DNA of 64,000 nucleotides. It comes from Chloroflexota bacterium. GTDB taxonomy: Bacteria > Chloroflexota > Limnocylindria > P2-11E. The notes under the pieces were generated by a model. That model searched no databases and was not told the DNA's origin. It worked only from the letters and a program-made list of their open reading frames with translations. The DNA lies in the NCBI GenBank assembly GCA_005882255.1, contig VBEZ01000124.1, forward strand, positions 69,953 to 133,952. Reading direction: 5' to 3'. Positions 1-64,000 of the stretch are shown here, in pieces. The translations under genes and the position numbers were made by a program. Position 1 is the stretch's first letter. Each line of letters opens with the position of its first letter.

Positions 1-872
1 TCCTCGGCGTGTCGCAGGATCGTGTACATGATCGCGACGACGCCGACGTAGACCAGCTGTGACCAGCCGAAGGGATTCGGGTGGCCCAGGGCGACGAGGC
101 ACGCGATCGCCCCCGCGGTGATCGGGCCGACGAACGGGATCGTCTCGAGCAGGCCGGTGAGCACCCCGAGCAGCACGCTGTACGGCACGCCCAGGAGAGT
201 CAGCCCGATCGTGGTGACGGTGGACATGAGCGCCACCAGAAGGAACTGACCTCTGATGTAGCGCCCGAGCATGACGTTCGTCTCACCCAGCACCTGCACG
301 ATCTCCCGGCGCTGCCGGTTGGGAAGGTTGCGGCGCACGAACTCGTACAGGCGAGGCGCGTCTCGCAGCAATAGGAACGTGGCGATGAGGAACACGAGGA
401 ACTCGAGTAGGAAGTGCCCCAGCCCCACGGCGAAAGGCAGCGCGGTGCGCTGGGCCATCGCGGCGAGCTGCCTCTCGATGTCATCGACGTTCGGTCCGAT
501 CAGTACCTTGTCCACGTCACTCAACCCGAGCTGGTCGAACACGTTCGAGATCGTGAGCGTGGCGTTCGCCAGCAGTACCGGCCAGTTCTTCTCCAGGTCA
601 CCGGCGTTCTCCGCGATCCGCGGGACGATGAGCCTGCCGCCACCAATAATGATTGCAAGCAGGGCGACGAAGACGGCGAGCGCTGACACTGTCCGCGACA
701 GGGTGAACCGTCGTTCGATCGCACCCACAACAGGTAGCAGGATGTAGGCGACGATCAGACCCCAGATGAAGGGCTGGACGATGTCCCCGGCGCGCCAGAA
801 AAGGACGATCGCGAGCACGACAAAACCCGCCACCACGGCACGTTTGGTCGTAACGCTCCAGCGAGCTCCCAT
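1..872 (-). CDS. AI-2E family (PerM/UPF0118) transporter; ATG at 872, 3' end runs off the window start
   Basis: Manual minus-strand translation gives MGARWSVTTKRAVVAGFVVLAIVLFWRAGDIVQPFIWGLIVAYILLPVVG... It is polytopic with AI-2E-like motifs. It is absent from the ORF track because no stop lies inside the window. Confidence 0.7.
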   Translation of the reverse strand, partial: MGARWSVTTKRAVVAGFVVLAIVLFWRAGDIVQPFIWGLIVAYILLPVVGAIERRFTLSRTVSALAVFVALLAIIIGGGRLIVPRIAENAGDLEKNWPVLLANATLTISNVFDQLGLSDVDKVLIGPNVDDIERQLAAMAQRTALPFAVGLGHFLLEFLVFLIATFLLLRDAPRLYEFVRRNLPNRQRREIVQVLGETNVMLGRYIRGQFLLVALMSTVTTIGLTLLGVPYSVLLGVLTGLLETIPFVGPITAGAIACLVALGHPNPFGWSQLVYVGVVAIMYTILRHAE

Positions 873-1113
873 CCCGCCACGAATTATCAGGCAGGCGGTG
901 CCATGGCCTGCGGTCGTTCGGACACATGCGACGGAGTTGCCGACAACGCATGGCTGTTAGAGCCCGCAGAGTGTTCTAACGCAGGGAGCGCAGGAAGTTG
1001 GGAAACACGCCCGAGGCTCGTTTCGGATAGAATTAGGACCACGAAGGGCTCTGTTTCGTTCCCAGTTTTTCCTAGATTCTGCGGTTGATGATTCACGTGT
1101 GACAGGGGGCGAA

Positions 1114-1905
1114 ATGACGGTCCTCGTGGTGAGCAATCAGAAGGGCGGAGTGGGGAAAACGACGACGGCAATCAGCCTCGGCGCGGCCATCGTTGAGCGC
1201 GGCCAGAGGGTGTTGATCGTCGACCTCGACCCGCAGGCGAACGCCACCAGCGGCCTGGGAATCAGCAAGGAGCGGGCGAATGGCATCTATGGCGTGCTGC
1301 TCCGAGAGCGTCCACTCGCCGAGGCGATCGTGCCCACAGCGCTGGCCGGTCTTGACCTGGTTCCATCCGGTCCCGAAATGGCCGGCGCCGAAGTGGAGCT
1401 CGTTCCGGTGATGGCGCGCGAATACCGACTTCGCCAGGCGCTTCGCGGCACAGCCCACTACGACACGGTGATCATCGATTGCCCGCCGTCGTTGGGCCTT
1501 CTCACCATCAATGCGCTGGCCGCAGGCGACGGCGTGGTCGTGCCCGTCCAGTGCGAGTACTACGCGCTCGAGGGGCTGGCGCAGCTCCTCGCAACCATCG
1601 AGGCGGTCCGCGAGCGGCTCAACGAGAGGCTCGAGGTCCTCGCCATCGTTCTCACGATGGAGGACCGCCGCAACCGTCTCTCGATGCAGGTGATCGACGA
1701 GGTTCGGAAGCACTTCCCGAAGCTCGTGACGCGCGCTCGCATTCCCAGGACCGTGCGCCTCGCAGAGGCGCCAAGCCACGGCAAGCCGATCAGCCTCTAC
1801 GACCCGCACTCACGTGCCGCCCGGGCCTACGCTGACCTGGCGCGCGAGCTCTTGAGCCGGCTCAAGGCTCGCGAGCCGATCGCGCTCTCCGGAGCGATCG
1901 CCTGA
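1114..1905 (+). CDS. parA: ParA/Soj chromosome-partitioning ATPase
   Basis: Deviant Walker A KGGVGKTTTAISLGAA and a DLDPQANATSGLG motif. ATG at 1114 sits behind a GGGGG RBS, inside the ORF that opens at 1099. Confidence 0.9.
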   Translation: MTVLVVSNQKGGVGKTTTAISLGAAIVERGQRVLIVDLDPQANATSGLGISKERANGIYGVLLRERPLAEAIVPTALAGLDLVPSGPEMAGAEVELVPVMAREYRLRQALRGTAHYDTVIIDCPPSLGLLTINALAAGDGVVVPVQCEYYALEGLAQLLATIEAVRERLNERLEVLAIVLTMEDRRNRLSMQVIDEVRKHFPKLVTRARIPRTVRLAEAPSHGKPISLYDPHSRAARAYADLARELLSRLKAREPIALSGAIA

Positions 1906-2774
1906 TGGCGCGCACTGGACTCGGGCGCGGGCTCGATGTGCTTCTCGGCCAGGCACCCGGAGCGTCAGCGCCGACCCTCCAGTCGGTCGGCGCGACGGAG
2001 ATCCCGCTCGAGCGGATCCGCCCCAATCCGCAGCAGCCGCGCTCCAATTTCGACGCCGACGGCATCGCCGAGCTCGCGGCATCGATAACCCGGCACGGCG
2101 TGCTGCAACCAATAGTGGTTTCTAGGGAGGGCGACGCCTACGAGCTCGTGGCCGGCCACCGTCGCGTGCTGGCGGCGCGCGTCGCGGGCAAGACGACCAT
2201 CCCGGCCGTCGTTCGGGACGACGTGCGTGACCGTCTCGAGCTCGCGCTCGTGGAGAATCTCCAGCGCGCCGACCTCAACGCGATCGAGACCGCGCGCGCT
2301 TACAAGCTCCTTATGGAGACGTACGACCTCACGCAGGAGCAGGTCGCTGAACGGGTGGGGAAGTCGCGCTCGCAGGTCGCCAACATGCTTCGCGCCCTCA
2401 CCGCGCCGCAGGCGCTGCAGGACGCAGTGCTCGAGGGGAAGATCAGCGAGGGCCACCTCCGCGCACTGCTTCCGCTACCTCTTTCGGATGCGCTCACCGC
2501 GCTCGCGACGATCATCGCACGGCAGCTGTCCGTGCGAGATGCGGAAGCGCTCGCGCGAAAGATGGTGCATCCGCCGCGACGCGGTACATCGCGTCCGCGC
2601 CTGCGCGGCGGCGATCCGGATCTCGCGCAAGTGACGAGCGAGCTACGTGCCGCGTTGGGCACCAAGGTGGAGGTCCTGCGTGGCCGCAAGGGCGGGCGCA
2701 TCGCCATCAATTACTACTCCGACGAGGACTTCGAGCGTCTGTACGAGCTCCTGGTCCGCGCCGGCCGGGCATAG
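1905..2774 (+). CDS. parB: ParB/Spo0J partition protein
   Basis: ParB box [20 protein letters not shown] and an HTH. The ATG overlaps the parA stop (TGATG). Confidence 0.9.
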
Positions 2775-4981
<2,207 letters not shown>

Positions 4982-4982
<1 letters not shown>

Positions 4983-5506
4983 TGGCACGACTCTCGGAGC
5001 TGGGCGTTGACTTTGACCATTGGTGCTTCGCCTGCGGCCGTCTGAATGAGAGCGGGATGCATCTCGATTTCGACGTCTCCCGCGGGCGCGCGGAGACGAG
5101 CTGCGTCCCCGACCGCCGTCATCAGGGATACGACGGCACGGTGCATGGCGGCATCGTGACCGCGCTCCTCGACGAGACGATGGGCTGGGCGATCTTCCAT
5201 CAAGGCATCTGGGGCGTCACGGCTCGGCTGACCGTCACGTTCAAGCAGCCCGTCCCTGTGGGTGAAGAGCTGCGTGTGACCGGCGAGGTTGTGCGCGAAC
5301 GCAGCCGCTCGATCGAGACGCACGGCACCGTGTCGCGCGCGAGCGACGGCGCGGTGCTCGCGGAGGCGGACGCCGTCTTTCTCCTGATGCCGGACGAGCG
5401 CCGGCGTGAGCTCGAGCGACGCTACTCGCGCACCGACGAGACATTCGCCCGCGTACGCGCCGCGGTCGCGGCCGAAGAAGGCGTCAGGGAGCACGGCAGA
5501 ACGTGA
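4982..5506 (+). CDS. PaaI/hotdog-fold acyl-CoA thioesterase
   Basis: HGG motif context [18 protein letters not shown]. The ATG overlaps the gyrB stop, and the stop overlaps the gyrA GTG start (GTGA). Confidence 0.7.
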
Positions 5507-8481
5507 TCGACGAACCCAAGAACGACCGCGTGATCGGCATCGAGCTCGAGCAGGAGATGCGCCAGGCGTATCTCGACTACTCGATGAGCGTGATCGTCGC
5601 GCGCGCGCTTCCTGACGTCCGGGACGGCCTCAAGCCGGTGCAGCGCCGGATCCTCTACACGATGCACGAGATGGGGCTACGCAGCGATCGACCGCTCCGC
5701 AAGTCCGCGGCCATCGTCGGAGACGTGATGGGGAAGTACCACCCTCACGGCGACGTCCCGATCTACGACGCGCTCGTGCGCCTCGCACAGGACTTCGCGG
5801 CCCGATATCCCCTGGTGCAAGGCCAAGGGAACTTCGGTTGCTTCTCCGGTGACACGAAGGTCGAGTTGTACAACGGCGAGCAGAAGACGCTCGCGGAGCT
5901 GGTGGAGATGGCGCACCGAGGCGCCCGTGTTGATGTCTTCACCGTCGACGCACACCGCAACGTGCGCATCAAGCCGATGCGCGCGCCACGCCTGGTCCGC
6001 CGCAACGACCCGGTCGTGAAGATCACGCTCGAGTCAGCTGCCGAGATCGTGTGCACCCCCGACCACCGGTTCATGCTCCGCGACGGCACGTACCGCGAGG
6101 CGCAGCAGCTGAAGCCGAAGGACCAGCTCATGCCCTTCGCGCGTTCGTCGATCCCCGAACGCCTGCACCGCACGGGCGCGTTCCCGATACCTGCGAGCCT
6201 CGCGCAGAAGGTCGCCAAGGTCGAGCCGGCGGGACGCGCCGACGTGTACGACCTCACCGTCGACATCACGCAGAACTTCGCGCTCGCCGCCGGGATCTTC
6301 GTCCACAACTCGATCGACGATGACCCGCCGGCGCACATGCGCTACACGGAAGCCCGGCCGGCGGCGATCGCGAACGAGATGCTCGCGGACATCGACAAGG
6401 ACACCGTCGACTGGATACCGAACTACGACGGTCGGCACATGCAACCCGTCGTCATGCCAGCCCGGCTGCCGAATCTCCTCGTTAACGGCTCCGCCGGCAT
6501 CGCCGTCGGCATGGCCACGAACATCCCGCCCCATAACCTGACGGAGATCGCGACCGCGACGCGGCGCCTCATCGACGATCCCGAGCTCACCACCGACGAC
6601 CTCTGCGAGACGATCCTCGGCCCCGACTTCCCGGGCGGTGGTCTGATCTACCGCTTCGAGGAGGAGAAGAACGTCGAGACCGGCAAGGCGGAGCGGATCG
6701 ACGCGATCCGGCGCGCCTATGCCAACGGCCGCGGCCGCATCCTCATGCGCGCGAAGGCGCACGTGGAGGACATGCGCGGGAGCCGCCAGGCGATCGTCGT
6801 CAGCGAGCTGCCGTACGCGGTCAACAAGTCGTCACTCATCGAGAAGATCGCGGATCTCGTGCAGAACAAGAAGCTGGCGGGCATCAGCGACATCCGCGAC
6901 GAGAGCGACCGCGAGGGGATGCGCATCGTCATCGAGATCAAGCGGGACGACAGCGCCGACCGCGTGCTCAACAACCTGTACAAGCACACCGCGATGCAGT
7001 CCGCCTTCAACGTCAACATGCTCGCGCTCGTCGACCAGGAGCCGCGGACGCTATCCCTCAAAGAAGTCCTGCAGCACCACATCGACTACCGCAAAGCGGT
7101 CATCCGCCGGCGGACGCAGCACGACCTCACCAAGGCCAAGGAGCGGGCGCACATCCTCGAGGGCTTCAAGATCGCGCTCGACCACATCGACGAGGTCGTG
7201 AGGGCAATCCGAGCGAGCAAAACACCCGAGACGGCGCTCGCGAGTCTTCAAGAAAAGTTCGGGCTCAGCGAGCTGCAGGCGAAGGCCATCCTCGAGATGC
7301 AGCTCCGCCGCCTTACGGGCCTGGAGCGTCAGAAGATCGACGAGGAGTACCAGGAGACCATCAAGCTCATCGCCGAGCTCGAGTCCATCCTGGCCAGCCC
7401 GCGCCGCATCCTCGGACTCATCAAGAGCGACCTTGACGAGCTCGCCGCGAAGTACGGCGATGAGCGGCGGACGCTGATCGCGGACGACCTGCCGCGCCAG
7501 TTCACCGACGAGCAGCTCGTGGCCGACGAGGACGTCGTCATCACGCTCTCGAGCCGTAACTACGCCAAGCGGATGCCGCTCTCGACGTACCGCGCGCAGC
7601 ACCGCGGCGGCCGCGGCGTCATCGGGATGCAAACGCGCGACGAGGATGATGTCCAGCACCTCGTCATCGCGCGCAACCACGACAAGCTCTACGTCTTCAC
7701 CGACCGCGGCCGCGTGTTCGCGCTCAAGGTCTACGAGCTGCCGGACGCGAGCCGCACCGCCAAGGGCACGCCGATCCAGAACATCCTCGAGGCGATGCAG
7801 CAGGGTGAGCGCGTCTCGGCCCTCGTCGCGCTTCGCGACACGACGTCGGCGGAGTTTCTGATGATGGCGACGCGAAAGGGTTTCGTGAAGAAGACCGCGC
7901 TGTCGGAGTACGCCACCGTCCGGCGCGCCGGGCTCATCGCGATCGCTCTCCGCAAGGCTGACGAGCTCGCGTGGGCCGCGGCATGCGCGAAGGACGACCG
8001 GGTCATCCTCGCCACGCGCAAGGGCAAGGGCATCTCGTTCAAGGCCTCGGACGCCCGTCCGATGGGCCGGCCGACCCAGGGCGTCACTGGGATCCGCCTC
8101 CAGAAGGGCGACGCGGTGGTCGGTATGGGCATCGCGAGGCCGCGCACGCAGGTCCTCTCGGTGACGGAGAACGGGTATGGCAAGCGCACCGCGGTCGAGG
8201 AGTTCCCGACCCAGGGCCGCGGCGGCCAGGGCGTGATCCTCGCCTCGCTGGGCAGCAAGACCGGCGAGGTCGCCGCGATGCAGATGGTCGACGAGGGCAG
8301 CCAGGAGATCCTTCTGATCTCGACCACCGGCGTCGTGATCCGTACGCCGCTCGACCAGATCCGGGTCCTCGGCCGGCCGACAATGGGCGTGAAAGTGATG
8401 ACCACCGGTGACGCGAAGATCGCCTCGATCGCCACCTTCACCACGACCCGACCGACACAGACTCAGCTTCCGGTGAAGTAG
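5503..8481 (+). CDS. gyrA: DNA gyrase subunit A containing an in-frame mini-intein
   Basis: GyrA motifs [15 protein letters not shown] and the C-terminal beta-pinwheel repeats are present. At 992 aa it is about 157 aa longer than usual. The extein junction GNFG|...|[16 protein letters not shown] restores the canonical active-site segment. Confidence 0.93.
5839..6309 (+). mobile_element. GyrA mini-intein (157 aa, no homing endonuclease domain) inserted just upstream of the active-site Tyr
   Basis: It starts with Cys ([10 protein letters not shown]), ends VHN, and is followed by a Ser +1 nucleophile. This is the gyrA-a insertion site known from mycobacterial GyrA inteins. Block B has TPDHRF. 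Confidence 0.85.
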
Positions 8482-8693
8482 CAGCGGCGCCGACAGGCAG
8501 ACTGGCGGCGCGCACCTTTCAATCGCGCGTACGAATTCGGTCGCAGCAGTACCAATTGCGGCCGTTTGGCCGTTGTTTCGACGCATGCGGGCCGATATGG
8601 TCTCCCGGACGGTCGAGGACCCGGCGTCGCCTGGTCGGTACGACGAGCAGGCAGCCGTCGCGGGAACAGCGCTGTGAGAGGGAAGGCAACGGG

Positions 8694-9370
<677 letters not shown>

Positions 9371-9374
<4 letters not shown>

Positions 9375-10261
9375 GACGCGTCGCCTACGTCCTGAGCGCG
9401 GCGGGCCAGGGCTTCTGGCGCAATCCGGTGATGAGTCTCGCGTCCACGTTCACCGTGACGCTGATGCTGCTGCTGTTCGCCTTCTTCCTCACGACCGACC
9501 GCGGGCTTCAGGCCGCCGTGGGCGTGCTCGAATCGAAGGTCGAGATCGCGCTCTTCATCGACGACAACGCCAAGGTCTCCGAGGTCCTCGCGCTGAAGGC
9601 GCGGATCGAGGCGGACCCCGCGGTATCGCGGGTCGACTACGTCACCAAGGAGCAGGCGCTCAAACGGCTGCAGGACATCGCCGATCGGCGGAAGGATTTC
9701 GTCCTCGCGAACATCGATGGGAATCCGCTGCCGGCGTCGCTCGAGGTGAAGCTCTCGGACGCGCGCCAGGCGAAGCGGTTCGGTGACGAGCTGCGCGCGG
9801 AGGTCGGCGGCGGCGTGATCGCCGACGTCATCGACAATCCACAGGTCGTCGACCAGCTGCTCACGATCACGCGCGTGCTGTCGGTCGGCGGCGTCGCGAT
9901 CCTCGCGATGATGCTGTTCGTTGCGCTGTTCGTGATCGTCAACACGATCAGGATCGCGGTGCACGCGCGTCGCGACGAGATCGAGATCATGCAGCTCGTC
10001 GGCGCGTCCGACGCGTTCGTGCGCTGGCCGTTCATTCTCGAGGGGATGCTCGTCGGGACGCTGGGCGCGGTCGTGGCGCTGTCGATCGTATTCGCCGCGG
10101 CTGGACCCGTCACCGGCGCCATGCTCGACTTCCTGGTCACGCTCCCGATCTCGCTAGGACCCGAATTCGCGTTCCAGCTCGCTGCGAGCGTGCTGGGCGT
10201 GGCGCTGCTCGTCGGCGCCGGAGGGGCGACGCTGTCCGTGCGCGCCCATCTCGCGAAATGA
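9371..10261 (+). CDS. ftsX: Cell-division permease-like FtsX
   Basis: Four-TM topology with a large extracytoplasmic loop. Its start overlaps the ftsE stop. Confidence 0.85.
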
Positions 10262-11631
10262 CACGCCGCGCGCCCTTGACCGGCGGCCGGCCAGAGTGGG
10301 ACCATGCGGCGGCTATGGCTCCCCGGAACGGCCGGGGAGGTGGGTGGAGGAAGAGCGGACTGCGCGCGACCGTCGTCGCGCTGGCGGCGCTCGCCCTCTT
10401 CATCGGCCAGCAGATCCCCGCGGCCGCCGACGACCCGCTCCAGGACGCGCTCCGCCGCAAGGAAGAGCTGGCGCGTGCGGTCACCGTGTCCCGCCAGAAC
10501 GCCGAGCGCTACAAGCAGGCCGCGAATCAGTTCCAGGCCGCGGTCGACAATGCGAATGCGCGCATCTCGGAGCTCGCCGACCAGCAGGCCGCCGCCCAGA
10601 CGGAAGCCGAATCGCTGGGCTTCGCGATCCAGATCGCCGAAGAGCAGCTCGCGCTCGTCGCGTTCCAGCTCGACGAGACAAAGGCCCTCGCGGACTCGCT
10701 GAACGCCCAGGCCGCCGAGGAGCAGCGCCAGCTGGTGGCGCGCGAAGACCTCTATGCGAAGCACCTCGTCGTGACCTACCGGCAGGCGCTGATCAGCCCA
10801 CTCGAGATGCTCCTCTCGTCCCACACGCTGACCGAATTCGCCAACCGCGTGCAGCAGATGATCTTCGTGAACCGCCAGGACCAGCAGCTCGCGAACGAGA
10901 TCCGGAGCCTTCGTGCGGACACCGCGGCGAAGCTCGAGGACACCGCGGGCAAACAGAAGGAGATCCTCGGTCTGCAAGATCAGATCGCGACCCAACGTGA
11001 GGGTCTCGCCGCTGACAAAGCGAAATACGACCAGCTCGTCGCCGACATGCAGACCGCGCTCGATCAGACCGACGCGCAGCGCGCCTTCGCGGACGCGAAC
11101 CGCTCGCAGGCCGTCGGCGCCCTTTCCGCGGCGAACCGCGAGACCGCGAATCTCAACGCCAAGCTCGAGCAGGCCGAGGCGCAGTACGCGATGCTCGCGT
11201 CGCAGCTCGCGTCGAAGAGTGGCCTCGGGGCGTTCAACGGATCGAAGCTCGCGATGTGGCCGCTGGTCGGCCCGATCACGTCACCGTTCGGCGCGAGGTG
11301 GGGCGGCTTCCACAACGGACTCGACATCGCCGCTCCGATGTACACGCCGATCCGGGCCGCTTCGTCGGGCCAGGTCGTCACCGTCGGACGCCCCTACGTC
11401 GCGTACGGCGACACCGCAGTCGTCGTGATCATCGCGCACGGCTACAACTTCTCGACGCTCTACGGCCACCTCGACGACAGCCGCTGGCCGCCAGTCCGGG
11501 TCGGCCAGTTCGTCGCGGCCGGCACGATCATCGGTTACGTCGGGATGACCGGCTGGACCACCGGACCACACTGCCATTTCATGACGATCGTGAACGGGCA
11601 GGCCCGCGACCCGCGCCCGTACCTTCCCTGA
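10258..11631 (+). CDS. Secreted coiled-coil M23 (LytM) peptidase, EnvC/RipC-like partner of FtsEX
   Basis: Signal peptide, long coiled coil, and a C-terminal M23 domain (HNGLDIAAPMYTPIRAASSG...HCHF). Confidence 0.8.
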   Translation: MTRRAPLTGGRPEWDHAAAMAPRNGRGGGWRKSGLRATVVALAALALFIGQQIPAAADDPLQDALRRKEELARAVTVSRQNAERYKQAANQFQAAVDNANARISELADQQAAAQTEAESLGFAIQIAEEQLALVAFQLDETKALADSLNAQAAEEQRQLVAREDLYAKHLVVTYRQALISPLEMLLSSHTLTEFANRVQQMIFVNRQDQQLANEIRSLRADTAAKLEDTAGKQKEILGLQDQIATQREGLAADKAKYDQLVADMQTALDQTDAQRAFADANRSQAVGALSAANRETANLNAKLEQAEAQYAMLASQLASKSGLGAFNGSKLAMWPLVGPITSPFGARWGGFHNGLDIAAPMYTPIRAASSGQVVTVGRPYVAYGDTAVVVIIAHGYNFSTLYGHLDDSRWPPVRVGQFVAAGTIIGYVGMTGWTTGPHCHFMTIVNGQARDPRPYLP

Positions 11632-11957
11632 GCCTAGACCAGCAGCTCGTCTTCGCGGCATTCGCCGCGGCGCCTCGCTGCCACGCTCAAGGCTGGTGGA
11701 CGCTCCCTCGCCGGAGTGAATCCGGCTCCGTCGCGGCCCCCCGCTGGATCACATTCCCTAACGATCTCGTTTGCGACCTACCTCACATTGACGGCGCCGC
11801 CGCGCGCGTGTGAGCATGGATGACGAAAGAAAGGAGGTGATGTGGAGTGGGCGATGCCAATGGGAAACCAAAGACCCAGGGGCGCTCACTTCGGCCTTTC
11901 GTAATGAAACCAACTGAGGTGATCGCGACCTAACCCGCGGTCTTTGGAGACCCGGTG

Positions 11958-11993
11958 ACAGCGGCGGCAGAAATGCCGCCGCTGTCTCTTTTT
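11958..11993 (+). terminator. Strong rho-independent terminator: 12-bp perfect stem, GAAA loop, T-tract
   Basis: ACAGCGGCGGCA-GAAA-TGCCGCCGCTGT followed by CTCTTTTT. Confidence 0.8.
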
Positions 11994-12014
11994 GTCCCTC
12001 TGTACGCTCTCGGG

Positions 12015-14705
<2,691 letters not shown>

Positions 14706-14738
14706 CGGCCCCGAGCGTATCGCTGGTAACGATGTGGT

Positions 14739-15035
14739 CTAACCTCCGGCGGACTCGACCCTCGGTTGCTCGAGGTCCGCGGAGAAGAACGTCTTGCCAC
14801 CGCACTGCGCACACCTCGCCGGCGCCGCCGCGCCGTGGGTGATCGTGCCGCACGACTCGCACCGGAAATGGCGCTGTCCGCCGGTCGCCGGAATGACGGC
14901 GGGAGCTTCAGCGAGCAGCTGTCGGATCCGGCCGAGCTCGTGCGCCACGGCGATCGCCTCGAGGCCCGCGCCTGATTGGTCGGCTTCGATGAGCTGCTGC
15001 GTGAGCGCGTCGATCCGGCGCATGGCTTCTTGCAT
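14739..15035 (-). CDS. Small zinc-ribbon (CxxC...CxxC) protein with an N-terminal coiled coil
   Basis: MQEAMRRIDALTQQLIE...FRCESCGTITHGAAAPARCAQCGG. GGGAGG RBS then ATG. It is the only believable part of the 449-aa shadow ORF 14739..16088. Confidence 0.55.
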   Translation of the reverse strand: MQEAMRRIDALTQQLIEADQSGAGLEAIAVAHELGRIRQLLAEAPAVIPATGGQRHFRCESCGTITHGAAAPARCAQCGGKTFFSADLEQPRVESAGG

Positions 15036-15107
15036 CGTGACCTCCCTGCGGACGTGGAGAGGATACGTCTCACACCGGGCGCCCGAGCGACGTCCTAATC
15101 TCGGGCG

Positions 15108-15992
15108 ATGCCGTATCTCGTCTTCATGGGTTGTTGCCTCATCTGGGGGAGCACCTTCCTCGCGATCCGCGTCGGCAACGAGGCCGTGCCACCGGTCTGG
15201 GCCGCGACGATCCGTCTCGTGCTCGCGGCGCCGCTGCTCACGCTCCTCGTGCTGGCGACCCGTCAGCGCTTCCCGCGCGGGCCTGCGCTGCGCGGCGCTC
15301 TCCTGTTCGGGATCTTCAACTTCGGGGTGAATATGTCGCTCCTCTACTGGGGTGAGCGCGTCGTGCCGAGTGGGATCGCCGCGGTGCTGTACGCCACCGT
15401 GCCGCTCTCGACGGCGCTCATCGCGGCTGGGATGCGCGTCGAGCGTCTGGTGGCGAGCAAGGTCGCTGCCGCGATCGTCGCGATCGTCGGCGTGGCGATC
15501 ATCTTCGCGGGCGAGCTGAAGCTCGACGTGCCGCTCGAAGGCCTCATCGCGATCTTTCTGGCGGCGACGGCGGCATCGCTTTCGAGCGTTTTCCTCAAGC
15601 GAACGCCGCAGCCATCGGCCATTGCCGCGAACGCCGTGGGCGCCGCGGCCGGCGCGATCGTGTGCGCCGCGGTGAGCCTCGTGATCGGCGAAGACCACTC
15701 GCTGCCAAGCACGCTCGCGGGCTGGGGGCCGATCGTCTACCTCACCCTCGCCGGGTCGCTCGGTGCGTACGTCCTCTACACCTGGCTCGTCCAGCATTGG
15801 CCTGTGACGAACGCGAGCATGGTCGGTGTCGTCGTGCCGGTGCTCGCCGTGATCCTGGGCGCGGTCGCGAAGCAGGAGCAGCGCTCCGCCGAGTCCTACC
15901 TCGGTGCCGCGGTCGTCCTGGTCGCCGTCATCGTCGCCCTGCGGCCCTGGGCTGGCACTCGCTATGCGGGAGGTCCGGCGGTCGCCAAATAG
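15108..15992 (+). CDS. DMT/EamA family transporter
   Basis: Ten TMS with two EamA repeats. Confidence 0.8.
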   Translation: MPYLVFMGCCLIWGSTFLAIRVGNEAVPPVWAATIRLVLAAPLLTLLVLATRQRFPRGPALRGALLFGIFNFGVNMSLLYWGERVVPSGIAAVLYATVPLSTALIAAGMRVERLVASKVAAAIVAIVGVAIIFAGELKLDVPLEGLIAIFLAATAASLSSVFLKRTPQPSAIAANAVGAAAGAIVCAAVSLVIGEDHSLPSTLAGWGPIVYLTLAGSLGAYVLYTWLVQHWPVTNASMVGVVVPVLAVILGAVAKQEQRSAESYLGAAVVLVAVIVALRPWAGTRYAGGPAVAK

Positions 15993-16005
15993 CAGGAGGG
16001 CCGCC

Positions 16006-16638
16006 ATGCGTATCGATCTCGGGGCACCGGTCCGGACCAAGGACGGCCACGGGGCCGGACACGTGAAGAAAGCGATCTGGGACCCCAAATCGAATCAGAT
16101 CATCGGGTACGTCGTCGCGACCGGGGGCCTTCTCGGCCACGAGGCGGTCGTCTCACCTGAGTCGATCGAGGCCGCGAAGCGCGAAGGCGACGACGTCATC
16201 CTCAACCTGACGAAGAAAGAGCTCGACGAGCTCGCGCGTTACGAGGCGTCCGATTATTCGCCCCCGCCGGTCGACTGGGTCGCCCCGGCGGTGTACGCCT
16301 ACCCCGCGGCGGGTTATCTCCTGCCCCGCGGCTATGCCGACGCCGCTCCGAAGGTGCCGCGGGAACCGATCGAGCACGTCCACGAGCCCGAGATCCGCAG
16401 AGGAATGCGCGTGCGCGACGCGAATGGGGAAGAGATCGGCACCGTCGAGGAGGTCAGGATCGAGGAGACGACGGAGAAGCTCCGCGGGGTCGTCGTGCGA
16501 CGCGGTGGCGCACTCGAGCGCATCGCCGGCGGCGGCCAGCTGCTCGACGTCGACGCCGAGCAGATCGGCCAGGTGGAACCAGACGAATTGCGTCTCGTGG
16601 CCAGCGGCGCCGAGCTCTTCGGCCGCCAGCACGCGTAA
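16006..16638 (+). CDS. Tandem PRC-barrel domain protein
   Basis: Two PRC-barrel-like repeats (GAPVRTKDGHGAGHVKKAIWD...; GMRVRDANGEEIGTVEEVRIEE...). AGGAGGG RBS. Confidence 0.6.
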   Translation: MRIDLGAPVRTKDGHGAGHVKKAIWDPKSNQIIGYVVATGGLLGHEAVVSPESIEAAKREGDDVILNLTKKELDELARYEASDYSPPPVDWVAPAVYAYPAAGYLLPRGYADAAPKVPREPIEHVHEPEIRRGMRVRDANGEEIGTVEEVRIEETTEKLRGVVVRRGGALERIAGGGQLLDVDAEQIGQVEPDELRLVASGAELFGRQHA

Positions 16639-16643
16639 GGGGG

Positions 16644-17009
16644 ATGCCAGTGGCACAGCTCACCGAAACAGGACGTAAGCACATCGCGTCGAAGAACTTC
16701 GCGTACATCGACAAAGCAGGTGGCGAGCACCTACCCATCCACGACGAGGAACACGTCCGCAACGCGATCGCGCGCTTCAACCAGACCGCGTTCGAGAGCG
16801 TCGCGGCCAAGGAGAAGGCGCGGCGCAAGGTGCTCGCGGCGGCGAAGCGCGATGGGATCGATGTCGCGAAGGACGATGCGATCGCGAGGCGCGCCGGACC
16901 GCTGAAGCGCGTGCGGACCAAGCGCGGGATGCGCGGTGGTAAGAAGGTGGTCAGCTCGAAGAGGTCGACATCCGCCCGCAAGAAGACGGCGGTCCGCCGC
17001 AAGAGATAA
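16644..17009 (+). CDS. Hypothetical protein with a conserved N-terminal domain and an Arg/Lys-rich C-terminal tail
   Basis: Motif LPIHDEEHVRNAIARFNQTAFES followed by the basic tail KRVRTKRGMRGGKKVVSSKRSTSARKKTAVRRKR. Confidence 0.5.
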   Translation: MPVAQLTETGRKHIASKNFAYIDKAGGEHLPIHDEEHVRNAIARFNQTAFESVAAKEKARRKVLAAAKRDGIDVAKDDAIARRAGPLKRVRTKRGMRGGKKVVSSKRSTSARKKTAVRRKR

Positions 17010-17048
17010 CGGAGCGTGCTTCGGTGACGCGCGCGATGATGTCGCGCG

Positions 17049-18485
17049 GTGACCGGTCTCGAAGCGCCTGACTACTGGCTCGCGCGTCTCGTCTTCCAAC
17101 GCGCGCTCGCCGGCATCTACGTCATCGCGTTCCTGGTCGCCGCGCGTCAGTTCGCGCCGCTCCTCGGCGCGCGCGGCCTCCTGCCGGTACCGGCATACGT
17201 GCGGGCGGTCCCATTCCGGCGCGCGCCGAGCCTGTTTCACTTTCGCTACTCCGACCGTCTCTTCGCCGCCGTCGCGTGGAGCGGCGTGGCGCTTGCGGCG
17301 GTGGCGCTCGTCGGGCTGCCGGACGCGTGGCCGCTCCCGCTCACGATGCTGCTGTGGGCGGTGCTGTGGGCTTTCTACCTCTCGATCGTCAACGTCGGGC
17401 AGACCTTCTATTCGTTCGGTTGGGAGACGCTGCTGCTCGAGACCGGATTCCTCGCGATCTTTCTGGGCCCGGCGTGGACCACGCCGCCCCTCGCGCTCAT
17501 CTGGCTGGTCCGCTGGCTCGTCTTCCGCGTCGAGTTCGGCGCGGGCCTGATCAAGATCCGCGGCGACCGGTGCTGGCGCGACCTCACCTGTCTCTACTAC
17601 CACCACGAGACGCAACCCATGCCGAACCCGCTGTCCTGGTACTTCCACCATCTTCCGAAGCGGCTGCATCGCGTCGAGGTCCTGGGCAACCACTTCGCGC
17701 AGCTCGTCGTTCCATTCTTCCTGTTCTTCCCGCAGCCGATCGCCGGCGTCGCGGGCCTCGTGATCCTCGCGACGCAGAGCTGGCTGATCCTCAGCGGCAA
17801 CTTCTCATGGCTGAACGTCCTCACGATGACGCTGGCGGTGGCGAGCCTGGACGACGCCGCGCTCGGGCGGATCCTGCCGATCGCGCGACCGGAGCTCAGC
17901 GCCGAGCCGTGGCACCAGTGGCTCGTCGTCGGCGTGACGATCGTCATCGTCCTCCTCAGCTACCGGCCGGCGCGCAACCTTCTCTCGCGACACCAGCTCA
18001 TGAACACCAGCTTCGATCCGCTCCATCTGGTGAACACCTACGGGGCCTTCGGCTCGATCACCAAGGAGCGGTACGAGGTCGTCATCGAGGGAACGGATGA
18101 GCCGGTGCTCACGCCGAGCACGGCGTGGCGCGAGTACGAGTTCAAAGCGAAGCCGGGCGACGTGCGGCGGCGGCCACCGCAGTACGCGCCGTACCACCTG
18201 CGACTCGACTGGCTCATGTGGTTCGCGGCGATGTCCTCGCCGATGTACCACGAATGGTTCGTTCCCCTGGTGGTGAAGCTCCTCGAGGCGGACCCGCCGA
18301 CGCTGCGTCTCCTCCGAAGGGACCCGTTCGCGGGCGCGCGGCCGCGCTTTGTTCGCGCCACGCTCTACCTGTATCGCTTCACGACGCCTCGCGAGCGGCG
18401 CGAGTCGCACGCCTGGTGGGTGCGCTCGCGCGTCGACGAGTATCTGCAGCCCGTAGCGCTGCGTGCGGCTCGAGCAGCCGCTTGA
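17049..18485 (+). CDS. Lipase maturation factor (LMF1-like) family membrane protein
   Basis: Polytopic N-terminal region, conserved HHETQPMPNPLSWYFHHLP, and a C-terminal YHLRLDWLMWFAAM block typical of the LMF family. Confidence 0.6.
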   Translation: MTGLEAPDYWLARLVFQRALAGIYVIAFLVAARQFAPLLGARGLLPVPAYVRAVPFRRAPSLFHFRYSDRLFAAVAWSGVALAAVALVGLPDAWPLPLTMLLWAVLWAFYLSIVNVGQTFYSFGWETLLLETGFLAIFLGPAWTTPPLALIWLVRWLVFRVEFGAGLIKIRGDRCWRDLTCLYYHHETQPMPNPLSWYFHHLPKRLHRVEVLGNHFAQLVVPFFLFFPQPIAGVAGLVILATQSWLILSGNFSWLNVLTMTLAVASLDDAALGRILPIARPELSAEPWHQWLVVGVTIVIVLLSYRPARNLLSRHQLMNTSFDPLHLVNTYGAFGSITKERYEVVIEGTDEPVLTPSTAWREYEFKAKPGDVRRRPPQYAPYHLRLDWLMWFAAMSSPMYHEWFVPLVVKLLEADPPTLRLLRRDPFAGARPRFVRATLYLYRFTTPRERRESHAWWVRSRVDEYLQPVALRAARAAA

Positions 18486-18504
18486 CTTAACCGGCGCGCG
18501 CGGG

Positions 18505-18522
18505 CACGGATACGGATCCGTG
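18505..18522. terminator. Palindromic hairpin between convergent genes; possible bidirectional terminator
   Basis: CACGGAT-ACGG-ATCCGTG, a 7-bp stem, between the LMF stop and the hydrolase stop. Confidence 0.35.
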
Positions 18523-18523
18523 G

Positions 18524-19370
18524 TCAGGGCTTGACGAGCGACCTTTCGAGCCACGCGATCGTGTCGCCGATGACCGCGTCCGCCTCGGGCTCGTTGTGCA
18601 TCTCGTGACGCAGTCGCGGATACACGCGGCGCGTCACGTTCTCGCGTCGGGCGAGCGAAGCGCTGGACGAGACCGGCACGACCGGGTCGTCACCGCCGTG
18701 CAGCACGTAGGTCGGGATCGGGAGTGCGTCGGTCCGGGTCAAGCGCGACTGGACGCGCGCCTGCTCGCGGAAAAGCTCCATGCCGAGGCGCGTCGTCGTT
18801 CGGTGCACATTGAGTGGATCGGAGCGATACGCGAGCTCGATCTGCGGGTCGTGCGAGAGCCCACCGGGCGGCAGGCGGTTGGCGATCTCCAGACGCGGTA
18901 GAGCGCGGCCGAGCACAGCCGCGAGGGGCCGTCTCCAGCCCCCGGCCGACGCGATCGCCGGCGCCGATAGAACGAGAAGATCGGGATCCGGACGCCGCGG
19001 ATCCGCGAGCACATAGCCGAGCGCGATGAGCCCACCCATGGAGTGGCCGTAGAGAACGACCGGCTGGCCGCCGGCCTCGCTGCGGAGCGCGGTCAGCCGA
19101 TCTTCGACGTCGTCGTGATACCGCGACCAGCGGTCGACGTACGCGCGGGGACCTTCAGATGCGCCGAAGCCGCGCAGGTCGAACGCGTACGTCTCGATCC
19201 CGGCCGACGCAAGCCGCGAAGCGACGTGCCCATGGCGCCCGGCGTGCTCGGCGATCCCATGTATGAGAAGGAGATACGCGCGCGCGACGCCGGCCGCTGG
19301 CCATCGCAGCGTGCGCAGCTGGAGGCCGTCGCGCGTGCGAGCGGTCCCGAGGAGGACGCTAACGGCCGCG
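18524..19370 (-). CDS. Alpha/beta hydrolase (lysophospholipase/monoacylglycerol lipase-like); no canonical start codon found near the expected N-terminus
   Basis: HG oxyanion motif LLIHG, nucleophile elbow GHSMGG, and C-terminal Asp/His. In frame, the only start is 209 nt inside the upstream gene, so the true start is unresolved. Confidence 0.7.
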
Positions 19371-20303
19371 CTCGTACCAATCCAACACGCGCATCGCGCG
19401 CAGGGTGTTCCAGTGGCTGGGCCGGCCTTCGCGCTCGTCCAGGCCGAACTCGAGATCGCGCAGACGGGCGTCGACCATCTCGCTCCGGTGTGGGTTCTCG
19501 AGCGGCACTCGGCCGTCGACGTCGCGCTTGGAGCGGACCAGCTCGATGGCCTCCGCCACGCGCGCATCAGGCGTCACACCCGCTGCGCGCAGGTACTCGA
19601 GCCCGCGCAGCGCGTCGTAGTGCCAGCCGGTCGGGAACGAGAACAGCGTGAAGGCCGTATCGATCAGCTCGCCGTTCGACAGCCGGCGCAGCATCCGGCG
19701 TTCGAGCAGATATTCCTGCCCACGCTCACGCGCCGCGGTCACCTCGGCCGAGCCGCCGGTCGCGCGCTCGTGCTCCAGCAGGCCCTCGAGGACATTGATC
19801 GTCGTGTGGAACGATCCGCGCGTCGAGCCGTTCTCCTGCTCGCAGTTCCACCCGCCATCGGCCATCTGCTCGCCGAGCAGCCGCTCGACGATGCCCGTCA
19901 CGTCCTGGCCGAAGTACGCGCCGACCGTCACGACGCGTCCGTTGATGCACGGCTCGACCTCGCCCGCGAACACCGGCCTGCCGTTCCAAGGGGCTCGTGG
20001 GTTGTGCCATGTCGCGTTGTCGCGGACGAGGGCGACCGCGTTCCGCGCCTGCTCGCTCGAAGCGTCGACGCCCATGTCGCGGAGCATCACCAGGGCGAGC
20101 AGCGTGATCCACTCCGTATCCGGCGTGCCTCTGTCCCACAGCCCATCCTCACGCCGCAGCGCCAAGAGGCGCGCGCCCCAGCCCGCTGTGGCAACGCGGG
20201 CCCGCTCCGCGGCGACCGCTTCGGCCGACGCATCGGTCAGGTCGCGCAGCGCCTGCCAGCGGACCGCCGGGTCGGCCGCGAGGAGCCACTCGAGCGCCTT
20301 CAT
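19359..20303 (-). CDS. Alpha/alpha-toroid prenyltransferase/terpene-cyclase-repeat protein
   Basis: QW-type repeats (EQMADGGWNCE; REDGLWDRG). The minus ORF looks real; the overlapping plus ORF 19263..20456 is an Arg-rich shadow. Confidence 0.55.
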   Translation of the reverse strand: MKALEWLLAADPAVRWQALRDLTDASAEAVAAERARVATAGWGARLLALRREDGLWDRGTPDTEWITLLALVMLRDMGVDASSEQARNAVALVRDNATWHNPRAPWNGRPVFAGEVEPCINGRVVTVGAYFGQDVTGIVERLLGEQMADGGWNCEQENGSTRGSFHTTINVLEGLLEHERATGGSAEVTAARERGQEYLLERRMLRRLSNGELIDTAFTLFSFPTGWHYDALRGLEYLRAAGVTPDARVAEAIELVRSKRDVDGRVPLENPHRSEMVDARLRDLEFGLDEREGRPSHWNTLRAMRVLDWYERGR

Positions 20304-20409
20304 GGGGCAGGTCCCCTTCCGTTGGTTCGGCGCACGCTAAAGGATGACGAGGCGCAACATCGTCGCCGTGCTGCGGGTGCAAGCACCCGCACACGACTCC
20401 TCGTTCCTG

Positions 20410-20760
20410 TGGAGATGGGGGAGGGTCGAACTCCCCGTCCAAGGCCGTTGAAGTGAGCGCTTCTACGAGCGTGGTCGGCGGTTTTTTTTCTCGGGAAGCC
20501 CAGCGCGCACCGACGCGCTCTCGGCTCCCCCAGACCGGAAATCTTGAGTCCGCCTACCGGCCGATCGGCGGACCGCACCTTCGCTTACGTCGCCCTTCCC
20601 GGCCCGCGAAGGGGAGACCGGGAGGACGCTCACTGACTAGGCAGCGAGTGCGTAGGAATTTGTGCCAGTTATCTGGCTGCCGTTCGGATTAACGAGGAGG
20701 AACGGCGTTCCTCGGCTCGCGACGCTCACGTCGCCTGCCCTGTCGAAACCACGCATCCCC
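20410..20760 (-). ncRNA. ssrA: tmRNA (SsrA); no genomically encoded 3' CCA
   Basis: Minus-strand 5' GGGGATGCGTGGTTTCGACAGGG pairs with the 3' CATCTCC acceptor. T-arm GGGGAGTTCGACCCTCCCC. The tag ORF ends ...AAT TCC TAC GCA CTC GCT GCC TAG (NSYALAA*). The ends were placed by hand, +/-2 nt. Confidence 0.85.
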
Positions 20761-20794
20761 GTGTGGCCTTCTTCAGGCACCATCAATTCTAACC

Positions 20795-21550
20795 TTGCTA
20801 CGTGCGTATCTCTTCCTCGCGATGCTGGTCGTCACGGCGTGCTCGGGCCCCCCGCCCCGCGCCGCGACCGCCGCGCCCGCGTCCCCGACCGCGTCCACAC
20901 TGGCGAGCGTGGCGCTGAGTCCGACCGCGACGCCGACGCCGTCGCCGACCGCACTGGTCCGCTACGTCGCGATCGGCGCGTCCGACACGGTCGGCGTCGG
21001 CGCGACCGACCCCGCGACCGGATCGTGGCCCGCGCGCATCGCGCAGCTCTTGCCGCCGGGCAGCGCGTTCGTGAACGTCGGCGTGTCGGGATCGATCGCG
21101 CTGCAGGCGCGCACCGCGCAGCTGCCCGGCGCGCTCGCGCAGCGGCCGACCGTGGTGTCGATCTGGCTGGCGGTGAACGACATGAACGCGACCATCGAAC
21201 CTGCCTCATTCGCGAGCGACCTCGGCGCGATCGTCGACGCGCTCGTTTCAGGCACCGAGGCGAAGATCTTCGTCGGCAACGTCCCCGATCTCCGGCCCGT
21301 TCCGGCGTACAAGGACGCCGACAAGGCGGCGCTGTTCAAGCTCATCGGCGCATACAACGCGGCGATCGCGGCCATCACCACGAAATATCCGGGCCGGGTC
21401 TTCGCGGTCGATCTCTTCACCGGCAGCGCCGAGCTGGTGAGCACGATCACCGTTTCCGGGGATGGCTTCCATCCCTCCGACGCGGGCTATCAGCTCATCG
21501 CGGACCGCTTCGCCGCCGCGATGCGCAGCGGAGGCGTACCGCTCCGCTAG
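20795..21550 (+). CDS. SGNH/GDSL hydrolase lipoprotein
   Basis: Lipobox VVTAC, Pro/Thr-rich linker, GDS-like block AIGASDTVGVGA, and a C-terminal DGFHP. Confidence 0.7.
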   Translation: MLRAYLFLAMLVVTACSGPPPRAATAAPASPTASTLASVALSPTATPTPSPTALVRYVAIGASDTVGVGATDPATGSWPARIAQLLPPGSAFVNVGVSGSIALQARTAQLPGALAQRPTVVSIWLAVNDMNATIEPASFASDLGAIVDALVSGTEAKIFVGNVPDLRPVPAYKDADKAALFKLIGAYNAAIAAITTKYPGRVFAVDLFTGSAELVSTITVSGDGFHPSDAGYQLIADRFAAAMRSGGVPLR

Positions 21551-22758
21551 GCCTCGGCGGCGACGACCTCGACGGCGCGCGGCGACGGCGCGCGCACGAG
21601 CTGGGCGAGCACCAGCGCGCCGGTCGTCATGAGCAGCGTCCCGAGCACGAGCACGACCTGGGGCTGGACCAGGTTCAGCAGCGCCGCCGCGACGAACGGC
21701 GCGGCGGTGCCGCGCACGCCCAGCAAGAACGCGTTCGCCGCCGCGTACTCGCCGATGCGCGCGCGCGGCGCCATGTGCACGATGTTCGTGAACGCCGTCA
21801 GCTCGCCGCTCGACACGCCGACGCCGATGAGCACGGCGACCGGCAGCAGCGCCCAGGTACCGGGCGCCACCAGGTAGCCGATGGGGACGAGGATCGTGAG
21901 CAGCGTCGCGATCAGCGTCTGCCGCAGCGTCGAGCCGCGATCGATGAGCCGGCCGAAGACCGGATACCCCACGATCTGCGTCGCGGACTGCACGATCGCG
22001 AGCGTAGCAACGAAGGCGTTCGACGCGTCGAAGTGGTCCACCAGCATGATCGGGAAGACCGCGAAGTTCATGAGGTTCCCGGTGCCGAAGATCGAGAACG
22101 CCAGCAGCAGCTTGCGGTAACGCCGGTCCGCCCAGATGCCGCGCGCGATGTCGAGCGCCGGGCGGCGCGCGGGCGGCGCGGCGGGCCCGTCATAGCGGAT
22201 CGCGAAGAACGCGAGAGCACAGGGAAGCCCGACGAGCGCCGCGGCGGCGAAAACCCACTGCGCCGGCACGACGCCGATGAAGCTGCCGGCAAGCGCCGCC
22301 GCACCGATCCCGGCGACCGAGGCCCCGACGCGCACGTTACCCATCGCGGAGGCGCGCTCGCGATCCGGATAGATCCCCTGCATCAGCGCCGTGTACGCGG
22401 CGATGTTCGAGACGGTGATGATCCAGAACGCGACGCTGGTGAGCGCGAGCATGAACGGCGTCGCGGCCAGGAGAACCGCGATCAGGAACACCAGGCGCGA
22501 CAGGCTGGCCGCGCCCGCGACGACACGCACGAGCGGTAGATGAGCGAGCAGGTACGCCGAGACCGGCGAGAGCAGGTTCCCGATGAACGGTGCCGCGACC
22601 ACGATCGCGACATCGGTGGTCGACCCGCCCATCCGTCTGACCACCACCGGCATGAACGCGATGAGGACCGAGACGAACGCGCCGGCGCCGAGGGCGCTGA
22701 AGAGATCGATCCGGAAATTGCGACGGACGCGTGAGGGTAGCCAGTTCGGGTCGGTCAC
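21547..22758 (-). CDS. MFS transporter
   Basis: Twelve TMS; typical MFS loop 2-3. Confidence 0.75.
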   Translation of the reverse strand: MTDPNWLPSRVRRNFRIDLFSALGAGAFVSVLIAFMPVVVRRMGGSTTDVAIVVAAPFIGNLLSPVSAYLLAHLPLVRVVAGAASLSRLVFLIAVLLAATPFMLALTSVAFWIITVSNIAAYTALMQGIYPDRERASAMGNVRVGASVAGIGAAALAGSFIGVVPAQWVFAAAALVGLPCALAFFAIRYDGPAAPPARRPALDIARGIWADRRYRKLLLAFSIFGTGNLMNFAVFPIMLVDHFDASNAFVATLAIVQSATQIVGYPVFGRLIDRGSTLRQTLIATLLTILVPIGYLVAPGTWALLPVAVLIGVGVSSGELTAFTNIVHMAPRARIGEYAAANAFLLGVRGTAAPFVAAALLNLVQPQVVLVLGTLLMTTGALVLAQLVRAPSPRAVEVVAAEA

Positions 22759-22807
22759 GGTACGGAAGCTAACGGCCGCTGCTGCGCTCTGTCACCGCCC
22801 CACGGGA

Positions 22808-23707
22808 CTAGGGGCCACGTTCGGGACGAGGTCGATAGCCGCCGCCCGGACGCGGTCCGTAACCGCGTCGCGGACCGTAGCCCCCGCCGCCCGGGCCGGT
22901 CGGCCTCGGCCGGAAGCCACTCCCGCCCGGCCCGCTCTCGCGGAACGGGCCGCGGGCGCCCGGCGCCGTCGAGCTGATCACCACGCGGCGGTTCGGCTCC
23001 ATGCCGACGGACTCGGTCTTCAGACCCTGCTGTCCTTGCACCGACAGGTGCACGATGCGCCGCTCATAGGCGAGCATCGGCTCGAGCGTGACGGCCTGCC
23101 CGCTCGCGCGCACCCGCGATCCAACGCGCTGCGCGATCTCGCGGAGCTGGTCCTCCCGGCGACGTCGATAGCCTTCGATGTCGATCGGGACGTGAACGGA
23201 GCGGCCGACTCGCTTCGACGTGATCGCGCTCACGATCTGCTGCAGCGCGACGAGGTTCTCGCCGCCGCGCCCGATGAGCGCGCCGAGATCGGTGCCCAGC
23301 ACGTCGACGCCCTCCAGCCCCGGGCGATCCTCGAGCGTCACCTCGGCCTCGACGCCCATCGCGCCCAGCAGTTCGCGCAGCACGGTCGCGCCCAGCGCGA
23401 GCTCCTCCGCGAATGCGGGTGATGCTTCATCGCTGTCTTCCTCGCGCAGGCCCCGCGCCGAGTCGGCGTGCCGCGGGACCTCGGCCTCGTCGATCACGGC
23501 ATCGGGCTCCGCCGGGCGCTCGTCCTCTTGGAACGACAAGAGGACGCGCGCGTCCTCGCCACCCATACCCAAGACGTTCGCGGGCTTGCCCTTCTCCAGG
23601 ATCTCGATGTCGACCTCGGTGCGCTTGCGACCGAGTGACCGCAGCCCGCGCTCGATCGCTTCTTCGACCGTACGACCAGTGAACTCCTCCCCACGCAGTG
23701 GGCTCAT
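22808..23707 (-). CDS. jag: Jag/KhpB RNA-binding protein (Jag_N, KH and R3H domains) with a Gly/Arg/Pro-rich tail
   Basis: The real start is MSPLRGEEFTGRTVEEAIERGL. The 645-aa ORF-track extension upstream is a shadow of yidC. ATGA overlap with the yidC stop. Confidence 0.85.
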   Translation of the reverse strand: MSPLRGEEFTGRTVEEAIERGLRSLGRKRTEVDIEILEKGKPANVLGMGGEDARVLLSFQEDERPAEPDAVIDEAEVPRHADSARGLREEDSDEASPAFAEELALGATVLRELLGAMGVEAEVTLEDRPGLEGVDVLGTDLGALIGRGGENLVALQQIVSAITSKRVGRSVHVPIDIEGYRRRREDQLREIAQRVGSRVRASGQAVTLEPMLAYERRIVHLSVQGQQGLKTESVGMEPNRRVVISSTAPGARGPFRESGPGGSGFRPRPTGPGGGGYGPRRGYGPRPGGGYRPRPERGP

Positions 23708-24675
23708 CGCTTCCCCCTCCTCCGTCCGCGGCGGCGACCGCCATTCGAGGCGCCGGACGCCGTCGGTGCCGGCTCGCGGTCGTCCGCGTCTTCCTTGTCT
23801 TTGTCCTTCATATCCTTCCGCGCCTCGGCGATCGCGGCCTGCTCGCGGCGATGCAGCTCGCGGTCCGCGGGCGTCGGGATCCCACGCAGGAATGGCAGGT
23901 ACTTCGGCAGCTGTCCCCAGCCGCTCACGAAGTACTGCTGCACGATCTGGAACATCGTCGTGGTGATCCAGTAGAGCGTCAGGCCGGCGGGGAACCGCGC
24001 GCCGATGACCACGGTGATGAGCGGGAAGGTGTACGCCATCGACTGGGTCATGCGCTGCGCCGTGTCCCCGCTCTGGACCTGTTTGACCGGCATCGCCATC
24101 ACCGAGGCGATCAGCTGCACCGCGCCGGCCAGCACCGGCAGGATGAAGAATGGATCGGGGTGCTGCAGGCCCTCGGTGATCCACGGCAGCCAGTGCGCGG
24201 TCGTCTCGAGCGACCCGTCGGGCGGGATCGGATTGGAGATGAACGCGTAACGGAAGCTTTCGACCATGTCGTGCGTCAGGCCAGGACACAGATTGCCCGG
24301 GGGAGGGCCGAGCCCGCAACCGAGCTGCAGCAACGAGTTGTAGAGCGCGATAAGAAGTGGCATCTGCAGGACCAATGGCAAGCATCCGGCCGCCGGGTTC
24401 ACGCCACGCTCGCTGTAGAGCTTCATCTGCTCCTGGCTGAAGCGCTGGCGATCTTTGCCGTACTTCTTCTTGAGCTCCTCCATCGCCGGCGCGACCTCTT
24501 GCATCGCCCGCTGCGAACGGATCTGCGTAACGTAGAGCGGATAGAGCGCGAGCCGGATGGTGATCGTGACCAGCACGATCGCGAGGCCGAAGTCGTGGAT
24601 GATCGAATACGCGAAGAGGGTCACGTTCATGACCGGATGGACCAGAAGCGTGTTCCAGAGCGTCAGGATGTCCAT
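23704..24675 (-). CDS. yidC: Membrane protein insertase YidC (short Gram-positive type)
   Basis: YidC core motifs LALYPLYVTQIRSQRAMQEVAPAMEELKKKYGKDRQRFSQEQMKLY...GCLPLVLQMP. Confidence 0.9.
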   Translation of the reverse strand: MDILTLWNTLLVHPVMNVTLFAYSIIHDFGLAIVLVTITIRLALYPLYVTQIRSQRAMQEVAPAMEELKKKYGKDRQRFSQEQMKLYSERGVNPAAGCLPLVLQMPLLIALYNSLLQLGCGLGPPPGNLCPGLTHDMVESFRYAFISNPIPPDGSLETTAHWLPWITEGLQHPDPFFILPVLAGAVQLIASVMAMPVKQVQSGDTAQRMTQSMAYTFPLITVVIGARFPAGLTLYWITTTMFQIVQQYFVSGWGQLPKYLPFLRGIPTPADRELHRREQAAIAEARKDMKDKDKEDADDREPAPTASGASNGGRRRGRRRGKR

Positions 24676-24890
24676 CAGTGCTCCGGCACCGGGTCATAGC
24701 CCCCGTGGCTGAACGGATTACACGAGACCACTCGACGCGTGGCAAGCCAACCGCCCCGCAGAACGCCGTGCTTCTCGATCGCCTCCATCGCGTACTCGGA
24801 ACACGTGGGTGTGTAGCGGCAGGCGGGCGGTAGGAACGGGCTGACGCGGGTCTTGTAGAAGCGCAGCGCGGCCAGCACCACGGTCTTCAT
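24675..24890 (-). CDS. yidD: Membrane protein insertion efficiency factor YidD
   Basis: [38 protein letters not shown]... The ORF-track N-terminal extension is rejected. Confidence 0.85.
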
Positions 24891-25228
24891 CGGGATGACT
24901 GGCGAGTGCCGCCGATGGCCGCCTCGGCCGCGGCCCGCAGTGCCGAAAAATCGGCGGCGATGGCATCTCGGCGCACCGTCACGACGATGTCCAGCGCGGG
25001 CGTGGGCTCGATGGCGGCGCACGCCTGGCGGAAAGCCTCGCGCACGCGACGCCGCGCGCGATTGCGGATCGTCGAGATGCCGACCGTGCGCGGCGCCGAC
25101 ACCGCGAGGCGCATCACGCTCAGGTCGTTGGGTCGAATTCGGGCGGTGAAAGCGACATCGCGCACGCCGCGCCCGATCTTTCGCACGGCCGCGATATCAG
25201 TGGATCGCCGCAAACGCGCGGCGTTCAT
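24887..25228 (-). CDS. rnpA: RNase P protein component RnpA
   Basis: RnpA fold motifs ([33 protein letters not shown]). Confidence 0.85.
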
Positions 25229-25242
25229 GCCTGCGAGGTCGT

Positions 25243-25380
25243 TCAGGCGACGGTCAGTCGCTTCCGTCCACGCGCGCGACGTTGTGCCAACACCTTGCGG
25301 CCGCCCGTCGTCTTCATCCGCGCGCGAAAACCATGCACGCGCGCGCGGCGACGCGTCTTCGGCTGATACGTGCGCTTCAC
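25243..25380 (-). CDS. rpmH: 50S ribosomal protein L34
   Basis: Manual translation gives (V)[46 protein letters not shown] start. Missed by the ORF track because it is under 60 aa. Confidence 0.85.
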
Positions 25381-25586
25381 GAACTGTCCCTTCTCCCCGA
25401 AAAAAATGGACGATGAATGAGCAGTGGATCGTCTATCTGTGCGAGAAAGTCTATCAGTGCGACTGTGCTACTGTTCCGTGGCTTCCAGCGGGCGGATCTT
25501 CTTCGTCTTCGCGTCGGTGTGGCGGCATCTCGCGTGATCGTGTTGTGGGGAGCGTCGTTGTGGTCGAGCGCAGAGAAGGGGAGCCG

Positions 25587-26966
25587 TTGAACCTCAAGCA
25601 GCTCTGGCACGCGGCCCTCGGCGAGCTGCAGCTCGGACTCACTAAAGCCAACTACGACACCTGGTTCAAAGACACCGCGATCGTCTCCGAAGAGGACGAT
25701 GTCTATTGCGTCGGTGTTCCGAACGCGTTCGCACGCGAGTGGCTCGAGAACAAGTACCGACAGCAGGTGCGAGACGCGCTGCGGCACCTCGTGGGCCGCA
25801 CCGTGGACGTCCGTTTCGTGACGCTGATGGCCGCGTCGGTGCGCTCCGATCGTCCAGTCGCGGCAGCCGGCAGCGCCAGCGGTGGATCGACCGCCGTGTC
25901 GTCCATGGCGCCAGCGCAGGACCGCCGCGAGGCGACCGCGGCGGCGCTGCTCAACGCCCGTTACACGTTCTCGACGTTCGTCGTCGGTTCCAACAACCGT
26001 TTGGCGCATGCGGCGGCGCTCTCCGTCGCCGAACGCCCGGGCCACAGCTACAACCCGCTCTTCATCTACGGCGGATCCGGTCTTGGAAAGACGCATCTGA
26101 TGCACGCGATCGGACACGCCGTGATCTCCCGACACCCGAAGAAGCGCGTTGCGTACGCGACGAGCGAGAAGTTCACGAACGAGTTCATCAACTCGATCCG
26201 CGGCCAGAAGAGCGAGGAGTTCCGCGAGCGGTATCGCCGCATCGACGTACTCCTGATCGACGACATCCAGTTCCTCACGGGCAAAGAGGGCACACAGGAA
26301 GAGTTCTTCCACACCTTCAATGCCATCCACGAGGAGGGGAAGCAGATCGTCCTTTCGAGCGACCGCCCGCCGAAGGCGATCGAGCGGCTCGAGGATCGGC
26401 TGCGGTCTCGTTTTGAGTGGGGCCTCATCGCCGACATCTCGACGCCCGATCTCGAGACCCGCATCGCGATCCTCCGTGCGAAGGCGGAGGCGCAGTCGGT
26501 CGCGGTCCCGCCGCCGGTCATCGACTTCCTCGCGCAGCGGATCGTGTCGAATATCCGTGAGCTCGAGGGCGCGCTCACGCGGATCGTCGCATTCGCGACC
26601 CTCAGTGCGGTCCCCGTCACGACCCAGCTCGCCCAGGAGATGCTCCAGAACATCCTGTACAACCCGCGCCAGAAGACGCTGTCGCCCGACCGCATCGTCG
26701 AGACTGTCGCGCGCTACTACGGTGTTCCGTCCGAGCAGCTGCGGGGCAAGGCCCGCGATAAGCAGGTCGTCCTGCCGCGCCAGATCGCGATGTACCTCAT
26801 GCGCGAGGAGACCGAGGCACCGCTGATGCGGATCGGAGAGGCCCTGGGGGGCCGCGACCACTCGACGGTCCTCCACGGGTGCGAAAAGATCGAGCGCGAG
26901 ATGGCCGAGAACGACGACTTCCGACGGGATGTTGGCGCGCTCCGGGAGCTGCTGTACTCGGACTGA
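25587..26966 (+). CDS. dnaA: Chromosomal replication initiator DnaA
   Basis: N-terminus LNLKQLWHAALGELQ, AAA+ Walker A GGSGLGKTHL, Walker B LLIDDIQF, sensors, and a domain IV HTH. TTG at 25587 behind a GAAGGGGAG RBS. The ORF-track start at 24906 is rejected because it would read through rnpA/rpmH on the other strand. Confidence 0.9.
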   Translation: MNLKQLWHAALGELQLGLTKANYDTWFKDTAIVSEEDDVYCVGVPNAFAREWLENKYRQQVRDALRHLVGRTVDVRFVTLMAASVRSDRPVAAAGSASGGSTAVSSMAPAQDRREATAAALLNARYTFSTFVVGSNNRLAHAAALSVAERPGHSYNPLFIYGGSGLGKTHLMHAIGHAVISRHPKKRVAYATSEKFTNEFINSIRGQKSEEFRERYRRIDVLLIDDIQFLTGKEGTQEEFFHTFNAIHEEGKQIVLSSDRPPKAIERLEDRLRSRFEWGLIADISTPDLETRIAILRAKAEAQSVAVPPPVIDFLAQRIVSNIRELEGALTRIVAFATLSAVPVTTQLAQEMLQNILYNPRQKTLSPDRIVETVARYYGVPSEQLRGKARDKQVVLPRQIAMYLMREETEAPLMRIGEALGGRDHSTVLHGCEKIEREMAENDDFRRDVGALRELLYSD

Positions 26967-27020
26967 GCGGTGTGACGCAAAACCCGTGGAATTCCGCCCG
27001 GTTTCAGCGCGGCATCCAGG

Positions 27021-27069
27021 TGTGGATAAGGCCGCACAATGTGTGGATAAGCGCACCCATTTGTGGACA
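27021..27069 (+). promoter_or_regulatory. oriC core: three same-orientation DnaA boxes at about 21-bp phasing in the dnaA-dnaN spacer
   Basis: TGTGGATAA at 27021-27029 and again at 27042-27050, each the exact reverse complement of TTATCCACA. TGTGGACAT at 27062-27070 is the actinobacterial-type box with one mismatch. Confidence 0.8.
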
Positions 27070-27322
27070 TGTGCACCAAGACCGTGTTTCATAGAGCAAC
27101 GTCCGTTGGGGAGTGTGACATCGCCTTCTCGGGCTGTGTTCGCGGTCCCCAGTCCATCCCGCCCGAGTCCACAGCTCAGCCCGATCAAGCACACACTCAC
27201 GATCGGCACGCCCGGCTGAGCGCGCCACGACAACAGCATCTCGGAACGTTCATAGTCCACACCACTACTGCTGGTACCGGCGTCTTTAGACATCTTTTCG
27301 GGGAAGGTACGGAGGGTCCGCG

Positions 27323-29449
27323 TTGAAGGTCACTTGTCTACAAGAGAACCTCGCGCGCGGGCTCCAGATCGCCGGACGGGCCGTCTCGACGCGCGGCAGC
27401 CTGCCGATCCTCGGGAATGTGCTGCTTCGGACCGAGGGTGGGCGCTTGAAGCTCACCGCCACGAATCTCGAAGTCGGGATCAACTGCTGGGTTCCCGCGA
27501 AGGTCGATGACGAGGGCGCGATCACCGTGCCGGCGAAGCTCTTCACTGATTTTGTCAACTCCCTGCCGCCCGGCCCGACGGAGCTCTCGCTCAATGTCCG
27601 CACGAAGACGGTGCATCTGCGGCGCGATCCGTACGAAGCGAATTTCAAGGGCATGGACGCGGAGGAGTTCCCGATCATCCCCGTCGCGCCGGAAAAGCCG
27701 ACGACTCGCGTCAGCAAGTCCACGCTTCGTCGCATGATCGGCGAGGTCGCGTTCGTGGCCACGACCGACGACAGCCGACCCGTGCTCACCGGTGTGCTTA
27801 CCACGCTCGAGGGCGACAGGATCACGATGGCTGCGGCCGATCCCTACCGCCTCTCCGTGCGAAACGCGAAGCTGATCGACAAGGTAGAAGGAAAGCTCGA
27901 GGTCATCATCCCAGCGCGCAGCCTCCAGGAAGTGCAGCGGATCCTCGACGACAGCGATGATCCAGTGGACATCTTCGTGACCCCGAACGGTAGCCAGGTG
28001 ATCTTCCACACACCGGAGGTGGATCTCGTCTCACGTGTCATCGAAGGCCAGTTCCCGAATTACCGACAGGTCATCCCACAGGGCAAGCCCGCCACGCGGC
28101 TCGTGGCCCAGCGAGAGGAATTGCTGCAGGCCACCCGGCTCGCCTCGCTCTTCGCGCGCGACTCGGCGAACATGCTCCGCTTCCAGGTGAACCCCGCGGA
28201 CCATCCGCCACTCGTCATCAGCGCGAATGCCGCGGAGGTCGGCGACCAGACGGCGAAGGTGGAGGCGACGGTGGAGGGACAGAACACCACCATCGCGTTC
28301 AACTCGCGGTTCATCTACGACGCGCTCGGCAGCCTCACCGCGTCCGAGGTCGCGCTCGAGGACTTCCGCAGCTACGCACAAGTCGAGCTGCCGCTCGCGC
28401 GTGGCGCCACCACTTTCGTGGGACCGAACGGGGCCGGCAAGACGAACCTTCTCGAGGCGATCCACCTCATCGCGCGCGGCGACTCACCGCGCGCCCGCGA
28501 CGACACGGAGATGGTCCGCTGGGGCGCGACCACGGCGCGCGTCCGGACCGAGGTCGATCGTGCCGAGGACCACCGCCGCATCGAAACGCTCCTCTTCGCG
28601 CCCCCCGAGGGCGAACGCCGGCGGCCGCGCCGCTACCTGCTCGACGGTGCCGCCAAGCGGTCGGAAGATGCGGCCGGCGAGCTCGTCGTCGTTGCGTTCT
28701 TTCCGGAGGACGTCGAGCTGCTCGGGGCGGCGCCAAGCGCGCGCCGCCGATTCATGGACGCCATGCTCGGACAGATCGATCGCGCGCATCGTCGTGAGAT
28801 GCGTGAGCTTCAGCACGTGCTCGAGCAGCGCAACGCGCTCCTACGCGTCGCACGCGAGGAGCTCGAGCTGCCCGAGGCAGAGATGGCGTTCTGGGACGGA
28901 GAGCTCATTCGACTCTCGGCCGCGATCTCGCTCCGTCGGTCACGGCTCGCCACCGAGCTGTCGGCGCCGTTCGTGAGCGCGACCGAGCGCTTCACCGGCG
29001 CCGAGGGTCTGGCCCTCGCGTACGCGGGACAGGTGGAAGGCGCCACGCTGGACGAGCGCGCGAGCGCGTACGCGCGCGTCCTGCGCGAGAAACGCGAGCG
29101 CGAACGCTGGCAGGGAACGTCACTCGTCGGGCCCCAGCGCGACGATCTCGTTGTCACCTCGGCCGGTCGCATGTTGCCGGCCTTCGCGTCGCGCGGTGAG
29201 CATCGCAGTGCGGTGCTTTCGCTGAAGATCGCGGAGGCGGCGTGGCTCGCATCCCGCGTCGGAGAGCAACCGGTCTTCCTGCTGGACGACGTGCTCTCGG
29301 AGCTCGACCCCGCCCGGCGCGAGGCGCTCGCGAACGCCATCCCGCAGGACGCGCAGATCCTGCTCACCGCCGCGATCGTCACGGCCCTTCCCGACGTGCT
29401 GCGCGAGCGCGCCGCGGTGGTGCCGGTGCGGCGGGGCGAGGTCGGATGA
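27323..29449 (+). CDS. dnaN/recF: DnaN (beta sliding clamp) fused in frame to RecF as a single 708-aa ORF
   Basis: Residues 1 to about 336 are a DnaN clamp through FNSRFIYDAL, but the final MPxRL strand is missing. From about 28333 the sequence is RecF (SLTASEVALEDFRSY, Walker A GPNGAGKTNLLEAI, QRNALLR, GPQRDDL, LSLKIAEAAW, LLDDVLSELD). There is no stop and no in-frame start between them. Confidence 0.8.
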   Translation: MKVTCLQENLARGLQIAGRAVSTRGSLPILGNVLLRTEGGRLKLTATNLEVGINCWVPAKVDDEGAITVPAKLFTDFVNSLPPGPTELSLNVRTKTVHLRRDPYEANFKGMDAEEFPIIPVAPEKPTTRVSKSTLRRMIGEVAFVATTDDSRPVLTGVLTTLEGDRITMAAADPYRLSVRNAKLIDKVEGKLEVIIPARSLQEVQRILDDSDDPVDIFVTPNGSQVIFHTPEVDLVSRVIEGQFPNYRQVIPQGKPATRLVAQREELLQATRLASLFARDSANMLRFQVNPADHPPLVISANAAEVGDQTAKVEATVEGQNTTIAFNSRFIYDALGSLTASEVALEDFRSYAQVELPLARGATTFVGPNGAGKTNLLEAIHLIARGDSPRARDDTEMVRWGATTARVRTEVDRAEDHRRIETLLFAPPEGERRRPRRYLLDGAAKRSEDAAGELVVVAFFPEDVELLGAAPSARRRFMDAMLGQIDRAHRREMRELQHVLEQRNALLRVAREELELPEAEMAFWDGELIRLSAAISLRRSRLATELSAPFVSATERFTGAEGLALAYAGQVEGATLDERASAYARVLREKRERERWQGTSLVGPQRDDLVVTSAGRMLPAFASRGEHRSAVLSLKIAEAAWLASRVGEQPVFLLDDVLSELDPARREALANAIPQDAQILLTAAIVTALPDVLRERAAVVPVRRGEVG

Positions 29450-29739
29450 GACCCATCGCGCGCGCGATCGCGAGCGCGCTGCGCACGCTCGGGATCGACC
29501 AGGATGTGGCGCGCGCGGACGCCGTTCGCGCGTGGCCCGCGGCCGCGACGACGGTGCTTGGCGCCGACGCCGTGACGACGCGTGCGGTGCGCACTGACGG
29601 CGATACCCTCGTCGTCCTGGTGCCGACCGCGCAGTGGGCCGGAGAGATCAGACTCCGCGAGCGCGAGCTGCTGGTGGCCCTCGCGGACCGTGCGCCCGCG
29701 AGCCGCATCGCGCGTCTTCGGTGTGTGCCCTCGCCGTGA
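29446..29739 (+). CDS. dciA: DUF721/DciA-family protein (replicative helicase operator in dnaC-less bacteria)
   Basis: A 97-aa protein just downstream of recF with an ATGA overlap. Its conserved position and size match Rv0004-like DciA. Confidence 0.65.
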   Translation: MRPIARAIASALRTLGIDQDVARADAVRAWPAAATTVLGADAVTTRAVRTDGDTLVVLVPTAQWAGEIRLRERELLVALADRAPASRIARLRCVPSP

Positions 29740-29767
29740 GGCGGCGCGTCTGGGACACTCGCGAGCG

Positions 29768-31837
29768 ATGCCGCAACTGAGCTTCGTCACGACGGTCGGC
29801 AGCACGGCTGACGTGCGGGCAAGCCGCGCGGATGTGATCGTCGTGAGCGAGCCTGAGACCGGCGCGACCCTTCGCACCAAGGGCCGGCTCTACCTCTTGT
29901 TCGAGGCATCTCCGCCCGGACCCGCCGAAAAGATCGCCCGCGAGGTCGCGGAGCTGACGCGCCAGGAGTACTACTACGACCTTTCCGCGGGGATCGAGGT
30001 CTCGCTGCGACGTGCGCTGCGACAGGCGAACCGGCGCGCGACACAGCGGCTTCGGGAGAACCGCGGGTCGACAACGCTCCAGTGTGCGTGCGCCGTGATC
30101 GTGAACAACGAGCTGTACACCTCACACGTCGGCGGCGCGCAGGTGTTCCTCGTCCGCCGCGCGCGGCTCTTTCTCCCCGGCGACGAGCCCGGCGAGCTCG
30201 CCGATTTCGTCCATCGGACCACCAAGCGCGAGGCCACGTCGCTCGGTACGGACGCCGATGTGCTCCCGAAGGTGTGGCGCCAGTCGATCGAGGCGGGCGA
30301 CACGGTCATCCTCGCGAGCGCCGCGCTTATCGACGGGCTCGGTGCCGAGGCGCTGAAGAGCGCCGCGGTCACGCTGCATCCGCGGTCGGCGGCGGAGCAC
30401 ATCCACAATCGCGCGGTCGCGGACGGCGTGGTTGGCAGCGACGCGGTGATCTTCATCGAGGTCGCCCAGTCCGGCAGCGCGGCCGTTCGCATCGCACCGG
30501 AGCCGGCGCCGATCGTGCGGCCGGTCGAGGTCGCCGTGGCGGACGGCATTCGATCGCGGCTGGATGTGGTGAATCGCGTCGTGCAGAGCGTGGCGCGGCT
30601 GCTGCGCGGCGCGACGACGCCGGTGACCGCGGCGGCGACGAAGAGCGTGGCGGTCGGTCTGGAGCTCATGCCGCGGCGCGGCGCCGCCCTGCCGCGTCAC
30701 GCCGACACCGCGCGCTCGCGGTCCCGCCGACAGCGGCGCGCCATGACCACGCTCGCCGTGCTGCTGCTCGTCGCCGCGACCGGCGTTGGCGCCCTCGCCT
30801 ATCGCGACTACGAGTCGACCCGAGCGGGTCGCGAATACCAGCTCGCCGTCGCGAACGCGGAGGACTTCATCGCGTCGGCACACCGTTTGGCCGACCGCAA
30901 GCCGCCGGACCCCGACGGCGCGCGCGAGCGGATGGCCAGCGCGACCGCGAAGCTGGACGAAGCGAGCCGCTCGACCTTCGTTGTCCCGGAGAAGATCGCC
31001 GCGCTACGTGCGGACATCGCGGCCCTCACCGACCGCCTCGACGGCGTGATCCTCGATCTCGCGCGGTTCGGGACCGGAACGAAGCTCGCGCAGGTCATCG
31101 GGAACGTGAACGGTCTGTATGTCACCGACCCCGGCGCCGGACGGCTCTGGCGTGTCTTCGGCGACCCGGTCCAACAGGGGCCGGTACTCGAGCGCGGTGT
31201 CAAAGGCGTTGGCTCGCCGGTCCAGCTCGCGCTGGAGGACTTCGCGGTCTACTCGCTCGACGACGCGGGCAAGCTGTGGCGGGCCGAGGGCGATCAGGTC
31301 GTCGACGTGACGCCCGCCGAACGAGACAAGTGGAAGACGCCCGCCGCCCTCGCGGTGTTCGCGAACAACCTGTACGTCCTCGACAGCGAGACCGGCCAGC
31401 TGTGGAAGCACGAGTCGAACGACGGCGTTCGCTTCGGCCCGGCCATCGGGTATCTCGCGACGCCGCTCGCGCCGAACGCGGCCCGAGCGCTCGCGGTCGA
31501 CGGCGATGTCTGGATCGTGACCTCCGCCGGGGACCTGCAGCGCTTCCGCCGCAACCCGCTCGTCACGACCGCCTCGCGCATCGACTTCGTGCCGCGCTGG
31601 GAGGGGACGGCGCCGCGCGCGAACGCCGTCCAGGCCATCGACACGCAGGGATCGATCTACGTGCTCGACTCGGGCGGCAAGCTGATCGTCCAGCTCACGC
31701 GCGATGGCCGCGAGCTGGCGCGGTTCGCGCTGCCGCCCGGTCTGCCGCCCGCGGCGAGCTTCTACGTTTCCGAATCGCTGAGGGTCGCCTACACGCTTCA
31801 CGGGACGAAGATCGTCGCGACGAGCACCGTGCGTTGA
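29768..31837 (+). CDS. Bitopic membrane protein: a cytoplasmic degenerate PP2C-like (pseudophosphatase) domain, one TM helix, and an extracytoplasmic beta-propeller-like repeat domain
   Basis: PP2C-like blocks occur in order, but the metal-binding Asp residues are replaced (EASPPG for DGMGG; SHVGGAQ for GDSR; ASAALID for CSDGL). TM helix TLAVLLLVAATGVGALAY. The repeats are YVTDPGAGRLWRV, YSLDDAGKLWRA, YVLDSETGQLWKH and YVLDSGGKLIVQ. Confidence 0.65.
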   Translation: MPQLSFVTTVGSTADVRASRADVIVVSEPETGATLRTKGRLYLLFEASPPGPAEKIAREVAELTRQEYYYDLSAGIEVSLRRALRQANRRATQRLRENRGSTTLQCACAVIVNNELYTSHVGGAQVFLVRRARLFLPGDEPGELADFVHRTTKREATSLGTDADVLPKVWRQSIEAGDTVILASAALIDGLGAEALKSAAVTLHPRSAAEHIHNRAVADGVVGSDAVIFIEVAQSGSAAVRIAPEPAPIVRPVEVAVADGIRSRLDVVNRVVQSVARLLRGATTPVTAAATKSVAVGLELMPRRGAALPRHADTARSRSRRQRRAMTTLAVLLLVAATGVGALAYRDYESTRAGREYQLAVANAEDFIASAHRLADRKPPDPDGARERMASATAKLDEASRSTFVVPEKIAALRADIAALTDRLDGVILDLARFGTGTKLAQVIGNVNGLYVTDPGAGRLWRVFGDPVQQGPVLERGVKGVGSPVQLALEDFAVYSLDDAGKLWRAEGDQVVDVTPAERDKWKTPAALAVFANNLYVLDSETGQLWKHESNDGVRFGPAIGYLATPLAPNAARALAVDGDVWIVTSAGDLQRFRRNPLVTTASRIDFVPRWEGTAPRANAVQAIDTQGSIYVLDSGGKLIVQLTRDGRELARFALPPGLPPAASFYVSESLRVAYTLHGTKIVATSTVR

Positions 31838-32532
31838 TCCCGCTGCGGGATGCGAATCCCGTACGCAGCGCTCCGATCGTCAACCGCCTGCTCCTCGCGG
31901 TGAACCTCGTCGTCTGGATCTACATCGTGTACCTCACTCGGCAGCCGGGAGCGATGGAGGCGTTCTTCGACCGCTACTCGTTCGACTGGCCCGAGTTCAC
32001 GCGGCGCATCTCCTCCGGCGACCTCGCACCCTCGACGTTCGTGCCTCTGGTGTCGCACATGTTCCTGCACGGCGGCTGGCTGCACGTGCTCGGGAACATG
32101 CTCTATCTCTGGATCTTCGGCGATAACGTCGAAGACCGGTTCGGGAGCGCGCCGTACCTGGTCTTCTACCTGCTGTGCGGCGTCGTCGCGGCGATCGGGC
32201 AGGGTCTCGTCTCGCCGTCGCCGATGGTCGGCGCCTCGGGCGCGATCGCGGGCGTGCTCGCCGCGTATCTCATCATGTTCCCGACCGCGCGCGTGTCGAC
32301 ACTGGTGTTCCTCGGGCTGTTCATCACGATCGTCGAGCTGCCCGCGCTCATCGTCATCGGGATGTTCATCGTGCTTCAGGTCATCGAGGGTGTCGCCGAG
32401 CTCCGCCTCACGGGTCACGCAGCCGCGCAGCAGATCGCGTATTTCGCGCACATCTTCGGCTTCGCGGCGGGGCTGGTGCTTCTGGTGTTCTTCCGGCGCG
32501 CCGATACGGCACGCCGCGTGCGTTTCGGTTGA
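31834..32532 (+). CDS. Rhomboid-family intramembrane serine protease
   Basis: GxSG in TM4 (GASGAIAG) and the catalytic His in TM6 (AHIFGFAAG). TTG start overlapping the upstream stop. Confidence 0.8.
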   Translation: MIPLRDANPVRSAPIVNRLLLAVNLVVWIYIVYLTRQPGAMEAFFDRYSFDWPEFTRRISSGDLAPSTFVPLVSHMFLHGGWLHVLGNMLYLWIFGDNVEDRFGSAPYLVFYLLCGVVAAIGQGLVSPSPMVGASGAIAGVLAAYLIMFPTARVSTLVFLGLFITIVELPALIVIGMFIVLQVIEGVAELRLTGHAAAQQIAYFAHIFGFAAGLVLLVFFRRADTARRVRFG

Positions 32533-32577
32533 CGCGCAAACAGGCGACCGCGGGCGGGGTGGAGGTAGCCTAGGGCG

Positions 32578-33078
32578 ATGCTCGTCCCCTGTACGGTCGA
32601 GTCGGTCCGAGTGCATGTCCTCACGGGTCAGCACGTTGTCCTCCTTCAGGCGAAGGAGAGCAACCGTCTCCTACCGATCTGGATCGGACCCGACCAGGCG
32701 CACAGTATCGCGACGCGCATCGCCGGCATCGCGAGCGAGCGTCCGCTCACGCACGATCTGATGATGGACGTGCTCTCGAAGCTCGGCGTCGAGATCACCC
32801 GCATCGTCGTGAAGGATCTCGTCGCCGACGACAGCGGGGGCGGAGTGTTCCACGGCAGCCTGTTCCTGCAGTTCGGGGAGCGCGAGGTCGAGATCGACTG
32901 CCGGCCGTCCGATGCGATCGCGCTCGCGGTCCGCTGCGACGCGCGCATCCTGGTGTCGGACACGGTCCTCGATCGCTCCGCGATCTCAGCCGAGAGCGAG
33001 GACGACGAGAACATCGCGGTGTTCAAGGAGTTCATCCAGACACTCCCCGACGACCCGCCGGGTCCGAGTACCAGCTAG
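32578..33078 (+). CDS. Bifunctional-nuclease (BFN/DUF151) domain protein
   Basis: RLLPIWIGPDQAHSIA...THDLM...RPSDAIALA, the conserved DUF151 layout. Confidence 0.65.
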   Translation: MLVPCTVESVRVHVLTGQHVVLLQAKESNRLLPIWIGPDQAHSIATRIAGIASERPLTHDLMMDVLSKLGVEITRIVVKDLVADDSGGGVFHGSLFLQFGEREVEIDCRPSDAIALAVRCDARILVSDTVLDRSAISAESEDDENIAVFKEFIQTLPDDPPGPSTS

Positions 33079-33201
33079 AACGAAGACGAGCGACGAGCGG
33101 TCAGGGGGAGGGGCCCCTGTTCAGCGAGCGAAGCGAGCGTGCCGCGAGGAGCGAGCCCACCAGCCCTGAGCGTGTCTCCTCGCCGAAGGCGAGAGATTGA
33201 G

Positions 33202-33921
33202 CTAGACCCGCAGCCCCCAGAGCCGCAGGCGCAGGCGCAACAGGTCGCGGATCGCGCGCAGGATCACCTTCGGCTGCTGGCCCTTTGCCTTGCCGGCGCT
33301 GCGCGGGTAATGGGGCACGCCGACCTCCCGCATACGGACGCCTGCGCGCCGCAGCGTGATCAGCATCTCCGCTGAGAAGAACGCGCCGTTCGAGCGCACG
33401 CTCGCAAGCGGCACCCGCTCGAACACCTCGCGGCGGAAGAGCTTGAACGCGCAGTCCACGTCGCGGAAGCCGCCGAAGAACAGGACGCGGATCACGCGGT
33501 TGTAGACCCATGCGACGAAGCGCGTTCGCGGCGGATCCTGACGTTTCAGGCGATAGCCCAACACGACCTCGACCCCGTCGATGACGGCCGTCAGGCGCCC
33601 GAGGTCCGCGATGTCGAACTGCCGGTCGCCGTCGGTGAAGAAGATGAACTCTTTCGTCCCCGACAGCAGGCCGGAGCGCACCGCGCCGCCATAACCGCGA
33701 CGCGCGCCGTGGTGGACGACGTGCACGCGGGGGTCCGCCTTCGCGAGATCGTCGGCGATCTTTCCGGTCCGGTCGGTGCTGCCGTCGTCGATCACCGTGA
33801 CCTCGATGTCGTCGGCGAAGCGTGGTAGCACGGTCAGCGCGTCGCGCACCACGGCCTCCACGTGATCTTCCTCGTTGAGCGCCGGAAAGAAGAACGAGAG
33901 GCTCCCGAGTCGTGCGGACAA
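33202..33921 (-). CDS. GT2-family polyprenyl-phosphate glycosyltransferase (Dpm1/PpgS/ArnC-like)
   Basis: GT-A DxD context VTVIDDGSTDRT and FTDGDRQ. Size and the C-terminal basic amphipathic tail resemble polyprenol-P-sugar synthases. Confidence 0.8.
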   Translation of the reverse strand: MSARLGSLSFFFPALNEEDHVEAVVRDALTVLPRFADDIEVTVIDDGSTDRTGKIADDLAKADPRVHVVHHGARRGYGGAVRSGLLSGTKEFIFFTDGDRQFDIADLGRLTAVIDGVEVVLGYRLKRQDPPRTRFVAWVYNRVIRVLFFGGFRDVDCAFKLFRREVFERVPLASVRSNGAFFSAEMLITLRRAGVRMREVGVPHYPRSAGKAKGQQPKVILRAIRDLLRLRLRLWGLRV

Positions 33922-33951
33922 CGCAGCGCAAGGTTAGCGTGTTGCGTCGGG

Positions 33952-35142
33952 ATGACCTGGAGCGACCGCAGGATCGCGACCCTGCTCGCGGCCGCAGGTG
34001 CCGTGGCGTACCTCGTCGCCGGGTCGGGACTTCTTACCGACTACGACTATTACGGACGTCTCGCGCAGGCGCTCCTCCACGGACAGTGGTGGGTGAGTGA
34101 AGCGCCGCCCTGGCTCAACGAGCTCGTCCCCTGCGGCGATGCGCGGTGGTGCGTCGTGTATCCACCGCTCCCGGCGATCCTCGCGATGCCGCTTGCGGCG
34201 GTGCTGCCGACCGCGCTCGCGCAGGTGCTCGTTTCGCGCATCGCGGGCGGCGTCTCCGCCGGGATCCTGTATCTCGCGCTGCGCGCGTTCGGAGCGCCGC
34301 GCCGCGTGGCGATCACCGGAGCGCTCCTCTCGACGTGCGGGACCACGCTCTTCTTCTCGAGCGTCGACGGACGTGCGTGGTTCGCGGCGCACGCCGTCGC
34401 GATGCCGTTTCTCTGCGCCGCCCTCCTGTTCGCCGCTCGCGGCGAGCGCGCGTGGGTCATCGGTGTCTGCATCGGGCTCGCGGCGCTGGCGCGCCTCCCC
34501 GTGGCCGCCGCGGCTCCGGCGCTGGCGCTGCTCCTCGCGCGGCGCGCCGGAGCGCCATATCTGCGAACGCTCGGGGGCGTCGTGATCGGCGGGGCGCCGT
34601 TCGCTCTCGTCTACGTCGGCTGGAACCTGCTGCGGTGGGGATCCGTGTTCGACGCCGGATACGTGCAGCTCACGCAGGGCGACGTCTTCTTCACCCGCGG
34701 ACTCTTCTCACCGTTCTATCTGCCGCGTCACATCTACGCGATCTTCCTCGAGCCGCCCGATCTCGTGGAGGGAACGCCGTTCTTCCTGCGGCCGCGCGGC
34801 ATCGGCACGGCGCTGTTCCTGACGACGCCGGCGTTCCTGTGGCTGTTCGCGGGTCTCCGCGGCCTGCGTCGTGACGCCGGCACCGCGGCCGTGGCGCTCG
34901 CCGCGCTGCTTGCGCTCGTGCCCGACATCTTCCACGGCACCGTCGGCTTCCAGCAGTTCGGCTATCGCTTCTCCATGGACGCGCAGCCCTTCCTCGTCGC
35001 GCTCGCGCTCGTGGGGGACGCACGCGGCGGTGCCACCTGGCGCGCGCGCCCGTCGTGGCTCTTCGTCGCGGTCGTGACGGTGTCGGTCGTGATCAACCTC
35101 TACGCGATGATCGCGATCACGCGCTTCGATTACTGGCAGTGA
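33952..35142 (+). CDS. Polytopic GT-C-like membrane glycosyltransferase (DUF2029/GT87-like)
   Basis: About 11 TMS, with an acidic/aromatic first loop TDYDYYG. ATG at 33952; the ORF-track start at 33862 would overlap the divergent GT2 start. Its stop overlaps the next gene's GTG (GTGA). Confidence 0.6.
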   Translation: MTWSDRRIATLLAAAGAVAYLVAGSGLLTDYDYYGRLAQALLHGQWWVSEAPPWLNELVPCGDARWCVVYPPLPAILAMPLAAVLPTALAQVLVSRIAGGVSAGILYLALRAFGAPRRVAITGALLSTCGTTLFFSSVDGRAWFAAHAVAMPFLCAALLFAARGERAWVIGVCIGLAALARLPVAAAAPALALLLARRAGAPYLRTLGGVVIGGAPFALVYVGWNLLRWGSVFDAGYVQLTQGDVFFTRGLFSPFYLPRHIYAIFLEPPDLVEGTPFFLRPRGIGTALFLTTPAFLWLFAGLRGLRRDAGTAAVALAALLALVPDIFHGTVGFQQFGYRFSMDAQPFLVALALVGDARGGATWRARPSWLFVAVVTVSVVINLYAMIAITRFDYWQ

Positions 35143-38100
35143 CCGAGACGGAGCTGACCGTGCGCGACGACCGCCGCACGAACCTCGCTACGGCGGGCCT
35201 CATCACCCTCGGTGTCGCGCTGCGCTTGCTGACGCTGCGCTCGCCCGGTTTCCCCAGCGACGTCGGCACGTTCCAGGCGTGGGCCGAGCACCTGGTCCAG
35301 GTCGGGCCCGGCGGCTTCTATGCGCCGGATTACTTCAGCGACTACCCGCCGGCCTATCTCTATGTCCTCTGGCTGTTCGGCGCCGTCTTCGATGGTGAGC
35401 TGCTCCGCCTCGCGGTGAAGGCCGCGAGCATCCCGGCGGACGTCGCGATCGCCGTCGGAGCGGCCGCGCTGGCGTGGCGTCACGCCGGTCGCGGGAGCGC
35501 GATCCTCGCCGCCGGCCTGTGGTCGCTCTCGCCGGCGGCGATCTTCGCCGGCCCGTACTGGGGGCAGATCGACGCGGTCGGGTCGCTGCCCCTCTTCGCG
35601 GCGCTCGTTGCCGCGGGACGCGGCCGCTGGGCGACGGCCGGTGCGCTCGCCGCGCTCGCCGCGATGGTGAAGCCGCAGTTCGGCATCGGCGCGGTCGTGA
35701 TCGCCGGCGCGGTGCTCATCGAGCTGATCCGGTACGGACGCTGGCAGCCGCTCGGGCGCGTCGCGCTCGCCGGCGTCGTCACCGCGCTCGCGCTGGGTGC
35801 GCCGTTCAAAGCGGGGCCCGCGGAGCTCGTCGACCTCGTGAAGAAAGCATCCGAGACCTATCCCTACACATCGCTGTTCGCGTTCAACGTGTGGTCGATC
35901 GCCGCCGATTTCTGGCAGCCCGACGCCGCGTACGTCGGCATCGGGACGCTGCTGCTGGTCGCGGGGCTGCTCGGCTCGTGCGTCCCGCTGTGGTGGCGCC
36001 GCGACACCGCGACGTTCCTCGCGGCGGGCACGCTCGCGGCCTGCGCCTTCTACTTCCTGCCCACGCGCGCCCACGAGCGATACCTGTTCCCTGCGCTCGT
36101 CCTGCTGCTCCCGCTCGCCGCGGTGCGCGCGCGCCTCCTCTGGCCGTACGTCGCGTTCTCCCTCGGCTTCGCGGTGACGCTGTACTTCGCGTTCACGCGC
36201 TACGCGCAGAACGACCTCAAGTCGCCGCCATGGCTCGAGTCGACGCTCTTCTCGCGCACCGGTCAGATCGTGCTCGCGCTCTTCATGCTCGGCACGGCCG
36301 GGCTCGTCGCGTGGCGGCTCCTCCGTGGCGAGGCGCGCCTCGAGCCGTCGCTCGATGTCTCCCTTCCGGCGGCGCCGGCGCCCGACGCCGAGCCGCGCGC
36401 TGCCTGGCGCCTGCCGGCGGCGCTCGCGACGGGACATGCGCCGACGCGCCGCGACCTTTCGATCGCACTGCTCGTCGCGATCGCCGTCCTCGTGACGCGC
36501 GGTTACCGGCTCGATCACCCGCGCGACATGTACTTCGACGAGGTCTATCACGCGCGCACCGCGTTCGAGCTCCTCGCGCAGCGCGATCCGTACGAGTGGA
36601 CGCACCCGCATCTCGCGAAAGAGATCATGGCGCTCGGCATCCTCGCGTTCGGCGACGATCGCGTCGTCGGTCACGAGCCTGCGCCTGGCGCGAACGCCGT
36701 GGCCCTCGCCGTCGGTCCCGACGGCACCCGCGCCTACGCCACGTCCGACGGCGTCATCACCCTTCGCGCGCGCGACAGCGCCGTGAGTCGCGACGTGGTG
36801 AAGGGCGCGCTCGGTGTGCGTGCCCTGGTCCTCGACGGCTCGCGCATCCTCTGGGCGACGGACACCGAACTCTTCCAGAGCCCGGTGACGGAGCCGCCGA
36901 GCAACTTCGTGACTCCGCGCGCGAGACTTCCGGTCGGCGGCCCGGTCACGGCGCTGTTCGTATCCGGCGGCCGCGTCGTCGTCGCCACCGCGTCGGGCGT
37001 CGCCGTCTACACCGCCATCGACGCGGCGCCGGTCGTCTCGCAGCTGGGCGCCGCGAGCGTGACGTCCAACCCGGACGGCACCGAGCTCTATGTCCTCGAC
37101 GCGCACGGCGATGTCCACGTCCTCGATCCCGCGACCGGCAACGAGACGCGACTGCTTCCGGGTGGCGGCCCGGGTCGCGCGATCGCATACGCGCAGGCGC
37201 CGAACCGACTCTTCGTCGCGCGCGCGGACACGCCGGCTCTCGACGTATACGAGCTGCCGAACGGCCAGCGCGACTCAGTGCCGCTCGCGAACGCGCGCAC
37301 CGGCACCTTCGCGTCGGGCGCGACCGCCCTGGTGGTCGTGCCGCGCACGCAGTTCCTCTACGCCCTCGCGGAGGGCCGCGTCGTGGTCGTCGAAGTGCAC
37401 GGCGCCTCGCCGTTCGCCGCGATACCGGTGTCGGGCTCACTCCTCGCGTTCGACAACGACGACGACAAGCTGCTCGTCGCGGGCCCCGGCGGTGCCGACC
37501 TCATCGAGACCGGACGCCACGCTCTTGCCTGGCGCCTGCCGGGGGTGTTGCTCGGCGCGATCCTCGCGTTCTTCCTCGTGCTACTCGCGCGCCGGCTGTT
37601 CGCTTCGCCGGCCGTGGCGTGGCTCGTCGGCGCGGCGGTGCTGCTGTGCGGATCGATGTTCGCGCAGGCGCGCATCGGCATGAACGACATCTACGTCGCG
37701 ACGTTCATCGTCGCCGGGTGGTACTTCATCGTCGCGGCGCACCGGCCCCGGCGTTCCGCCGCCGCCGACCTCGTGATCGCGGGAGCGCTGCTCGGGCTCG
37801 GCCTCGCCTCGAAGTGGGCCGCGGCCTACACCCTGGGTGGCGTCTTCGTGCTATCAGTCGGCGTCACCGCGCTCGCGTACGAACGCGGGCGGCCCGGGAC
37901 CGGCGGACCGCTCGATCTTCTCGCCGGCCGGGGACGTGGCGCCGCGCTGCTCTTCGTCTCGTTCGCGGTGATCCCGCTCCTCATCTACCTCGGTAGCTAC
38001 GCGAGCTGGTTCGGCGGCAAGACGGCGCCGTACGGCTGGAATCTGTGGGAGCTCACGCAGCAGATGTACTGGTACCACAGCTCCCTGACCGCCCCGCACT

Positions 38101-38732
38101 GCGCGGGCTCGCCCTGGTGGAGCTGGCCGCTCGATCTCAAACCGGTCTACTGGTACTTCGGCGCGAGCGGCGGCGGCGCGAATGGGTACATCTACGACGC
38201 CGGCAACATCGTGCTCTTCTGGGCGGCGTTGCCGGCGGCCGCGCTCATCGTCGCGCTCGCGGTCCGCGCGCGGTCGCACTCGCTCGCGCTGCTGTCGCTC
38301 GCGATGCTCGCGCAATACCTCGCGTGGATCCCGATCTCACGCGTCCTGTTCTTCTACCACTTCTTCACCGTGCTGCCGTTCTACCTCCTCTCCCTCGCCG
38401 CGGTGCTTGGCGGGCTGTGGGAGCGCCGGCGGAAGGCGGTGCTCGTGTTCGTCGGGATCGCCGCGGCGTCGTTCGTCATCTTCTATCCGTACGTCTCCGG
38501 CCTGCCGATCCCGGGTGAGCTCGGGAGCCTCTACGCGATCCTGCCGACGTGGCAGTACGACCCGGCGTTCTATCCGACCGACTCATGTCCGACGCCGGTG
38601 AGCGCGGGGGTGCTGACGTCGGCGACCGTCGCGGCGGCGTGGATCGTCGAGACCGCCGTGCTGCTCTTCGCCGTCGCCGTCGCGATCGGCCTGCCGGCCG
38701 CGCGTCGGCTGCTCGACCGACTCGGGCTCTAG
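35139..38732 (+). CDS. Roughly 1197-aa chimeric membrane glycosyltransferase: an N-terminal GT-C/DUF2029-like module, then a GT39/PMT-like module whose first periplasmic loop (DE motif) carries a roughly 300-aa beta-propeller-like insert
   Basis: N-module PDYFSDYPPAYLYVLWLFG. PMT signature MYFDEVYHARTAFELL...HPHLAKEIMALGILAFG. The insert has repeats such as TELYVLDAHGDVHVLD and LFVARADTPALDVYEL. After the insert come the canonical PMT/ArnT helices LLARRLFASPAVAWLVGAAVLL...QARIGMNDIYVATF. GTG start coupled to the preceding gene. Confidence 0.7.
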   Translation: MTETELTVRDDRRTNLATAGLITLGVALRLLTLRSPGFPSDVGTFQAWAEHLVQVGPGGFYAPDYFSDYPPAYLYVLWLFGAVFDGELLRLAVKAASIPADVAIAVGAAALAWRHAGRGSAILAAGLWSLSPAAIFAGPYWGQIDAVGSLPLFAALVAAGRGRWATAGALAALAAMVKPQFGIGAVVIAGAVLIELIRYGRWQPLGRVALAGVVTALALGAPFKAGPAELVDLVKKASETYPYTSLFAFNVWSIAADFWQPDAAYVGIGTLLLVAGLLGSCVPLWWRRDTATFLAAGTLAACAFYFLPTRAHERYLFPALVLLLPLAAVRARLLWPYVAFSLGFAVTLYFAFTRYAQNDLKSPPWLESTLFSRTGQIVLALFMLGTAGLVAWRLLRGEARLEPSLDVSLPAAPAPDAEPRAAWRLPAALATGHAPTRRDLSIALLVAIAVLVTRGYRLDHPRDMYFDEVYHARTAFELLAQRDPYEWTHPHLAKEIMALGILAFGDDRVVGHEPAPGANAVALAVGPDGTRAYATSDGVITLRARDSAVSRDVVKGALGVRALVLDGSRILWATDTELFQSPVTEPPSNFVTPRARLPVGGPVTALFVSGGRVVVATASGVAVYTAIDAAPVVSQLGAASVTSNPDGTELYVLDAHGDVHVLDPATGNETRLLPGGGPGRAIAYAQAPNRLFVARADTPALDVYELPNGQRDSVPLANARTGTFASGATALVVVPRTQFLYALAEGRVVVVEVHGASPFAAIPVSGSLLAFDNDDDKLLVAGPGGADLIETGRHALAWRLPGVLLGAILAFFLVLLARRLFASPAVAWLVGAAVLLCGSMFAQARIGMNDIYVATFIVAGWYFIVAAHRPRRSAAADLVIAGALLGLGLASKWAAAYTLGGVFVLSVGVTALAYERGRPGTGGPLDLLAGRGRGAALLFVSFAVIPLLIYLGSYASWFGGKTAPYGWNLWELTQQMYWYHSSLTAPHCAGSPWWSWPLDLKPVYWYFGASGGGANGYIYDAGNIVLFWAALPAAALIVALAVRARSHSLALLSLAMLAQYLAWIPISRVLFFYHFFTVLPFYLLSLAAVLGGLWERRRKAVLVFVGIAAASFVIFYPYVSGLPIPGELGSLYAILPTWQYDPAFYPTDSCPTPVSAGVLTSATVAAAWIVETAVLLFAVAVAIGLPAARRLLDRLGL

Positions 38733-39637
38733 GGGCTCGCGCTCGGCGGCGGCGCCGTCGGCGACGGTTCCGACGTCGGGGACGGCGTCGGTGTCGGTGT
38801 CACGGACTCGCTCGCCGTGGGCGACGCGGTGAGGGGACTCGGTCGCGCCGAAGAAGCCGGCGGGACGGAGCTCGCCGCGAAGAGGACCGCGACCGCGCCG
38901 CCGATCGTGACGAGGATCAGGAGCGCGAACACGATGAATGCGACCGCGCGGCCCGCGGTGCTCGTGACCGTCGGCCCGCGCGTGGGCGCGTGTACGAGGA
39001 CGGTGATGTTGTCCTGACCGCCGCGGGCGTTCGCGAGGTCGACGAGCGCGTTCGCCGCGACGCGCACGTCCTCACCGCTCGCCGCCTTCGCGATCTCTTC
39101 GGGCGTGACGTGGCGCGTGAGACCGTCGCTGCAGAGCAGGAGCCGGTCGGTCGGACGCAGGCTCTCGACGTAGATGTCCGGTTGGATGCCACGCACGTCG
39201 CCGGCGAAACGCGTGATCGCGTGCGCCATCTCGCCCGAGTGATCCTCGGTGAGCTGCCGGCTGGCGCCGTCGCGGATCAGGTACGCCCGGCTGTCGCCGA
39301 GGTTGGCGATGATCGCCTGGTCCGCGCGCACCGCCGCGGCGACGATGGTGGTCGCCGCGTCGTGATGGCCCGATGCGCTCGCCGCCCTCAGCACAGCGGC
39401 ATTCGCATCGCGCATCGCCTCGGCGAGCGCGTCGCTCGTCGCGCGATCGGGCGGCGCACCGAAAAAGCGGAGCCCGAGCTCGACGAGCGCGGCATCCGCC
39501 GCGACCTCACCACCGCTCGATCCGCCGACGCCGTCGGCGACGGCGAGCAGCGTGACGCCGCGCTCTTCGCGGACGAGGTAGCGGTCTTCGTTCCCGTCAC
39601 GAACGCGGCCCGTATCGGTCCTCGCACCGGTCGCCAC
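38729..39637 (-). CDS. PP2C-family Ser/Thr phosphatase (PstP-like) with a C-terminal TM helix and a Pro/Ser/Thr-rich extracytoplasmic tail
   Basis: Motifs TDTGRVRDGNEDRYLV, AVADGVGG, GDSRAYL, LLCSDGL and GGQDNITVLV. TM helix FIVFALLILVTIGGAVAVLF, then a PTPTPSPTSEPSPTAPPP tail. The likely start is the internal GTG; the ORF-track start at 39787 overlaps the kinase. Confidence 0.85.
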   Translation of the reverse strand: MATGARTDTGRVRDGNEDRYLVREERGVTLLAVADGVGGSSGGEVAADAALVELGLRFFGAPPDRATSDALAEAMRDANAAVLRAASASGHHDAATTIVAAAVRADQAIIANLGDSRAYLIRDGASRQLTEDHSGEMAHAITRFAGDVRGIQPDIYVESLRPTDRLLLCSDGLTRHVTPEEIAKAASGEDVRVAANALVDLANARGGQDNITVLVHAPTRGPTVTSTAGRAVAFIVFALLILVTIGGAVAVLFAASSVPPASSARPSPLTASPTASESVTPTPTPSPTSEPSPTAPPPSASP

Positions 39638-39642
39638 GCGCG

Positions 39643-40926
39643 TCAGTCCTGCGACTTCCCGCCGCAGTCCTTGCCGCCGACGAGGAAGAGGCGCGCGGTC
39701 GCGCCCTGCTGCGCGGCCGTCCCGGGCTGCGGCTCCTGCCGTGCGACGGTGCAGGCCTGGCCCTGCGCCGCGGGATCCACCTGCCACGGCACGGGAGACC
39801 GGTAGCCCGCCGCGATGAGAAGCCGCGCCGCCTCGTCGACGCTCCGACCGACGACGTTCGGCGTGACGTGTGCGCCGGCGGATGCCGACGGAGCGCCGGT
39901 GGGCCGCGCATCGACCGCACGGCCCTGGAACGACGCGAAGATCGCGAGCGTGGCGACGAGCACGAGGACGATCGCCAGGAGCGCGATCGTCGTGTCGACA
40001 TGGAACTCGCGCCGACCGCGGGCGCGAAGCGGCCGCGTCACCGGTGGCAGGACGCCCGTAGCGTCGTCGCGCTGCGACGCCGCGAGCAGTTCGCGCGCGA
40101 ATGCTCCGGCGCTCGCGTACCGGCCCTGCGGATCTCGCGCGAGCGCCTTCGCGACGACCCGGTCGATCTCCTCGCTGATGCCGACACGTGCCGAGCGCAG
40201 CGACGGCGCCCGACCGTCCAGGCGGACGCGCAGCAGATCCTCGGTCTCCATCTCGGCGTTCGGCGGCCGACCGGCGATGAGCTCGTAAGCGACGAGACCG
40301 AGGCTGTAGACATCGCTGCGCTCGGTCGGAGCGCGGCCCTCGATGCGCTCCGGCGCGATGTACCGCGCGGTGCCGATGAGCTCGTGCTCGCGTGGCCCGC
40401 GCGCCGCGCGCGCGATGCCGAAGTCGGTGAGCTTCGCGGTGCCCTGCTGGTCGACGATGACATTCGCAGGCTTCACGTCGCAGTGGATGACGCCCGCTTC
40501 GTGCGCCGCGTCGAGCGCGGCCGCGATCTGCGCCACCAGGCGCGCGGCCTCGTGCGGGCGTAGCGGTCCGCGGTCAGCCACGACGTCACGCAGCGTTCGC
40601 CCGCGCACGAGCTCCATGACCATGAAGGCGTCGGCGCCGTCGCGGCCCTCGTCGAAGACCGTGACGACGTTCGGATGTATCACGGACGCCGCGCGCCGCG
40701 CCTCATCCGCGAAGCGCTCGCGGAACGCCTCGTCGGCACTGGGACCCAGGATCTTGATCGCCACATCGCGGTCGAGGCGCTCGTCGCGAGCCTGCCAGAC
40801 CTCGCCCGCGCCGCCTTCGTCGATGCGTTTGTTCAGGCGGTAGCGGCCGGCGAGGACCCGGCCCTCCGTCGCGTCCTCACCACCTTCGGCGCGTTCTTCC
40901 GATGGCATGCCTTTCGTTGGCGGCAA
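39643..40926 (-). CDS. Hanks-type Ser/Thr protein kinase with a single C-terminal PASTA domain; non-RD catalytic loop (HCD)
   Basis: VAIKIL, HCDVKPANV (Arg to Cys in the HRD motif), DFGIA, GTARYIAPE, a TM helix, and one PASTA domain (VTPNVVGRSVDEAARLLIAAGY...). Confidence 0.85.
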   Translation of the reverse strand: MPPTKGMPSEERAEGGEDATEGRVLAGRYRLNKRIDEGGAGEVWQARDERLDRDVAIKILGPSADEAFRERFADEARRAASVIHPNVVTVFDEGRDGADAFMVMELVRGRTLRDVVADRGPLRPHEAARLVAQIAAALDAAHEAGVIHCDVKPANVIVDQQGTAKLTDFGIARAARGPREHELIGTARYIAPERIEGRAPTERSDVYSLGLVAYELIAGRPPNAEMETEDLLRVRLDGRAPSLRSARVGISEEIDRVVAKALARDPQGRYASAGAFARELLAASQRDDATGVLPPVTRPLRARGRREFHVDTTIALLAIVLVLVATLAIFASFQGRAVDARPTGAPSASAGAHVTPNVVGRSVDEAARLLIAAGYRSPVPWQVDPAAQGQACTVARQEPQPGTAAQQGATARLFLVGGKDCGGKSQD

Positions 40927-40929
40927 GGC

Positions 40930-42054
40930 TCAGGCCAGCGCCATCAGGGTCGCGAGCGCGGCTTCGTACACGTGGTCGTTCCCCGCGATCGTGAGCTCCT
41001 CGCCGAGCAGCTCGCGGATCCCGAGCGCCGGTAGCGGCACGACGCGCTCGGCGCGCACCGTGCCGCCCACGATCGCGGTAGCCGTCGCGTGACGCTGGTC
41101 CGGTGCGCGTTTGATCACGAACTCCGCGCTCTCGCCGCCGAGCGCGGCCTGGATGCGGACGCCCGAGACGTCACCGGCGTCGAGACCACGCTCGAAGCGT
41201 GGCCGCAGACGGACCATGACCGCGGCATCGTCCGAGCGCGCCATCTTGAAGAGCACGCCGCCGGCCTCCGAGGGCGCGAGACGTTCCACCGGGCGCCAAG
41301 CAAGGCGCGATGCCAGCCATCCAAGGAGCAGCAGCGCCTGCGACGGGTGGATGTCGCGGCCATCCATATCGACGGCGAAGCCAGCACGTATCCCGGTGAT
41401 GCCGTTCAGGAACGGGCGCCAGGCGGGCACGTCGAAGAACTGCGCGATGAGCTCGCGCCAGTCCGTGAGCCGTGCCCAGTTCAGATCCGTGATGCCGACG
41501 CGGAAGCGCGCGAGGCGCGCGACTTCCGGCAAGGTGAGGTCGGCGCGCGCGAAGTCCGCCGAATCGACGATGAGACGGTCCGCGAGCGTCACCAGATCGT
41601 CGACGTGCCGCCCGTCGCTCGGCGGCGTCCCCGTCCACCACAGGAAGACCGGCAGGTCCGGCACGAGGAGCGGGATGACGACGCTCGCGACGCGCTCGTC
41701 GAAATCGCCGCGCACCCGCGCGAGGATCTGCTCGTAGAGCACCGGCTGGGCGCCGTCAGACCGCGGAACATGGCAGTGCAGTTGCAGCGACGCGAGCACG
41801 CCGTCGCGCCGGCGGTCGCCGAGCACGATGATCGCGCGCGAAGGGTGCCGCAGCGCGAGATCCGCCACCGCGCGCGCCGCACGCCGCGCATGTATCTCGC
41901 GCTCGGCGTAGACGACGAGGTTGAGGACCGACGCTCGCGCGAGCGCTTGGCCGCGCTCCCTCGCGTGCGCCACTGCCGCGCGACGGAGGCGAGCCAGCTC
42001 GCGTTCGAGGGCGTCGATGCTCGCGGCGCGCGCACCCCAGAACGCCTCGTCCAT
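40930..42054 (-). CDS. opcA: OpcA, glucose-6-phosphate dehydrogenase assembly protein
   Basis: OpcA-family similarity, and the conserved position downstream of zwf. The start was taken at the internal M (MDEAFWG). Confidence 0.7.
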   Translation of the reverse strand: MDEAFWGARAASIDALERELARLRRAAVAHARERGQALARASVLNLVVYAEREIHARRAARAVADLALRHPSRAIIVLGDRRRDGVLASLQLHCHVPRSDGAQPVLYEQILARVRGDFDERVASVVIPLLVPDLPVFLWWTGTPPSDGRHVDDLVTLADRLIVDSADFARADLTLPEVARLARFRVGITDLNWARLTDWRELIAQFFDVPAWRPFLNGITGIRAGFAVDMDGRDIHPSQALLLLGWLASRLAWRPVERLAPSEAGGVLFKMARSDDAAVMVRLRPRFERGLDAGDVSGVRIQAALGGESAEFVIKRAPDQRHATATAIVGGTVRAERVVPLPALGIRELLGEELTIAGNDHVYEAALATLMALA

Positions 42055-42059
42055 GACGG

Positions 42060-43583
42060 TCACGGCCGTCGCCAGGTCCGGCCGTCGCGCGCGAGGAGTG
42101 TCTCGGCTGGCTCGGGTCCCCACGTCCCGGCGGCGTACGTCGCGAGCTCCTGCCGTCCCGCATGCCACCCCGCGAGGATCGGGTCGACGAAGGCCCACTG
42201 CTGCTCGACCTCATCGCGGCGCGTGAAGAGCGTCGCGTCCCCACGGAGGGCGTCGAGGATCAGTGTCTCGTACGAATCGGGCGCGTCGACCATGAACGAT
42301 TCGCCATATCCGAAGTCCATGTTCACCGAACGGATCCGCAGGCCCTGGACCGGGACCTTCGCCCCGAAGGTGAGCGAGATGCCTTCGTCCGGTTGGATCC
42401 GTAACACGAGCTCGTTGGCATCGACTCCTTCCGACGCCTCCCGCGTGAAGATCCGGTGCGGCGCGAGGCGGAAGCGGATCGCGATCTCGGTGGAACGCTT
42501 CGGCAGCCGCTTCCCCGTCCGGATGTAGAAGGGCGTGCCTTCCCACCGCCAGTTGTCGATGAAGCACTTGAGGGCGACGTACGTCTCGGTCGGCGAGCTC
42601 GGCGCGACGCCGGTCTCCTGGCCGTAGCCCACGACCCGCTCGCCGCCGATGAACCCCGGACCGTACTGGCCGCGCACGGTGAGCTCGCCGACCTCTTCTG
42701 GCGCGATCCGCCGGAGCGCGCGTAGCACCTTGACCTTCTCGTCGCGCACGGAGCGGTCGTCGAACGCGGACGGAGGCTCCATGGCGACGAGCGCGAGGAG
42801 CTGCAGGAGATGGTTCTGCACGATGTCGCGCATCGCGCCCGCGCTGTCGTAGTAGCCGGCGCGTTCTTCGATCCCGATCGATTCGGCGGCGGTGATCTGA
42901 ACGTGATCGACGTACTGACGTGTCCAGATCGGCTCGAAGATGCTGTTCGCGAAGCGGAGGACGAGGATGTTCTGGACGGTCTCCTTGCCGAGGTAGTGAT
43001 CGATCCGAAAGACCTCGTCCTCGCGGAACACTTCCTGGATGACGCTGGTGAGGTGCATCGCGCTCTCGAGGTCGTGCCCATACGGCTTTTCCACCACGAC
43101 GCGCGACCAACCGGTCGCCCCCCGCAGGTCGTGCGCGCCGATCGCGCGGATGATCGGCTCGTACGCGGCCGGCGGTGTCGCGAGATAGAACAGCCTGTTG
43201 CCGTTCGCGCCGATCTCGCCATCGATGCGGGCGAGGACGCGCGAAAGCTCGTCGAATCCGCTGTCGTCCGGCGTCGGCACGTAGTGGATGGAGCGTGCGA
43301 ACGTCGCCCAGACCTCCTCGTTGATCGGCCTGGTGCGGCTGAACTCCGCGACCGCGTCGTGAAGCTCCGTGCGGAACGCGTCCTCGGTGACGGCGCGCCG
43401 AGCGGAACCGATCACGGCGAACGACGCCGGCAAGAGATGCTGTAACGCCAGGTTGTACAGCGCCGGCACGAGCTTGCGCGCCGTGAGATCGCCCGACGCG
43501 CCGAATATCACGAGGCATGCCGGCTCGGGCGTGCGAGCAAGTCGCAATCCTTCGCGCAACGGATTCGCGAGGGTTACGGTCAC
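42060..43583 (-). CDS. zwf: Glucose-6-phosphate 1-dehydrogenase
   Basis: GASGDLTARKL dinucleotide motif, RIDHYLGKE active site, and a full-length G6PD. Confidence 0.9.
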   Translation of the reverse strand: MTVTLANPLREGLRLARTPEPACLVIFGASGDLTARKLVPALYNLALQHLLPASFAVIGSARRAVTEDAFRTELHDAVAEFSRTRPINEEVWATFARSIHYVPTPDDSGFDELSRVLARIDGEIGANGNRLFYLATPPAAYEPIIRAIGAHDLRGATGWSRVVVEKPYGHDLESAMHLTSVIQEVFREDEVFRIDHYLGKETVQNILVLRFANSIFEPIWTRQYVDHVQITAAESIGIEERAGYYDSAGAMRDIVQNHLLQLLALVAMEPPSAFDDRSVRDEKVKVLRALRRIAPEEVGELTVRGQYGPGFIGGERVVGYGQETGVAPSSPTETYVALKCFIDNWRWEGTPFYIRTGKRLPKRSTEIAIRFRLAPHRIFTREASEGVDANELVLRIQPDEGISLTFGAKVPVQGLRIRSVNMDFGYGESFMVDAPDSYETLILDALRGDATLFTRRDEVEQQWAFVDPILAGWHAGRQELATYAAGTWGPEPAETLLARDGRTWRRP

Positions 43584-43774
43584 GTTCGCTTAGCCAGCGC
43601 GACGCGGCGTGCGGTGTGGCTCGACGTCGCGGCACTCCTCTCGCTCGCTGCTGGCTACGCCGGCCCGCCGTTCACCTAGCGCGCTCTGTTCGGGCCGGCT
43701 GGGCGCAGACGCTCGCTCGAGGAGCGCCGCGCCGTCCTCGCCACCCCACACGCCGTCACGTCGTGCAGGCTGTC

Positions 43775-44670
43775 TCACTTCTTGACGGCGTGACCGCCGA
43801 ATTGATTGCGCAGCGCAGCCGCGACTTTCATGGCGTACGAGTCGTCCTGTCTTGATGTGAATCGAGCGAAGAGCGAATGCGCCAGCACGGTCGCCGGTAC
43901 ATCGTGCGCGATCGCTTCTTGGATGGTCCATCGACCCTCACCGGAGTCCGCGACCCAGCCTTTGATGTTCGCCAGGTCGGGTCCCTCCTGATCGAATGCG
44001 CGCTCCGCGAGCTCGAGGAGCCACGAGCGCACGACGCTTCCCTGCAGCCAGACGCTCGCGACACGCTTCATGTCGATCTCGAATTCGCTCGCGTGGATGA
44101 GCTCGAAACCCTCGCCGTACGCCTGCATCATCCCGTACTCGATCCCGTTGTGGACCATCTTGATGAAATGGCCCGCGCCGCTCTTTCCGAAATGCGCCCA
44201 GCCGTTCGGCGGCGCGAGCGTGTCGAGCACCGGCCTCGCGCGCTCCACCGCGCGTGCCTCGCCGCCGACCATCATGCAGTAGCCGTTGTCGAGTCCCCAG
44301 ATCCCCCCGGAGACTCCGACGTCGAGATAGTCGAATCCCTGGGCCCTGTATTTCTCCGCCCGCCGCATCGAGTCGCGGAAATACGAGTTGCCCCGTCGAC
44401 GAGTACGTCACCCTTGCTCGCGTATCGTGCGAACTCGTCGAGGGTCTGATCGGTGGCCTCCCCAGCGGGCACCATCGACCAGAGGACGCGCGGGGGACGA
44501 AGCTGCTTCGTCATCTCCTCGATCGAGTAGGCGCCGACGGCGCCCTCGGCTTTCGCCTCATCGACCGGGCCGGGGCTGCGATTTCCCGCCACGACGTGGT
44601 GCCCGCCGCGGACCAGACGCGTGACCATGTTGCCGCCCATCCGGCCCAGGCCGTACAGCCCGATCTCCAT
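43775..44670 (-). pseudogene. gnd: 6-phosphogluconate dehydrogenase (short NAD-type Gnd) interrupted by a -1 frameshift in a G-run
   Basis: The N-terminal part MEIGLYGLGRMGGNM...DVLVDG is in one frame (44272..44670). The C-terminal part (N)SYFRDSMRRAEKYRAQGFDYLDVGVSGG... is in another (43775..44384). Plus-strand ccccg at 44391-44395 (minus-strand GGGGC) has 5 nt where GGNGGC needs 6. Confidence 0.75.
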
Positions 44671-44731
44671 GCCGTCACCCCCGTGGTGCGACCGAGGATA
44701 TTCGGTCCACGCCCTCTTCCTGCGGTAGGGT

Positions 44732-46597
44732 GTGGTCGTGGCGACCGTGAGCGAGACGGCGACGCGGCTCGACGTATACCGTTCGCTGGCGCGACAGCTG
44801 CGCGCCGACAGCATCCGATGCTCGACCGCCGCCGGATCCGGCCACCCGACGTCATCGCTGTCCGCGGCCGATCTCATGGCGGTGCTGCTCGCGGGCCATC
44901 TTCGCTACGACTTCGAGCGGCCGGACGTGCTCGCGAACGACCACCTCATCTTCTCCAAGGGCCACGCGTCGCCGCTCGTGTACGCGATGTTCCGCGCGGC
45001 CGGCGCGATCGACGACGCGGAGCTCATGACGTTCCGGAAGCTCGGCTCGCGCCTCGAAGGTCATCCGACGCCGATCCTTCCCTGGGTCGACGTGGCGACA
45101 GGTTCGCTGGGGCAGGGTCTGCCGATCGGTGTCGGCGTCGCGCTCGCCGGCAAACGGCTGCTGCGGGCGCCGTTCCACGTGTGGGTCGTCGTCGGCGACA
45201 GCGAATCGGCCGAGGGCTCGGTCTGGGAGGCCCTCGATCTCGCCGGCCATGAAGGCCTCGAGAACGTCACCGCGATCCTCGACGTGAACCGCCTCGGTCA
45301 GCGCGGGCCGACCGAGCTCGAGTGGGACACCGACGCGTACGCGTCGCGCGTGAAGGCATTCGGCCTCGAGGGGATCGTGATCGATGGCCACGATCTCTCG
45401 CAGATCGACGACGCGTACGAACGCGCGCGCTCGTCGAGACGACCGAACGCGATCATCGCGAAGACCGTGAAGGGCAAGGGCGTCTCCTTCCTGGAAGACA
45501 AACCGGGCTGGCATGGCAAGGCACTCGACGCGGAGCAGGCGAAGCAGGCGCTGGCGGAGCTCGGCGCCGAGCCATCGCGCGTGTTCGAGGTGCCGAGCCC
45601 GCCGGCGTGGCGGCCGGCCCCGCTTCCGCCGCGCAAGACCCCGGACCTCCGGCGTTACACCGAGCCCGTCGCAACGCGTAAGGCGTACGGCGAGGCGCTC
45701 GCGGCGCTGGGTGCCGCGCGCGCGGACGTCGTGGCGCTCGACGCCGAGGTGAGCAATTCGACCCACGCCGAGGATTTCAAGAAGACCGCCCCCGATCGCT
45801 TCTTCGAGATGTACATCGCCGAGCAGCGGATGATCGCGGTGGCGGTCGGGATGCAGGTCGTCGGCTTCGTGCCATTCGCGTCGACCTTCGCGGCGTTCCT
45901 CACGCGCGCGTATGACTTCATCCGCATGGCCGCGATCTCGCGTGCGGACATCCGTCTCTCCGGTTCGCATGCCGGAGTCTCCATCGGTGAGGACGGTCCG
46001 TCGCAGATGGCGCTCGAGGATCTCGCGATGATGCGAGCCGTGCACGGCAGCACCGTCCTGTATCCGTGCGACGCGAATCAGACCGCGAAGCTCGTCGCGG
46101 CGATGGCCGACCTGCGCGGTATCTCGTACATCCGAACGACGCGCGCGAATACTCCGATCCTCTACCGACCCGAGGACGAATTTCCGATCGGCGGAAGCCG
46201 CGTCGTGCGCGGCGGCGGTCCGGACGATCGCGTCACCGTCGTCGCGGCCGGCATCACGGTGCACGAGGGAGTGAAAGCCGCGGACGAGCTTGCGAAATCC
46301 GGCGTGAAGATCCGGCTCGTCGACGCCTACTGCGTGAAACCGCTCGACGCGCAGGGCATCGCGAAGGCGGTGCGGGAGACCGGCGGGCGCCTCGTCATCG
46401 TGGAAGACCACTGGCCCGAGGGCGGCCTCGGCGATGCGGTCGTCTCGGCCCTGGTCGGGCTCGGCGTGAACGACCTCGCGGTGCGCCACCTCGCGGTGCG
46501 CGACATGCCCGGGTCGGGCAAGCCCGCGGAGCTCGTGGAGGCGGCCGGCATCGCGGGCCGCGACATCGCCGCCGCGGTGCGCGCGCTGCTGGCTTGA
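44732..46597 (+). CDS. tkt: Transketolase
   Basis: The TPP-binding segments GSGHPTSSLSAADL and GDSESAEG, and a full-length Tkt. Confidence 0.9.
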   Translation: MVVATVSETATRLDVYRSLARQLRADSIRCSTAAGSGHPTSSLSAADLMAVLLAGHLRYDFERPDVLANDHLIFSKGHASPLVYAMFRAAGAIDDAELMTFRKLGSRLEGHPTPILPWVDVATGSLGQGLPIGVGVALAGKRLLRAPFHVWVVVGDSESAEGSVWEALDLAGHEGLENVTAILDVNRLGQRGPTELEWDTDAYASRVKAFGLEGIVIDGHDLSQIDDAYERARSSRRPNAIIAKTVKGKGVSFLEDKPGWHGKALDAEQAKQALAELGAEPSRVFEVPSPPAWRPAPLPPRKTPDLRRYTEPVATRKAYGEALAALGAARADVVALDAEVSNSTHAEDFKKTAPDRFFEMYIAEQRMIAVAVGMQVVGFVPFASTFAAFLTRAYDFIRMAAISRADIRLSGSHAGVSIGEDGPSQMALEDLAMMRAVHGSTVLYPCDANQTAKLVAAMADLRGISYIRTTRANTPILYRPEDEFPIGGSRVVRGGGPDDRVTVVAAGITVHEGVKAADELAKSGVKIRLVDAYCVKPLDAQGIAKAVRETGGRLVIVEDHWPEGGLGDAVVSALVGLGVNDLAVRHLAVRDMPGSGKPAELVEAAGIAGRDIAAAVRALLA

Positions 46598-46599
46598 CC

Positions 46600-47619
46600 G
46601 TGGGACGCTGGCTGTCGCTGACGGCGCTCTGTCTCGTGGCCATCGCCGCCATCTGCCTCGTCGATCTCCTCACCGGACCCGATATCGGCTTCTCGCTCTT
46701 CTACCTCATCCCGGTCGTCGTCACCGCCTGGTATGCCGGTCGCGTGCCGGGTGTCACGGTCGCGGTCGCCGGGGCGCTCGCCTGGCTCTTCGCCGACACG
46801 GCCAACCGCGGCATCGTGTCGCTGGGCCCCTCGATCTGGAACGGATTCACGCGTCTGGTCATCTTCATCGCGATCGCGCTGCTCCTCGATCGCCAGCGCA
46901 CGAGCTCCGCGCGTCTGGCGGTGATCGACCGCCAGCGCGAGGACTTCCTCCGCGTCCTCGATCACGAGCTGCCCCGGCCGGTCGAAGCGATCGCTGCGCT
47001 CGCGAAGAAGCTCGAGCGCGACGCGCCGGCGCACTCCGATGAACACAGCACGATCCAGGAGCTCCAACGGCGGGCGCAGGAGCTGCAGTTCCTCGCCCGC
47101 GATTTCGTGTCTCTCGGACGGCTCCAGAGCGAACGACTCCTGCTCACGCGCACGCACTCCGATCTGAACGAGATCGTTCGCGATGCGGTGCGGGCCATCG
47201 CCGACAAGCAGCGCGTGATCATCACGCTCGGCGCGGAGGCGCCGATCGTCGATGCCGACGTGAATCGACTGCGGCAGGCGATCGAGAGCGTCGTCCGCAG
47301 CGCGCTCCAGCACTCGACCGAGTACGTGAACGTCGCGGTCCGCATCGACGCGCAGTACGCCTGGGTCGACGTCAGCGACCGTTCGCGCGTGCCGCTCCGC
47401 GTCGACGATCGCGCGTTGTTCGACGATCCCCAGCGCGCCGACGACCCGCGCGCGGTCGCGGTGGCCGATCGTTTCCTGGGCCTCGAGCTCGCCCGCCTGC
47501 TCATGGAGGCCAACGGAGGGTCGCTCGACATCGAGAGCCCCTCGACCCTCGGCTCGCTCGTGCGTCTTCGGCTACCGCGCGCCACACGTCCGCCGCTCAT
47601 GCGCTCAGCGACGGCTTAG
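46600..47619 (+). CDS. Membrane sensor histidine-kinase-like protein; H-box present, ATP-lid motifs degenerate
   Basis: Four-TM N-terminus, then an H-box-like LRVLDHELPRPVEAI. G1/G2 boxes are not recognisable. GTG start 3 nt after the tkt stop. Confidence 0.55.
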   Translation: MGRWLSLTALCLVAIAAICLVDLLTGPDIGFSLFYLIPVVVTAWYAGRVPGVTVAVAGALAWLFADTANRGIVSLGPSIWNGFTRLVIFIAIALLLDRQRTSSARLAVIDRQREDFLRVLDHELPRPVEAIAALAKKLERDAPAHSDEHSTIQELQRRAQELQFLARDFVSLGRLQSERLLLTRTHSDLNEIVRDAVRAIADKQRVIITLGAEAPIVDADVNRLRQAIESVVRSALQHSTEYVNVAVRIDAQYAWVDVSDRSRVPLRVDDRALFDDPQRADDPRAVAVADRFLGLELARLLMEANGGSLDIESPSTLGSLVRLRLPRATRPPLMRSATA

Positions 47620-47638
47620 CGGCGCGCATACTCGCGCC

Positions 47639-49135
47639 GTGCTGCGCGAGCCGCTCGCGATCCCGCTCCGCGAGGCGCGCGCCCCCCTCGTACTCGCGCT
47701 CGATATCGGGACGTCGGGTCTTCGCGTCTTTCTCTTCGACTCGCGCGGACGGCCCGTCGCCGGCTGCATCGCGCACGCGGATCGACCGGTCCGCACCGCC
47801 GCCGACGGCGAGGTCACCGTGGATGCGGATGAGCGCGTGCGCGCCGCATGCCTCACGATCGACGCGGTCCTCGCGAGGGCCGGGCGCCGCGCGAGCGAGA
47901 TCGCGGCCGTGGCCGCCTCGACGTTCTGGCACAGCCTGGTCGGCGTAGACGCCGGTGGTCGGCCCACGACACGCGTGCTCACCTGGGCGGACACACGTGC
48001 GCGCGGCGCCGCCGCGGCGCTGCGTCGCGAGCTCGATCCGATCGACACGCACGCGCGCACCGGCTGCGTCCTCCACGCCTCGTACCTGCCCGCGAAGCTG
48101 CGGTGGCTCCGCGAGCATGAGACCGACGCGTACGCGCGCACGGCGTGGTGGATGTCGCTCGGCGAATACCTATTCCTTCGGATCCACGGTGCCCGGCGCG
48201 CCGGACATGGGATGGCGTCGGCCACCGGGCTGTACGACCAGCGCCTGCGCCGCTGGGATCGCCCGCTCCTCTCGCATCTCCTGGTGGGCGAGGAGACGCT
48301 CTCGCCGATCGACGACGCGCCCATCGCGCGGATGCTGCCGGCCTTCGCGCGCCGCTGGCCGGCGCTCGCCGACGCGAACTGGGTGCCCGCGATCGGCGAT
48401 GGGGCGTGCTCCAACGTGGGCGCCGGGGCGATCGGTCGCGACACCGCGTCGCTGTTCCTCGGCACCTCCGGCGCGATGCGCGTGGCATACGCGACCGACG
48501 ATCCGCCGATCGTCGAGGGTGGATGGACGTACCGGCTCGATGCGTCGCGGGTCGTGGCCGGGGGCGCTTTGTCGAACGGCGGTAACGTGCTGACCTGGTT
48601 GGCGCGCACGTTCCCGGGTCTCGACCTGGCTGCCGCGGTGCGCCGCGGCTCGGCGGACGGGGCGCTCGTCGCGCTACCGCTCTTCGCCGGCGATCGCAGC
48701 CCGACGTGGAACGACGCCGCGCGCGCGGCGGTCGCCGGCGTCGGGATCGGCACGAGCGCCGACGATGTCGCACGCGCCATGATCGAGGGCGTCGCGCATC
48801 GCGTCACGCGCCTCTGGGAGGTCACGAGCCGCGCGCTGCCGGGGATCGACCGCGTCATCGCGACCGGCGGCACGCTGCTGGCGCTGCCCTGGCTCATGCA
48901 GCTCTTCGCCGACGCGATCGACCGTCCGCTCCTCATGAGCCTCGCGGGCGAAGGATCCGCGCGCGGCGCGGCGCTCGCCGCGCTCGAACGGATCGGCGCG
49001 CTCCCGGACGTCGCGGCGGTCCGCTCGCCGTTCGGGCGCACCTTCCGGCCGCGTCCGGCCGCGACCGCTCGCCTGCGCGCCGGGATGGAGCGCCAGCGCC
49101 GGCTGGAAGAGGCTCTCGCTCCGCTGATGTCATGA
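47639..49135 (+). CDS. FGGY-family carbohydrate kinase (gluconokinase/xylulokinase-like)
   Basis: N-terminal LALDIGTSGLRVFLFD and C-terminal VIATGGTL, the FGGY hallmarks. It sits next to the pentose-phosphate genes. Confidence 0.8.
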   Translation: MLREPLAIPLREARAPLVLALDIGTSGLRVFLFDSRGRPVAGCIAHADRPVRTAADGEVTVDADERVRAACLTIDAVLARAGRRASEIAAVAASTFWHSLVGVDAGGRPTTRVLTWADTRARGAAAALRRELDPIDTHARTGCVLHASYLPAKLRWLREHETDAYARTAWWMSLGEYLFLRIHGARRAGHGMASATGLYDQRLRRWDRPLLSHLLVGEETLSPIDDAPIARMLPAFARRWPALADANWVPAIGDGACSNVGAGAIGRDTASLFLGTSGAMRVAYATDDPPIVEGGWTYRLDASRVVAGGALSNGGNVLTWLARTFPGLDLAAAVRRGSADGALVALPLFAGDRSPTWNDAARAAVAGVGIGTSADDVARAMIEGVAHRVTRLWEVTSRALPGIDRVIATGGTLLALPWLMQLFADAIDRPLLMSLAGEGSARGAALAALERIGALPDVAAVRSPFGRTFRPRPAATARLRAGMERQRRLEEALAPLMS

Positions 49136-49169
49136 TTGACAGCGCCGTCACTCGGAAGGGGAGAACGCC

Positions 49170-49733
49170 GTGGAGATCCTGATCCCGCTCGTCGTCATCG
49201 CGCTCATCGTCGTGTTCGTCATCGGCCTCTACAACCGTCTGGTCACGCTGCGTCAGCGCGTGCGCGAGGCGTGGTCGGACATCGACGTCCAGCTGAAGCG
49301 GCGCCACGACCTCATCCCGAACCTCGTCGCGACGGTCCAGGGCTACGCGGCGCACGAGAAGAGCGTCTTCGAGAACGTGACGAAGGCGCGCGCGGCCGCG
49401 GTCGCGGCGGGACAGAACGGAACGCCGCAGGAGCGCGCCGTCGCGGAGAACCAGCTGACCGCCGCGCTGCGCACCGTGTTCGCGGTCGCGGAGAACTATC
49501 CGCAGCTGCAGGCCGTGCAGGAGTTCAAGGATCTGTCCGAGAACCTGACGGCCACCGAGGACAAGATCTCGTTCGCGCGGCGCTTCTACAACGGGAACGT
49601 CCGCGACTACAACACCGCGCTGCAGACGGTCCCGACGAACCTCCTCGCAGGCATGTTCGGCTTCACACCCGAGCAGTACTTCGAGCTCGCCGACGCGACC
49701 GAACGTGAAGTCCCGAAGGTGTCGTTCAGCTAG
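49170..49733 (+). CDS. lemA: LemA-family protein
   Basis: N-terminal TM, conserved LemA core (WSDIDVQLKRRHDLIPNLV...ENYPQLQA). Confidence 0.8.
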   Translation: MEILIPLVVIALIVVFVIGLYNRLVTLRQRVREAWSDIDVQLKRRHDLIPNLVATVQGYAAHEKSVFENVTKARAAAVAAGQNGTPQERAVAENQLTAALRTVFAVAENYPQLQAVQEFKDLSENLTATEDKISFARRFYNGNVRDYNTALQTVPTNLLAGMFGFTPEQYFELADATEREVPKVSFS

Positions 49734-49738
49734 CCGGC

Positions 49739-50656
49739 GTGGCCGCTCAGCCGTCCCGGCTCAACATCTACGACGCCGTCGCCGCGAATCGCTGGCGCAC
49801 GGTCGCGCTCGTCACCGTTTTCACCGGCCTCCTCGTGGCGCTCGGGTACGTCGTCGGCGAGGTGTTCGCACCCGGCGGGGGCGTGGCGATGGTGCCACTC
49901 GCACTCGGCTTTTCGGGCGTTTCCGCTACGGCCTCGTACTTCGCCGGGGACAAGCTCGTGCTCGCGCAGAGCCAGGCGCGTGAGCTCGCACCGGGAGCGG
50001 AGCCGCAGCTACGGAACATCGTTGAGACCCTTTCGATCGGGCTCGGGATCGCTCCACCGCGTATCTATGTCATCGATGACACCGCGCCCAACGCCTTCGC
50101 GACGGGCCGTGACCCGAAGCACGCCTCGCTCGTCGTCACGCGCGGCCTGCTCGACAAGCTGGACCGCACCGAGCTCGAGGGCGTCATCGCGCACGAGATG
50201 TCGCACGTCGTCAACCGCGATATCCGCGTCATGCTTCTCGTGACGGTCCTCGTCGGCACGGTCGCCCTGCTGTCGGACTGGATGCTCCGATCCTTCGCGT
50301 GGGGTGGAGGCGGGCGCCGTGGCCGCGACCGGGGCGGCGGGGGGATCATCCTGATCATCGCGATCGCGCTCGCGATCCTCACGCCGATCGTCGCGACGCT
50401 GATCCAGCTGGCCGTTTCGCGACAGCGCGAATACCTGGCCGACGCATCCGGCGCGCTCCTGACGCGCTACCCGCTCGGCCTCGCGAATGCGCTGCGCAAG
50501 ATCGCCGCGGACACGGAGGCCCTCGAGGTCGCGAACAAGGCGACCGCATCGCTCTACATCGCGAACCCCCTCAAGGACGCGCCGCGTGCCCTGGACGGGC
50601 TGTTCGACACGCACCCTCCCATTGCCGAGCGGATCCGTCGCCTCGAGGCGATGTGA
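49739..50656 (+). CDS. htpX: M48 zinc metalloprotease (HtpX-like)
   Basis: HEMSHV zinc motif, four TMs. Confidence 0.8.
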   Translation: MAAQPSRLNIYDAVAANRWRTVALVTVFTGLLVALGYVVGEVFAPGGGVAMVPLALGFSGVSATASYFAGDKLVLAQSQARELAPGAEPQLRNIVETLSIGLGIAPPRIYVIDDTAPNAFATGRDPKHASLVVTRGLLDKLDRTELEGVIAHEMSHVVNRDIRVMLLVTVLVGTVALLSDWMLRSFAWGGGGRRGRDRGGGGIILIIAIALAILTPIVATLIQLAVSRQREYLADASGALLTRYPLGLANALRKIAADTEALEVANKATASLYIANPLKDAPRALDGLFDTHPPIAERIRRLEAM

Positions 50657-51876
50657 TGGCCGACACTCCGCCGCCGCCCGACCGCCCCTCGGAGAAGCCG
50701 ACCGAACCCACGAAGGCGCCTCCGTCCGAGAAGGCGCCCACGTCCGAGAAGGTGCCCACGTCCAAGAAGCCGGCTCCGTCCGAGAAGGCGCCCGAGCCCG
50801 CGTCATCACGCGCGCCCGTTCCCCCGCGCGGAGGCGATGCGGCGCTGCCCCTCGGATACGCGGGGATCATCGCGGTCCTGCTCGTCGTCGCGGCCATCGG
50901 TGGAGGTCTCGCGATCGGGACCATCGCGCGACCGAGTCCGACGCCTCGCCCCACGCCGGCGCCGACCGTCGCGGTCCCCACGCGAACGCCGGTGCCCACG
51001 ACCGACCCACAGGTGTTCTTCCAACAGCTGTCCGCCGGCTGCGCCACCGAGCAAGGGCTGTGGGTGGTCGCGAACGGCGGCGCCCTTCTCCGCTACGACG
51101 GTAAGGACTGGGCGCAGGTCGACAGCACGCTTCGGACCCTCACGAACGCGTCGTGCGACACCGGGACCGTCTATGCCGTCGGCCCGGTCGGCGCGGTGCT
51201 GATCGTCGACGATCGCGCGCGCTCGATCAACGCGTTCGACGTGACCGTGGAGGACCTCAGGGGCGTCGCGGCGATGTCGCAGGGCGCGATGGTCGTAGGG
51301 ACGCAGGGAATGGTCCAGCTGCTGTCGGGCGGTACGTGGCAGCCGTACGCGAGCGGCATCGAAGAGGACCTGAACGGCCTGATCGTCTTCGGTCTCGAGT
51401 CAGCCTGGGTCGTCGGCAGCCAAGGGATCAGCTACCGCCTGGAGGTCGCCGGCTGGCGGCCGGTGAAGACCGGCGTCGACGTCACGCTCCGCGCGATCGC
51501 GGGCCCGAGCATCGAGACGGCCGTCGCGGTCGGCGATGGCGGCACGATCCTCGCTCTCTCGGGGCTCACCTGGACGAAGGTCGAGTCCGGCGTCGACACT
51601 TCGCTGCGGGCCGTCGCCGCCGTTGGTTCGACGGTGTGGACCGTGGGCGACGGTGGCGTGGTGCTCACCGTCGACGGCGCCCTCGTCACAGCCGGAACGT
51701 CGATCCCGGCGAAGCCGACGGTGGTGACTCGCGTCGACATCGGGACGACGTGCTCGCTCACAAGCGTCTTCGCGCACGGTCAGGACATCTGGATCGTGGG
51801 TTCGCGCGGAGGTGTCTCGGGAGTGTGGAGACTGCGTGACGGAAAAGTCGCGGAACGCTGGGGGGAGTGCTCATGA
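50656..51876 (+). CDS. Membrane-anchored Pro-rich protein with an extracytoplasmic Ycf48/BNR-like beta-propeller
   Basis: ATG overlaps the htpX stop (TGATG). PEPT-type Pro-rich repeats, a TM helix, then repeats such as WVVANGGALLRYDGKDW, AVGDGGTILAL and TVGDGGVVLTV. Confidence 0.6.
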   Translation: MADTPPPPDRPSEKPTEPTKAPPSEKAPTSEKVPTSKKPAPSEKAPEPASSRAPVPPRGGDAALPLGYAGIIAVLLVVAAIGGGLAIGTIARPSPTPRPTPAPTVAVPTRTPVPTTDPQVFFQQLSAGCATEQGLWVVANGGALLRYDGKDWAQVDSTLRTLTNASCDTGTVYAVGPVGAVLIVDDRARSINAFDVTVEDLRGVAAMSQGAMVVGTQGMVQLLSGGTWQPYASGIEEDLNGLIVFGLESAWVVGSQGISYRLEVAGWRPVKTGVDVTLRAIAGPSIETAVAVGDGGTILALSGLTWTKVESGVDTSLRAVAAVGSTVWTVGDGGVVLTVDGALVTAGTSIPAKPTVVTRVDIGTTCSLTSVFAHGQDIWIVGSRGGVSGVWRLRDGKVAERWGECS

Positions 51877-51992
51877 GGCAGTGTCCGCATCGTTCGATGC
51901 GGAGTCGGCTGGAGCCAGCGGGCGCATCGCTCTCTCGAAAACGGACCCGGTGAGGCAGCGGGCGCATCGCTCGCTCGAAACGGGCCCGCTCC
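51874..51992. repeat. Three tandem copies of a roughly 40-nt hairpin-forming repeat
   Basis: R2 GGAGCCAGCGGGCGCATCGCTCTCTCGAAAACGGACCCGG and R3 TGAGGCAGCGGGCGCATCGCTCGCTCGAAACGGGCCCGCTCC are about 90% identical. R1 carries a 9-bp palindrome TCCGCATCG-TT-CGATGCGGA. A CT-rich tract follows. Confidence 0.6.
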
Positions 51993-52122
51993 GTTGCTCT
52001 CTGTTCCGCGAGCTGATCCCGCGGCCTCGACTCTCGCTCGCGACGCGCCCGTGGCCTCCTCCTCCATTTTCCCGTCCTCTCTCCCGCACTCTCTCGTCCG
52101 CCCCTCTTCGTAGACTCCGCGC

Positions 52123-53319
52123 ATGCCTCCACCACCGCTCGAAGGGATCCGCGTTCTCGAGGTCGGTAACTACATGGCGGGTCCGTTCTGTGGCATGCAG
52201 CTCGCGGATCTCGGGGCGGACGTCGTCAAGATCGAGGACCCGCGGGGAGGAGACCTGTCGCGACGCCTCGAGCCACTCGTCGACGGCGAAAGTGGCAACT
52301 TCGTTCGCCTGAATCGCGGCAAGCGCAGCGTCGCGCTCGATCTGAAGCAGGAGGCGGGCGCGGAGATATTCCGCCGCCTCGCCGAGCGCACCGACGCGAT
52401 CGTCGAGAACCTGCGGCCGGGCACGATGCGCGATCTCGGCCTCGATCCGCAGTCTCTGCTCGACGCGAACCCGCGCCTCATCTACGCGGCGGTGACCGGT
52501 TGGGGTCTCGACGGGCCATATGCGGACCGGCCGGCGCTCGACATCATCGTTCAGGCGATGAGCGGTCTCATGAGCGTCACGGGGGAGGAAGGCGGCGCGC
52601 CGGTGAAGGTCGGCGTCTCGATCTCCGACCTCGCGGCGGGCCTGTACGCGACGATCGGCGTGCTCGCCGCGCTCGGCGTGCGCGAACGCGAAGGCCGTGG
52701 GCAGCTGGTGGACATCTCGATGTACGAGTCGTCGGTATCGCTTGCGGTCTGGGAAGCCGGCCAGTTCTTCACCACCGGTGAGATCCTGCGCGCGGCCGGA
52801 TCGGCCCACAAGCTCGTCGGCCCGTACCAGGCCGTGCGTGCCGCGGACACGCACTTCGTGCTTGGCGCGACGACCGTGCCGACATGGCACGCCTTCTGCG
52901 TCGCGCTCGGCCTGGAGCGCCTCGAGCGCGACCCGCGTTTCGCGGACGGGACGCTCCGCCGTCGCAACCAAGCGCAGCTCATTCCGCTCATCGAGGCGGT
53001 CACCGCGACCAGACCGGCCGCGCACTGGCTCGCGGTGCTGCGAGCGGCGGGCGTGCCGTGCGGCGAGATCCAGGACTACGGCCAGGTCTTCGCCGACCCG
53101 CATCTTCGCGAGCGGGGCTTCTTCGTCGACCTGCCGCACGCGAAGCTCGGCAACGTGCGCGCGCTCGGCACTCCGCTGCGGCTACGGTCGTCGCCGGCAC
53201 GCCTGGACCGCGCCGGTCCGCTCCTCGGCGAGCACTCGGCCGAGGTGCTGCGCGAGATCGGCCACTCCGACGACGAAGTGCGCGCGTTCGTCGCGCGCGG
53301 GACCGTGGCGGCGGCATGA
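52123..53319 (+). CDS. Family III CoA-transferase (CaiB/BaiF/Frc-like)
   Basis: N-terminal GIRVLEVGNYMAGPFCGMQLADLGADVVKIE, conserved across the family. Confidence 0.85.
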   Translation: MPPPPLEGIRVLEVGNYMAGPFCGMQLADLGADVVKIEDPRGGDLSRRLEPLVDGESGNFVRLNRGKRSVALDLKQEAGAEIFRRLAERTDAIVENLRPGTMRDLGLDPQSLLDANPRLIYAAVTGWGLDGPYADRPALDIIVQAMSGLMSVTGEEGGAPVKVGVSISDLAAGLYATIGVLAALGVREREGRGQLVDISMYESSVSLAVWEAGQFFTTGEILRAAGSAHKLVGPYQAVRAADTHFVLGATTVPTWHAFCVALGLERLERDPRFADGTLRRRNQAQLIPLIEAVTATRPAAHWLAVLRAAGVPCGEIQDYGQVFADPHLRERGFFVDLPHAKLGNVRALGTPLRLRSSPARLDRAGPLLGEHSAEVLREIGHSDDEVRAFVARGTVAAA

Positions 53320-54089
53320 ACGAGGTGCTCGTCGAGCGCCGGGGCGACGTCGTGTGGCTCACGTTCAACCGGCCGGAGGCGCGCAACGCGATGACCTTCG
53401 CGATGTACGAGCGCATGGCCGAAGTCGCCGGCGAGGTGGATGCCGATCGCGGCGTACGCGCGCTGGTGCTGACCGGCGCGGGAGGCGCGTTCGTCTCGGG
53501 CACCGACATCTCGCAGTTCAGCGGATTCGCGGAGGAGCACGACGCGCTCGAGTACGAGGCGCGCATGGACGCATGGATGAGCGCGCTCGAGCGCGTGCGA
53601 GTGCCGACGATCGCGGCGCTTCGCGGTCCGGTCGTCGGCGGCGGCGCGGCCATCGCGGCCGCCTGCGATCTCCGCATCGCGGCGCCATCGGCACGCTTCG
53701 GCGTACCGGTCGCGCGCACCCTCGGGAACTGCTTCTCGATGGCGAACCTCGTGCGGCTTTCGTCGCTCATCGGCGTGGCGCGCGTGAAGGAGATCGTCTT
53801 TACCGCTCGCCTGGTCGACGCGGACGAGGCGCTGCGCATCGGCCTCTACCACGAGGTCGCGAAGGACGAGGACGCGCTCATACCGCGCGTCGATGAGCTC
53901 GCGCGGATGATCGCGTCGCACGCACCGCTCACGCTCCAGGCCACGAAGGAGGCGCTGCGGCGCATCCGCGACCGCATGCTCCCGGAAGAGAGCGCCGACC
54001 TCATCCTCCTCTGCTACATGAGCCGCGACTTCCGCGAGGGCGTGCAGGCCTTCATGGAGAAGCGCAAGCCGGTGTGGAGGGGCCAGTGA
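53316..54089 (+). CDS. Enoyl-CoA hydratase/isomerase (crotonase fold)
   Basis: Oxyanion-hole segments ALVLTGAGGAFVSGTDI and LRGPVVGGGAAIAAACD. ATG overlaps the upstream stop. Confidence 0.8.
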   Translation: MNEVLVERRGDVVWLTFNRPEARNAMTFAMYERMAEVAGEVDADRGVRALVLTGAGGAFVSGTDISQFSGFAEEHDALEYEARMDAWMSALERVRVPTIAALRGPVVGGGAAIAAACDLRIAAPSARFGVPVARTLGNCFSMANLVRLSSLIGVARVKEIVFTARLVDADEALRIGLYHEVAKDEDALIPRVDELARMIASHAPLTLQATKEALRRIRDRMLPEESADLILLCYMSRDFREGVQAFMEKRKPVWRGQ

Positions 54090-54574
54090 CCTATTTCCAC
54101 GAGGAGCAGAGCTTCCGTCAATGGTGGCTTCCCGTCCTGCTCGCCGTCGTGGCGCTGCCCGTGGTCGTCGTCCTCGCGGTGCGCGGTCCGGTGCTGGAGG
54201 TCCTCGTCATACCGCTGGTGGTGCTCGCGATCGGCGCGCTCTTCGCGTTCGCGCGCCTCGTCGTCGACGTCGACCGCGAAGCGATCACGATCGCGTTCCA
54301 CCTCCTCTGGCCGAAGCGTCGGATAGCGCTTGCGAGCGTGCGTCGGGCGGAGGCGACGAAGTACCGGCCACTCATCGACTACGGTGGCTACGGGGTGCGC
54401 CTCGGCTTCAAGGGCTGGGCATTCAACGTCAGCGGTGATGAGGGCGTCCTGGTCGAGACGACCGAGGGCGCGCGCGTGATGATCGGCTCGCGGCGCCCCA
54501 AGGAGCTCGAGGCGGCGATCGCTCTGGCGAAACGTGCGCTGGAGGGCCGTCCCCGTGAGGCCGAGCCGCATTAA
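54074..54574 (+). CDS. Membrane protein with a bacterial PH-like (YdbT/DUF304-type) domain
   Basis: Two TMs followed by a small soluble domain. Weak assignment. Confidence 0.4.
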   Translation: MEGPVTYFHEEQSFRQWWLPVLLAVVALPVVVVLAVRGPVLEVLVIPLVVLAIGALFAFARLVVDVDREAITIAFHLLWPKRRIALASVRRAEATKYRPLIDYGGYGVRLGFKGWAFNVSGDEGVLVETTEGARVMIGSRRPKELEAAIALAKRALEGRPREAEPH

Positions 54575-54662
54575 CGCACCTCGCGCTGGAACGTGACGCG
54601 AAGGACTCAATTCCGTTGCGGCTAGTTTTGGGGTCTTGACGCAGCCGAGCGTCCGAAATTGA

Positions 54663-54917
54663 ATGCCGCGTATGAAGAACCCCACGTGGCCAAAGGCCTT
54701 CGCGTTCATCGGTCTTACCGTCATGGGACTCGCGCTCGCCTACTACTCGACGTCGATCTCGACGGCCGGCGTCGCCGGCGTGCATCTCGGAACCGACCCG
54801 AACGGTGACGTGTTCACCATGGGGTCCGCTTTCCTCCTGGTCGGCATCGCAATGGCGGCGGTGTTCGGCTTCCTCGCGCTGAGTCTGATCCGCGCGATGG
54901 GCCGCAGGGCGGCCTAG
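54663..54917 (+). CDS. Small 2-TM hypothetical membrane protein
   Basis: An 84-aa ORF with two hydrophobic helices and GC3-rich codons. Confidence 0.4.
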   Translation: MPRMKNPTWPKAFAFIGLTVMGLALAYYSTSISTAGVAGVHLGTDPNGDVFTMGSAFLLVGIAMAAVFGFLALSLIRAMGRRAA

Positions 54918-54921
54918 GGCC

Positions 54922-55614
54922 TCACTCCTCGCGCTGCCAGATCGCGAGGTCGTGCGCGAACGTCACGCGCCACGGATCGAGCTCTTGCAGGCGCGCGACC
55001 CACGGCGCGTACTCCGGATGCGGCGAACCCGAGCGATCGAGACGCCACGCGTACAGATCCCGGGCGTACATCGCCGCGTCCTGGAACGCCTGCCCGGCGA
55101 TGACGATCCGACCCTCCTGCGTGTCGACGACGAACGACTGGTGCCCCGGCACGTGGCCCGGCGTCGGAACGATGCGCACGCCGGGCGCGATCTCGGCCTC
55201 GCCCGTGAGTAGCTCGAAGCTCGCACCGTCGAACTCGGCGACCGGTCCAGGGAGCGTGTAGTTCGGCGTCGCGACCGCTTCGCGCTCGACCTTCTGGGCC
55301 AGGATCGGTACGCCTGGAAAGCGGAAGTTGTTGCCGGAATGGTCGAAGTGCAGATGGCAGTTCGCGACGGCGCGTACGTCTCCGACCGAGACACCGGCGT
55401 CGCGCAGCACGGCGTCGAGGGCGCTGCGTACCGGCTTGTACATCGCCTCGATGTCGGGCAATCCGACGCCGATGCCGGTGTCGAGCAGGATCGGTCCGCT
55501 CGGGTGCCGCACCAAGAACGCGGACACGACGATCGCCGCGCCGGCGAAGGGCAGATGCCCGGGCGCGATGAAGTGGCCCATGTGCAGGCGTATCACGTCG
55601 CTCGCGCGCAGCAT
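54922..55614 (-). CDS. MBL-fold metallo-hydrolase (AHL-lactonase-like, HxHxDH)
   Basis: CHLHFDHSG motif, downstream His/Asp ligands (PTPGHVPGH). Start taken at MLRASDV. Confidence 0.75.
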   Translation of the reverse strand: MLRASDVIRLHMGHFIAPGHLPFAGAAIVVSAFLVRHPSGPILLDTGIGVGLPDIEAMYKPVRSALDAVLRDAGVSVGDVRAVANCHLHFDHSGNNFRFPGVPILAQKVEREAVATPNYTLPGPVAEFDGASFELLTGEAEIAPGVRIVPTPGHVPGHQSFVVDTQEGRIVIAGQAFQDAAMYARDLYAWRLDRSGSPHPEYAPWVARLQELDPWRVTFAHDLAIWQREE

Positions 55615-55616
55615 CG

Positions 55617-56561
55617 CTAGCCCGTGCGCAGACGCGGGTCGAGCGCGTCGCGCAGTGAATCGCCGAACAGGTTGAACCCGAACACGGCCATGCTGATGGC
55701 GACCCCGGGCGCGATCGCGAGCCAGGGCGCCTGCTCGAGGAACTGCATGCCCGCCCCGCGGAGCATCAGCCCCCACGACGGCGTCGGCTCGAAGACGCCG
55801 AGGCCCAGGAAGGACAGCGACGCCTCCAGCAGGATCGCCTGACCGAGGAACGCGGTCAGCATGATGAGATATGGAGCGAAGACGTTGGGCGCGACGTGCC
55901 GGAACATGATGCGGATCGCGCCCGCTCCGACCGAGCGGGTCGCCTCGATGTACGGCATCTGCACGACGCTGAGCGCGCTCGAACGCACCACGCGCGCGAC
56001 GCGCGGGACGATCGGGACCGTGATCGCGGCGATGACGTTGGCGATCTTGTCCTCACCGGTCCCGAGCGCCGCCACCACGGCGATGGCGATGACGATGAGC
56101 GGGAAGGACAGCAGCACGTCCATCAGCCGCTGGATGATCTGATCGGTGCGACCACCGAGGTATGCGCCGACCACGCCGAGCACCAGGCCGCACGTGCACC
56201 CGACGAGCGAGGCGCTGAACCCCACGAGCAGCGCGGTCCGGGAGCCGAAGACCACGCGCGAGAAGACATCGCGGCCGAAGTTGTCGGCGCCGAGCAGATG
56301 CTGGGGCGACGGCGGCTTGAGCAGGTCGGGGAAGTTGATCGCCGTCGGGTCGTAGGGGGCGATGACGTTGGCGAAGGCGGCCGCGAGGAGCATGACGATG
56401 ATGAGGATGGCGCCCGCGGTGCCGAGCGGGCGCTGCCTGACGAAGTCGACCCAGAAGCGCACGAAGCGCCGGCGGCCGGTCGACTCGAGGTACCGGCGCC
56501 TCGCGAGTTCGTCCGCGAAGGAGGTCCGCTCGCCCGCGACGCGGGGCTCGGTCTCGACCAC
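55617..56561 (-). CDS. ABC peptide-transporter permease (OppC/DppC-like)
   Basis: EAA-loop family permease with the N-terminal OppC-type extension. Confidence 0.8.
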   Translation of the reverse strand: MVETEPRVAGERTSFADELARRRYLESTGRRRFVRFWVDFVRQRPLGTAGAILIIVMLLAAAFANVIAPYDPTAINFPDLLKPPSPQHLLGADNFGRDVFSRVVFGSRTALLVGFSASLVGCTCGLVLGVVGAYLGGRTDQIIQRLMDVLLSFPLIVIAIAVVAALGTGEDKIANVIAAITVPIVPRVARVVRSSALSVVQMPYIEATRSVGAGAIRIMFRHVAPNVFAPYLIMLTAFLGQAILLEASLSFLGLGVFEPTPSWGLMLRGAGMQFLEQAPWLAIAPGVAISMAVFGFNLFGDSLRDALDPRLRTG

Positions 56562-57509
56562 CTAGGAGTACCTGATCCGGGGATCGAGCACCACGTACAC
56601 GAGGTCGACCACGAAGTTCACCAGCACGAACACCGACGCGAGCAGCAGGACGAGCGCCTGGATCAGCGGGTAATCGCGGTGCGCGACCGCATCGACGAGC
56701 AGCTTGCCGATCCCGTTGAGATTGAAGACCTGCTCCGTCACGACCAGGCCGCCGATGAGGAACGCGAACTCGAGGCTCACCACCGTCACCACCGGCAGCA
56801 GTGCGTTCCGCAGCGCGTGCCGGACGACGACGATCGTCTCGCGCAGTCCCTTCGCACGAGCGGTGCGGACGTAGTCCTCACGCAGGACCTCGAGCACGGT
56901 CGACCGGGTCATGCGCATCGACACCGCCGAGTACCGGTAGCCGACGGCGACGGCCGGCAGGATGAGTCCCGCGAGGTTCGCCACCGGATCGTCGAAGAGC
57001 GGTGTGAAGACCACCGGCGGTGCCCAGCCCCACAGCGTGAGGGTGATCAGCACCATCATGATCCCGATCCAGAAGCTCGGCATCGCGAGGCCGCCGATAC
57101 TGAACACGCGGATCGCGTAGTCGACCAAGCTGTCCTGCTTCACCGCGGCGACCACACCGAGCGGGATCGCGAGCGCCACCGCGAACAGCGTCGCGAGTAT
57201 CGCGAGCTCGATCGACAGCGGCATGCGGACCTGCACCTCCTCGACGACCGAGTGCCCGGTCCATAGCGACTGCCCGAGATCGAGATGCGAGATCGAGGTC
57301 ATCCAGTCGACGAACTGCGCCCACATCGGCTTGTCGAGGCCGAGGATGTGGCGCTCCTGGTCGATGACCTCCTGAGGCACGCTCGATCCGGCGTAGCGCA
57401 GCGCGACGATGTCGCCGGGAACGGCGCGCATGATCACGAAGGTGAGGATCGCGACGCCGATGAGCGTGGGGATCATCAGCAGGAGCCGCCCGACGATGTA
57501 GCGCCGCAT
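56562..57509 (-). CDS. ABC peptide-transporter permease (OppB/DppB-like)
   Basis: MRRYIVGRLLLMIPTLIGVAILTFVIMRAVPGD, the canonical OppB N-terminus. Confidence 0.85.
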   Translation of the reverse strand: MRRYIVGRLLLMIPTLIGVAILTFVIMRAVPGDIVALRYAGSSVPQEVIDQERHILGLDKPMWAQFVDWMTSISHLDLGQSLWTGHSVVEEVQVRMPLSIELAILATLFAVALAIPLGVVAAVKQDSLVDYAIRVFSIGGLAMPSFWIGIMMVLITLTLWGWAPPVVFTPLFDDPVANLAGLILPAVAVGYRYSAVSMRMTRSTVLEVLREDYVRTARAKGLRETIVVVRHALRNALLPVVTVVSLEFAFLIGGLVVTEQVFNLNGIGKLLVDAVAHRDYPLIQALVLLLASVFVLVNFVVDLVYVVLDPRIRYS

Positions 57510-57549
57510 CGCGCTAGTGTCGGGCGGCCCCCGCCGGTGCGCTAGTTCG

Positions 57550-59199
57550 CTACTTCTTCGCCAGCCAGACCGTGGTCAGATCCTGGTTCGTGTAGTGGTT
57601 CGAACCGATCTTCCAACCGCGCACGACGCTCAGGTACGGAATGATCCGGTACCACCACAGCACCGGGTACTGGTACGCCATCTCGTCCATCGCGTAGCGC
57701 TCGATGTCGCCCACGAGGGCGACGCGCTTGGCCGGATCGGTCTCGCGGCTCTGCGCGTCGATCATCCCGTCGAGCTTGGTGTCGTCGTAGTACGCGAAGT
57801 TGAGTCCCTTGCCGGCCTTGCTGGCGGACCAGAACTTCGCGAGCTGCAGGTCCGGCTCGTCGAGGAAGTCGCAGTTGAAGTCGAGGGCGACCTCGAAGGT
57901 GCCGGCGCGCAGATCCGCTTGGTATGCGGAGGTCTCTTTGACGTCGTGCGTCGCCGTGATGCCGACCTGCTTCCATTGATCGATCAGGTAGACGGCCACC
58001 GGCTCGTACGGCGTCGTGATGTTGCGGTTCAGGAACTTGAACGACAGGTTCGGCACCCCGGCGTCCGCGAGCAGCTTCTTCGCGGCCGCCTTGTTCGCCG
58101 CGGCGTCCTTGCCGAATCCGGCGATCTTCGCCAGGTCGGTGTCGCTCATCGCGAACGGACCCTTCGGGCGCATGAGCCCACCGACGTCTTTCACGATCGT
58201 CGTCTTTGAAAGCGCCTCGCCTCCGCCCCAGCGGTCGACCGCGAGCGTCAGCGCGCGGCGCACGCGCGGGTCGTCGAACGGCTTCTTGGTCGAGTTCGGC
58301 ACGATGTAGTTCACGCAGATCCACGGCGCTTCTTGGATCGCGAGGTCGTTCGGCAGCGAGCGCGACAGGTCGTCGCGCTGTGACGGCGTAAAGCCGCGGA
58401 ACTCGATCATCGCCTGCTTGCTGCGGATGGCGGTCACGCCCGCGTTGGCGTCGGTGATGATCAGCGCCTTGTAGGCGTCGAGGTAGGGGAGCTTGGTGCC
58501 GTCTTTGTCCTTGCCGAAGTAGTCGGGGTTCTTCTTGCCGCGCCAGTCCTGGCCCTTGGTGTTCCCGTCATAAAGGAAGGGCCCGGTCCCCATGATGTTC
58601 TTCTCGTAGAAATGGATGTCGGCCTTCAGCTTCGCCGCGCTGTAGATGAAGTTCCACGGCGAGGCGAGGTTGGTGAGGAACGACGCCGACGGGTACTTCA
58701 GCTTGAACTCGATGGTGTTCTTGTCGGTCGCGTTCACCGCGGACACGACCGCGTACGCGCCCGCGCGCGGCGAGAGCACGCCGGTCGGCGGGAAGATGAT
58801 CTTGTCGTACGTGGCTTTGACATCGTCGGAGGTCATCACTGTGCCGTCGTGGAACTTCACGTCCTGGCGAAGCTTCACCGTCACCGTCATCTTGTCCGCG
58901 GAGACGGCCGGCATCTCGGCCGCGACGTCCGGGATCACCTTGGTGAGGTCGTTCGGGTCGAACTTGTAGAGCAGGCTGTAGTGCGGCGCGATCGGGTGCA
59001 GGAGCGCGAAGGTCGTCTCACGATGTCCGTCGAACGACGGAGGTTCGGCGTTCACGATGAACGTGAGCGTGCCCCCGGAAATGGGCTTTTCGCCCCCCGC
59101 CACGGACGCCGTCGGCGTCGCACTGGGTTTCGCCGCTTGCGAGCAGGCGGCGAGGATGAGGGCTAATACCAGGACGGGCGCGATTCGCGAACGAAGCAC
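57550..59199 (-). CDS. ABC substrate-binding lipoprotein, family 5 (OppA/DppA-like)
   Basis: GTG start with an AAGGGGG RBS. Signal peptide and lipobox VLRSRIAPVLVLALILAAC. SBP_bac_5 body. Lies inside the 919-aa continuous ORF. Confidence 0.75.
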   Translation of the reverse strand: MLRSRIAPVLVLALILAACSQAAKPSATPTASVAGGEKPISGGTLTFIVNAEPPSFDGHRETTFALLHPIAPHYSLLYKFDPNDLTKVIPDVAAEMPAVSADKMTVTVKLRQDVKFHDGTVMTSDDVKATYDKIIFPPTGVLSPRAGAYAVVSAVNATDKNTIEFKLKYPSASFLTNLASPWNFIYSAAKLKADIHFYEKNIMGTGPFLYDGNTKGQDWRGKKNPDYFGKDKDGTKLPYLDAYKALIITDANAGVTAIRSKQAMIEFRGFTPSQRDDLSRSLPNDLAIQEAPWICVNYIVPNSTKKPFDDPRVRRALTLAVDRWGGGEALSKTTIVKDVGGLMRPKGPFAMSDTDLAKIAGFGKDAAANKAAAKKLLADAGVPNLSFKFLNRNITTPYEPVAVYLIDQWKQVGITATHDVKETSAYQADLRAGTFEVALDFNCDFLDEPDLQLAKFWSASKAGKGLNFAYYDDTKLDGMIDAQSRETDPAKRVALVGDIERYAMDEMAYQYPVLWWYRIIPYLSVVRGWKIGSNHYTNQDLTTVWLAKK

Positions 59200-60309
59200 G
59201 GCTTCCACCCCCTTGGCGCGGAATGTACTGCGCGTGGCGGAAAGAAGGTACCGCGACGCGAGACGGACTACGAGACTCTTACCGTCGACCGGCGCCGCTG
59301 GATCACCTCGCAGAGCCGGGTCGCAGATGAGCCGCTCCAGCGAAGCCGCGATGGCGTCGGGATCCTTCGGCTCGACGAGGAGTCCCGAGACATTTCGCTG
59401 TACGACACGTTTGTAGCCGTGGATGTCGCTCGCGACGACCGGTAGTCCTGCTGCCATTGCCTCGAGCAGCACGATGCCGAAGGACTCCTGGCCGGTGGAC
59501 GGCGCGCAGAAGATGTCCGCGGTCTTGTAGAAGCGCGCCTTGTCGATGTCGTCGACGCGGCCCGCGAAAAGCACATCCTGCAGACGGTTGTCGTGGACGA
59601 AGCGCCGCAGCTTTCCCAGCTGCGGGCCCCAGTTGCAGATGATGAGGCGCGTGTCGGGGTATTTCGGCTTCAGCTTCGCGTACGCCTGCAGCAGGTACAT
59701 CGCGCCTTTGCGCGGCTCGAGACGCCCGACGAAGAGGATGTTCGTCTTGCCGTCCTTGAATTCCGGGAACGGCCGCGCGTTCGCGTAGAACACGACGTCG
59801 ACGCCGTTGGGGATGATCTTGTAGTCGCCGGGGAAGTACGCGGAGATGAAGTGCCGCGCGGCGCTCGACACGCAGATCTTCGCGTCGAGCTTGTTCATGT
59901 AGCGGTCGAGCGCGATGCGCCCGGCCCAATACGACACGGAGAACCCGCCGAAGGCGTGGAAGGTCGCGACGTGGGGGCACTTGGCCGAGTCGAGGATCTG
60001 GAACGACAGGAACGGGACGAACGGCTCGTGATGGTGGATGACGTCGAACTTCTCTCGCTCGAGCATCCGCGACACGAGCCATTCGAGACGCAGCGACAGG
60101 GTCACGCGGCCGATGCTCCCGTTGAACGGCACGGCGATCGCCTGACCGACTTGGATCACATCGCGCGCCGGCGGGTCGTCGCCCCACGGCGCGGTGATGA
60201 TCCGCACCTCGTGACCCAGGTCGCGGAGGCGCTCGTACGTCTCGCGGATGTGCGCGTTCGCGCCCCCGGGACGCGGATACGCATACGGCGAGACGATACC
60301 TATTTTCAA
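59200..60309 (-). CDS. GT4-family glycosyltransferase (PimA-like mannosyltransferase) with no in-frame stop; the reading frame continues into the SBP gene
   Basis: MKIGIVSPYAYPRPGGANAHI N-terminus, and the E-x7-E region FGIVLLEAMAAGLPVVASD. The 3' boundary is undefined: frame 0 has no stop for 919 codons. Confidence 0.7.
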
Positions 60310-60328
60310 CGGCGGAGCCGCTCGTCGC

Positions 60329-61057
60329 TCATCTTTTCTCTTTCCTGATGCGCCGCCGCGCGCGTTTCACGGGATCGCGCACCATCGAGCGCCACTGCTG
60401 ACGCGCGACCCCGTCAAGGTGCTCCCCGAGCGTCCAGTGTCGTCCGTCCGGTCGGGTGGTGCGATCCGCGATCGCGCGGCGAAGTGCCGCACCGTCGTCG
60501 CCGTCGAAATCGGTCCACGTCGTGCCGACGAGCTTCGCGTGGTGCGCGTCGCTCGACCCGGTCTCCGCGACGTGCAGCACCGTCGCGTTGAGCCAGGTCG
60601 CGCGCGCACCACGCACTCGACCCGCGTACGAGGGATTGCGCGTCTCGATGCCGTCGACGTGGACGAGCGGGTCCGGCGCGGCCGCGAGCGCACGCAGCGC
60701 GCCCTCGCCCACCGAGAACGTGAGATAGGAGAGGGGATGCGGCACGATCGCGACGCCGCCGGCAAGGTGGATGCCCGACACGGTGGCGGCGAGGGCGGCG
60801 AACATCGGGATCTCTTCTTCGATCCATAGCGCGAGGAGGTGACCCGAGCGCGTCGTCACCTCGACGCCCGGGATGATCTCCACCGGGCTCGAGCGGCGCG
60901 CCGCGATGTCGCGCAGCAGGAACGCGCCGCGGATGTCGTCGTGATCGGTCAGCGCGATGACGTCGAGGCCCACGCGTTCCGCCGCGTCGAGGATCGCTTC
61001 GGGCGATGCCAGCCCGTCGCCGAGGTCCGAATGAAGCTGGAGGTCAGCGCGACCCAT
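60329..61057 (-). CDS. PHP-domain metal-dependent phosphoesterase (histidinol-phosphatase-like)
   Basis: LQLHSDLGDG, ALTDHDD and AHPLSY-type His/Asp ligand blocks. Start at the internal ATG (MGRADLQLHS). Confidence 0.7.
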   Translation of the reverse strand: MGRADLQLHSDLGDGLASPEAILDAAERVGLDVIALTDHDDIRGAFLLRDIAARRSSPVEIIPGVEVTTRSGHLLALWIEEEIPMFAALAATVSGIHLAGGVAIVPHPLSYLTFSVGEGALRALAAAPDPLVHVDGIETRNPSYAGRVRGARATWLNATVLHVAETGSSDAHHAKLVGTTWTDFDGDDGAALRRAIADRTTRPDGRHWTLGEHLDGVARQQWRSMVRDPVKRARRRIRKEKR

Positions 61058-61889
61058 GCCAGAAATCCTCGAAGACGGTCCACTGCTCCGGTGCGCTCCG
61101 CACGTAGCGCTCGAGCACACGCGCGAACCGTTGCACGCCTTCGCGCACGTCGGCATCGCGGTCGCCGGTGCTCGGGAGCTCGAGCGGCGGCTCGAATGAG
61201 GCGGTGAGCACCCCGTCGCTGCGTCCAGCGAACGACGGCACGAGCGGCGCGCCCGTGCGCAGCGACAGCACGACCGCGGCGGAGGGCAGCAGCGCTTCGC
61301 GTCCGAAGAACTGGACCCTCTCGCCCACGCCCGTGACCGCGCGGTCCGCGAGGATGCCGAGCACTTTGCCCTCGCGGAGGAAGCGGAAGATACCCAGCGC
61401 CGAATCGGTGCTGATGAGCTGCAGGCCGGCGCCACCCCGCGCGCGATTCACCGACCGCTGGAATTCCGAGGTCGCGATCTCGACCGGCAGGGCCACGGGA
61501 TAACCGTGCGCGAGCAATATCTGGCCCACGAAGGACACCGGCCCGAGGTGGGCGCTCGCCACGATCACACCCTTTCCCTGCTCATACGCGTGGGCCACAT
61601 GCTCCCAGCCATCGGTCCGCACTTCGGCGAGGAGCGCCTTTGGATCCAGCCGCGGGATGGTGAAGATCTCGACGTAGTTGAGCGTCTGCTCGACGAAGAC
61701 GCGTCGCACGACGCCGCGAGTGTTCCGTCCGGGTGCGATCACGGCCAGGTTCGCGTGGACGGCGCGTCGCGCGCCTGGCGCGGCAAGGTAGGCGAGCGTT
61801 CCAAAGAACTCCGCGAACGGGCCTCGGAGCGCCCGCGGTAGGTGGGGCAGGGCACGCTCCGCCGCACGGGAGAGCGCTCCCGACAGCAT
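61044..61889 (-). CDS. Lysophospholipid/lipid-A-type acyltransferase (LPLAT, HtrB/PatA-like)
   Basis: LPLAT HX4D context VIVASAHLGPVSF and downstream motifs. Start at the internal ATG (MLSGALSRA). Confidence 0.7.
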   Translation of the reverse strand: MLSGALSRAAERALPHLPRALRGPFAEFFGTLAYLAAPGARRAVHANLAVIAPGRNTRGVVRRVFVEQTLNYVEIFTIPRLDPKALLAEVRTDGWEHVAHAYEQGKGVIVASAHLGPVSFVGQILLAHGYPVALPVEIATSEFQRSVNRARGGAGLQLISTDSALGIFRFLREGKVLGILADRAVTGVGERVQFFGREALLPSAAVVLSLRTGAPLVPSFAGRSDGVLTASFEPPLELPSTGDRDADVREGVQRFARVLERYVRSAPEQWTVFEDFWHGSR

Positions 61890-61891
61890 CG

Positions 61892-62803
61892 CTACGCCGC
61901 GGCGTCCGGGGGCGCCGGCCACATCGGGCGGAAGATGTACCACTGGTCCGGGTCGGGTCGCATGAGGCTCTCGAGCGCATGCACGATGGCCTGGGTCGCG
62001 CGCTCGAGGTCGGCGGAGGCGTGCTTCGTCCGTTCGACGAATATCGGCGGCAACGCCACTCCGTTGAAGGAGTTGTCGCGGTCTCGCGTGACCGCCGCGA
62101 CGATGATCGGAGCGCCCGAGACGCGGGCGAGCGCCGCGGCGACGGTCGGGAAGGCCGTGCGGACGCCGAAGAACGTGGCTTCCACGTTCGCGAGCTCGTG
62201 TGCGCGGGGTCCGAGATCCATCATGAAACCGACCATCTCGTTCCGGCGCAGGGCCGCGAGCACGCGGCGCGTCGCGCCCTCGGGCGGCAGGATCACCACG
62301 TTCTTGTGTTCCCGATTCGCGACGAGGAAGTCCATCAGGCGCGTGTTCTCGAGCTCGTCGGCGACGACCGTGAGCGGGATCTCCTGAGCGATGCGCGCGC
62401 CGCCGAGCTCGAAATTCCCGAAATGCGCCGAGACGAAGATGATCCCGCGGCCCTTGTCCCGCGCGGCCTGCAGATGCGTGAAGGAGACCGGATCGATCGT
62501 GACCAGGTCGCGCAGCTCGGCGCGACCCATCGAGGGAAATCTCATGATCTCGGTGAGGTATTTGCCGAAGTTGCGGAACGCGCGACGCGAGACGCGCGCG
62601 ACCTCGGGGTCTTTCGGCGGCCGCCCGAGCACGACCGCGAAATTGCTCTTCGTGATCTCGCGCCTGCGCCGCCAGACGAGATACGCGAACTCGCCGCCAG
62701 CCACGGCGCCGCCGTACACGAGCCGGGCCGGGAGCCGCTGTACCAGCGCGGCGGCGACGCGCCACGACCAGTACAGCGCATCGAACGGGACGCGTAGCCG
62801 CAC
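61892..62803 (-). CDS. Second LPLAT-family acyltransferase (HtrB/PatA-like), translationally coupled to the downstream paralog
   Basis: GIIFVSAHFGNFELGG (HX4-like block) and DLGPRAHE. GTG start; its stop overlaps the next start. Confidence 0.7.
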   Translation of the reverse strand: MRLRVPFDALYWSWRVAAALVQRLPARLVYGGAVAGGEFAYLVWRRRREITKSNFAVVLGRPPKDPEVARVSRRAFRNFGKYLTEIMRFPSMGRAELRDLVTIDPVSFTHLQAARDKGRGIIFVSAHFGNFELGGARIAQEIPLTVVADELENTRLMDFLVANREHKNVVILPPEGATRRVLAALRRNEMVGFMMDLGPRAHELANVEATFFGVRTAFPTVAAALARVSGAPIIVAAVTRDRDNSFNGVALPPIFVERTKHASADLERATQAIVHALESLMRPDPDQWYIFRPMWPAPPDAAA

Positions 62804-63933
62804 TAGGCCTTTCCTGCGAGCGTCGTCTGGTCGCTGCCCTTGATATAGGCCTCCACGCCCTCGCGCGCCTGGTCGTCGTGGATCTGCCGCGGGGGCGACT
62901 TCATGAAGTACGCCGAAGGCGCGACGATCGTGCCGCCCAGGCCGCGGTCGAGCGCGAGCTTGCAGCAGCGGATCGCGTCGATGACGACGCCCGCGCTGTT
63001 GGGTGAGTCCCACACCTCGAGCTTCACCTCGACATTGAGCGGGACGTCGCCGAACGTGGTGCCCTCCATGCGGATGTAACACCACTTCCGGTCGAGCAGC
63101 CACGGCACGTAGTCCGAGGGGCCAACGTGTACGTCATCCGCAGCCAGAGGGTAATCGAGCATGCTGGTGACCGCGTTCGTCTTGCTGATCTTCTTCGACT
63201 CGAGGCGTTCGCGCTCGAGCATGTTGAGGAAGTCGGTGTTGCCGCCGAAGTTCAGCTGGTAGGTGCGGTCGAGGCGCACGCCGCGGTCCATGAACAGCCG
63301 CGTGAGCACGCGATGCGTGATGGTCGCGCCGACCTGGGACTTGATGTCGTCGCCGATGATCGGCAGGCCCTTCGCCGCGAAACGCTTCTGCCAGTAGGGC
63401 TCCCGCGCGATGAAAACGGGGATGCAGTTGATGAAGGCGCAGCCCGCCTCGAGGACCTGCTCGACGTACCACTTCGTGGCTTCCTCGCTCCCGACGGGCA
63501 GGTAGGACACGACGACGTCGGTCTTCGTGTCTCGAAGGATCTTCACGATGTCCGCGGTCTCGCCCGGCGCCTTCGTGATGACCTTCGAGAGGTATTTCCC
63601 AATACCGTCGTGGGTCATCCCGCGGCTTACTTTCACGCCGGTCTTCGGTACGTCCGCGAAGCGGTAGGTGTTGTTCGGCTTTGCGTAGATGGCATCGGCG
63701 AGGTCCTTCCCGACCTTGTTCTTGTCGACATCGAAGGCGGCGACGAACTCGACGTCGCGGATGTGGTAGCCACCGAGATCGACGTGCATGATCCCCGGGA
63801 TCGGATCGCCGGTCTTCGCGTTCCGGTAGTAGTGCACGCCCTGTACGAGCGAGCTGGCGCAGTTGCCCACCCCGATGATCGCGACGCGGATCCTGCGGCT
63901 ACGGCTCACGGTCGTTCGCTTCTTCACTGGCAT
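62803..63933 (-). CDS. ino1: myo-inositol-1-phosphate synthase
   Basis: NAD-binding [16 protein letters not shown] and the conserved LNFGGNTDF and [14 protein letters not shown] blocks. The start is either 63933 or 63960. Confidence 0.9.
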
Positions 63934-64000
63934 GTCTATTACTTCAACCTTTCTTTTCATTCAGCGCGCTCGCCATGTGGGCGATCCGCTGGAGGACAGT

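What the first reader, a model, noticed from the sequence alone, without database searches (positions are those of the whole stretch)
27323..29449. DnaN and RecF read as one 708-aa in-frame ORF
The DnaN clamp sequence runs to FNSRFIYDALGSL, about residue 338, and lacks the terminal MPxRL strand. Without any stop or candidate start codon it then continues as SLTASEVALEDFRSY-...-GPNGAGKTNLLEAI. That is a textbook RecF N-terminus, with the Walker A about 30 residues downstream. No alternative frame supplies a DnaN C-terminus. This is either a genuine clamp-RecF fusion protein, which would be remarkable for clamp-loader and RecFOR biology, or a local indel. The indel reading is supported by two other anomalies in the window: the gnd frameshift and the GT4 read-through.
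Basis: seen in the sequence. Interest (0 to 1): 0.6.

Follow-up and report, generated by a model that had tools for sequence, protein, structure and literature searches.

The report
dnaN-recF fusion is an assembly collapse
The single 708-residue clamp-RecF reading frame exists in this sequence, but only because 120 bases between two identical 11-base repeats are missing; every other assembly of the same and related bacteria has that stretch, so it is almost certainly a local assembly error and not a new fusion protein.

Summary
The ORF 27323-29449 (+), 708 aa, is real in the sequence and reads DnaN(1-346) directly into RecF. It is not an evolved fusion. Four contigs of the same species (99.2-100% identical) and 76 of 76 related species have a normal dnaN stop, a 3-nt spacer and a GTG recF start. 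In the same-species contigs an exact 11-nt direct repeat (TCGCGCTCGAG) occurs 120 nt apart. The window equals that sequence minus exactly one repeat unit (40 codons).

The loss removes the last 29 clamp residues (final strands of domain III and the VVMPLR binding cleft), the stop codon, and the recF start. No fused junction was found in 241 million metagenome records or 5.8 billion proteins.

A same-strain scaffold (100% identical over the next 1.8 kb) keeps the 120 nt but has its own assembly break, with junk sequence and Ns, 22 nt upstream of the repeat. The 21 nt between that break and the repeat carry two alleles foreign to the species. Both halves show purifying selection and no decay.

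Most likely this is a local misassembly at a strain-variable spot. A very recent real deletion is a minor alternative. Only reads can settle it. Interest is low.

The parts
27311..27316 (+). Shine-Dalgarno-like GGAGGG, 6 nt upstream of the TTG start of dnaN
   Evidence: Read directly from the sequence. The same start is used by relative P0003 (MKVTCLQENL...).
27323..28349 (+). dnaN-derived part of the ORF: clamp domains I and II complete, domain III cut after its second helix and the start of the next strand
   Evidence: PF00712 on aa 1-120, PF02767 on aa 130-246, PF02768 on aa 248-346 but only model positions 1-95 of 121. TIGR00663 model 1-340 of 367. 99.3-99.75% identical to same-species contigs, with no gaps.
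28329..28349 (+). 21-nt patch between the contig end of same-strain scaffold L111 and the repeat; it carries alleles C28336 and G28342
   Evidence: All four same-species contigs (L101, L107, L091, L111) have G and C at these two sites, while the 91%-identical relative L102 has the window's alleles. L111's left contig stops at the base equivalent to window 28328.
28350..28360 (+). The seam: the single retained copy of the 11-nt direct repeat TCGCGCTCGAG (encodes ..ALE in both genes)
   Evidence: Same-species contigs have two exact copies 120 nt apart, and the window has one. Alignments to every relative break here.
28361..29449 (+). recF-derived part, from D10 of RecF to the TGA stop; it lacks its own GTG start and the first residues (M/V-R-V-S-A-L)
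   Evidence: TIGR00611 at 275 bits against a cut-off of 172. 100.000% identical to L111 over window 28350-30145. The intact same-species RecF is 371 aa.
28421..28444 (+). RecF Walker A, GPNGAGKT
   Evidence: Located by direct sequence search.
29183..29209 (+). RecF signature-motif region, FASRGEHRS
   Evidence: Located by direct sequence search. Assigning it as the ABC-type signature motif rests on general knowledge of RecF.
29273..29308 (+). RecF Walker B region, VFLLDDVLSELD
   Evidence: Located by direct sequence search.
29446..29739 (+). Downstream 97-aa gene whose ATG overlaps the recF stop (ATGA); DciA/DUF721-type, the usual neighbour of recF
   Evidence: Translation. The identical gene in L111 carries PF05258 DciA.

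Best explanation
The 708-aa ORF is a local assembly artefact in a Candidatus Limnocylindria (Chloroflexota) soil metagenome-assembled genome. The organism has ordinary, separate genes: dnaN (375 aa), a TAG stop, a 3-nt spacer, and GTG-recF (371 aa). In this species the dnaN codons for V-A-L-E and the recF codons for L-A-L-E are spelled with the same 11 nt (TCGCGCTCGAG), 120 nt apart and in the same frame. In the window one repeat unit has dropped out. That removes 29 clamp residues, the stop, the spacer codon and 9 RecF codons, and it joins the genes in frame. Shown here: the deletion is exact, is flanked by the repeat, and is private to this sequence; the spot is an assembly trouble zone in an independent same-strain assembly. 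Inferred: the join was made during assembly, scaffolding or gap closure, or from a template-switch chimera in library preparation, where co-occurring strains differ. The exact software step is unknown.
For: (1) Same-species contigs L101, L091 and L107 (99.2-99.4% identical) carry the intact tail LGGPLAPGVIKIVGDADYLHVVMPLRIPA*, the spacer CGC, a GTG start, and the 11-nt repeat at 120-nt spacing. The window is that sequence minus exactly 120 nt.
(2) Same-strain scaffold L111 is 100.000% identical over window 28350-30145 and 99.75% identical with no gaps over 13482-28328, and it still contains the 120 nt. It has its own break there: its contig ends at window-equivalent 28328, followed by 33 nt of unrelated sequence and 10 Ns.
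(3) The 21 nt between that break and the repeat carry two alleles that differ from all four same-species contigs and match a 91%-identical relative.
(4) All 76 GTDB species representatives that carry both halves have a dnaN stop 27-30 codons past the seam.
(5) The fused junction gave 0 hits in JGI metagenome contigs, against 27 for the normal junction with the same left half. No fused protein was found in 5.8 billion proteins.
(6) Codon differences from same-species copies are 17-18 synonymous against 1-4 non-synonymous, so there is no decay.
(7) A random 50-200-nt deletion has at least 11 nt of microhomology with p of about 4e-5 to 2e-4, so the join was homology-guided.
(8) The window has a second private gap of 86 nt in GT4, whose right edge coincides with the end of an independent contig.
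(9) A clamp lacking only its last 5 residues is inactive for loading and Pol III replication (PMC3022782). The intact clamp aligns end to end with solved clamps.
Against: No reads are available, so the artefact is inferred and not observed. An 11-nt repeat is shorter than the k-mers of common de Bruijn assemblers, so I cannot name the algorithmic step that produced the join. Replication slippage between 11-nt repeats 120 nt apart is a well-known real mutational route. The rest of the window is clean where it can be checked: 0 indels against L117 over 17 kb, 0 against L111 over 14.8 kb, and 0 against L120 over 13.5 kb. The gnd frameshift is reproduced in an independent assembly, so this is not a generally sloppy sequence. 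The two foreign alleles are only two SNPs.
Confidence: 0.85

Rival explanations
1. A real, very recent slipped-strand (RecA-independent) deletion between the two 11-nt repeats in the sampled strain or a subpopulation. It would produce a DnaN(1-346)-RecF chimera whose clamp moiety is defective. It would persist only transiently, or be tolerated through a second dnaN copy or multiple chromosome copies.
For: The exact repeat-to-repeat loss is the classical slippage signature. Such repeats are common here, with 39 in 64 kb. The window is otherwise accurate, and the gnd frameshift is a genuine shared lesion. In-frame indels also occur between same-species contigs, for example 39 nt in yidC of L101.
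Against: dnaN is essential, and far smaller C-terminal truncations inactivate the clamp. The window has no second dnaN. A same-strain scaffold, identical over the adjoining 1.8 kb, has the intact allele. The junction was never seen elsewhere. There is no secondary decay. The adjacent assembly break and foreign alleles fit a mis-join better.
Confidence: 0.12
2. An evolved, functional clamp-RecF fusion protein that tethers RecF covalently to the sliding clamp.
For: The frame is open, and the RecF ATPase motifs are intact. A direct RecF-DnaN interaction has been proposed in E. coli (PMC10287930), so a fusion would make conceptual sense.
Against: The architecture is absent from all 76 related species, all four same-species contigs and all protein databases searched. 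The seam lies inside folded domain III and removes the binding cleft instead of adding a linker after a complete clamp. The cell would be left with no intact clamp gene at this locus.
Confidence: 0.01
3. An in-vitro polymerase template switch during library amplification, helped by a hairpin that brings the two repeats together, which was then assembled.
For: The homology-guided junction is compatible with template switching.
Against: The deleted segment with flanks folds no better than shuffled controls (DNA fold z = -0.28, with 71 of 200 shuffles at least as stable). Rare chimeric molecules should not outcompete the true allele unless the true path was already broken.
Confidence: 0.02

Closest known systems
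Canonical dnaA-dnaN-recF(-dciA/DUF721) origin-proximal gene cluster with separate, translationally coupled dnaN and recF
   Same: Same gene order and orientation. The flanks are also the same: rnpA, yidD, yidC and jag upstream on the opposite strand, and a DciA-type gene overlapping the recF stop. Both halves score as equivalog-level DnaN and RecF.
   Different: The window lacks the last 29 dnaN codons, the stop, the 3-nt spacer and the first 9 recF codons, all of which every relative has.
Deletions between short direct repeats (replication slippage in vivo, or collapse/mis-join of short repeats in assembly)
   Same: Exact loss of one repeat-to-repeat unit (120 nt) with one 11-nt copy retained. 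The microhomology is far beyond chance.
   Different: The process that made it cannot be identified from sequence alone. The adjacent independent assembly break and the foreign alleles point to assembly, not biology.
E. coli beta-C clamp mutant (C-terminal five residues deleted)
   Same: It loses the C-terminal residues that form the hydrophobic partner-binding cleft (PMC3022782, PMC2685083).
   Different: Here 29 residues are lost, including two structural strands of domain III, and they are replaced by a 362-residue RecF moiety. No functional data exist for this protein.

Membership tests
Beta sliding clamp DnaN (TIGR00663; PF00712 + PF02767 + PF02768) | Three complete clamp domains | tested here: not met
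   Domains I and II are complete. Domain III matches only model positions 1-95 of 121, and TIGR00663 only 1-340 of 367. The intact same-species protein aligns end to end with PDB clamps.
Beta sliding clamp DnaN (TIGR00663; PF00712 + PF02767 + PF02768) | Conserved C-terminal strand and cleft residues (...HVVMPLRIPA in this lineage) | tested here: not met
   Absent in all three frames at the locus and elsewhere in the window. Present in all relatives.
RecF (TIGR00611) | Whole-protein score above the curated cut-off | tested here: met
   274.9 bits against a cut-off of 172, covering model positions 3-338 of 339.
RecF (TIGR00611) | Walker A, signature motif and Walker B present | tested here: met
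   GPNGAGKT at aa 367-374, FASRGEHRS at aa 621-629, VFLLDDVLSELD at aa 651-662.
RecF (TIGR00611) | Own start codon and N-terminus (M/V-RVSALALEDF...) | tested here: not met
   The first in-frame start after the seam is GTG 28418, inside the strand just before Walker A. Relatives start at a GTG 3 nt after the dnaN stop.
Evolved multidomain fusion protein | The same fused architecture found in independent genomes | tested here: not met
   0 of 76 species representatives, 0 of 4 same-species contigs, 0 junction hits in JGI contigs against 27 control hits, and no fused protein in two protein searches.
Evolved multidomain fusion protein | The junction lies between intact domains | tested here: not met
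   The seam truncates clamp domain III by 29 residues.
Repeat-flanked deletion / assembly collapse | The sequence equals the intact allele minus one repeat unit, and the intact allele has the flanking direct repeat | tested here: met
   TCGCGCTCGAG occurs twice, 120 nt apart, in L101, L091 and L107. The window has one copy and lacks exactly 120 nt.
Repeat-flanked deletion / assembly collapse | Reads contradict the assembled junction | not testable with these tools
   No read data are available. The indirect evidence is a same-strain scaffold with the intact segment and an assembly break 22 nt upstream of the repeat.

The most novel reading that the evidence does not exclude
The deletion is real. 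A living Limnocylindria strain has just undergone slipped-strand loss of 120 bp and now makes a covalent DnaN(domains I-II plus partial III)-RecF chimera, surviving through another clamp gene or extra chromosome copies. That would be a natural experiment in tethering RecF to clamp domains.
Probability: 0.06. Interest if true: 0.45.

Novelty: not a real feature. Interest (0 to 1): 0.07.

Why it matters
A real covalent clamp-RecF protein would bear directly on the open question of how RecF is targeted to post-replication gaps, since a direct RecF-DnaN contact has been proposed (PMC10287930). The evidence says it is not real. The practical value is a caution: this genome record would yield a spurious 708-aa "DnaN/RecF" protein and would appear to lack both a complete clamp and a free-standing RecF. 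Fusion-based (Rosetta-stone) function inference, or completeness scoring that uses this record, would be misled. The case also shows that short in-frame repeats at strain-variable sites can create clean, frame-preserving mis-joins that pass ORF-level checks.

Tried and rejected
(1) Alternative frames or a relocated clamp tail: none at the locus or anywhere in the window.
(2) A second dnaN in the window: none.
(3) An internal RecF start: the only candidate is GTG 28418 just before Walker A, which is implausible.
(4) A hairpin-assisted polymerase jump: the fold is no better than shuffles, z = -0.28.
(5) 'The window is generally error-prone': rejected. There are 0 indels against same-species contigs over 2568-19673, 13482-28328 and 36060-49583. 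At the 39-nt (24190) and 1-nt (33237) differences from L101, the public contig is the odd one out, not the window. The gnd frameshift is shared with an independent assembly.
(6) Natural DnaN-RecF fusions elsewhere: the only long hits were frameshifted or read-through products on low-quality contigs (P0003, P0010, P0024, P0053). None shares this junction.
(7) The window's own contig could not be found by exact protein look-up. An exact look-up of a CoA-transferase neighbour also found nothing.
(8) I could not name the assembler step that would join on an 11-nt overlap. Ideas about scaffolder or gap-closer overlap merging rest on memory only and were not tested.

Full report
OBSERVATION. The window contains one open reading frame at 27323..29449 (+): 708 aa, TTG start, preceded by GGAGGG. 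Profile searches split it cleanly. DnaN covers aa 1-346 (TIGR00663 model positions 1-340 of 367; the C-terminal clamp domain PF02768 reaches only 95 of 121). RecF covers aa 342-683 (TIGR00611 positions 3-338 of 339). Both halves are far above the curated cut-offs. The seam is SEVALE|DFRSY (E346/D347). There is no stop and no in-frame start until GTG 28418. No other frame, and no other place in the window, encodes the missing clamp tail.

WHAT RELATIVES LOOK LIKE. Among 889 homologues, no protein covers both halves. The organism belongs to Candidatus Limnocylindria (Chloroflexota), known from soil metagenome-assembled genomes. In all 76 species-representative loci that contain both genes, dnaN continues 27-30 codons beyond the window's seam to a stop codon. 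Those loci also have 114-291 nt between the two points that are adjacent in the window. A scan of 241 million JGI metagenome records for the fused junction found nothing. The same dnaN-side pattern followed by the normal continuation found 27 contigs. A junction-centred search of 5.8 billion proteins found only clamp fragments ending ...ALELGGPLAPGV.KIVGD.DYLHVVMPLRIPA and RecF fragments starting M/VRVS.LALEDFRSY.

THE EXACT LESION. Three of the 27 contigs (L101, L091, L107) are 99.2-99.4% identical to the window, so they are the same species. All three read ...SLTASEVALELGGPLAPGVIKIVGDADYLHVVMPLRIPA-TAG-CGC-GTG-RVSALALEDFRSY.... They contain the 11-mer TCGCGCTCGAG twice, exactly 120 nt apart and in the same reading frame. 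The window has one copy (28350-28360) and lacks exactly the 120 nt between the copies. That is 40 codons: 29 clamp residues, the stop, one spacer codon and nine RecF codons. The intact proteins are 375 and 371 aa. Repeats of this length are common in this 68% G+C DNA, with 39 within 200 nt of each other in the window. A random 50-200-nt deletion would show at least 11 nt of microhomology only about 4e-5 to 2e-4 of the time, so the join was homology-guided.

REAL DELETION OR ARTEFACT? Several lines point to an artefact.

First, scaffold L111/L120 comes from another assembly (ENA ERZ28573657, CRIT18-1_SAMN08902839 scaffold_362, 41.6 kb) and is essentially the same strain. It is 100.000% identical to window 28350-30145, 99.75% identical with no gaps to 13482-28328, and 99.82% identical with no gaps to 36060-49583. 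It contains the 120-nt segment intact.

Second, that scaffold has its own assembly failure at the same place. Its contig ends at the base equivalent to window 28328, followed by 33 nt of unrelated sequence and ten Ns, and it resumes 14 nt before the first repeat copy.

Third, the 21 nt of the window between that break point and the repeat carry two alleles (C28336, G28342). These differ from all four same-species contigs and match a 91%-identical relative (L102). L111 also has a third polymorphism inside the first repeat copy. The site is therefore strain-variable, and the window looks like a mosaic there.

Fourth, the predicted product could not work as a clamp. The intact protein aligns end to end with solved clamps (B. 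subtilis 4tr6, E. coli 1mmi). The lost residues are the final strands of domain III and the C-terminal cleft residues. [quoted passage not shown] The window has no second dnaN.

Fifth, both halves differ from same-species copies almost only at synonymous sites (17-18 synonymous against 1-4 non-synonymous). If the lesion is real, it is extremely recent.

Sixth, the window has a second private gap. It lacks 86 nt of a GT4 glycosyltransferase tail at 59309/59310 relative to a 99.5%-identical contig (L110). That gap has about 1 nt of microhomology, and its right edge coincides exactly with the end of an independent contig, L109.

WHAT ARGUES THE OTHER WAY. I have no reads. An 11-nt overlap is shorter than normal assembly k-mers, so I cannot name the software step responsible. 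Slippage between such repeats is a genuine mutational route. The window is otherwise accurate wherever it can be checked. It is thus probably a real lesion and not evidence of poor sequence. A hairpin-promoted polymerase jump is not supported (z = -0.28).

VERDICT. The ORF is real in the sequence. As biology it is most likely (about 0.85) a local misassembly that collapsed 120 nt between two 11-nt repeats at a strain-variable site. A very recent real deletion giving a defective chimera is about 0.12. An evolved functional fusion is about 0.01. The underlying locus is the ordinary dnaA-dnaN-recF-dciA cluster. A true clamp-RecF fusion would have been interesting, given the proposed RecF-DnaN interaction (PMC10287930), but the evidence does not support one. 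Read mapping or PCR across the site would settle the question.

Noticed in passing
window 57553-60366 (-), breakpoint at 59309/59310: The GT4 read-through is a 938-aa open frame made of a GT4 glycosyltransferase plus an SBP_bac_5 lipoprotein. The binding protein has its own SD (AAGGGGGTGGA), GTG start and signal peptide. The window lacks 86 nt that encode the normal GT4 tail (RVRLGEAGARRAPEFDWSHVTAQLVGVYE) in the 99.5%-identical contig L110, and this shifts the frame into the next gene. The gap has about 1 nt of microhomology. Independent contig L109 ends exactly at the right breakpoint, and identity to L110 falls to 92% further upstream.
   Followed up: partly
window 43778-44670 (-), G-run at 44391-44394: The gnd-like 6-phosphogluconate dehydrogenase is frameshifted by one missing G (GACGGGGCAAC where D-G-G-N needs GACGGGGGCAAC). 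The same lesion is present in the independent same-strain scaffold L120, which differs from the window at 24 SNPs in 13.5 kb. It is therefore probably a genuine pseudogene or split gene and not a sequencing error.
   Followed up: partly
window 5410-8478 (+), about 5866-6309: gyrA carries an intein (PF14890 within the topoisomerase domain). The same architecture is called in same-species contigs L115-L117.
   Followed up: no
L111 1933-1975 (equivalent to just after window 28328): The public scaffold CRIT18-1_SAMN08902839 scaffold_362 has 33 nt of unrelated sequence plus 10 Ns inside dnaN. Its gene call gives a truncated 350-aa DnaN with no Pfam hit on record.
   Followed up: yes
window 24190-24228 and 33237, versus L101: JGI contig Ga0209056_10005709 (L101) lacks 39 nt in yidC and one G at window-equivalent 33237. 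Outgroups agree with the window at both sites, so these are variants or errors of the public contig and not of the window.
   Followed up: yes
window 2311-2682, versus L115 610-709: Another CRIT18-1 scaffold (L115) has a 100-N gap where the window has 370 nt of continuous coding sequence, apparently parB-like though I did not test that. Contigs L116 and L117 start at window 2682 and 2568. This is a second recurrent assembly break point in this population.
   Followed up: partly
P0053 (JGI contig of 5.7 kb; 43% identical relative): This is a 542-aa product with a complete DnaN including its tail (...HVVMPVRTTS), then a short linker and a RecF N-terminus. Its own C-terminus looks frameshifted, so it is probably a read-through on a low-quality contig, with a junction different from the window's.
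   Followed up: no
P0122 (ENA contig of 562 nt) and P0001 ('src' protein assembly): P0122 has 66 residues of RecF N-terminus identical to the window, followed by an unrelated membrane-protein sequence. P0001 is a 92%-identical DnaN lacking 13 residues between two ATRL motifs. Both look like chimeric or collapsed assemblies in this lineage's public data.
   Followed up: no

What the first reader, a model, noticed from the sequence alone, without database searches (positions are those of the whole stretch)
29768..33078. Transmembrane pseudo-PP2C with an extracellular beta-propeller, followed by a rhomboid protease and a BFN/DUF151 nuclease-like gene, directly downstream of dciA
The 689-aa protein has a cytoplasmic domain with the PP2C block order. 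Every metal-coordinating Asp motif is substituted: EASPPG, SHVGGAQ, ASAALID, SDAVIFIE. That predicts a catalytically dead pseudophosphatase. It is tethered by one TM helix to an outside domain of YVxDxxGxLW repeats. It overlaps (TTG/TGA) a rhomboid intramembrane protease gene, and a DUF151 bifunctional-nuclease-like gene follows. The layout is reminiscent of regulated-intramembrane-proteolysis signalling units, sited next to the origin where actinobacteria normally keep the fhaAB-pstP-rodA-pbpA-pknAB wall-growth operon.
Basis: partly seen in the sequence, partly recalled or inferred. Interest (0 to 1): 0.6.

Follow-up and report, generated by a model that had tools for sequence, protein, structure and literature searches.

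The report
Membrane receptor with dead-looking PP2C domain
This gene encodes a conserved, uncharacterised membrane protein of soil Chloroflexota (class Limnocylindria) with a sensor-like beta-propeller outside the cell and, inside, a phosphatase-fold domain that has lost key catalytic residues; it is probably a non-catalytic signalling receptor, and its link to the neighbouring rhomboid protease is frequent but not universal.

Summary
The gene layout is real: dciA, a 689-aa ORF (29768-31837), a rhomboid gene (31834-32532, TTGA overlap), then a BFN/DUF151 gene (32578-33078).

**Protein X**
- Residues 1-235 have a PP2C fold (Foldseek E~1e-11 to PstP/tPphA; hhalign 92%), but no Pfam PP2C hit.
- One N-in TM helix (325-345) follows, then a three-helix bundle and a six-bladed PknD/NHL-like propeller (pLDDT 92).
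- The metal site is degenerate but not fully erased. The SDGL Asp, the GDSR Asp and the DGxGG motif are lost. The Asp equivalents of PstP D25 and D229, and Arg20, are kept. A Glu sits at or near the D38 position.

**Organism and family**
- The organism is Limnocylindria (Chloroflexota), not an actinobacterium.
- A genuine membrane PP2C and a PASTA kinase lie about 6 kb downstream.
- X belongs to an undescribed family of 690-860-aa proteins with this architecture.

**Rhomboid pairing**
- dciA-X-rhomboid-BFN is kept in about 115 close loci and in three divergent lineages.
- Two other Limnocylindria lineages have dciA-X-BFN with no rhomboid. A Chloroflexia subfamily sits next to a RodZ-like gene instead.

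**Verdict**
X is most likely a receptor-type PP2C pseudophosphatase. Cleavage by the rhomboid remains an untested minority reading.

The parts
29440..29739 (+). dciA (DUF721), overlapping the end of recF by 10 nt and ending 28 nt before X
   Evidence: Pfam PF05258 E 8e-8, above the gathering cut-off. It lies upstream of X in 72 of 79 metagenome or looked-up loci with room, and in all genome loci.
29768..31837 (+). Gene X: 689-aa single-pass membrane protein (pseudo-PP2C / TM / helical bundle / beta-propeller)
   Evidence: ORF and start confirmed by same-length homologues. dN/dS is 0.08-0.13.
29768..30472 (+). Cytoplasmic PP2C-fold domain (aa 1-235) with a degenerate metal site
   Evidence: Foldseek PDB top hits are tPphA, PstP, PppA and Stp1, E 1e-11. 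hhalign gives 92.3% against genuine PP2Cs. There is no Pfam PP2C hit. The NCBIfam Stp1_PP2C match is only E 2.4e-4, far below its cut-off.
30161..30274 (+). Flap-like insert (aa 132-169, RRARLFLPGDEPGELADFVH...). It is the most conserved segment at high divergence and has low pLDDT. Candidate partner-binding element.
   Evidence: 80% identity in relatives that are under 60% identical overall, against 53% for the propeller and 43% for the TM helix. pLDDT is 41-43. It is invariant.
30473..30739 (+). Linker (variable, one predicted helix) plus a conserved Arg-rich juxtamembrane motif (LELMPRR...SRSRRQRRA)
   Evidence: An LxPRR / RRxxQRR motif is also seen in distant family members.
30740..30802 (+). 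Single transmembrane helix (aa 325-345), N-in / C-out
   Evidence: Hydropathy scan. The positive-inside flank can be read from the sequence.
30803..31042 (+). Extracytoplasmic three-helix bundle (aa ~346-425)
   Evidence: The AF2 model has helices at fragment residues 2-31, 37-55 and 62-79, with pLDDT above 90.
31046..31825 (+). Six-bladed NHL/PknD-like beta-propeller (aa ~427-686) with repeated LYVxDxxGxLW blades
   Evidence: AF2 pLDDT 91.9. Foldseek hits: 1rwl PknD sensor E 3.4e-10, TRIM NHL domains, Pizza6. The Pfam NHL match is marginal, E 3e-4.
31834..32532 (+). Rhomboid intramembrane serine protease, with TTG start overlapping the X stop codon (TTGA)
   Evidence: Pfam PF01694 E 1e-33. 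The HxxxxHxxxN, GASGAI (Ser) and AHxxGF (His) motifs are conserved across relatives.
32578..33078 (+). BFN/DUF151-domain protein (166 aa)
   Evidence: Pfam PF02577 E 3.5e-34. The PDB relative is TM0160 (1sj5/1vjl), E 6e-19. It follows X, or X plus rhomboid, in nearly all Limnocylindria loci.
38729..39637 (-). Genuine membrane-anchored PP2C phosphatase (context, PstP-like). All Asp motifs are intact; it has a TM helix and a Pro/Ser/Thr-rich outside tail.
   Evidence: Pfam PP2C_2 1e-18 and PP2C 1.9e-15. The NED, ADGVGG, GDSR, SDGL and QDNIT motifs are read. The exact start codon is not settled.
39643..40926 (-). PASTA-domain Ser/Thr protein kinase (context, PknB-like)
   Evidence: Pfam Pkinase 1.2e-47 and PASTA 3.1e-5. 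The PP2C-kinase pair is conserved in relatives.

Best explanation
Gene X encodes a receptor-type PP2C pseudophosphatase.

**Architecture**
- It is a single-pass membrane protein with the N-terminus inside and the C-terminus outside.
- The ectodomain is a three-helix bundle plus a six-bladed PknD/NHL-like beta-propeller. This is the likely ligand- or envelope-sensing part.
- The cytoplasmic domain keeps the PP2C fold but has lost the bridging DGxGG motif and the SDGL Asp. Canonical two-metal phosphoester hydrolysis is therefore unlikely.

**Proposed function (inferred, not shown)**
- The cytoplasmic domain acts as a binding or scaffold module in Ser/Thr phospho-signalling at the cell envelope.
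- It may bind a phosphoprotein, the nearby PASTA kinase or the genuine PP2C.
- Binding would use the retained phosphate-binding Arg, the remnant acidic pocket and the very conserved flap-like segment.

**Genomic setting**
- The gene is part of a co-directional, tightly spaced origin-proximal string: recF-dciA-X-rhomboid-BFN.
- This string is ancestral to much of class Limnocylindria.
- The rhomboid is a frequent but dispensable neighbour.
For: **Fold and homology**
- Foldseek E 1e-11 to PstP, tPphA, PppA and Stp1.
- hhalign probability 92.3%.
- The profile reaches genuine PP2Cs at about 1e-10.
- NCBIfam Stp1 gives sub-threshold hits in several family members.

**Degenerate site**
- The D191 equivalent is absent in every family member examined.
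- The D38 position is E in some lineages and T/S/A/Q in others.
- The D118 equivalent is absent in all but one.

**Selection**
- The PP2C-like domain has the lowest dN/dS of the globular parts, 0.03-0.095.
- The flap-like segment is the best-conserved region at high divergence. The domain is therefore used, just not for what the lost residues did.

**Ectodomain and topology**
- The AF2 model has pLDDT 91.9 and its top match is the PknD sensor.

**Context**
- A genuine PP2C and a PASTA kinase lie about 6 kb away and are conserved there.
- The Chloroflexia subfamily sits next to a RodZ-like gene. Glycosyltransferases (GT2, PMT/GT87-like) flank the Limnocylindria locus. Both point to an envelope theme.

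**Precedent**
- E. coli RssB carries a degenerate PP2C domain that acts as an adaptor (PMC6546054).
- PHLPP2 and TAB1 are eukaryotic examples.
Against: - No biochemical data exist.
- R17, D22, E46 and D225 are invariant in the window's lineage. They could still hold one metal, so residual or altered activity cannot be excluded.
- I could not inspect model coordinates, so the register at the DGxGG position is ambiguous. Helix register and the MAFFT alignment place E46 at the D38 position; hhalign places S48 there.
- The N-terminal AF2 model is only moderately confident (mean pLDDT 68.8, from a shallow 24-sequence alignment).
- The signalling partner is a guess from neighbourhood. The whole dnaA-to-PMT block is syntenic in this class, so adjacency carries little functional weight.
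Confidence: 0.55

Rival explanations
1. Regulated-intramembrane-proteolysis module. X is the physiological substrate of the co-encoded rhomboid. The state of the ectodomain gates cleavage in or near the TM helix. Cleavage releases the pseudo-PP2C domain into the cytoplasm, or sheds the propeller.
For: - The stop and start codons overlap by 4 nt.
- X-rhomboid adjacency is kept in 60 genome loci and in 55 of 56 close-lineage metagenome loci with enough flank.
- It is also kept in three much more divergent lineages: P0124, P0150/P0389 and P0136, whose ectodomains share about 24-42% identity with X where BLASTP aligns them.
- The rhomboid has an intact catalytic Ser/His.
- The TM helix has dN~0 among close relatives. 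It carries small residues (ATGVGA) towards the outer leaflet.
Against: - The rhomboid is absent next to X in the P0135-type lineage (two loci), the P0158 lineage, L125 and the Chloroflexia subfamily. X keeps the same architecture there.
- At larger divergence the TM helix is among the least conserved regions (43% identity), less than the cytoplasmic domain.
- X is N-in/C-out, the opposite of most characterised rhomboid substrates (my own knowledge; not an absolute bar).
- The whole ori block is syntenic in this class, so adjacency may be inherited rather than functional.
Confidence: 0.17
2. X is still an active but atypical PP2C-type phosphatase. It would use a remodelled metal site (D22, E46, D225) and be regulated by its ectodomain, as a sensor-coupled paralogue of the PstP-like enzyme.
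For: - R17, D22, E46 and D225 are invariant across the window's lineage.
- Glu can ligate Mn2+ or Mg2+.
- JGI pipelines name some members 'PrpC'.
- Genuine membrane PP2Cs with large ectodomains (P0242, P0250) are the nearest active relatives.
Against: - The D191 equivalent is missing in all members.
- The D38 position is T/S/A/Q in the large P0135-type lineage, so no bridging carboxylate is conserved family-wide.
- The glycines of DGxGG, whose backbone helps bind M2, are replaced.
- The Asn of DNxT is lost.
- Pfam PP2C models do not detect the domain at E<=0.1.
- From my own recollection of the published work (not checked here), mutating the equivalent Asp residues in PP2Calpha abolishes activity.
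Confidence: 0.15
3. X is mainly an extracytoplasmic envelope protein, for example a glycan- or wall-binding propeller. The cytoplasmic PP2C relic would have only a structural or oligomerisation role, with no part in phospho-signalling. Its position after dciA would be historical.
For: - Envelope-related neighbours are present: GT2, PMT/GT87-like genes, and a RodZ-like gene in Chloroflexia.
- The propeller model is very confident.
- The alpha1-alpha2 region, which contains the YYYDxSAG motif, is invariant across the broad family. In SpoIIE-type PP2Cs this region is the dimerisation switch (Bradshaw 2017, as cited in PMC6546054).
Against: - The cytoplasmic domain is more constrained than the propeller.
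- The flap-like segment, which is the substrate-side element in PP2Cs, is the most conserved part. That is hard to explain for a mere relic.
Confidence: 0.13

Closest known systems
PstP (Mycobacterium tuberculosis Rv0018c) and other membrane-anchored bacterial PP2C phosphatases
   Same: Same topology: an N-terminal cytoplasmic PP2C-fold domain, a juxtamembrane linker, one TM helix and an extracytoplasmic domain. PstP structures 2cm1 and 1txo are among the top fold matches. A true PstP-like enzyme sits in the same window.
   Different: - X lacks DGxGG, the GDSR Asp and the SDGL Asp.
- It is not detected by the Pfam PP2C models.
- Its ectodomain is a helical bundle plus a six-bladed propeller.
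- It is encoded after dciA, not in a pknAB/rodA/pbpA operon.
PknD extracellular sensor domain (PDB 1rwl/1rwi), NHL-repeat six-bladed propeller
   Same: Best PDB match to the X ectodomain (E 3.4e-10, TM 0.67 on the target). The only weak sequence hit in the PDB. Both are tethered by a single TM helix to a cytoplasmic Ser/Thr-signalling-type domain.
   Different: In PknD the cytoplasmic partner is an active kinase. Here it is a degenerate phosphatase fold. X also has an extra three-helix bundle between the membrane and the propeller. No ligand is known for either.
RssB C-terminal domain (E. coli), a bacterial PP2C-fold pseudophosphatase; TAB1 and PHLPP2 in eukaryotes
   Same: A PP2C fold that has lost some catalytic Asp residues and is used for binding or adaptor functions rather than catalysis (PMC6546054; PMC12002173).
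   Different: RssB is a soluble response regulator that delivers sigma-S to ClpXP. X is a membrane receptor-like protein with an ectodomain, and I found no sequence relationship beyond the shared fold.
Rhomboid substrate pairs (for example Providencia AarA/TatA)
   Same: An active-looking rhomboid is encoded immediately after, and overlapping, a single-pass membrane protein gene.
   Different: No cleavage evidence exists. The substrate orientation is opposite to TatA and Spitz. The pairing is missing in several lineages of the same protein family.
Cor / Rv1829 and TM0160 (DUF151/BFN-domain proteins)
   Same: The downstream gene is a single-domain DUF151 protein. It is homologous to TM0160 and has the same domain composition as Cor.
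   Different: Cor is linked to carbon-monoxide resistance and showed no nuclease activity in vitro (PMC3870250). Nothing ties that phenotype to this locus. The 'nuclease' label is not established for bacterial members.

Membership tests
PP2C/PPM Ser/Thr phosphatases (catalytically competent) | PP2C alpha/beta sandwich fold | tested here: met
   Foldseek E 1.4e-11, probability 1.0, TM 0.65-0.73 on the target to tPphA, PstP, PppA and Stp1. hhalign probability 92.3%.
PP2C/PPM Ser/Thr phosphatases (catalytically competent) | Bridging Asp in the DGxGG motif (PstP D38/G39) | tested here: not met
   The motif reads E-A/V-S/A-P/G-x-G. There is no Asp. E46 or S48 aligns to D38, depending on the register. 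Other lineages have T/S/A/Q at this position.
PP2C/PPM Ser/Thr phosphatases (catalytically competent) | Asp of the SDGL motif (PstP D191, M1 ligand) | tested here: not met
   It aligns to A185 (A or G within the lineage). It is absent in all family members examined.
PP2C/PPM Ser/Thr phosphatases (catalytically competent) | Asp of the DNxT motif (PstP D229) and Asp of the RxxNED motif (PstP D25); phosphate-binding Arg (R20) | tested here: met
   D225, D22 and R17 are invariant in the window's lineage. The D225 = D229 assignment rests on secondary-structure register and on similarity to P0242 (GGSDNITAIV against GEGSDAVLAIE). MAFFT shifted this position by 2. The Asn of DNxT is lost.
PP2C/PPM Ser/Thr phosphatases (catalytically competent) | Third-metal Asp of GDSR (PstP D118) | tested here: not met
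   G/A123 occupies this position.
PP2C/PPM Ser/Thr phosphatases (catalytically competent) | Score above the curated Pfam or NCBIfam thresholds | tested here: not met
   No Pfam PP2C, PP2C_2 or SpoIIE hit at E<=0.1. NCBIfam Stp1_PP2C scores 20.7 bits against a cut-off of 230.
PP2C/PPM Ser/Thr phosphatases (catalytically competent) | Metal-dependent phosphatase activity | not testable with these tools
   Needs purified protein.
PP2C-fold pseudophosphatases (RssB-CTD, TAB1, PHLPP2 type) | PP2C fold with loss of some catalytic Asp, yet under purifying selection | tested here: met
   dN/dS is 0.03-0.095 for the domain.
PP2C-fold pseudophosphatases (RssB-CTD, TAB1, PHLPP2 type) | Demonstrated lack of activity and a non-catalytic binding role | not testable with these tools
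   Inference only.
NHL / PknD-type six-bladed beta-propeller sensor | Six four-stranded blades closing a ring; NHL-like repeat signature | tested here: met
   The AF2 model (pLDDT 91.9) shows about 24 strands in six repeats. Foldseek hits are PknD, TRIM NHL domains and Pizza6. The Pfam NHL match is only marginal, E 3e-4.
Rhomboid protease (neighbour gene) | Pfam Rhomboid domain with the GxSG Ser and TM6 His dyad and the HxxxN motif | tested here: met
   PF01694 E 1e-33. The motifs are conserved in ten relatives.
Rhomboid-substrate (RIP) module | Conserved co-occurrence of substrate and protease genes | tested here: inconclusive
   Kept in about 115 close loci and in three distant lineages. Absent in four other lineages or loci.
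Rhomboid-substrate (RIP) module | Rhomboid-dependent cleavage of the TM segment | not testable with these tools
   Needs a co-expression cleavage assay.
BFN/DUF151 (neighbour gene) | Pfam BFN_dom; homology to TM0160 | tested here: met
   PF02577 E 3.5e-34. 1sj5/1vjl E 6e-19. Nuclease activity was not tested and is doubtful for bacterial members (PMC3870250).
Anti-phage defence systems (PADLOC) | Match of X, rhomboid or BFN to a defence-system model | tested here: not met
   No PADLOC hit at E<=0.01.

The most novel reading that the evidence does not exclude
X and the overlapping rhomboid form a bacterial receptor-proteolysis switch at the replication origin. Ligand or envelope status read by the PknD-like propeller would gate rhomboid cleavage of X. 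That cleavage would free a pseudo-PP2C domain that binds phosphoproteins, or the co-transcribed DciA or BFN proteins, and so couple cell-envelope state to Ser/Thr signalling or to replication and the cell cycle. This would give a natural, genetically linked substrate for a bacterial rhomboid, and the first receptor-type PP2C pseudophosphatase in bacteria.
Probability: 0.1. Interest if true: 0.8.

Novelty: new variant of a known kind. Interest (0 to 1): 0.5.

Why it matters
- Bacterial pseudo-enzymes in Ser/Thr signalling are few. RssB and the MviN pseudokinase are examples. I found none described that combines a PstP-like membrane topology, a PknD-like sensor propeller and a degenerate PP2C domain.
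- The family has hundreds of members at the 50% cluster level. It has no Pfam or NCBIfam model and sits at a fixed, origin-proximal position in an abundant, uncultured soil class.
- Natural substrates of bacterial rhomboids are largely unknown. A translationally coupled rhomboid next to a single-pass membrane protein is a cheap, directly testable candidate pair, even though the comparative evidence here is only moderate.
- If the domain turns out to be active, it would instead define a PP2C variant with a remodelled metal site.

Tried and rejected
- **Pfam on X.** Only a marginal NHL repeat was found and no PP2C. Sequence and profile searches of the PDB with the N-terminal domain found nothing. 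Homology therefore had to be shown by fold search, hhalign and intermediate family members.
- **MAFFT alignment with genuine PP2Cs.** It placed the GSD motif 2 residues out of register with DNxT. I overrode it using the secondary-structure register and the P0242 comparison. This is a judgement call.
- **Metagenome scan with the broad alignment.** It returned only close relatives, because the best 80 are kept. It added counts but no new lineages.
- **Defence-system idea** (protease plus a 'nuclease'). There are no PADLOC hits, and the locus is a universal ori-proximal block rather than an island. Rejected.
- **Actinobacterial wall-growth operon analogy.** No FHA, rodA or pbpA genes were found among the ORFs checked. 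The neighbours are yidC, dnaA, glycosyltransferases and pentose-phosphate genes.
- **Special TM conservation as a sign of rhomboid recognition.** It is true only among close relatives and is not sustained at higher divergence.
- **Promoter and terminator scan.** It was uninformative in this 70% GC genome.
- **Literature.** I found no description of this family.

Full report
**1. What is at the coordinates**

The ORF list and the raw sequence show a co-directional string on the + strand:
- A dnaN-recF ORF ends at 29449.
- dciA spans 29440-29739 (Pfam DciA E 8e-8).
- A 689-codon ORF, X, runs from ATG 29768 to TGA 31837.
- A rhomboid gene starts at TTG 31834, overlapping that stop codon (TTGA), and ends at 32532 (Pfam Rhomboid E 1e-33).
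- A BFN/DUF151 gene spans 32578-33078 (E 3.5e-34).

A longer reading of X from GTG 29582 would overlap dciA. It is also contradicted by homologues, which are 689-692 aa and start MPQLSF/MPAASF.

X is a real, constrained gene. There are 525 homologues at E<=1e-3. Mean column identity among 16 sequences at 66-88% identity is 80%. Nei-Gojobori dN/dS against five relatives is 0.08-0.13.

**2. Organism**

All named homologues and all 60 species-representative genome loci come from Candidatus Limnocylindria or Chloroflexota MAGs. A few loci carry other labels (Saccharimonadales, Udaeobacter, Bathyarchaeia, Acidiferrales). They hold the same ori block, so these look like binning errors.

**3. The cytoplasmic domain**

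*Detection.* Pfam finds no PP2C-type domain at E<=0.1. Neither the sequence nor a family profile hits any PDB chain through this domain. Four other results establish the homology:
- An AlphaFold2 model of aa 1-340 has mean pLDDT 68.8. The core segments 5-130 and 170-235 are mostly at 80-92, while 132-169 and 237-314 are low. Its top Foldseek PDB hits are all PP2C phosphatases: tPphA, PstP, PppA and Stp1, at E 1.4e-11 to 1e-10, probability 1.0, TM 0.65-0.73 on the target.
- hhalign of the family against PstP, tPphA and two genuine Limnocylindria PP2Cs gives probability 92.3%, E 5.4e-7 over about 200 columns. It was verified as identical to 2cm1.
- An exhaustive profile search reaches genuine membrane PP2Cs (P0242, P0250) at about 1e-10. 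Both have intact DGMGG, GDSR, SDGL and DNIT motifs.
- NCBIfam Stp1_PP2C gives sub-threshold hits to several family members: 2.4e-4 for the window, 2.9e-11 for P0136 and 4.6e-9 for P0195.

The PP2C ancestry is therefore solid.

*Catalytic residues.* Mapping onto PstP gives:

| PstP residue | Role / motif | X equivalent | Status |
|---|---|---|---|
| R20 | phosphate-binding Arg | R17 | kept, invariant in lineage |
| D25 | RxxNED | D22 | kept, invariant in lineage |
| D38/G39 | DGMGG (bridging Asp) | E-A/V-S/A-P/G-x-G | motif lost; E46 (helix register, MAFFT) or S48 (hhalign) at the D38 position |
| D118 | GDSR (third metal) | G/A123 | lost |
| D191 | SDGL (M1 ligand) | A/G185 | lost |
| D229 | DNVT | D225 | Asp kept, Asn lost |

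The D229 = D225 assignment rests on strand and helix register in the model and on the match GGSDNITAIV / GEGSDAVLAIE. MAFFT placed it 2 residues off.

Across the wider family:
- The D191 position is never Asp.
- The D38 position is E in some lineages and T/S/A/Q in the large ~760-aa lineage.
- The D25 and D229 equivalents are mostly, but not always, Asp.

Still, the two carboxylates that build the binuclear centre (D38 and D191) are not conserved as Asp in this family. Canonical PP2C chemistry is unlikely. This is an inference; activity was not measured.

*Selection.* The domain is nevertheless the most constrained globular part (dN/dS 0.03-0.095). The single best-conserved stretch at high divergence is the flap-like insert, aa 132-169 (RRARLFLPGDEPGELADFVH...). 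It stays 80% identical in relatives that are under 60% identical overall. It is predicted with low confidence in the monomer model, which is the typical signature of a partner-binding element. Also invariant family-wide are a YYYDxSAG motif between alpha1 and alpha2 and an RxKGxL strand.

**4. Membrane and outside parts**

One hydrophobic segment lies at 325-345. It is preceded by a conserved Arg-rich juxtamembrane motif, LELMPRR...SRSRRQRRA. This places the PP2C-like domain in the cytoplasm.

The AF2 model of aa 346-689 is very confident (pLDDT 91.9, pTM 0.87). It shows three long helices followed by a six-bladed propeller. The best PDB match is the extracellular sensor of M. tuberculosis PknD (1rwl, E 3.4e-10), followed by NHL domains and the designed Pizza6 protein.

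**5. The family and its contexts**

The N-terminal profile finds 565 cluster representatives at E<=1e-3, of which 124 are at E<=1e-10. Many are 690-860-aa proteins with the same layout: degenerate PP2C, one TM helix, then an ectodomain weakly similar to that of X. They have no Pfam domains. Pipelines occasionally name them 'PrpC'. I found no paper describing them.

| Lineage | Gene order at the X locus |
|---|---|
| Window lineage, X 50-95% identical | dnaA-dnaN-recF-dciA-X-rhomboid-BFN in all 60 genome loci with enough flank and in 55 of 56 close-lineage metagenome loci; the exception L125 has X-BFN |
| P0124 | dciA-X-rhomboid-BFN |
| P0150/P0389 | dciA-X-rhomboid-BFN |
| P0136 | dciA-X-rhomboid-HAD |
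| P0135-type, ~760 aa (two long contigs) | dciA-X-BFN, no rhomboid |
| P0158 | dciA-X-BFN, no rhomboid |
| Chloroflexia-class subfamily | away from the origin, followed by a RodZ-like gene |

In Limnocylindria the most stable neighbour is dciA, upstream, followed by BFN. The rhomboid looks ancestral to the locus but has been lost from it repeatedly.

The rhomboid itself has all its catalytic motifs. BFN is a TM0160-like single-domain protein. The only studied bacterial member I found, Cor/Rv1829, showed no nuclease activity (PMC3870250).

**6. How it most likely works**

*Shown:*
- the fold;
- the degenerate catalytic site;
- the topology;
- the propeller;
- purifying selection concentrated on the cytoplasmic domain and its flap-like segment;
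- the conserved origin-proximal operon-like arrangement;
- a genuine membrane PP2C (all motifs intact, TM helix, Pro/Ser/Thr-rich tail) and a PASTA kinase about 6 kb downstream, conserved there in relatives.

*Inferred:* X is a receptor-type pseudophosphatase. The propeller would report something about the envelope or the medium. The cytoplasmic PP2C relic would bind, rather than dephosphorylate, a partner in the Ser/Thr signalling network. This is analogous to the degenerate PP2C domain of RssB, which serves as an adaptor (PMC6546054), and to TAB1 and PHLPP2. I put this at about 0.55.

*Rivals:*
- X is the substrate of the adjacent rhomboid (about 0.17). Tight coupling and recurrence in divergent lineages support it. 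Lineages without the rhomboid, the unremarkable conservation of the TM helix at distance and the N-in orientation weaken it.
- X is an atypical but active phosphatase using D22, E46 and D225 (about 0.15). The absence of a conserved carboxylate at the D38 and D191 positions family-wide weakens it.
- X is a mainly extracytoplasmic envelope protein whose cytoplasmic relic is structural (about 0.13).

**7. Novelty and score**

Each component is a known kind: the PP2C fold, pseudophosphatases, PstP topology, the PknD propeller, rhomboid and DUF151. The combination appears undescribed: a widespread, unmodelled family of receptor-like PP2C pseudophosphatases fixed next to dciA in an abundant uncultured soil class, often translationally coupled to a rhomboid. 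I rate it a new variant of a known kind with interest 0.5. It is worth a bench test, because both the pseudophosphatase question and the rhomboid-substrate question are cheap to answer. The comparative evidence for the more exciting RIP reading is only moderate.

Noticed in passing
window 27323-29449 (junction near 28349-28361): dnaN and recF form one in-frame 708-aa ORF. Compared with relatives at 95-97% identity, the window lacks exactly 120 bp: the last ~31 dnaN codons, the stop, the spacer and the first ~6 recF codons. The gap lies between two copies of the microhomology TCGCGCT[TC]GAG. All related loci have separate genes. This is either an assembly or deletion artefact, or a real fusion that truncates the clamp.
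   Followed up: partly
window 38729-39637 (-) and 39643-40926 (-): A genuine PstP-like PP2C sits here, with intact NED, ADGVGG, GDSR, SDGL and QDNIT motifs, one TM helix and a Pro/Ser/Thr-rich outside tail. It is directly downstream of a PASTA-domain Ser/Thr kinase. The pair is conserved at this spot in relatives. The P/S/T-rich tail, next to a PMT-like protein-mannosyltransferase gene, hints at O-glycosylation.
   Followed up: partly
window 35055-38732 (+): A 1225-aa membrane protein combines a weak GT87-like N-terminal part with PMT and PMT_4TMC C-terminal parts. By eye, the central ~300 aa look like another beta-propeller-type repeat region. The protein is conserved across the class, and some lineages have versions of 1683-1811 aa.
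   Followed up: no
L039, L046, L047, L049, L051, L058 (between dciA and X): Six related genomes carry an extra 1.3-1.6 kb between dciA and X. Many loci also have about 1.3 kb more between BFN and the GT2 gene. The GT2 gene is on the opposite strand in the window compared with L001 and L020. I did not examine the content of these inserts.
   Followed up: no
L030, L040, L043, L059 (record titles): Contigs labelled Saccharimonadales, Udaeobacter, Bathyarchaeia and Acidiferrales carry the Limnocylindria-type dnaA-dnaN-recF-dciA-X block, with flanking replication genes at 74-92% identity to the window (dciA lower). This is probably mis-binned contamination in those MAGs.
   Followed up: no
L066 9001-12094 and L069 6001-9171: In the Chloroflexia-class subfamily of X (P0195, P0427) the gene is not at the origin. 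It is followed, 11-28 nt downstream, by a RodZ-like gene (HTH plus RodZ_C) and a CN-hydrolase gene. This arrangement is conserved in both loci examined.
   Followed up: partly
P0132 and P0157 (cluster representatives): In both proteins the ectodomain part turns into Arg/Gly/Pro-rich sequence unlike the other members. This suggests frameshifted gene calls in the source assemblies. I excluded them from the alignments.
   Followed up: no
window 29768-31837, P0135-type relatives: The ~760-aa relatives that lack the adjacent rhomboid carry an extra C-terminal Pro/Ser/Thr/Lys-rich tail after the propeller. The window's protein lacks this tail. I did not test whether the tail and the rhomboid are mutually exclusive.
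   Followed up: no

Follow-up and report, generated by a model that had tools for sequence, protein, structure and literature searches.

A double GT-C fusion protein with a predicted β-propeller in its catalytic loop: a candidate single-chain equivalent of the bacterial protein O-mannosyltransferase complex in Limnocylindria

Bacterial protein O-mannosylation is important for mycobacterial virulence. The mycobacterial Pmt (ML0192c/Rv1002c), a GT39 enzyme, has recently been described as associating with a GT87-like protein (ML2687c/Rv0051) and with a periplasmic β-propeller (ML0810c/Rv3212) that is modelled over the DE active site, and ML1065/Rv1209 is listed as a further component; this picture is based on prediction, phenotype correlation and pull-down (bioRxiv 10.64898/2026.07.15.738315). 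According to the same preprint, ML2687c lacks catalytic residues yet is required for full Pmt function, a GT87-GT39 translational fusion exists in Paenibacillus (UniProt V9WAU2), and propeller partners also occur with non-protein GT-Cs (AftB with the ML1720 homologue). Outside Actinobacteria, a GT39 enzyme of Caldicellulosiruptor is needed for protein glycosylation (PMC6151902).

We analyzed a 64,000-nucleotide stretch (the window) from an uncultured soil bacterium of the Limnocylindria, phylum Chloroflexota, in which three genes probably form an extracytoplasmic glycosylation pathway dependent on lipid-linked sugars (Table 1). Its core would be the counterpart, in one chain, of the bacterial protein O-mannosyltransferase with several subunits, a reading to which we assign a probability of about 0.6. 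The gene layout given in a first-pass annotation, made from the letters alone, was borne out: the GT2 gene is divergent from its GT-C neighbor, the GTG start of the large gene at 35139 overlaps the upstream TGA at 35140–35142 (a GTGA overlap at 35139–35142), and the locus is convergent with a PASTA kinase/PP2C pair directly downstream. The open reading frame of the middle gene spans 33862–35142, with a likely ATG start at 33952 that gives the common length of its homologues, 396 aa. Synteny with the PASTA kinase/PP2C pair is conserved within Limnocylindria only and is absent in Actinomycetota and other relatives; because of this restriction the pair is not evidence of regulation, and its candidacy as a regulator of the locus was set aside. 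Elsewhere in the window, dnaN and recF are merged in one open reading frame and 6PGD is apparently split, which are possible sequence defects.

Table 1. Position of the genes, and of the segments of the fusion protein, in the window.
Feature	Position	Strand	Description
GT2 glycosyltransferase gene	33202–33921	−	239 aa, no C-terminal TM helices; PF00535; candidate polyprenyl-phosphate hexose synthase (donor supply)
Polytopic GT-C-fold membrane protein gene	33952–35142	+	396 aa; candidate third lipid-sugar-dependent glycosyltransferase
Fusion protein gene	35139–38732	+	1197 aa, about 24 TM helices
N-terminal GT-C module, ALG6/GT87-like	35139–36338	+	residues 1–400, 12 TM helices
D41, directly after TM1, in motif GFPSDVGTFQAW	35259–35261	+	aligns with the ALG6 catalytic base
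Disordered linker, Arg-rich at both ends	36339–36446	+	residues 401–436; predicted cytoplasmic
PMT TM1 and first part of extracytoplasmic loop 1	36447–36650	+	residues 437–504; FDEVYH, HPHLAKE
DE motif of the GT39 module	36537–36542	+	D467-E468
Seven-bladed YVTN/YncE-type β-propeller within loop 1	36651–37514	+	residues 505–792; predicted extracytoplasmic
PMT TM2–TM7	37515–38012	+	residues 793–958; PF02366 at 795–907
Short loop at the eukaryotic MIR position, PMT_4TMC, one extra C-terminal TM helix, stop codon	38013–38732	+	residues 959–1197; PF16192 at 968–1138
PP2C gene, convergent with the fusion gene	38729–39787	−	
PASTA kinase gene, convergent with the fusion gene	39643–40926	−	

The assignment of the first gene as a polyprenyl-phosphate sugar synthase was supported by a Pfam profile search, in which PF00535 matched with 88 bits (cut-off 23.3; E 7.5e-25). 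Its best solved relatives are ArnC (E 1.9e-12), the archaeal Dol-P-Man synthase 5mlz (6.8e-5) and GtrB (2.7e-4), and its top NCBIfam matches are Dol-P hexose transferase, ArnC, AglJ and PpgS, every score falling below the equivalog cut-off. By sequence the protein belongs with the lipid-phosphate sugar transferases of the DPM1/Ppm1/ArnC/GtrB type. The sugar would be a hexose, most likely mannose, and the best solved relative, ArnC, is not a mannose enzyme. GT2 orthologues with 45–93% identity adjoin the fusion in Limnocylindria, Actinomycetota, Dormibacterota and a second Chloroflexota family; at one related locus (L002) the gene is contiguous and co-directional with the 396-aa and fusion genes. 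Locus comparison showed that the GT2 and 396-aa genes co-occur with the fusion across phyla. The 396-aa protein carries a TDYDYYGR motif immediately past TM1, and its family gave no significant hhalign match to either fusion module (E 0.13 and 0.54).

The 1197-aa protein had been read in the first pass as two GT-C modules in tandem, the second of them PMT-like with a propeller-like insertion of about 300 residues, and each part of this reading was supported. In the C-terminal half, PF02366 (PMT) scored 43.6 bits against a cut-off of 22.7 and PF16192 (PMT_4TMC) 39.7 bits against 32.4; the PF02366 match is limited to profile positions 82–197 because the insert splits the PMT domain. The first part of that domain was found by alignment to solved PMTs, residues 437–504 corresponding to yeast Pmt1 45–114 and to 9i5k 42–115. 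A family profile matched Pmt1 with E 2.6e-22 in three pieces. Between Pmt1 residues 114 and 144 the profile has an excess of about 298 positions; the TM2–TM7 segment aligns with Pmt1 144–251 and the C-terminal segment with Pmt1 535–736. These scores show that the DE/PMT similarity is not spurious. The motif FDEVYH...HPHLAKE occupies residues 466–495, and its DE (in F466-D467-E468) and HP(H/P)LAK (here H489-P-H-L-A-K494) elements, whose aligned counterpart in solved PMTs is the DE/HPPLAK region, are invariant in 84 homologues and six distant sequences. Mean family identity is 89% in the first part of loop 1 (residues 437–504) and 46% in the linker, the least conserved segment. The module has a GT-C fold like that of solved PMTs. 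No match to Pmt1 251–535 was found and the MIR domain between TM7 and TM8 is absent, the loop there measuring 68 residues; this is compatible with a bacterial GT39, since the actinobacterial Pmt also has no such domains. An extra C-terminal helix (1158–1183) is absent in the relatives L003 and L004.

The insert within loop 1, between HPHLAKE and TM2, is confidently predicted to be a folded seven-bladed propeller of the YVTN/YncE type. The AlphaFold2 model of residues 505–792 contains 28 strands in seven blades with pLDDT mostly 86–96, and a Foldseek search with this model returned seven-bladed propellers with TM-scores of 0.7–0.79 (normalized to the target). In sequence comparisons the insert matched 1l0q, a YVTN S-layer propeller, with E 3.2e-10 and YncE with E 3.3e-4; the TIGR02276 repeat reached 16 bits against 27.85, and no Pfam propeller model was significant on the insert (best E 0.047, BamB-type). 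The propeller follows directly on the HPHLAKE helix and adjoins the DE loop. Topology prediction puts it on the side of the membrane where that loop lies, and every invariant polar motif of the protein in outward-facing loops. Arg and Lys make up 20 of 93 residues in the predicted cytoplasmic loops versus 16 of 192 in the outward-facing ones, and the linker falls below pLDDT 50 at residues 404–420.

The N-terminal module is clearly within the ALG6/GT87 class of GT-C proteins, as judged from sequence profiles, while its CAZy family assignment is ambiguous. In the window sequence, Pfam GT87/DUF2029 scored 19.4–22.7 bits, just below the cut-off of 25; among 18 diverse N-modules, GT87 was found in 11 (best E 8.6e-10), Alg6_Alg8 in four and PMT_2 in five. 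A cross-phylum profile built from these 18 sequences matched ALG6 (E 7.4e-12) and GPI-MT-I (E 2e-11) in the PDB, and a 5-sequence profile gave no match there. In the profile alignment D41 is paired with the D of GDFEAQRHW in ALG6. This D has chain index 87; with an 18-residue tag on the 562-residue chain, an offset deduced from chain length, it would be native D69, which is the ALG6 catalytic base (PMC12653191). D41 is invariant in 84 close homologues, in 25 cross-phylum sequences and in the 18-sequence alignment. WGQxD, KPQ, NxW and HER are, like D41, unchanged in sequences whose sources range from Chloroflexota to CPR, Cyanobacteria and Bacillota; for D41, WGQxD, KPQ and HER, six or more phylum-level groups are covered. 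The module shares GD...W and DYPP motifs in loop 1 and an HE(R/K) motif with ALG6 (GT57), GPI-MT-I and PimE (GT87), which, unlike this module, are stand-alone enzymes that act on lipid-linked glycans. Because the canonical catalytic Asp and the other polar loop motifs are invariant, the N-module is apparently still catalytic.

More than 120 full-length homologues of the 1197-aa protein were found (62–99% identity), among them a 99%-identical protein of equal length (1197 aa) in an independent assembly. One open reading frame contains the fusion in Actinomycetota MAGs as well as in at least 35 genomes of Limnocylindria, and probably also in Dormibacterota, where the contig is cut. It is in frame in dozens of MAGs, which come from separate studies and represent no fewer than two phyla, probably three; all genomes with the insert-bearing fusion are MAGs. 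On these comparisons we regard the fusion as real and old, and the halves are not separate genes in all relatives. An assembly join, a frameshift merger of two genes or an unstructured insert, to which the possible defects elsewhere in the window might point, is refuted by these homologues, by the fusion in many genomes and by the predicted propeller fold (pLDDT about 90), and we give such an artefact practically no weight.

Insert-free relatives have the N-module either fused to GT39 or encoded by an adjoining gene. Insert-free fusions from CPR and Cyanobacteria (L057, L060, L071 and L077; about 800–875 aa) have an uninterrupted loop 1, with 0–2 extra residues, and no separate propeller gene was found at the locus of the Woesebacteria fusion L071. 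The neighbors of the latter are an LCP-family gene, a further PMT_2 GT-C and surface-type proteins. A second Chloroflexota family has a loop-1 insert of about 340 residues and, by Pfam, a second insert downstream. In an Actinomycetota relative (L003) the fusion gene shows translational coupling to a gene of the phosphomannomutase family, with a mannose-6-P-isomerase-type cupin and a GtrA-family protein also nearby; these mannose-metabolism neighbors belong to a relative with only 29–33% identity and are absent from the window. A literature search on Limnocylindria glycosyltransferases and on the PGAP protein name returned nothing relevant.

Compared by description, the Limnocylindria protein and the mycobacterial Pmt complex have three elements in common: the GT39, which carries a DE motif in both, its GT87-like GT-C partner and a propeller on the extracytoplasmic side. 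The mycobacterial Pmt likewise has no MIR domain and uses a polyprenyl-P-sugar donor, as the Limnocylindria enzyme presumably does. Its components are separate subunits, whereas here they form one polypeptide in which the GT39–GT87-like association is covalent and the propeller lies within loop 1 rather than in a subunit of its own. The propeller has seven blades of the YVTN/YncE type versus eight described for the mycobacterial subunit, and the N-module keeps the canonical catalytic Asp, in contrast to ML2687c. A gene for a DivIVA-like bridging subunit of the ML1065 type was not found at 27–45 kb of the window. Sequence similarity to the mycobacterial Pmt, from a different phylum, is remote. 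Similar in architecture are the Paenibacillus protein V9WAU2, known to us by description only, and the insert-free CPR and Cyanobacteria fusions, in which an N-terminal ALG6/GT87-like module likewise precedes a C-terminal GT39; the N-module motifs are conserved in the CPR and Cyanobacteria fusions as they are here. In the yeast PMTs (Pmt1–Pmt2, PDB 6P25; Pmt4, 9E61) the MIR β-trefoil sits in the TM7–TM8 loop rather than a propeller in loop 1, and the partner of the Pmt1–Pmt2 heterodimer is a second GT39, not a covalently joined ALG6/GT87-like unit. The novelty of the locus is reduced by the GT87-GT39 fusions and the Pmt propeller subunit already reported (bioRxiv 10.64898/2026.07.15.738315). 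What appears to be new is the presence of all parts in one chain, the position of the propeller inside loop 1 and a partner module that is apparently still catalytic.

A pathway is proposed in which the GT2, at the cytoplasmic face, charges polyprenyl phosphate with a hexose, most likely mannose, after which the product would be flipped. The GT39 module, given its family, would then use D467-E468 to transfer the sugar to Ser/Thr of exported proteins. The propeller, predicted to be folded and outside the membrane by the active site, may gate or select acceptors, if it does cover that site; such a role has been proposed for the mycobacterial ML0810c/Rv3212 and for the MIR domains of eukaryotic PMTs, and the idea of a substrate-selecting propeller, raised in the first pass, accords with the mycobacterial Pmt model (bioRxiv 10.64898/2026.07.15.738315). 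Tethered by the predicted cytoplasmic linker, and assuming Pmt1–Pmt2-like packing, the N-module would be the intramolecular counterpart of yeast Pmt2 and of ML2687c/Rv0051. It keeps the canonical catalytic Asp and probably adds a further sugar, and the 396-aa GT-C may add another. Acceptor and sugar are both inferred here, and the link to mannose is indirect, through the phosphomannomutase-family gene coupled to the fusion in the Actinomycetota relative. More tentatively, the 1197-aa protein could be an O-glycan synthase with two active sites, in which GT39 initiates on propeller-selected proteins and the N-module extends. It might then represent the ancestral, fully active state behind the mycobacterial complex and possibly behind the logic of the eukaryotic Pmt dimer, with propeller and MIR as independent solutions to acceptor gating.

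A non-protein acceptor is unlikely, but several observations would suit it. The acceptor could be a lipoglycan or a polysaccharide associated with the wall or S-layer, as for PimE, MptA/B and Aft in mycobacteria, with the propeller binding the growing glycan or a carrier protein. The resemblance of the N-module to enzymes of lipid-linked glycans (ALG6, ALG3, GPI-MT-I, PimE) points in this direction, and three GT-C catalytic units with a donor synthase look like a pathway for a short polymer or oligosaccharide. The propeller partners described for non-protein GT-Cs such as AftB, and the LCP-family ligase gene beside the CPR relative, fit as well. The NCBIfam equivalog of actinobacterial Pmt (NF058602) scored 44.4 bits against a cut-off of 800; the protein is therefore not an orthologue of the characterized actinobacterial Pmt, and its acceptor class could differ. 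However, to our knowledge GT39 with PMT_4TMC has so far been tied solely to protein O-glycosylation, the loop that carries DE and HPPLAK is conserved at the 89% identity given above, and the system that comes closest as a functional precedent, made up of these three components, mannosylates proteins.

More doubtful still is a variant in which only GT39 transfers sugar and the N-module is a non-catalytic scaffold or a pseudo-enzyme that holds the acceptor; roles of this kind have been proposed for ML2687c and yeast Pmt2. The mycobacterial partner is a precedent for a module that is needed without catalytic residues, and physical association alone would suffice for a fusion. Against this, the invariance of D41 at the ALG6-base position and of WGQxD, KPQ and HER across phyla is the polar-loop conservation that an active site would show, and the conservation of the N-module within the family (71%) is on par with that of the PMT helices.

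If the single-chain O-mannosyltransferase reading is correct, the fusion of three components in one gene of a distant phylum provides independent evolutionary support for the mycobacterial Pmt complex. Two GT-C modules are paired, fused or adjacent, across many phyla, and the partner module was apparently catalytic at the outset, a hint on the ancestral state. As a single polypeptide of fixed stoichiometry, the protein would be a simpler object than the complex, suited to cryo-EM and mutagenesis. The locus also suggests that PMT-type protein glycosylation takes place in abundant uncultured soil Chloroflexota.

The three genes that the first-pass annotation had described as a tight unit lie as proposed: GT2 is divergent from its polytopic GT-C-like neighbour, which is coupled to the large gene through a GTGA overlap, and the large gene converges on a PP2C/PASTA kinase pair, the fusion and PP2C stop codons sharing the palindrome CTAG (38729-38732). 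The polytopic-protein gene almost certainly starts at the listed ATG and not where the ORF opens, because this gives 396 aa, the length in more than 100 homologues and in called genes on related contigs. The window is GC-rich (65-72%) and contains the chromosomal origin region (parAB, gyrBA, yidC, dnaA, dnaN, recF). In the merged dnaN-recF ORF, the C-terminal domain of DnaN is truncated, covering Pfam profile positions 1-95 of 121, and continues into RecF without a change of frame. At the related locus L002 dnaN and recF are distinct genes. The window is missing approximately 29 aa from the end of DnaN and 10 aa from the start of RecF, through either a genuine deletion of about 0.12 kb or a fault in the assembly. 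The 197-aa ORF of the 6-phosphogluconate dehydrogenase (43775-44368) begins at NAD-binding profile position 102, the gene of relatives encoding 299 aa; an overlapping ORF (44272-44877) may hold the N-terminus, and the split could be a frameshift or sequencing error. The lipase maturation factor family is known mainly from eukaryotes.

Features of the candidate glycosylation locus and of the rest of the window
Feature	Position	Strand	Remarks
GT2	33202-33921	-	239 aa; PF00535, E 7.5e-25
Polytopic membrane protein	33952-35142	+	396 aa; ORF opens at 33862, start ATG 33952 from homologue lengths
Large protein (fusion)	35139-38732	+	1197 aa; GTG start overlaps upstream TGA (35140-35142)
PP2C phosphatase and Ser/Thr kinase	38729-40926	-	kinase has one PASTA domain; convergent with fusion gene
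Conserved upstream block	29582-33078	+	rhomboid protease ends at 32532; bifunctional-nuclease-domain protein 32578-33078
GyrA	5503-8481	+	992 aa; intein splicing domain at residues 122-269 (Pfam Intein_splicing, E 1.2e-15)
Lipase maturation factor-like protein	17049-18485	+	478 aa; LMF1 (E 8.5e-66), LMF1_C (E 2.1e-51)
DnaN-RecF	27323-29449	+	one 708-aa ORF
6-Phosphogluconate dehydrogenase	43775-44877	-	apparently split

Pfam searches of the large protein returned PMT (residues 795-907, profile positions 82-197 only) and PMT_4TMC (residues 968-1138) above cut-off, and GT87/DUF2029 (residues 69-302) just below it. The absent first third of the PMT domain, with TM1, FDEVYH and HPHLAKE, was found upstream at residues 426-499, which align with residues 42-115 of a solved PMT. 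A family profile built from six sequences matched yeast Pmt1 (6P25_A, E 2.6e-22) as three separate segments (profile 8-79, 378-482 and 538-720 to Pmt1 45-114, 144-251 and 535-736, respectively), which leaves about 298 profile positions with no Pmt1 equivalent, between its residues 114 and 144. These lie in luminal loop 1, directly past the HPPLAK helix, in agreement with the earlier proposal of a PMT-like module with a stretch inserted behind its DE motif. The MIR-bearing region of Pmt1 (251-535) has no counterpart in the family profile alignment.

The insert, originally described as YVTN/propeller-like repeats, is a seven-bladed propeller: in an AlphaFold2 model computed from an 84-sequence alignment (mean pLDDT 81, pTM 0.66), residues 505-792 form 28 β-strands arranged as seven four-stranded blades, mostly with pLDDT 86-96. 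Foldseek matched it to seven-bladed propellers (TM-scores 0.7-0.79, normalised to the target), and sequence matches include the YVTN S-layer propeller 1l0q (E 3e-10) and YncE (E 3e-4). The DE motif and the propeller have no membrane helix between them, and the propeller is therefore extracytoplasmic by homology with PMT topology. In the topology derived from the model helices, Arg and Lys cluster in the cytoplasm-assigned loops and all invariant polar motifs face outward. Among the folded parts, conservation within the family is lowest in the propeller (58% identity overall, 35-52% in blades 2-4; membrane modules 71-89%).

More than 120 full-length homologues of the fusion (1177-1253 aa, 61-99% identity) were found, those named being mostly from Candidatus Limnocylindria and labelled by PGAP as "phospholipid carrier-dependent glycosyltransferase". 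Scanning the GTDB species genomes gave 80 loci, every one in a MAG, at which the layout was read by tblastn and ORF tracing. The fusion is conserved: the N-terminal module and the split PMT share one frame in at least 35 Limnocylindria/Chloroflexota genomes (insert 282-303 residues) and in Actinomycetota MAGs (276-284 residues), and the frame is also continuous on a Dormibacterota contig that ends inside the insert. In a second Chloroflexota family of fusions (1750-1900 aa), loop 1 carries a larger insert, of about 340 residues, and another insert follows downstream. In the members of this family (Chloroflexota/Limnocylindrales loci L046, L050-L052, L055, L056, L066, L070 and L079-L084, with relatives of up to 2092 aa), the first insert gives no more than weak WD40-like matches, and the second lies between PMT and PMT_4TMC, where eukaryotic enzymes have the MIR domain. 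Relatives carrying the labels CPR, Cyanobacteria, Bacillota, Dehalococcoidia or Gammaproteobacteria have no break in loop 1; their N-terminal module is either part of the same chain (about 800-875 aa) or the product of the gene immediately upstream. GT39 is thus widely paired with an ALG6/GT87-like GT-C, and the propeller is a lineage-specific addition to this pair.

In Limnocylindria the fusion is accompanied by GT2 and the 396-aa gene, which always overlaps it by 4 bp; at L002 all three are contiguous and co-directional. GT2 orthologues (45-62% identity) adjoin the Actinomycetota, Dormibacterota and second-family fusions, and relatives of the 396-aa protein (25-31% identity) adjoin many distant ones. 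ArnC, Dol-P-Man synthase and GtrB are among the nearest structurally characterised relatives of GT2. The sole genomic pointer to mannose comes from an Actinomycetota MAG (L003), where a phosphomannomutase-family gene directly follows the fusion with a 4-bp overlap and a mannose-6-P-isomerase-type cupin and a GtrA-family gene lie nearby. This region (JBBDKJ010000002.1, 6779-13699) looks like a mannose-metabolism cluster, comprising the GtrA-family gene, a divergent GT2, the 1214-aa fusion homologue, the phosphomannomutase-family gene, Trm112p and the cupin. The PP2C/kinase arrangement is kept in Limnocylindria and was not found beside the fusions of Actinomycetota and other relatives. The block upstream of the module has the same order in L001 and L002 and encodes a protein of about 700 aa with an apparent N-terminal cytoplasmic part, one TM helix and C-terminal NHL-like repeats (Pfam NHL, E 4e-4), then the rhomboid protease and the nuclease-domain protein. 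An LCP-family (LytR-CpsA-Psr) gene, a PMT_2 GT-C and a homologue of the 396-aa GT-C surround an insert-free 815-aa fusion in a Woesebacteria MAG (L071, 1416-10944), together with secreted-type proteins bearing DUF11, Ig-like and fn3 domains.

The first-pass observation was confirmed, and its interpretation is supported. Most economically, the large protein is read as a single-chain form of the bacterial PMT holoenzyme. Mycobacterial Pmt is reported to associate with a GT87-family protein (ML2687c/Rv0051) said to be without catalytic residues, an eight-bladed periplasmic propeller (ML0810c/Rv3212) modelled directly above the DE active site and compared by the authors to MIR domains, and a small DivIVA-like protein, on the basis of prediction, phenotype correlation and pull-down (bioRxiv 10.64898/2026.07.15.738315). 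That preprint, which also describes Paenibacillus GT39 enzymes fused to GT87 (V9WAU2), reduces the novelty of the locus; a propeller placed within PMT loop 1 was not described in the literature searched. The main rival, in which the acceptor is not a protein and is, for example, a lipoglycan or wall polymer, is unlikely. Outside Actinobacteria, protein glycosylation requires GT39 in Caldicellulosiruptor (PMC6151902).

The second GT-C/DUF2029-like module recognised at the outset is supported by a profile of 18 N-terminal modules from several phyla, which matched yeast ALG6 (E 7.4e-12) and GPI mannosyltransferase I (E 2.3e-11). D41 (GFPSDVGTFQAW) aligns with the aspartate of ALG6 GDFEAQRHW, and SDYPP with LDYPP. 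The catalytic base of ALG6 is D69 (PMC12653191); the aligned aspartate, at chain index 87, corresponds to D69 only if an 18-residue tag is assumed, consistent with the 562-residue chain. Relatives labelled Chloroflexota, Actinomycetota, Dormibacterota, CPR, Cyanobacteria and Bacillota all keep D41, WGQxD (141-145), KPQ (178-180), NxW (250-252) and HER (312-314) unchanged, and the module looks like an active enzyme and not a degenerate scaffold. Because of this conservation, a module serving as scaffold only is quite improbable. An assembly or sequence artefact is excluded; a 99%-identical protein of exactly 1197 aa is present in an independent assembly. For the single-chain holoenzyme, a mechanism is proposed where GT2 would supply a polyprenyl-P-hexose, probably mannose, and the GT39 module would initiate glycosylation. 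The tethered ALG6/GT87-like module, probably still catalytic, would complete a pseudo-dimer as its second unit; a further sugar may come from the 396-aa GT-C, and the in-loop propeller, possibly placed over the active site, would gate or select acceptors.
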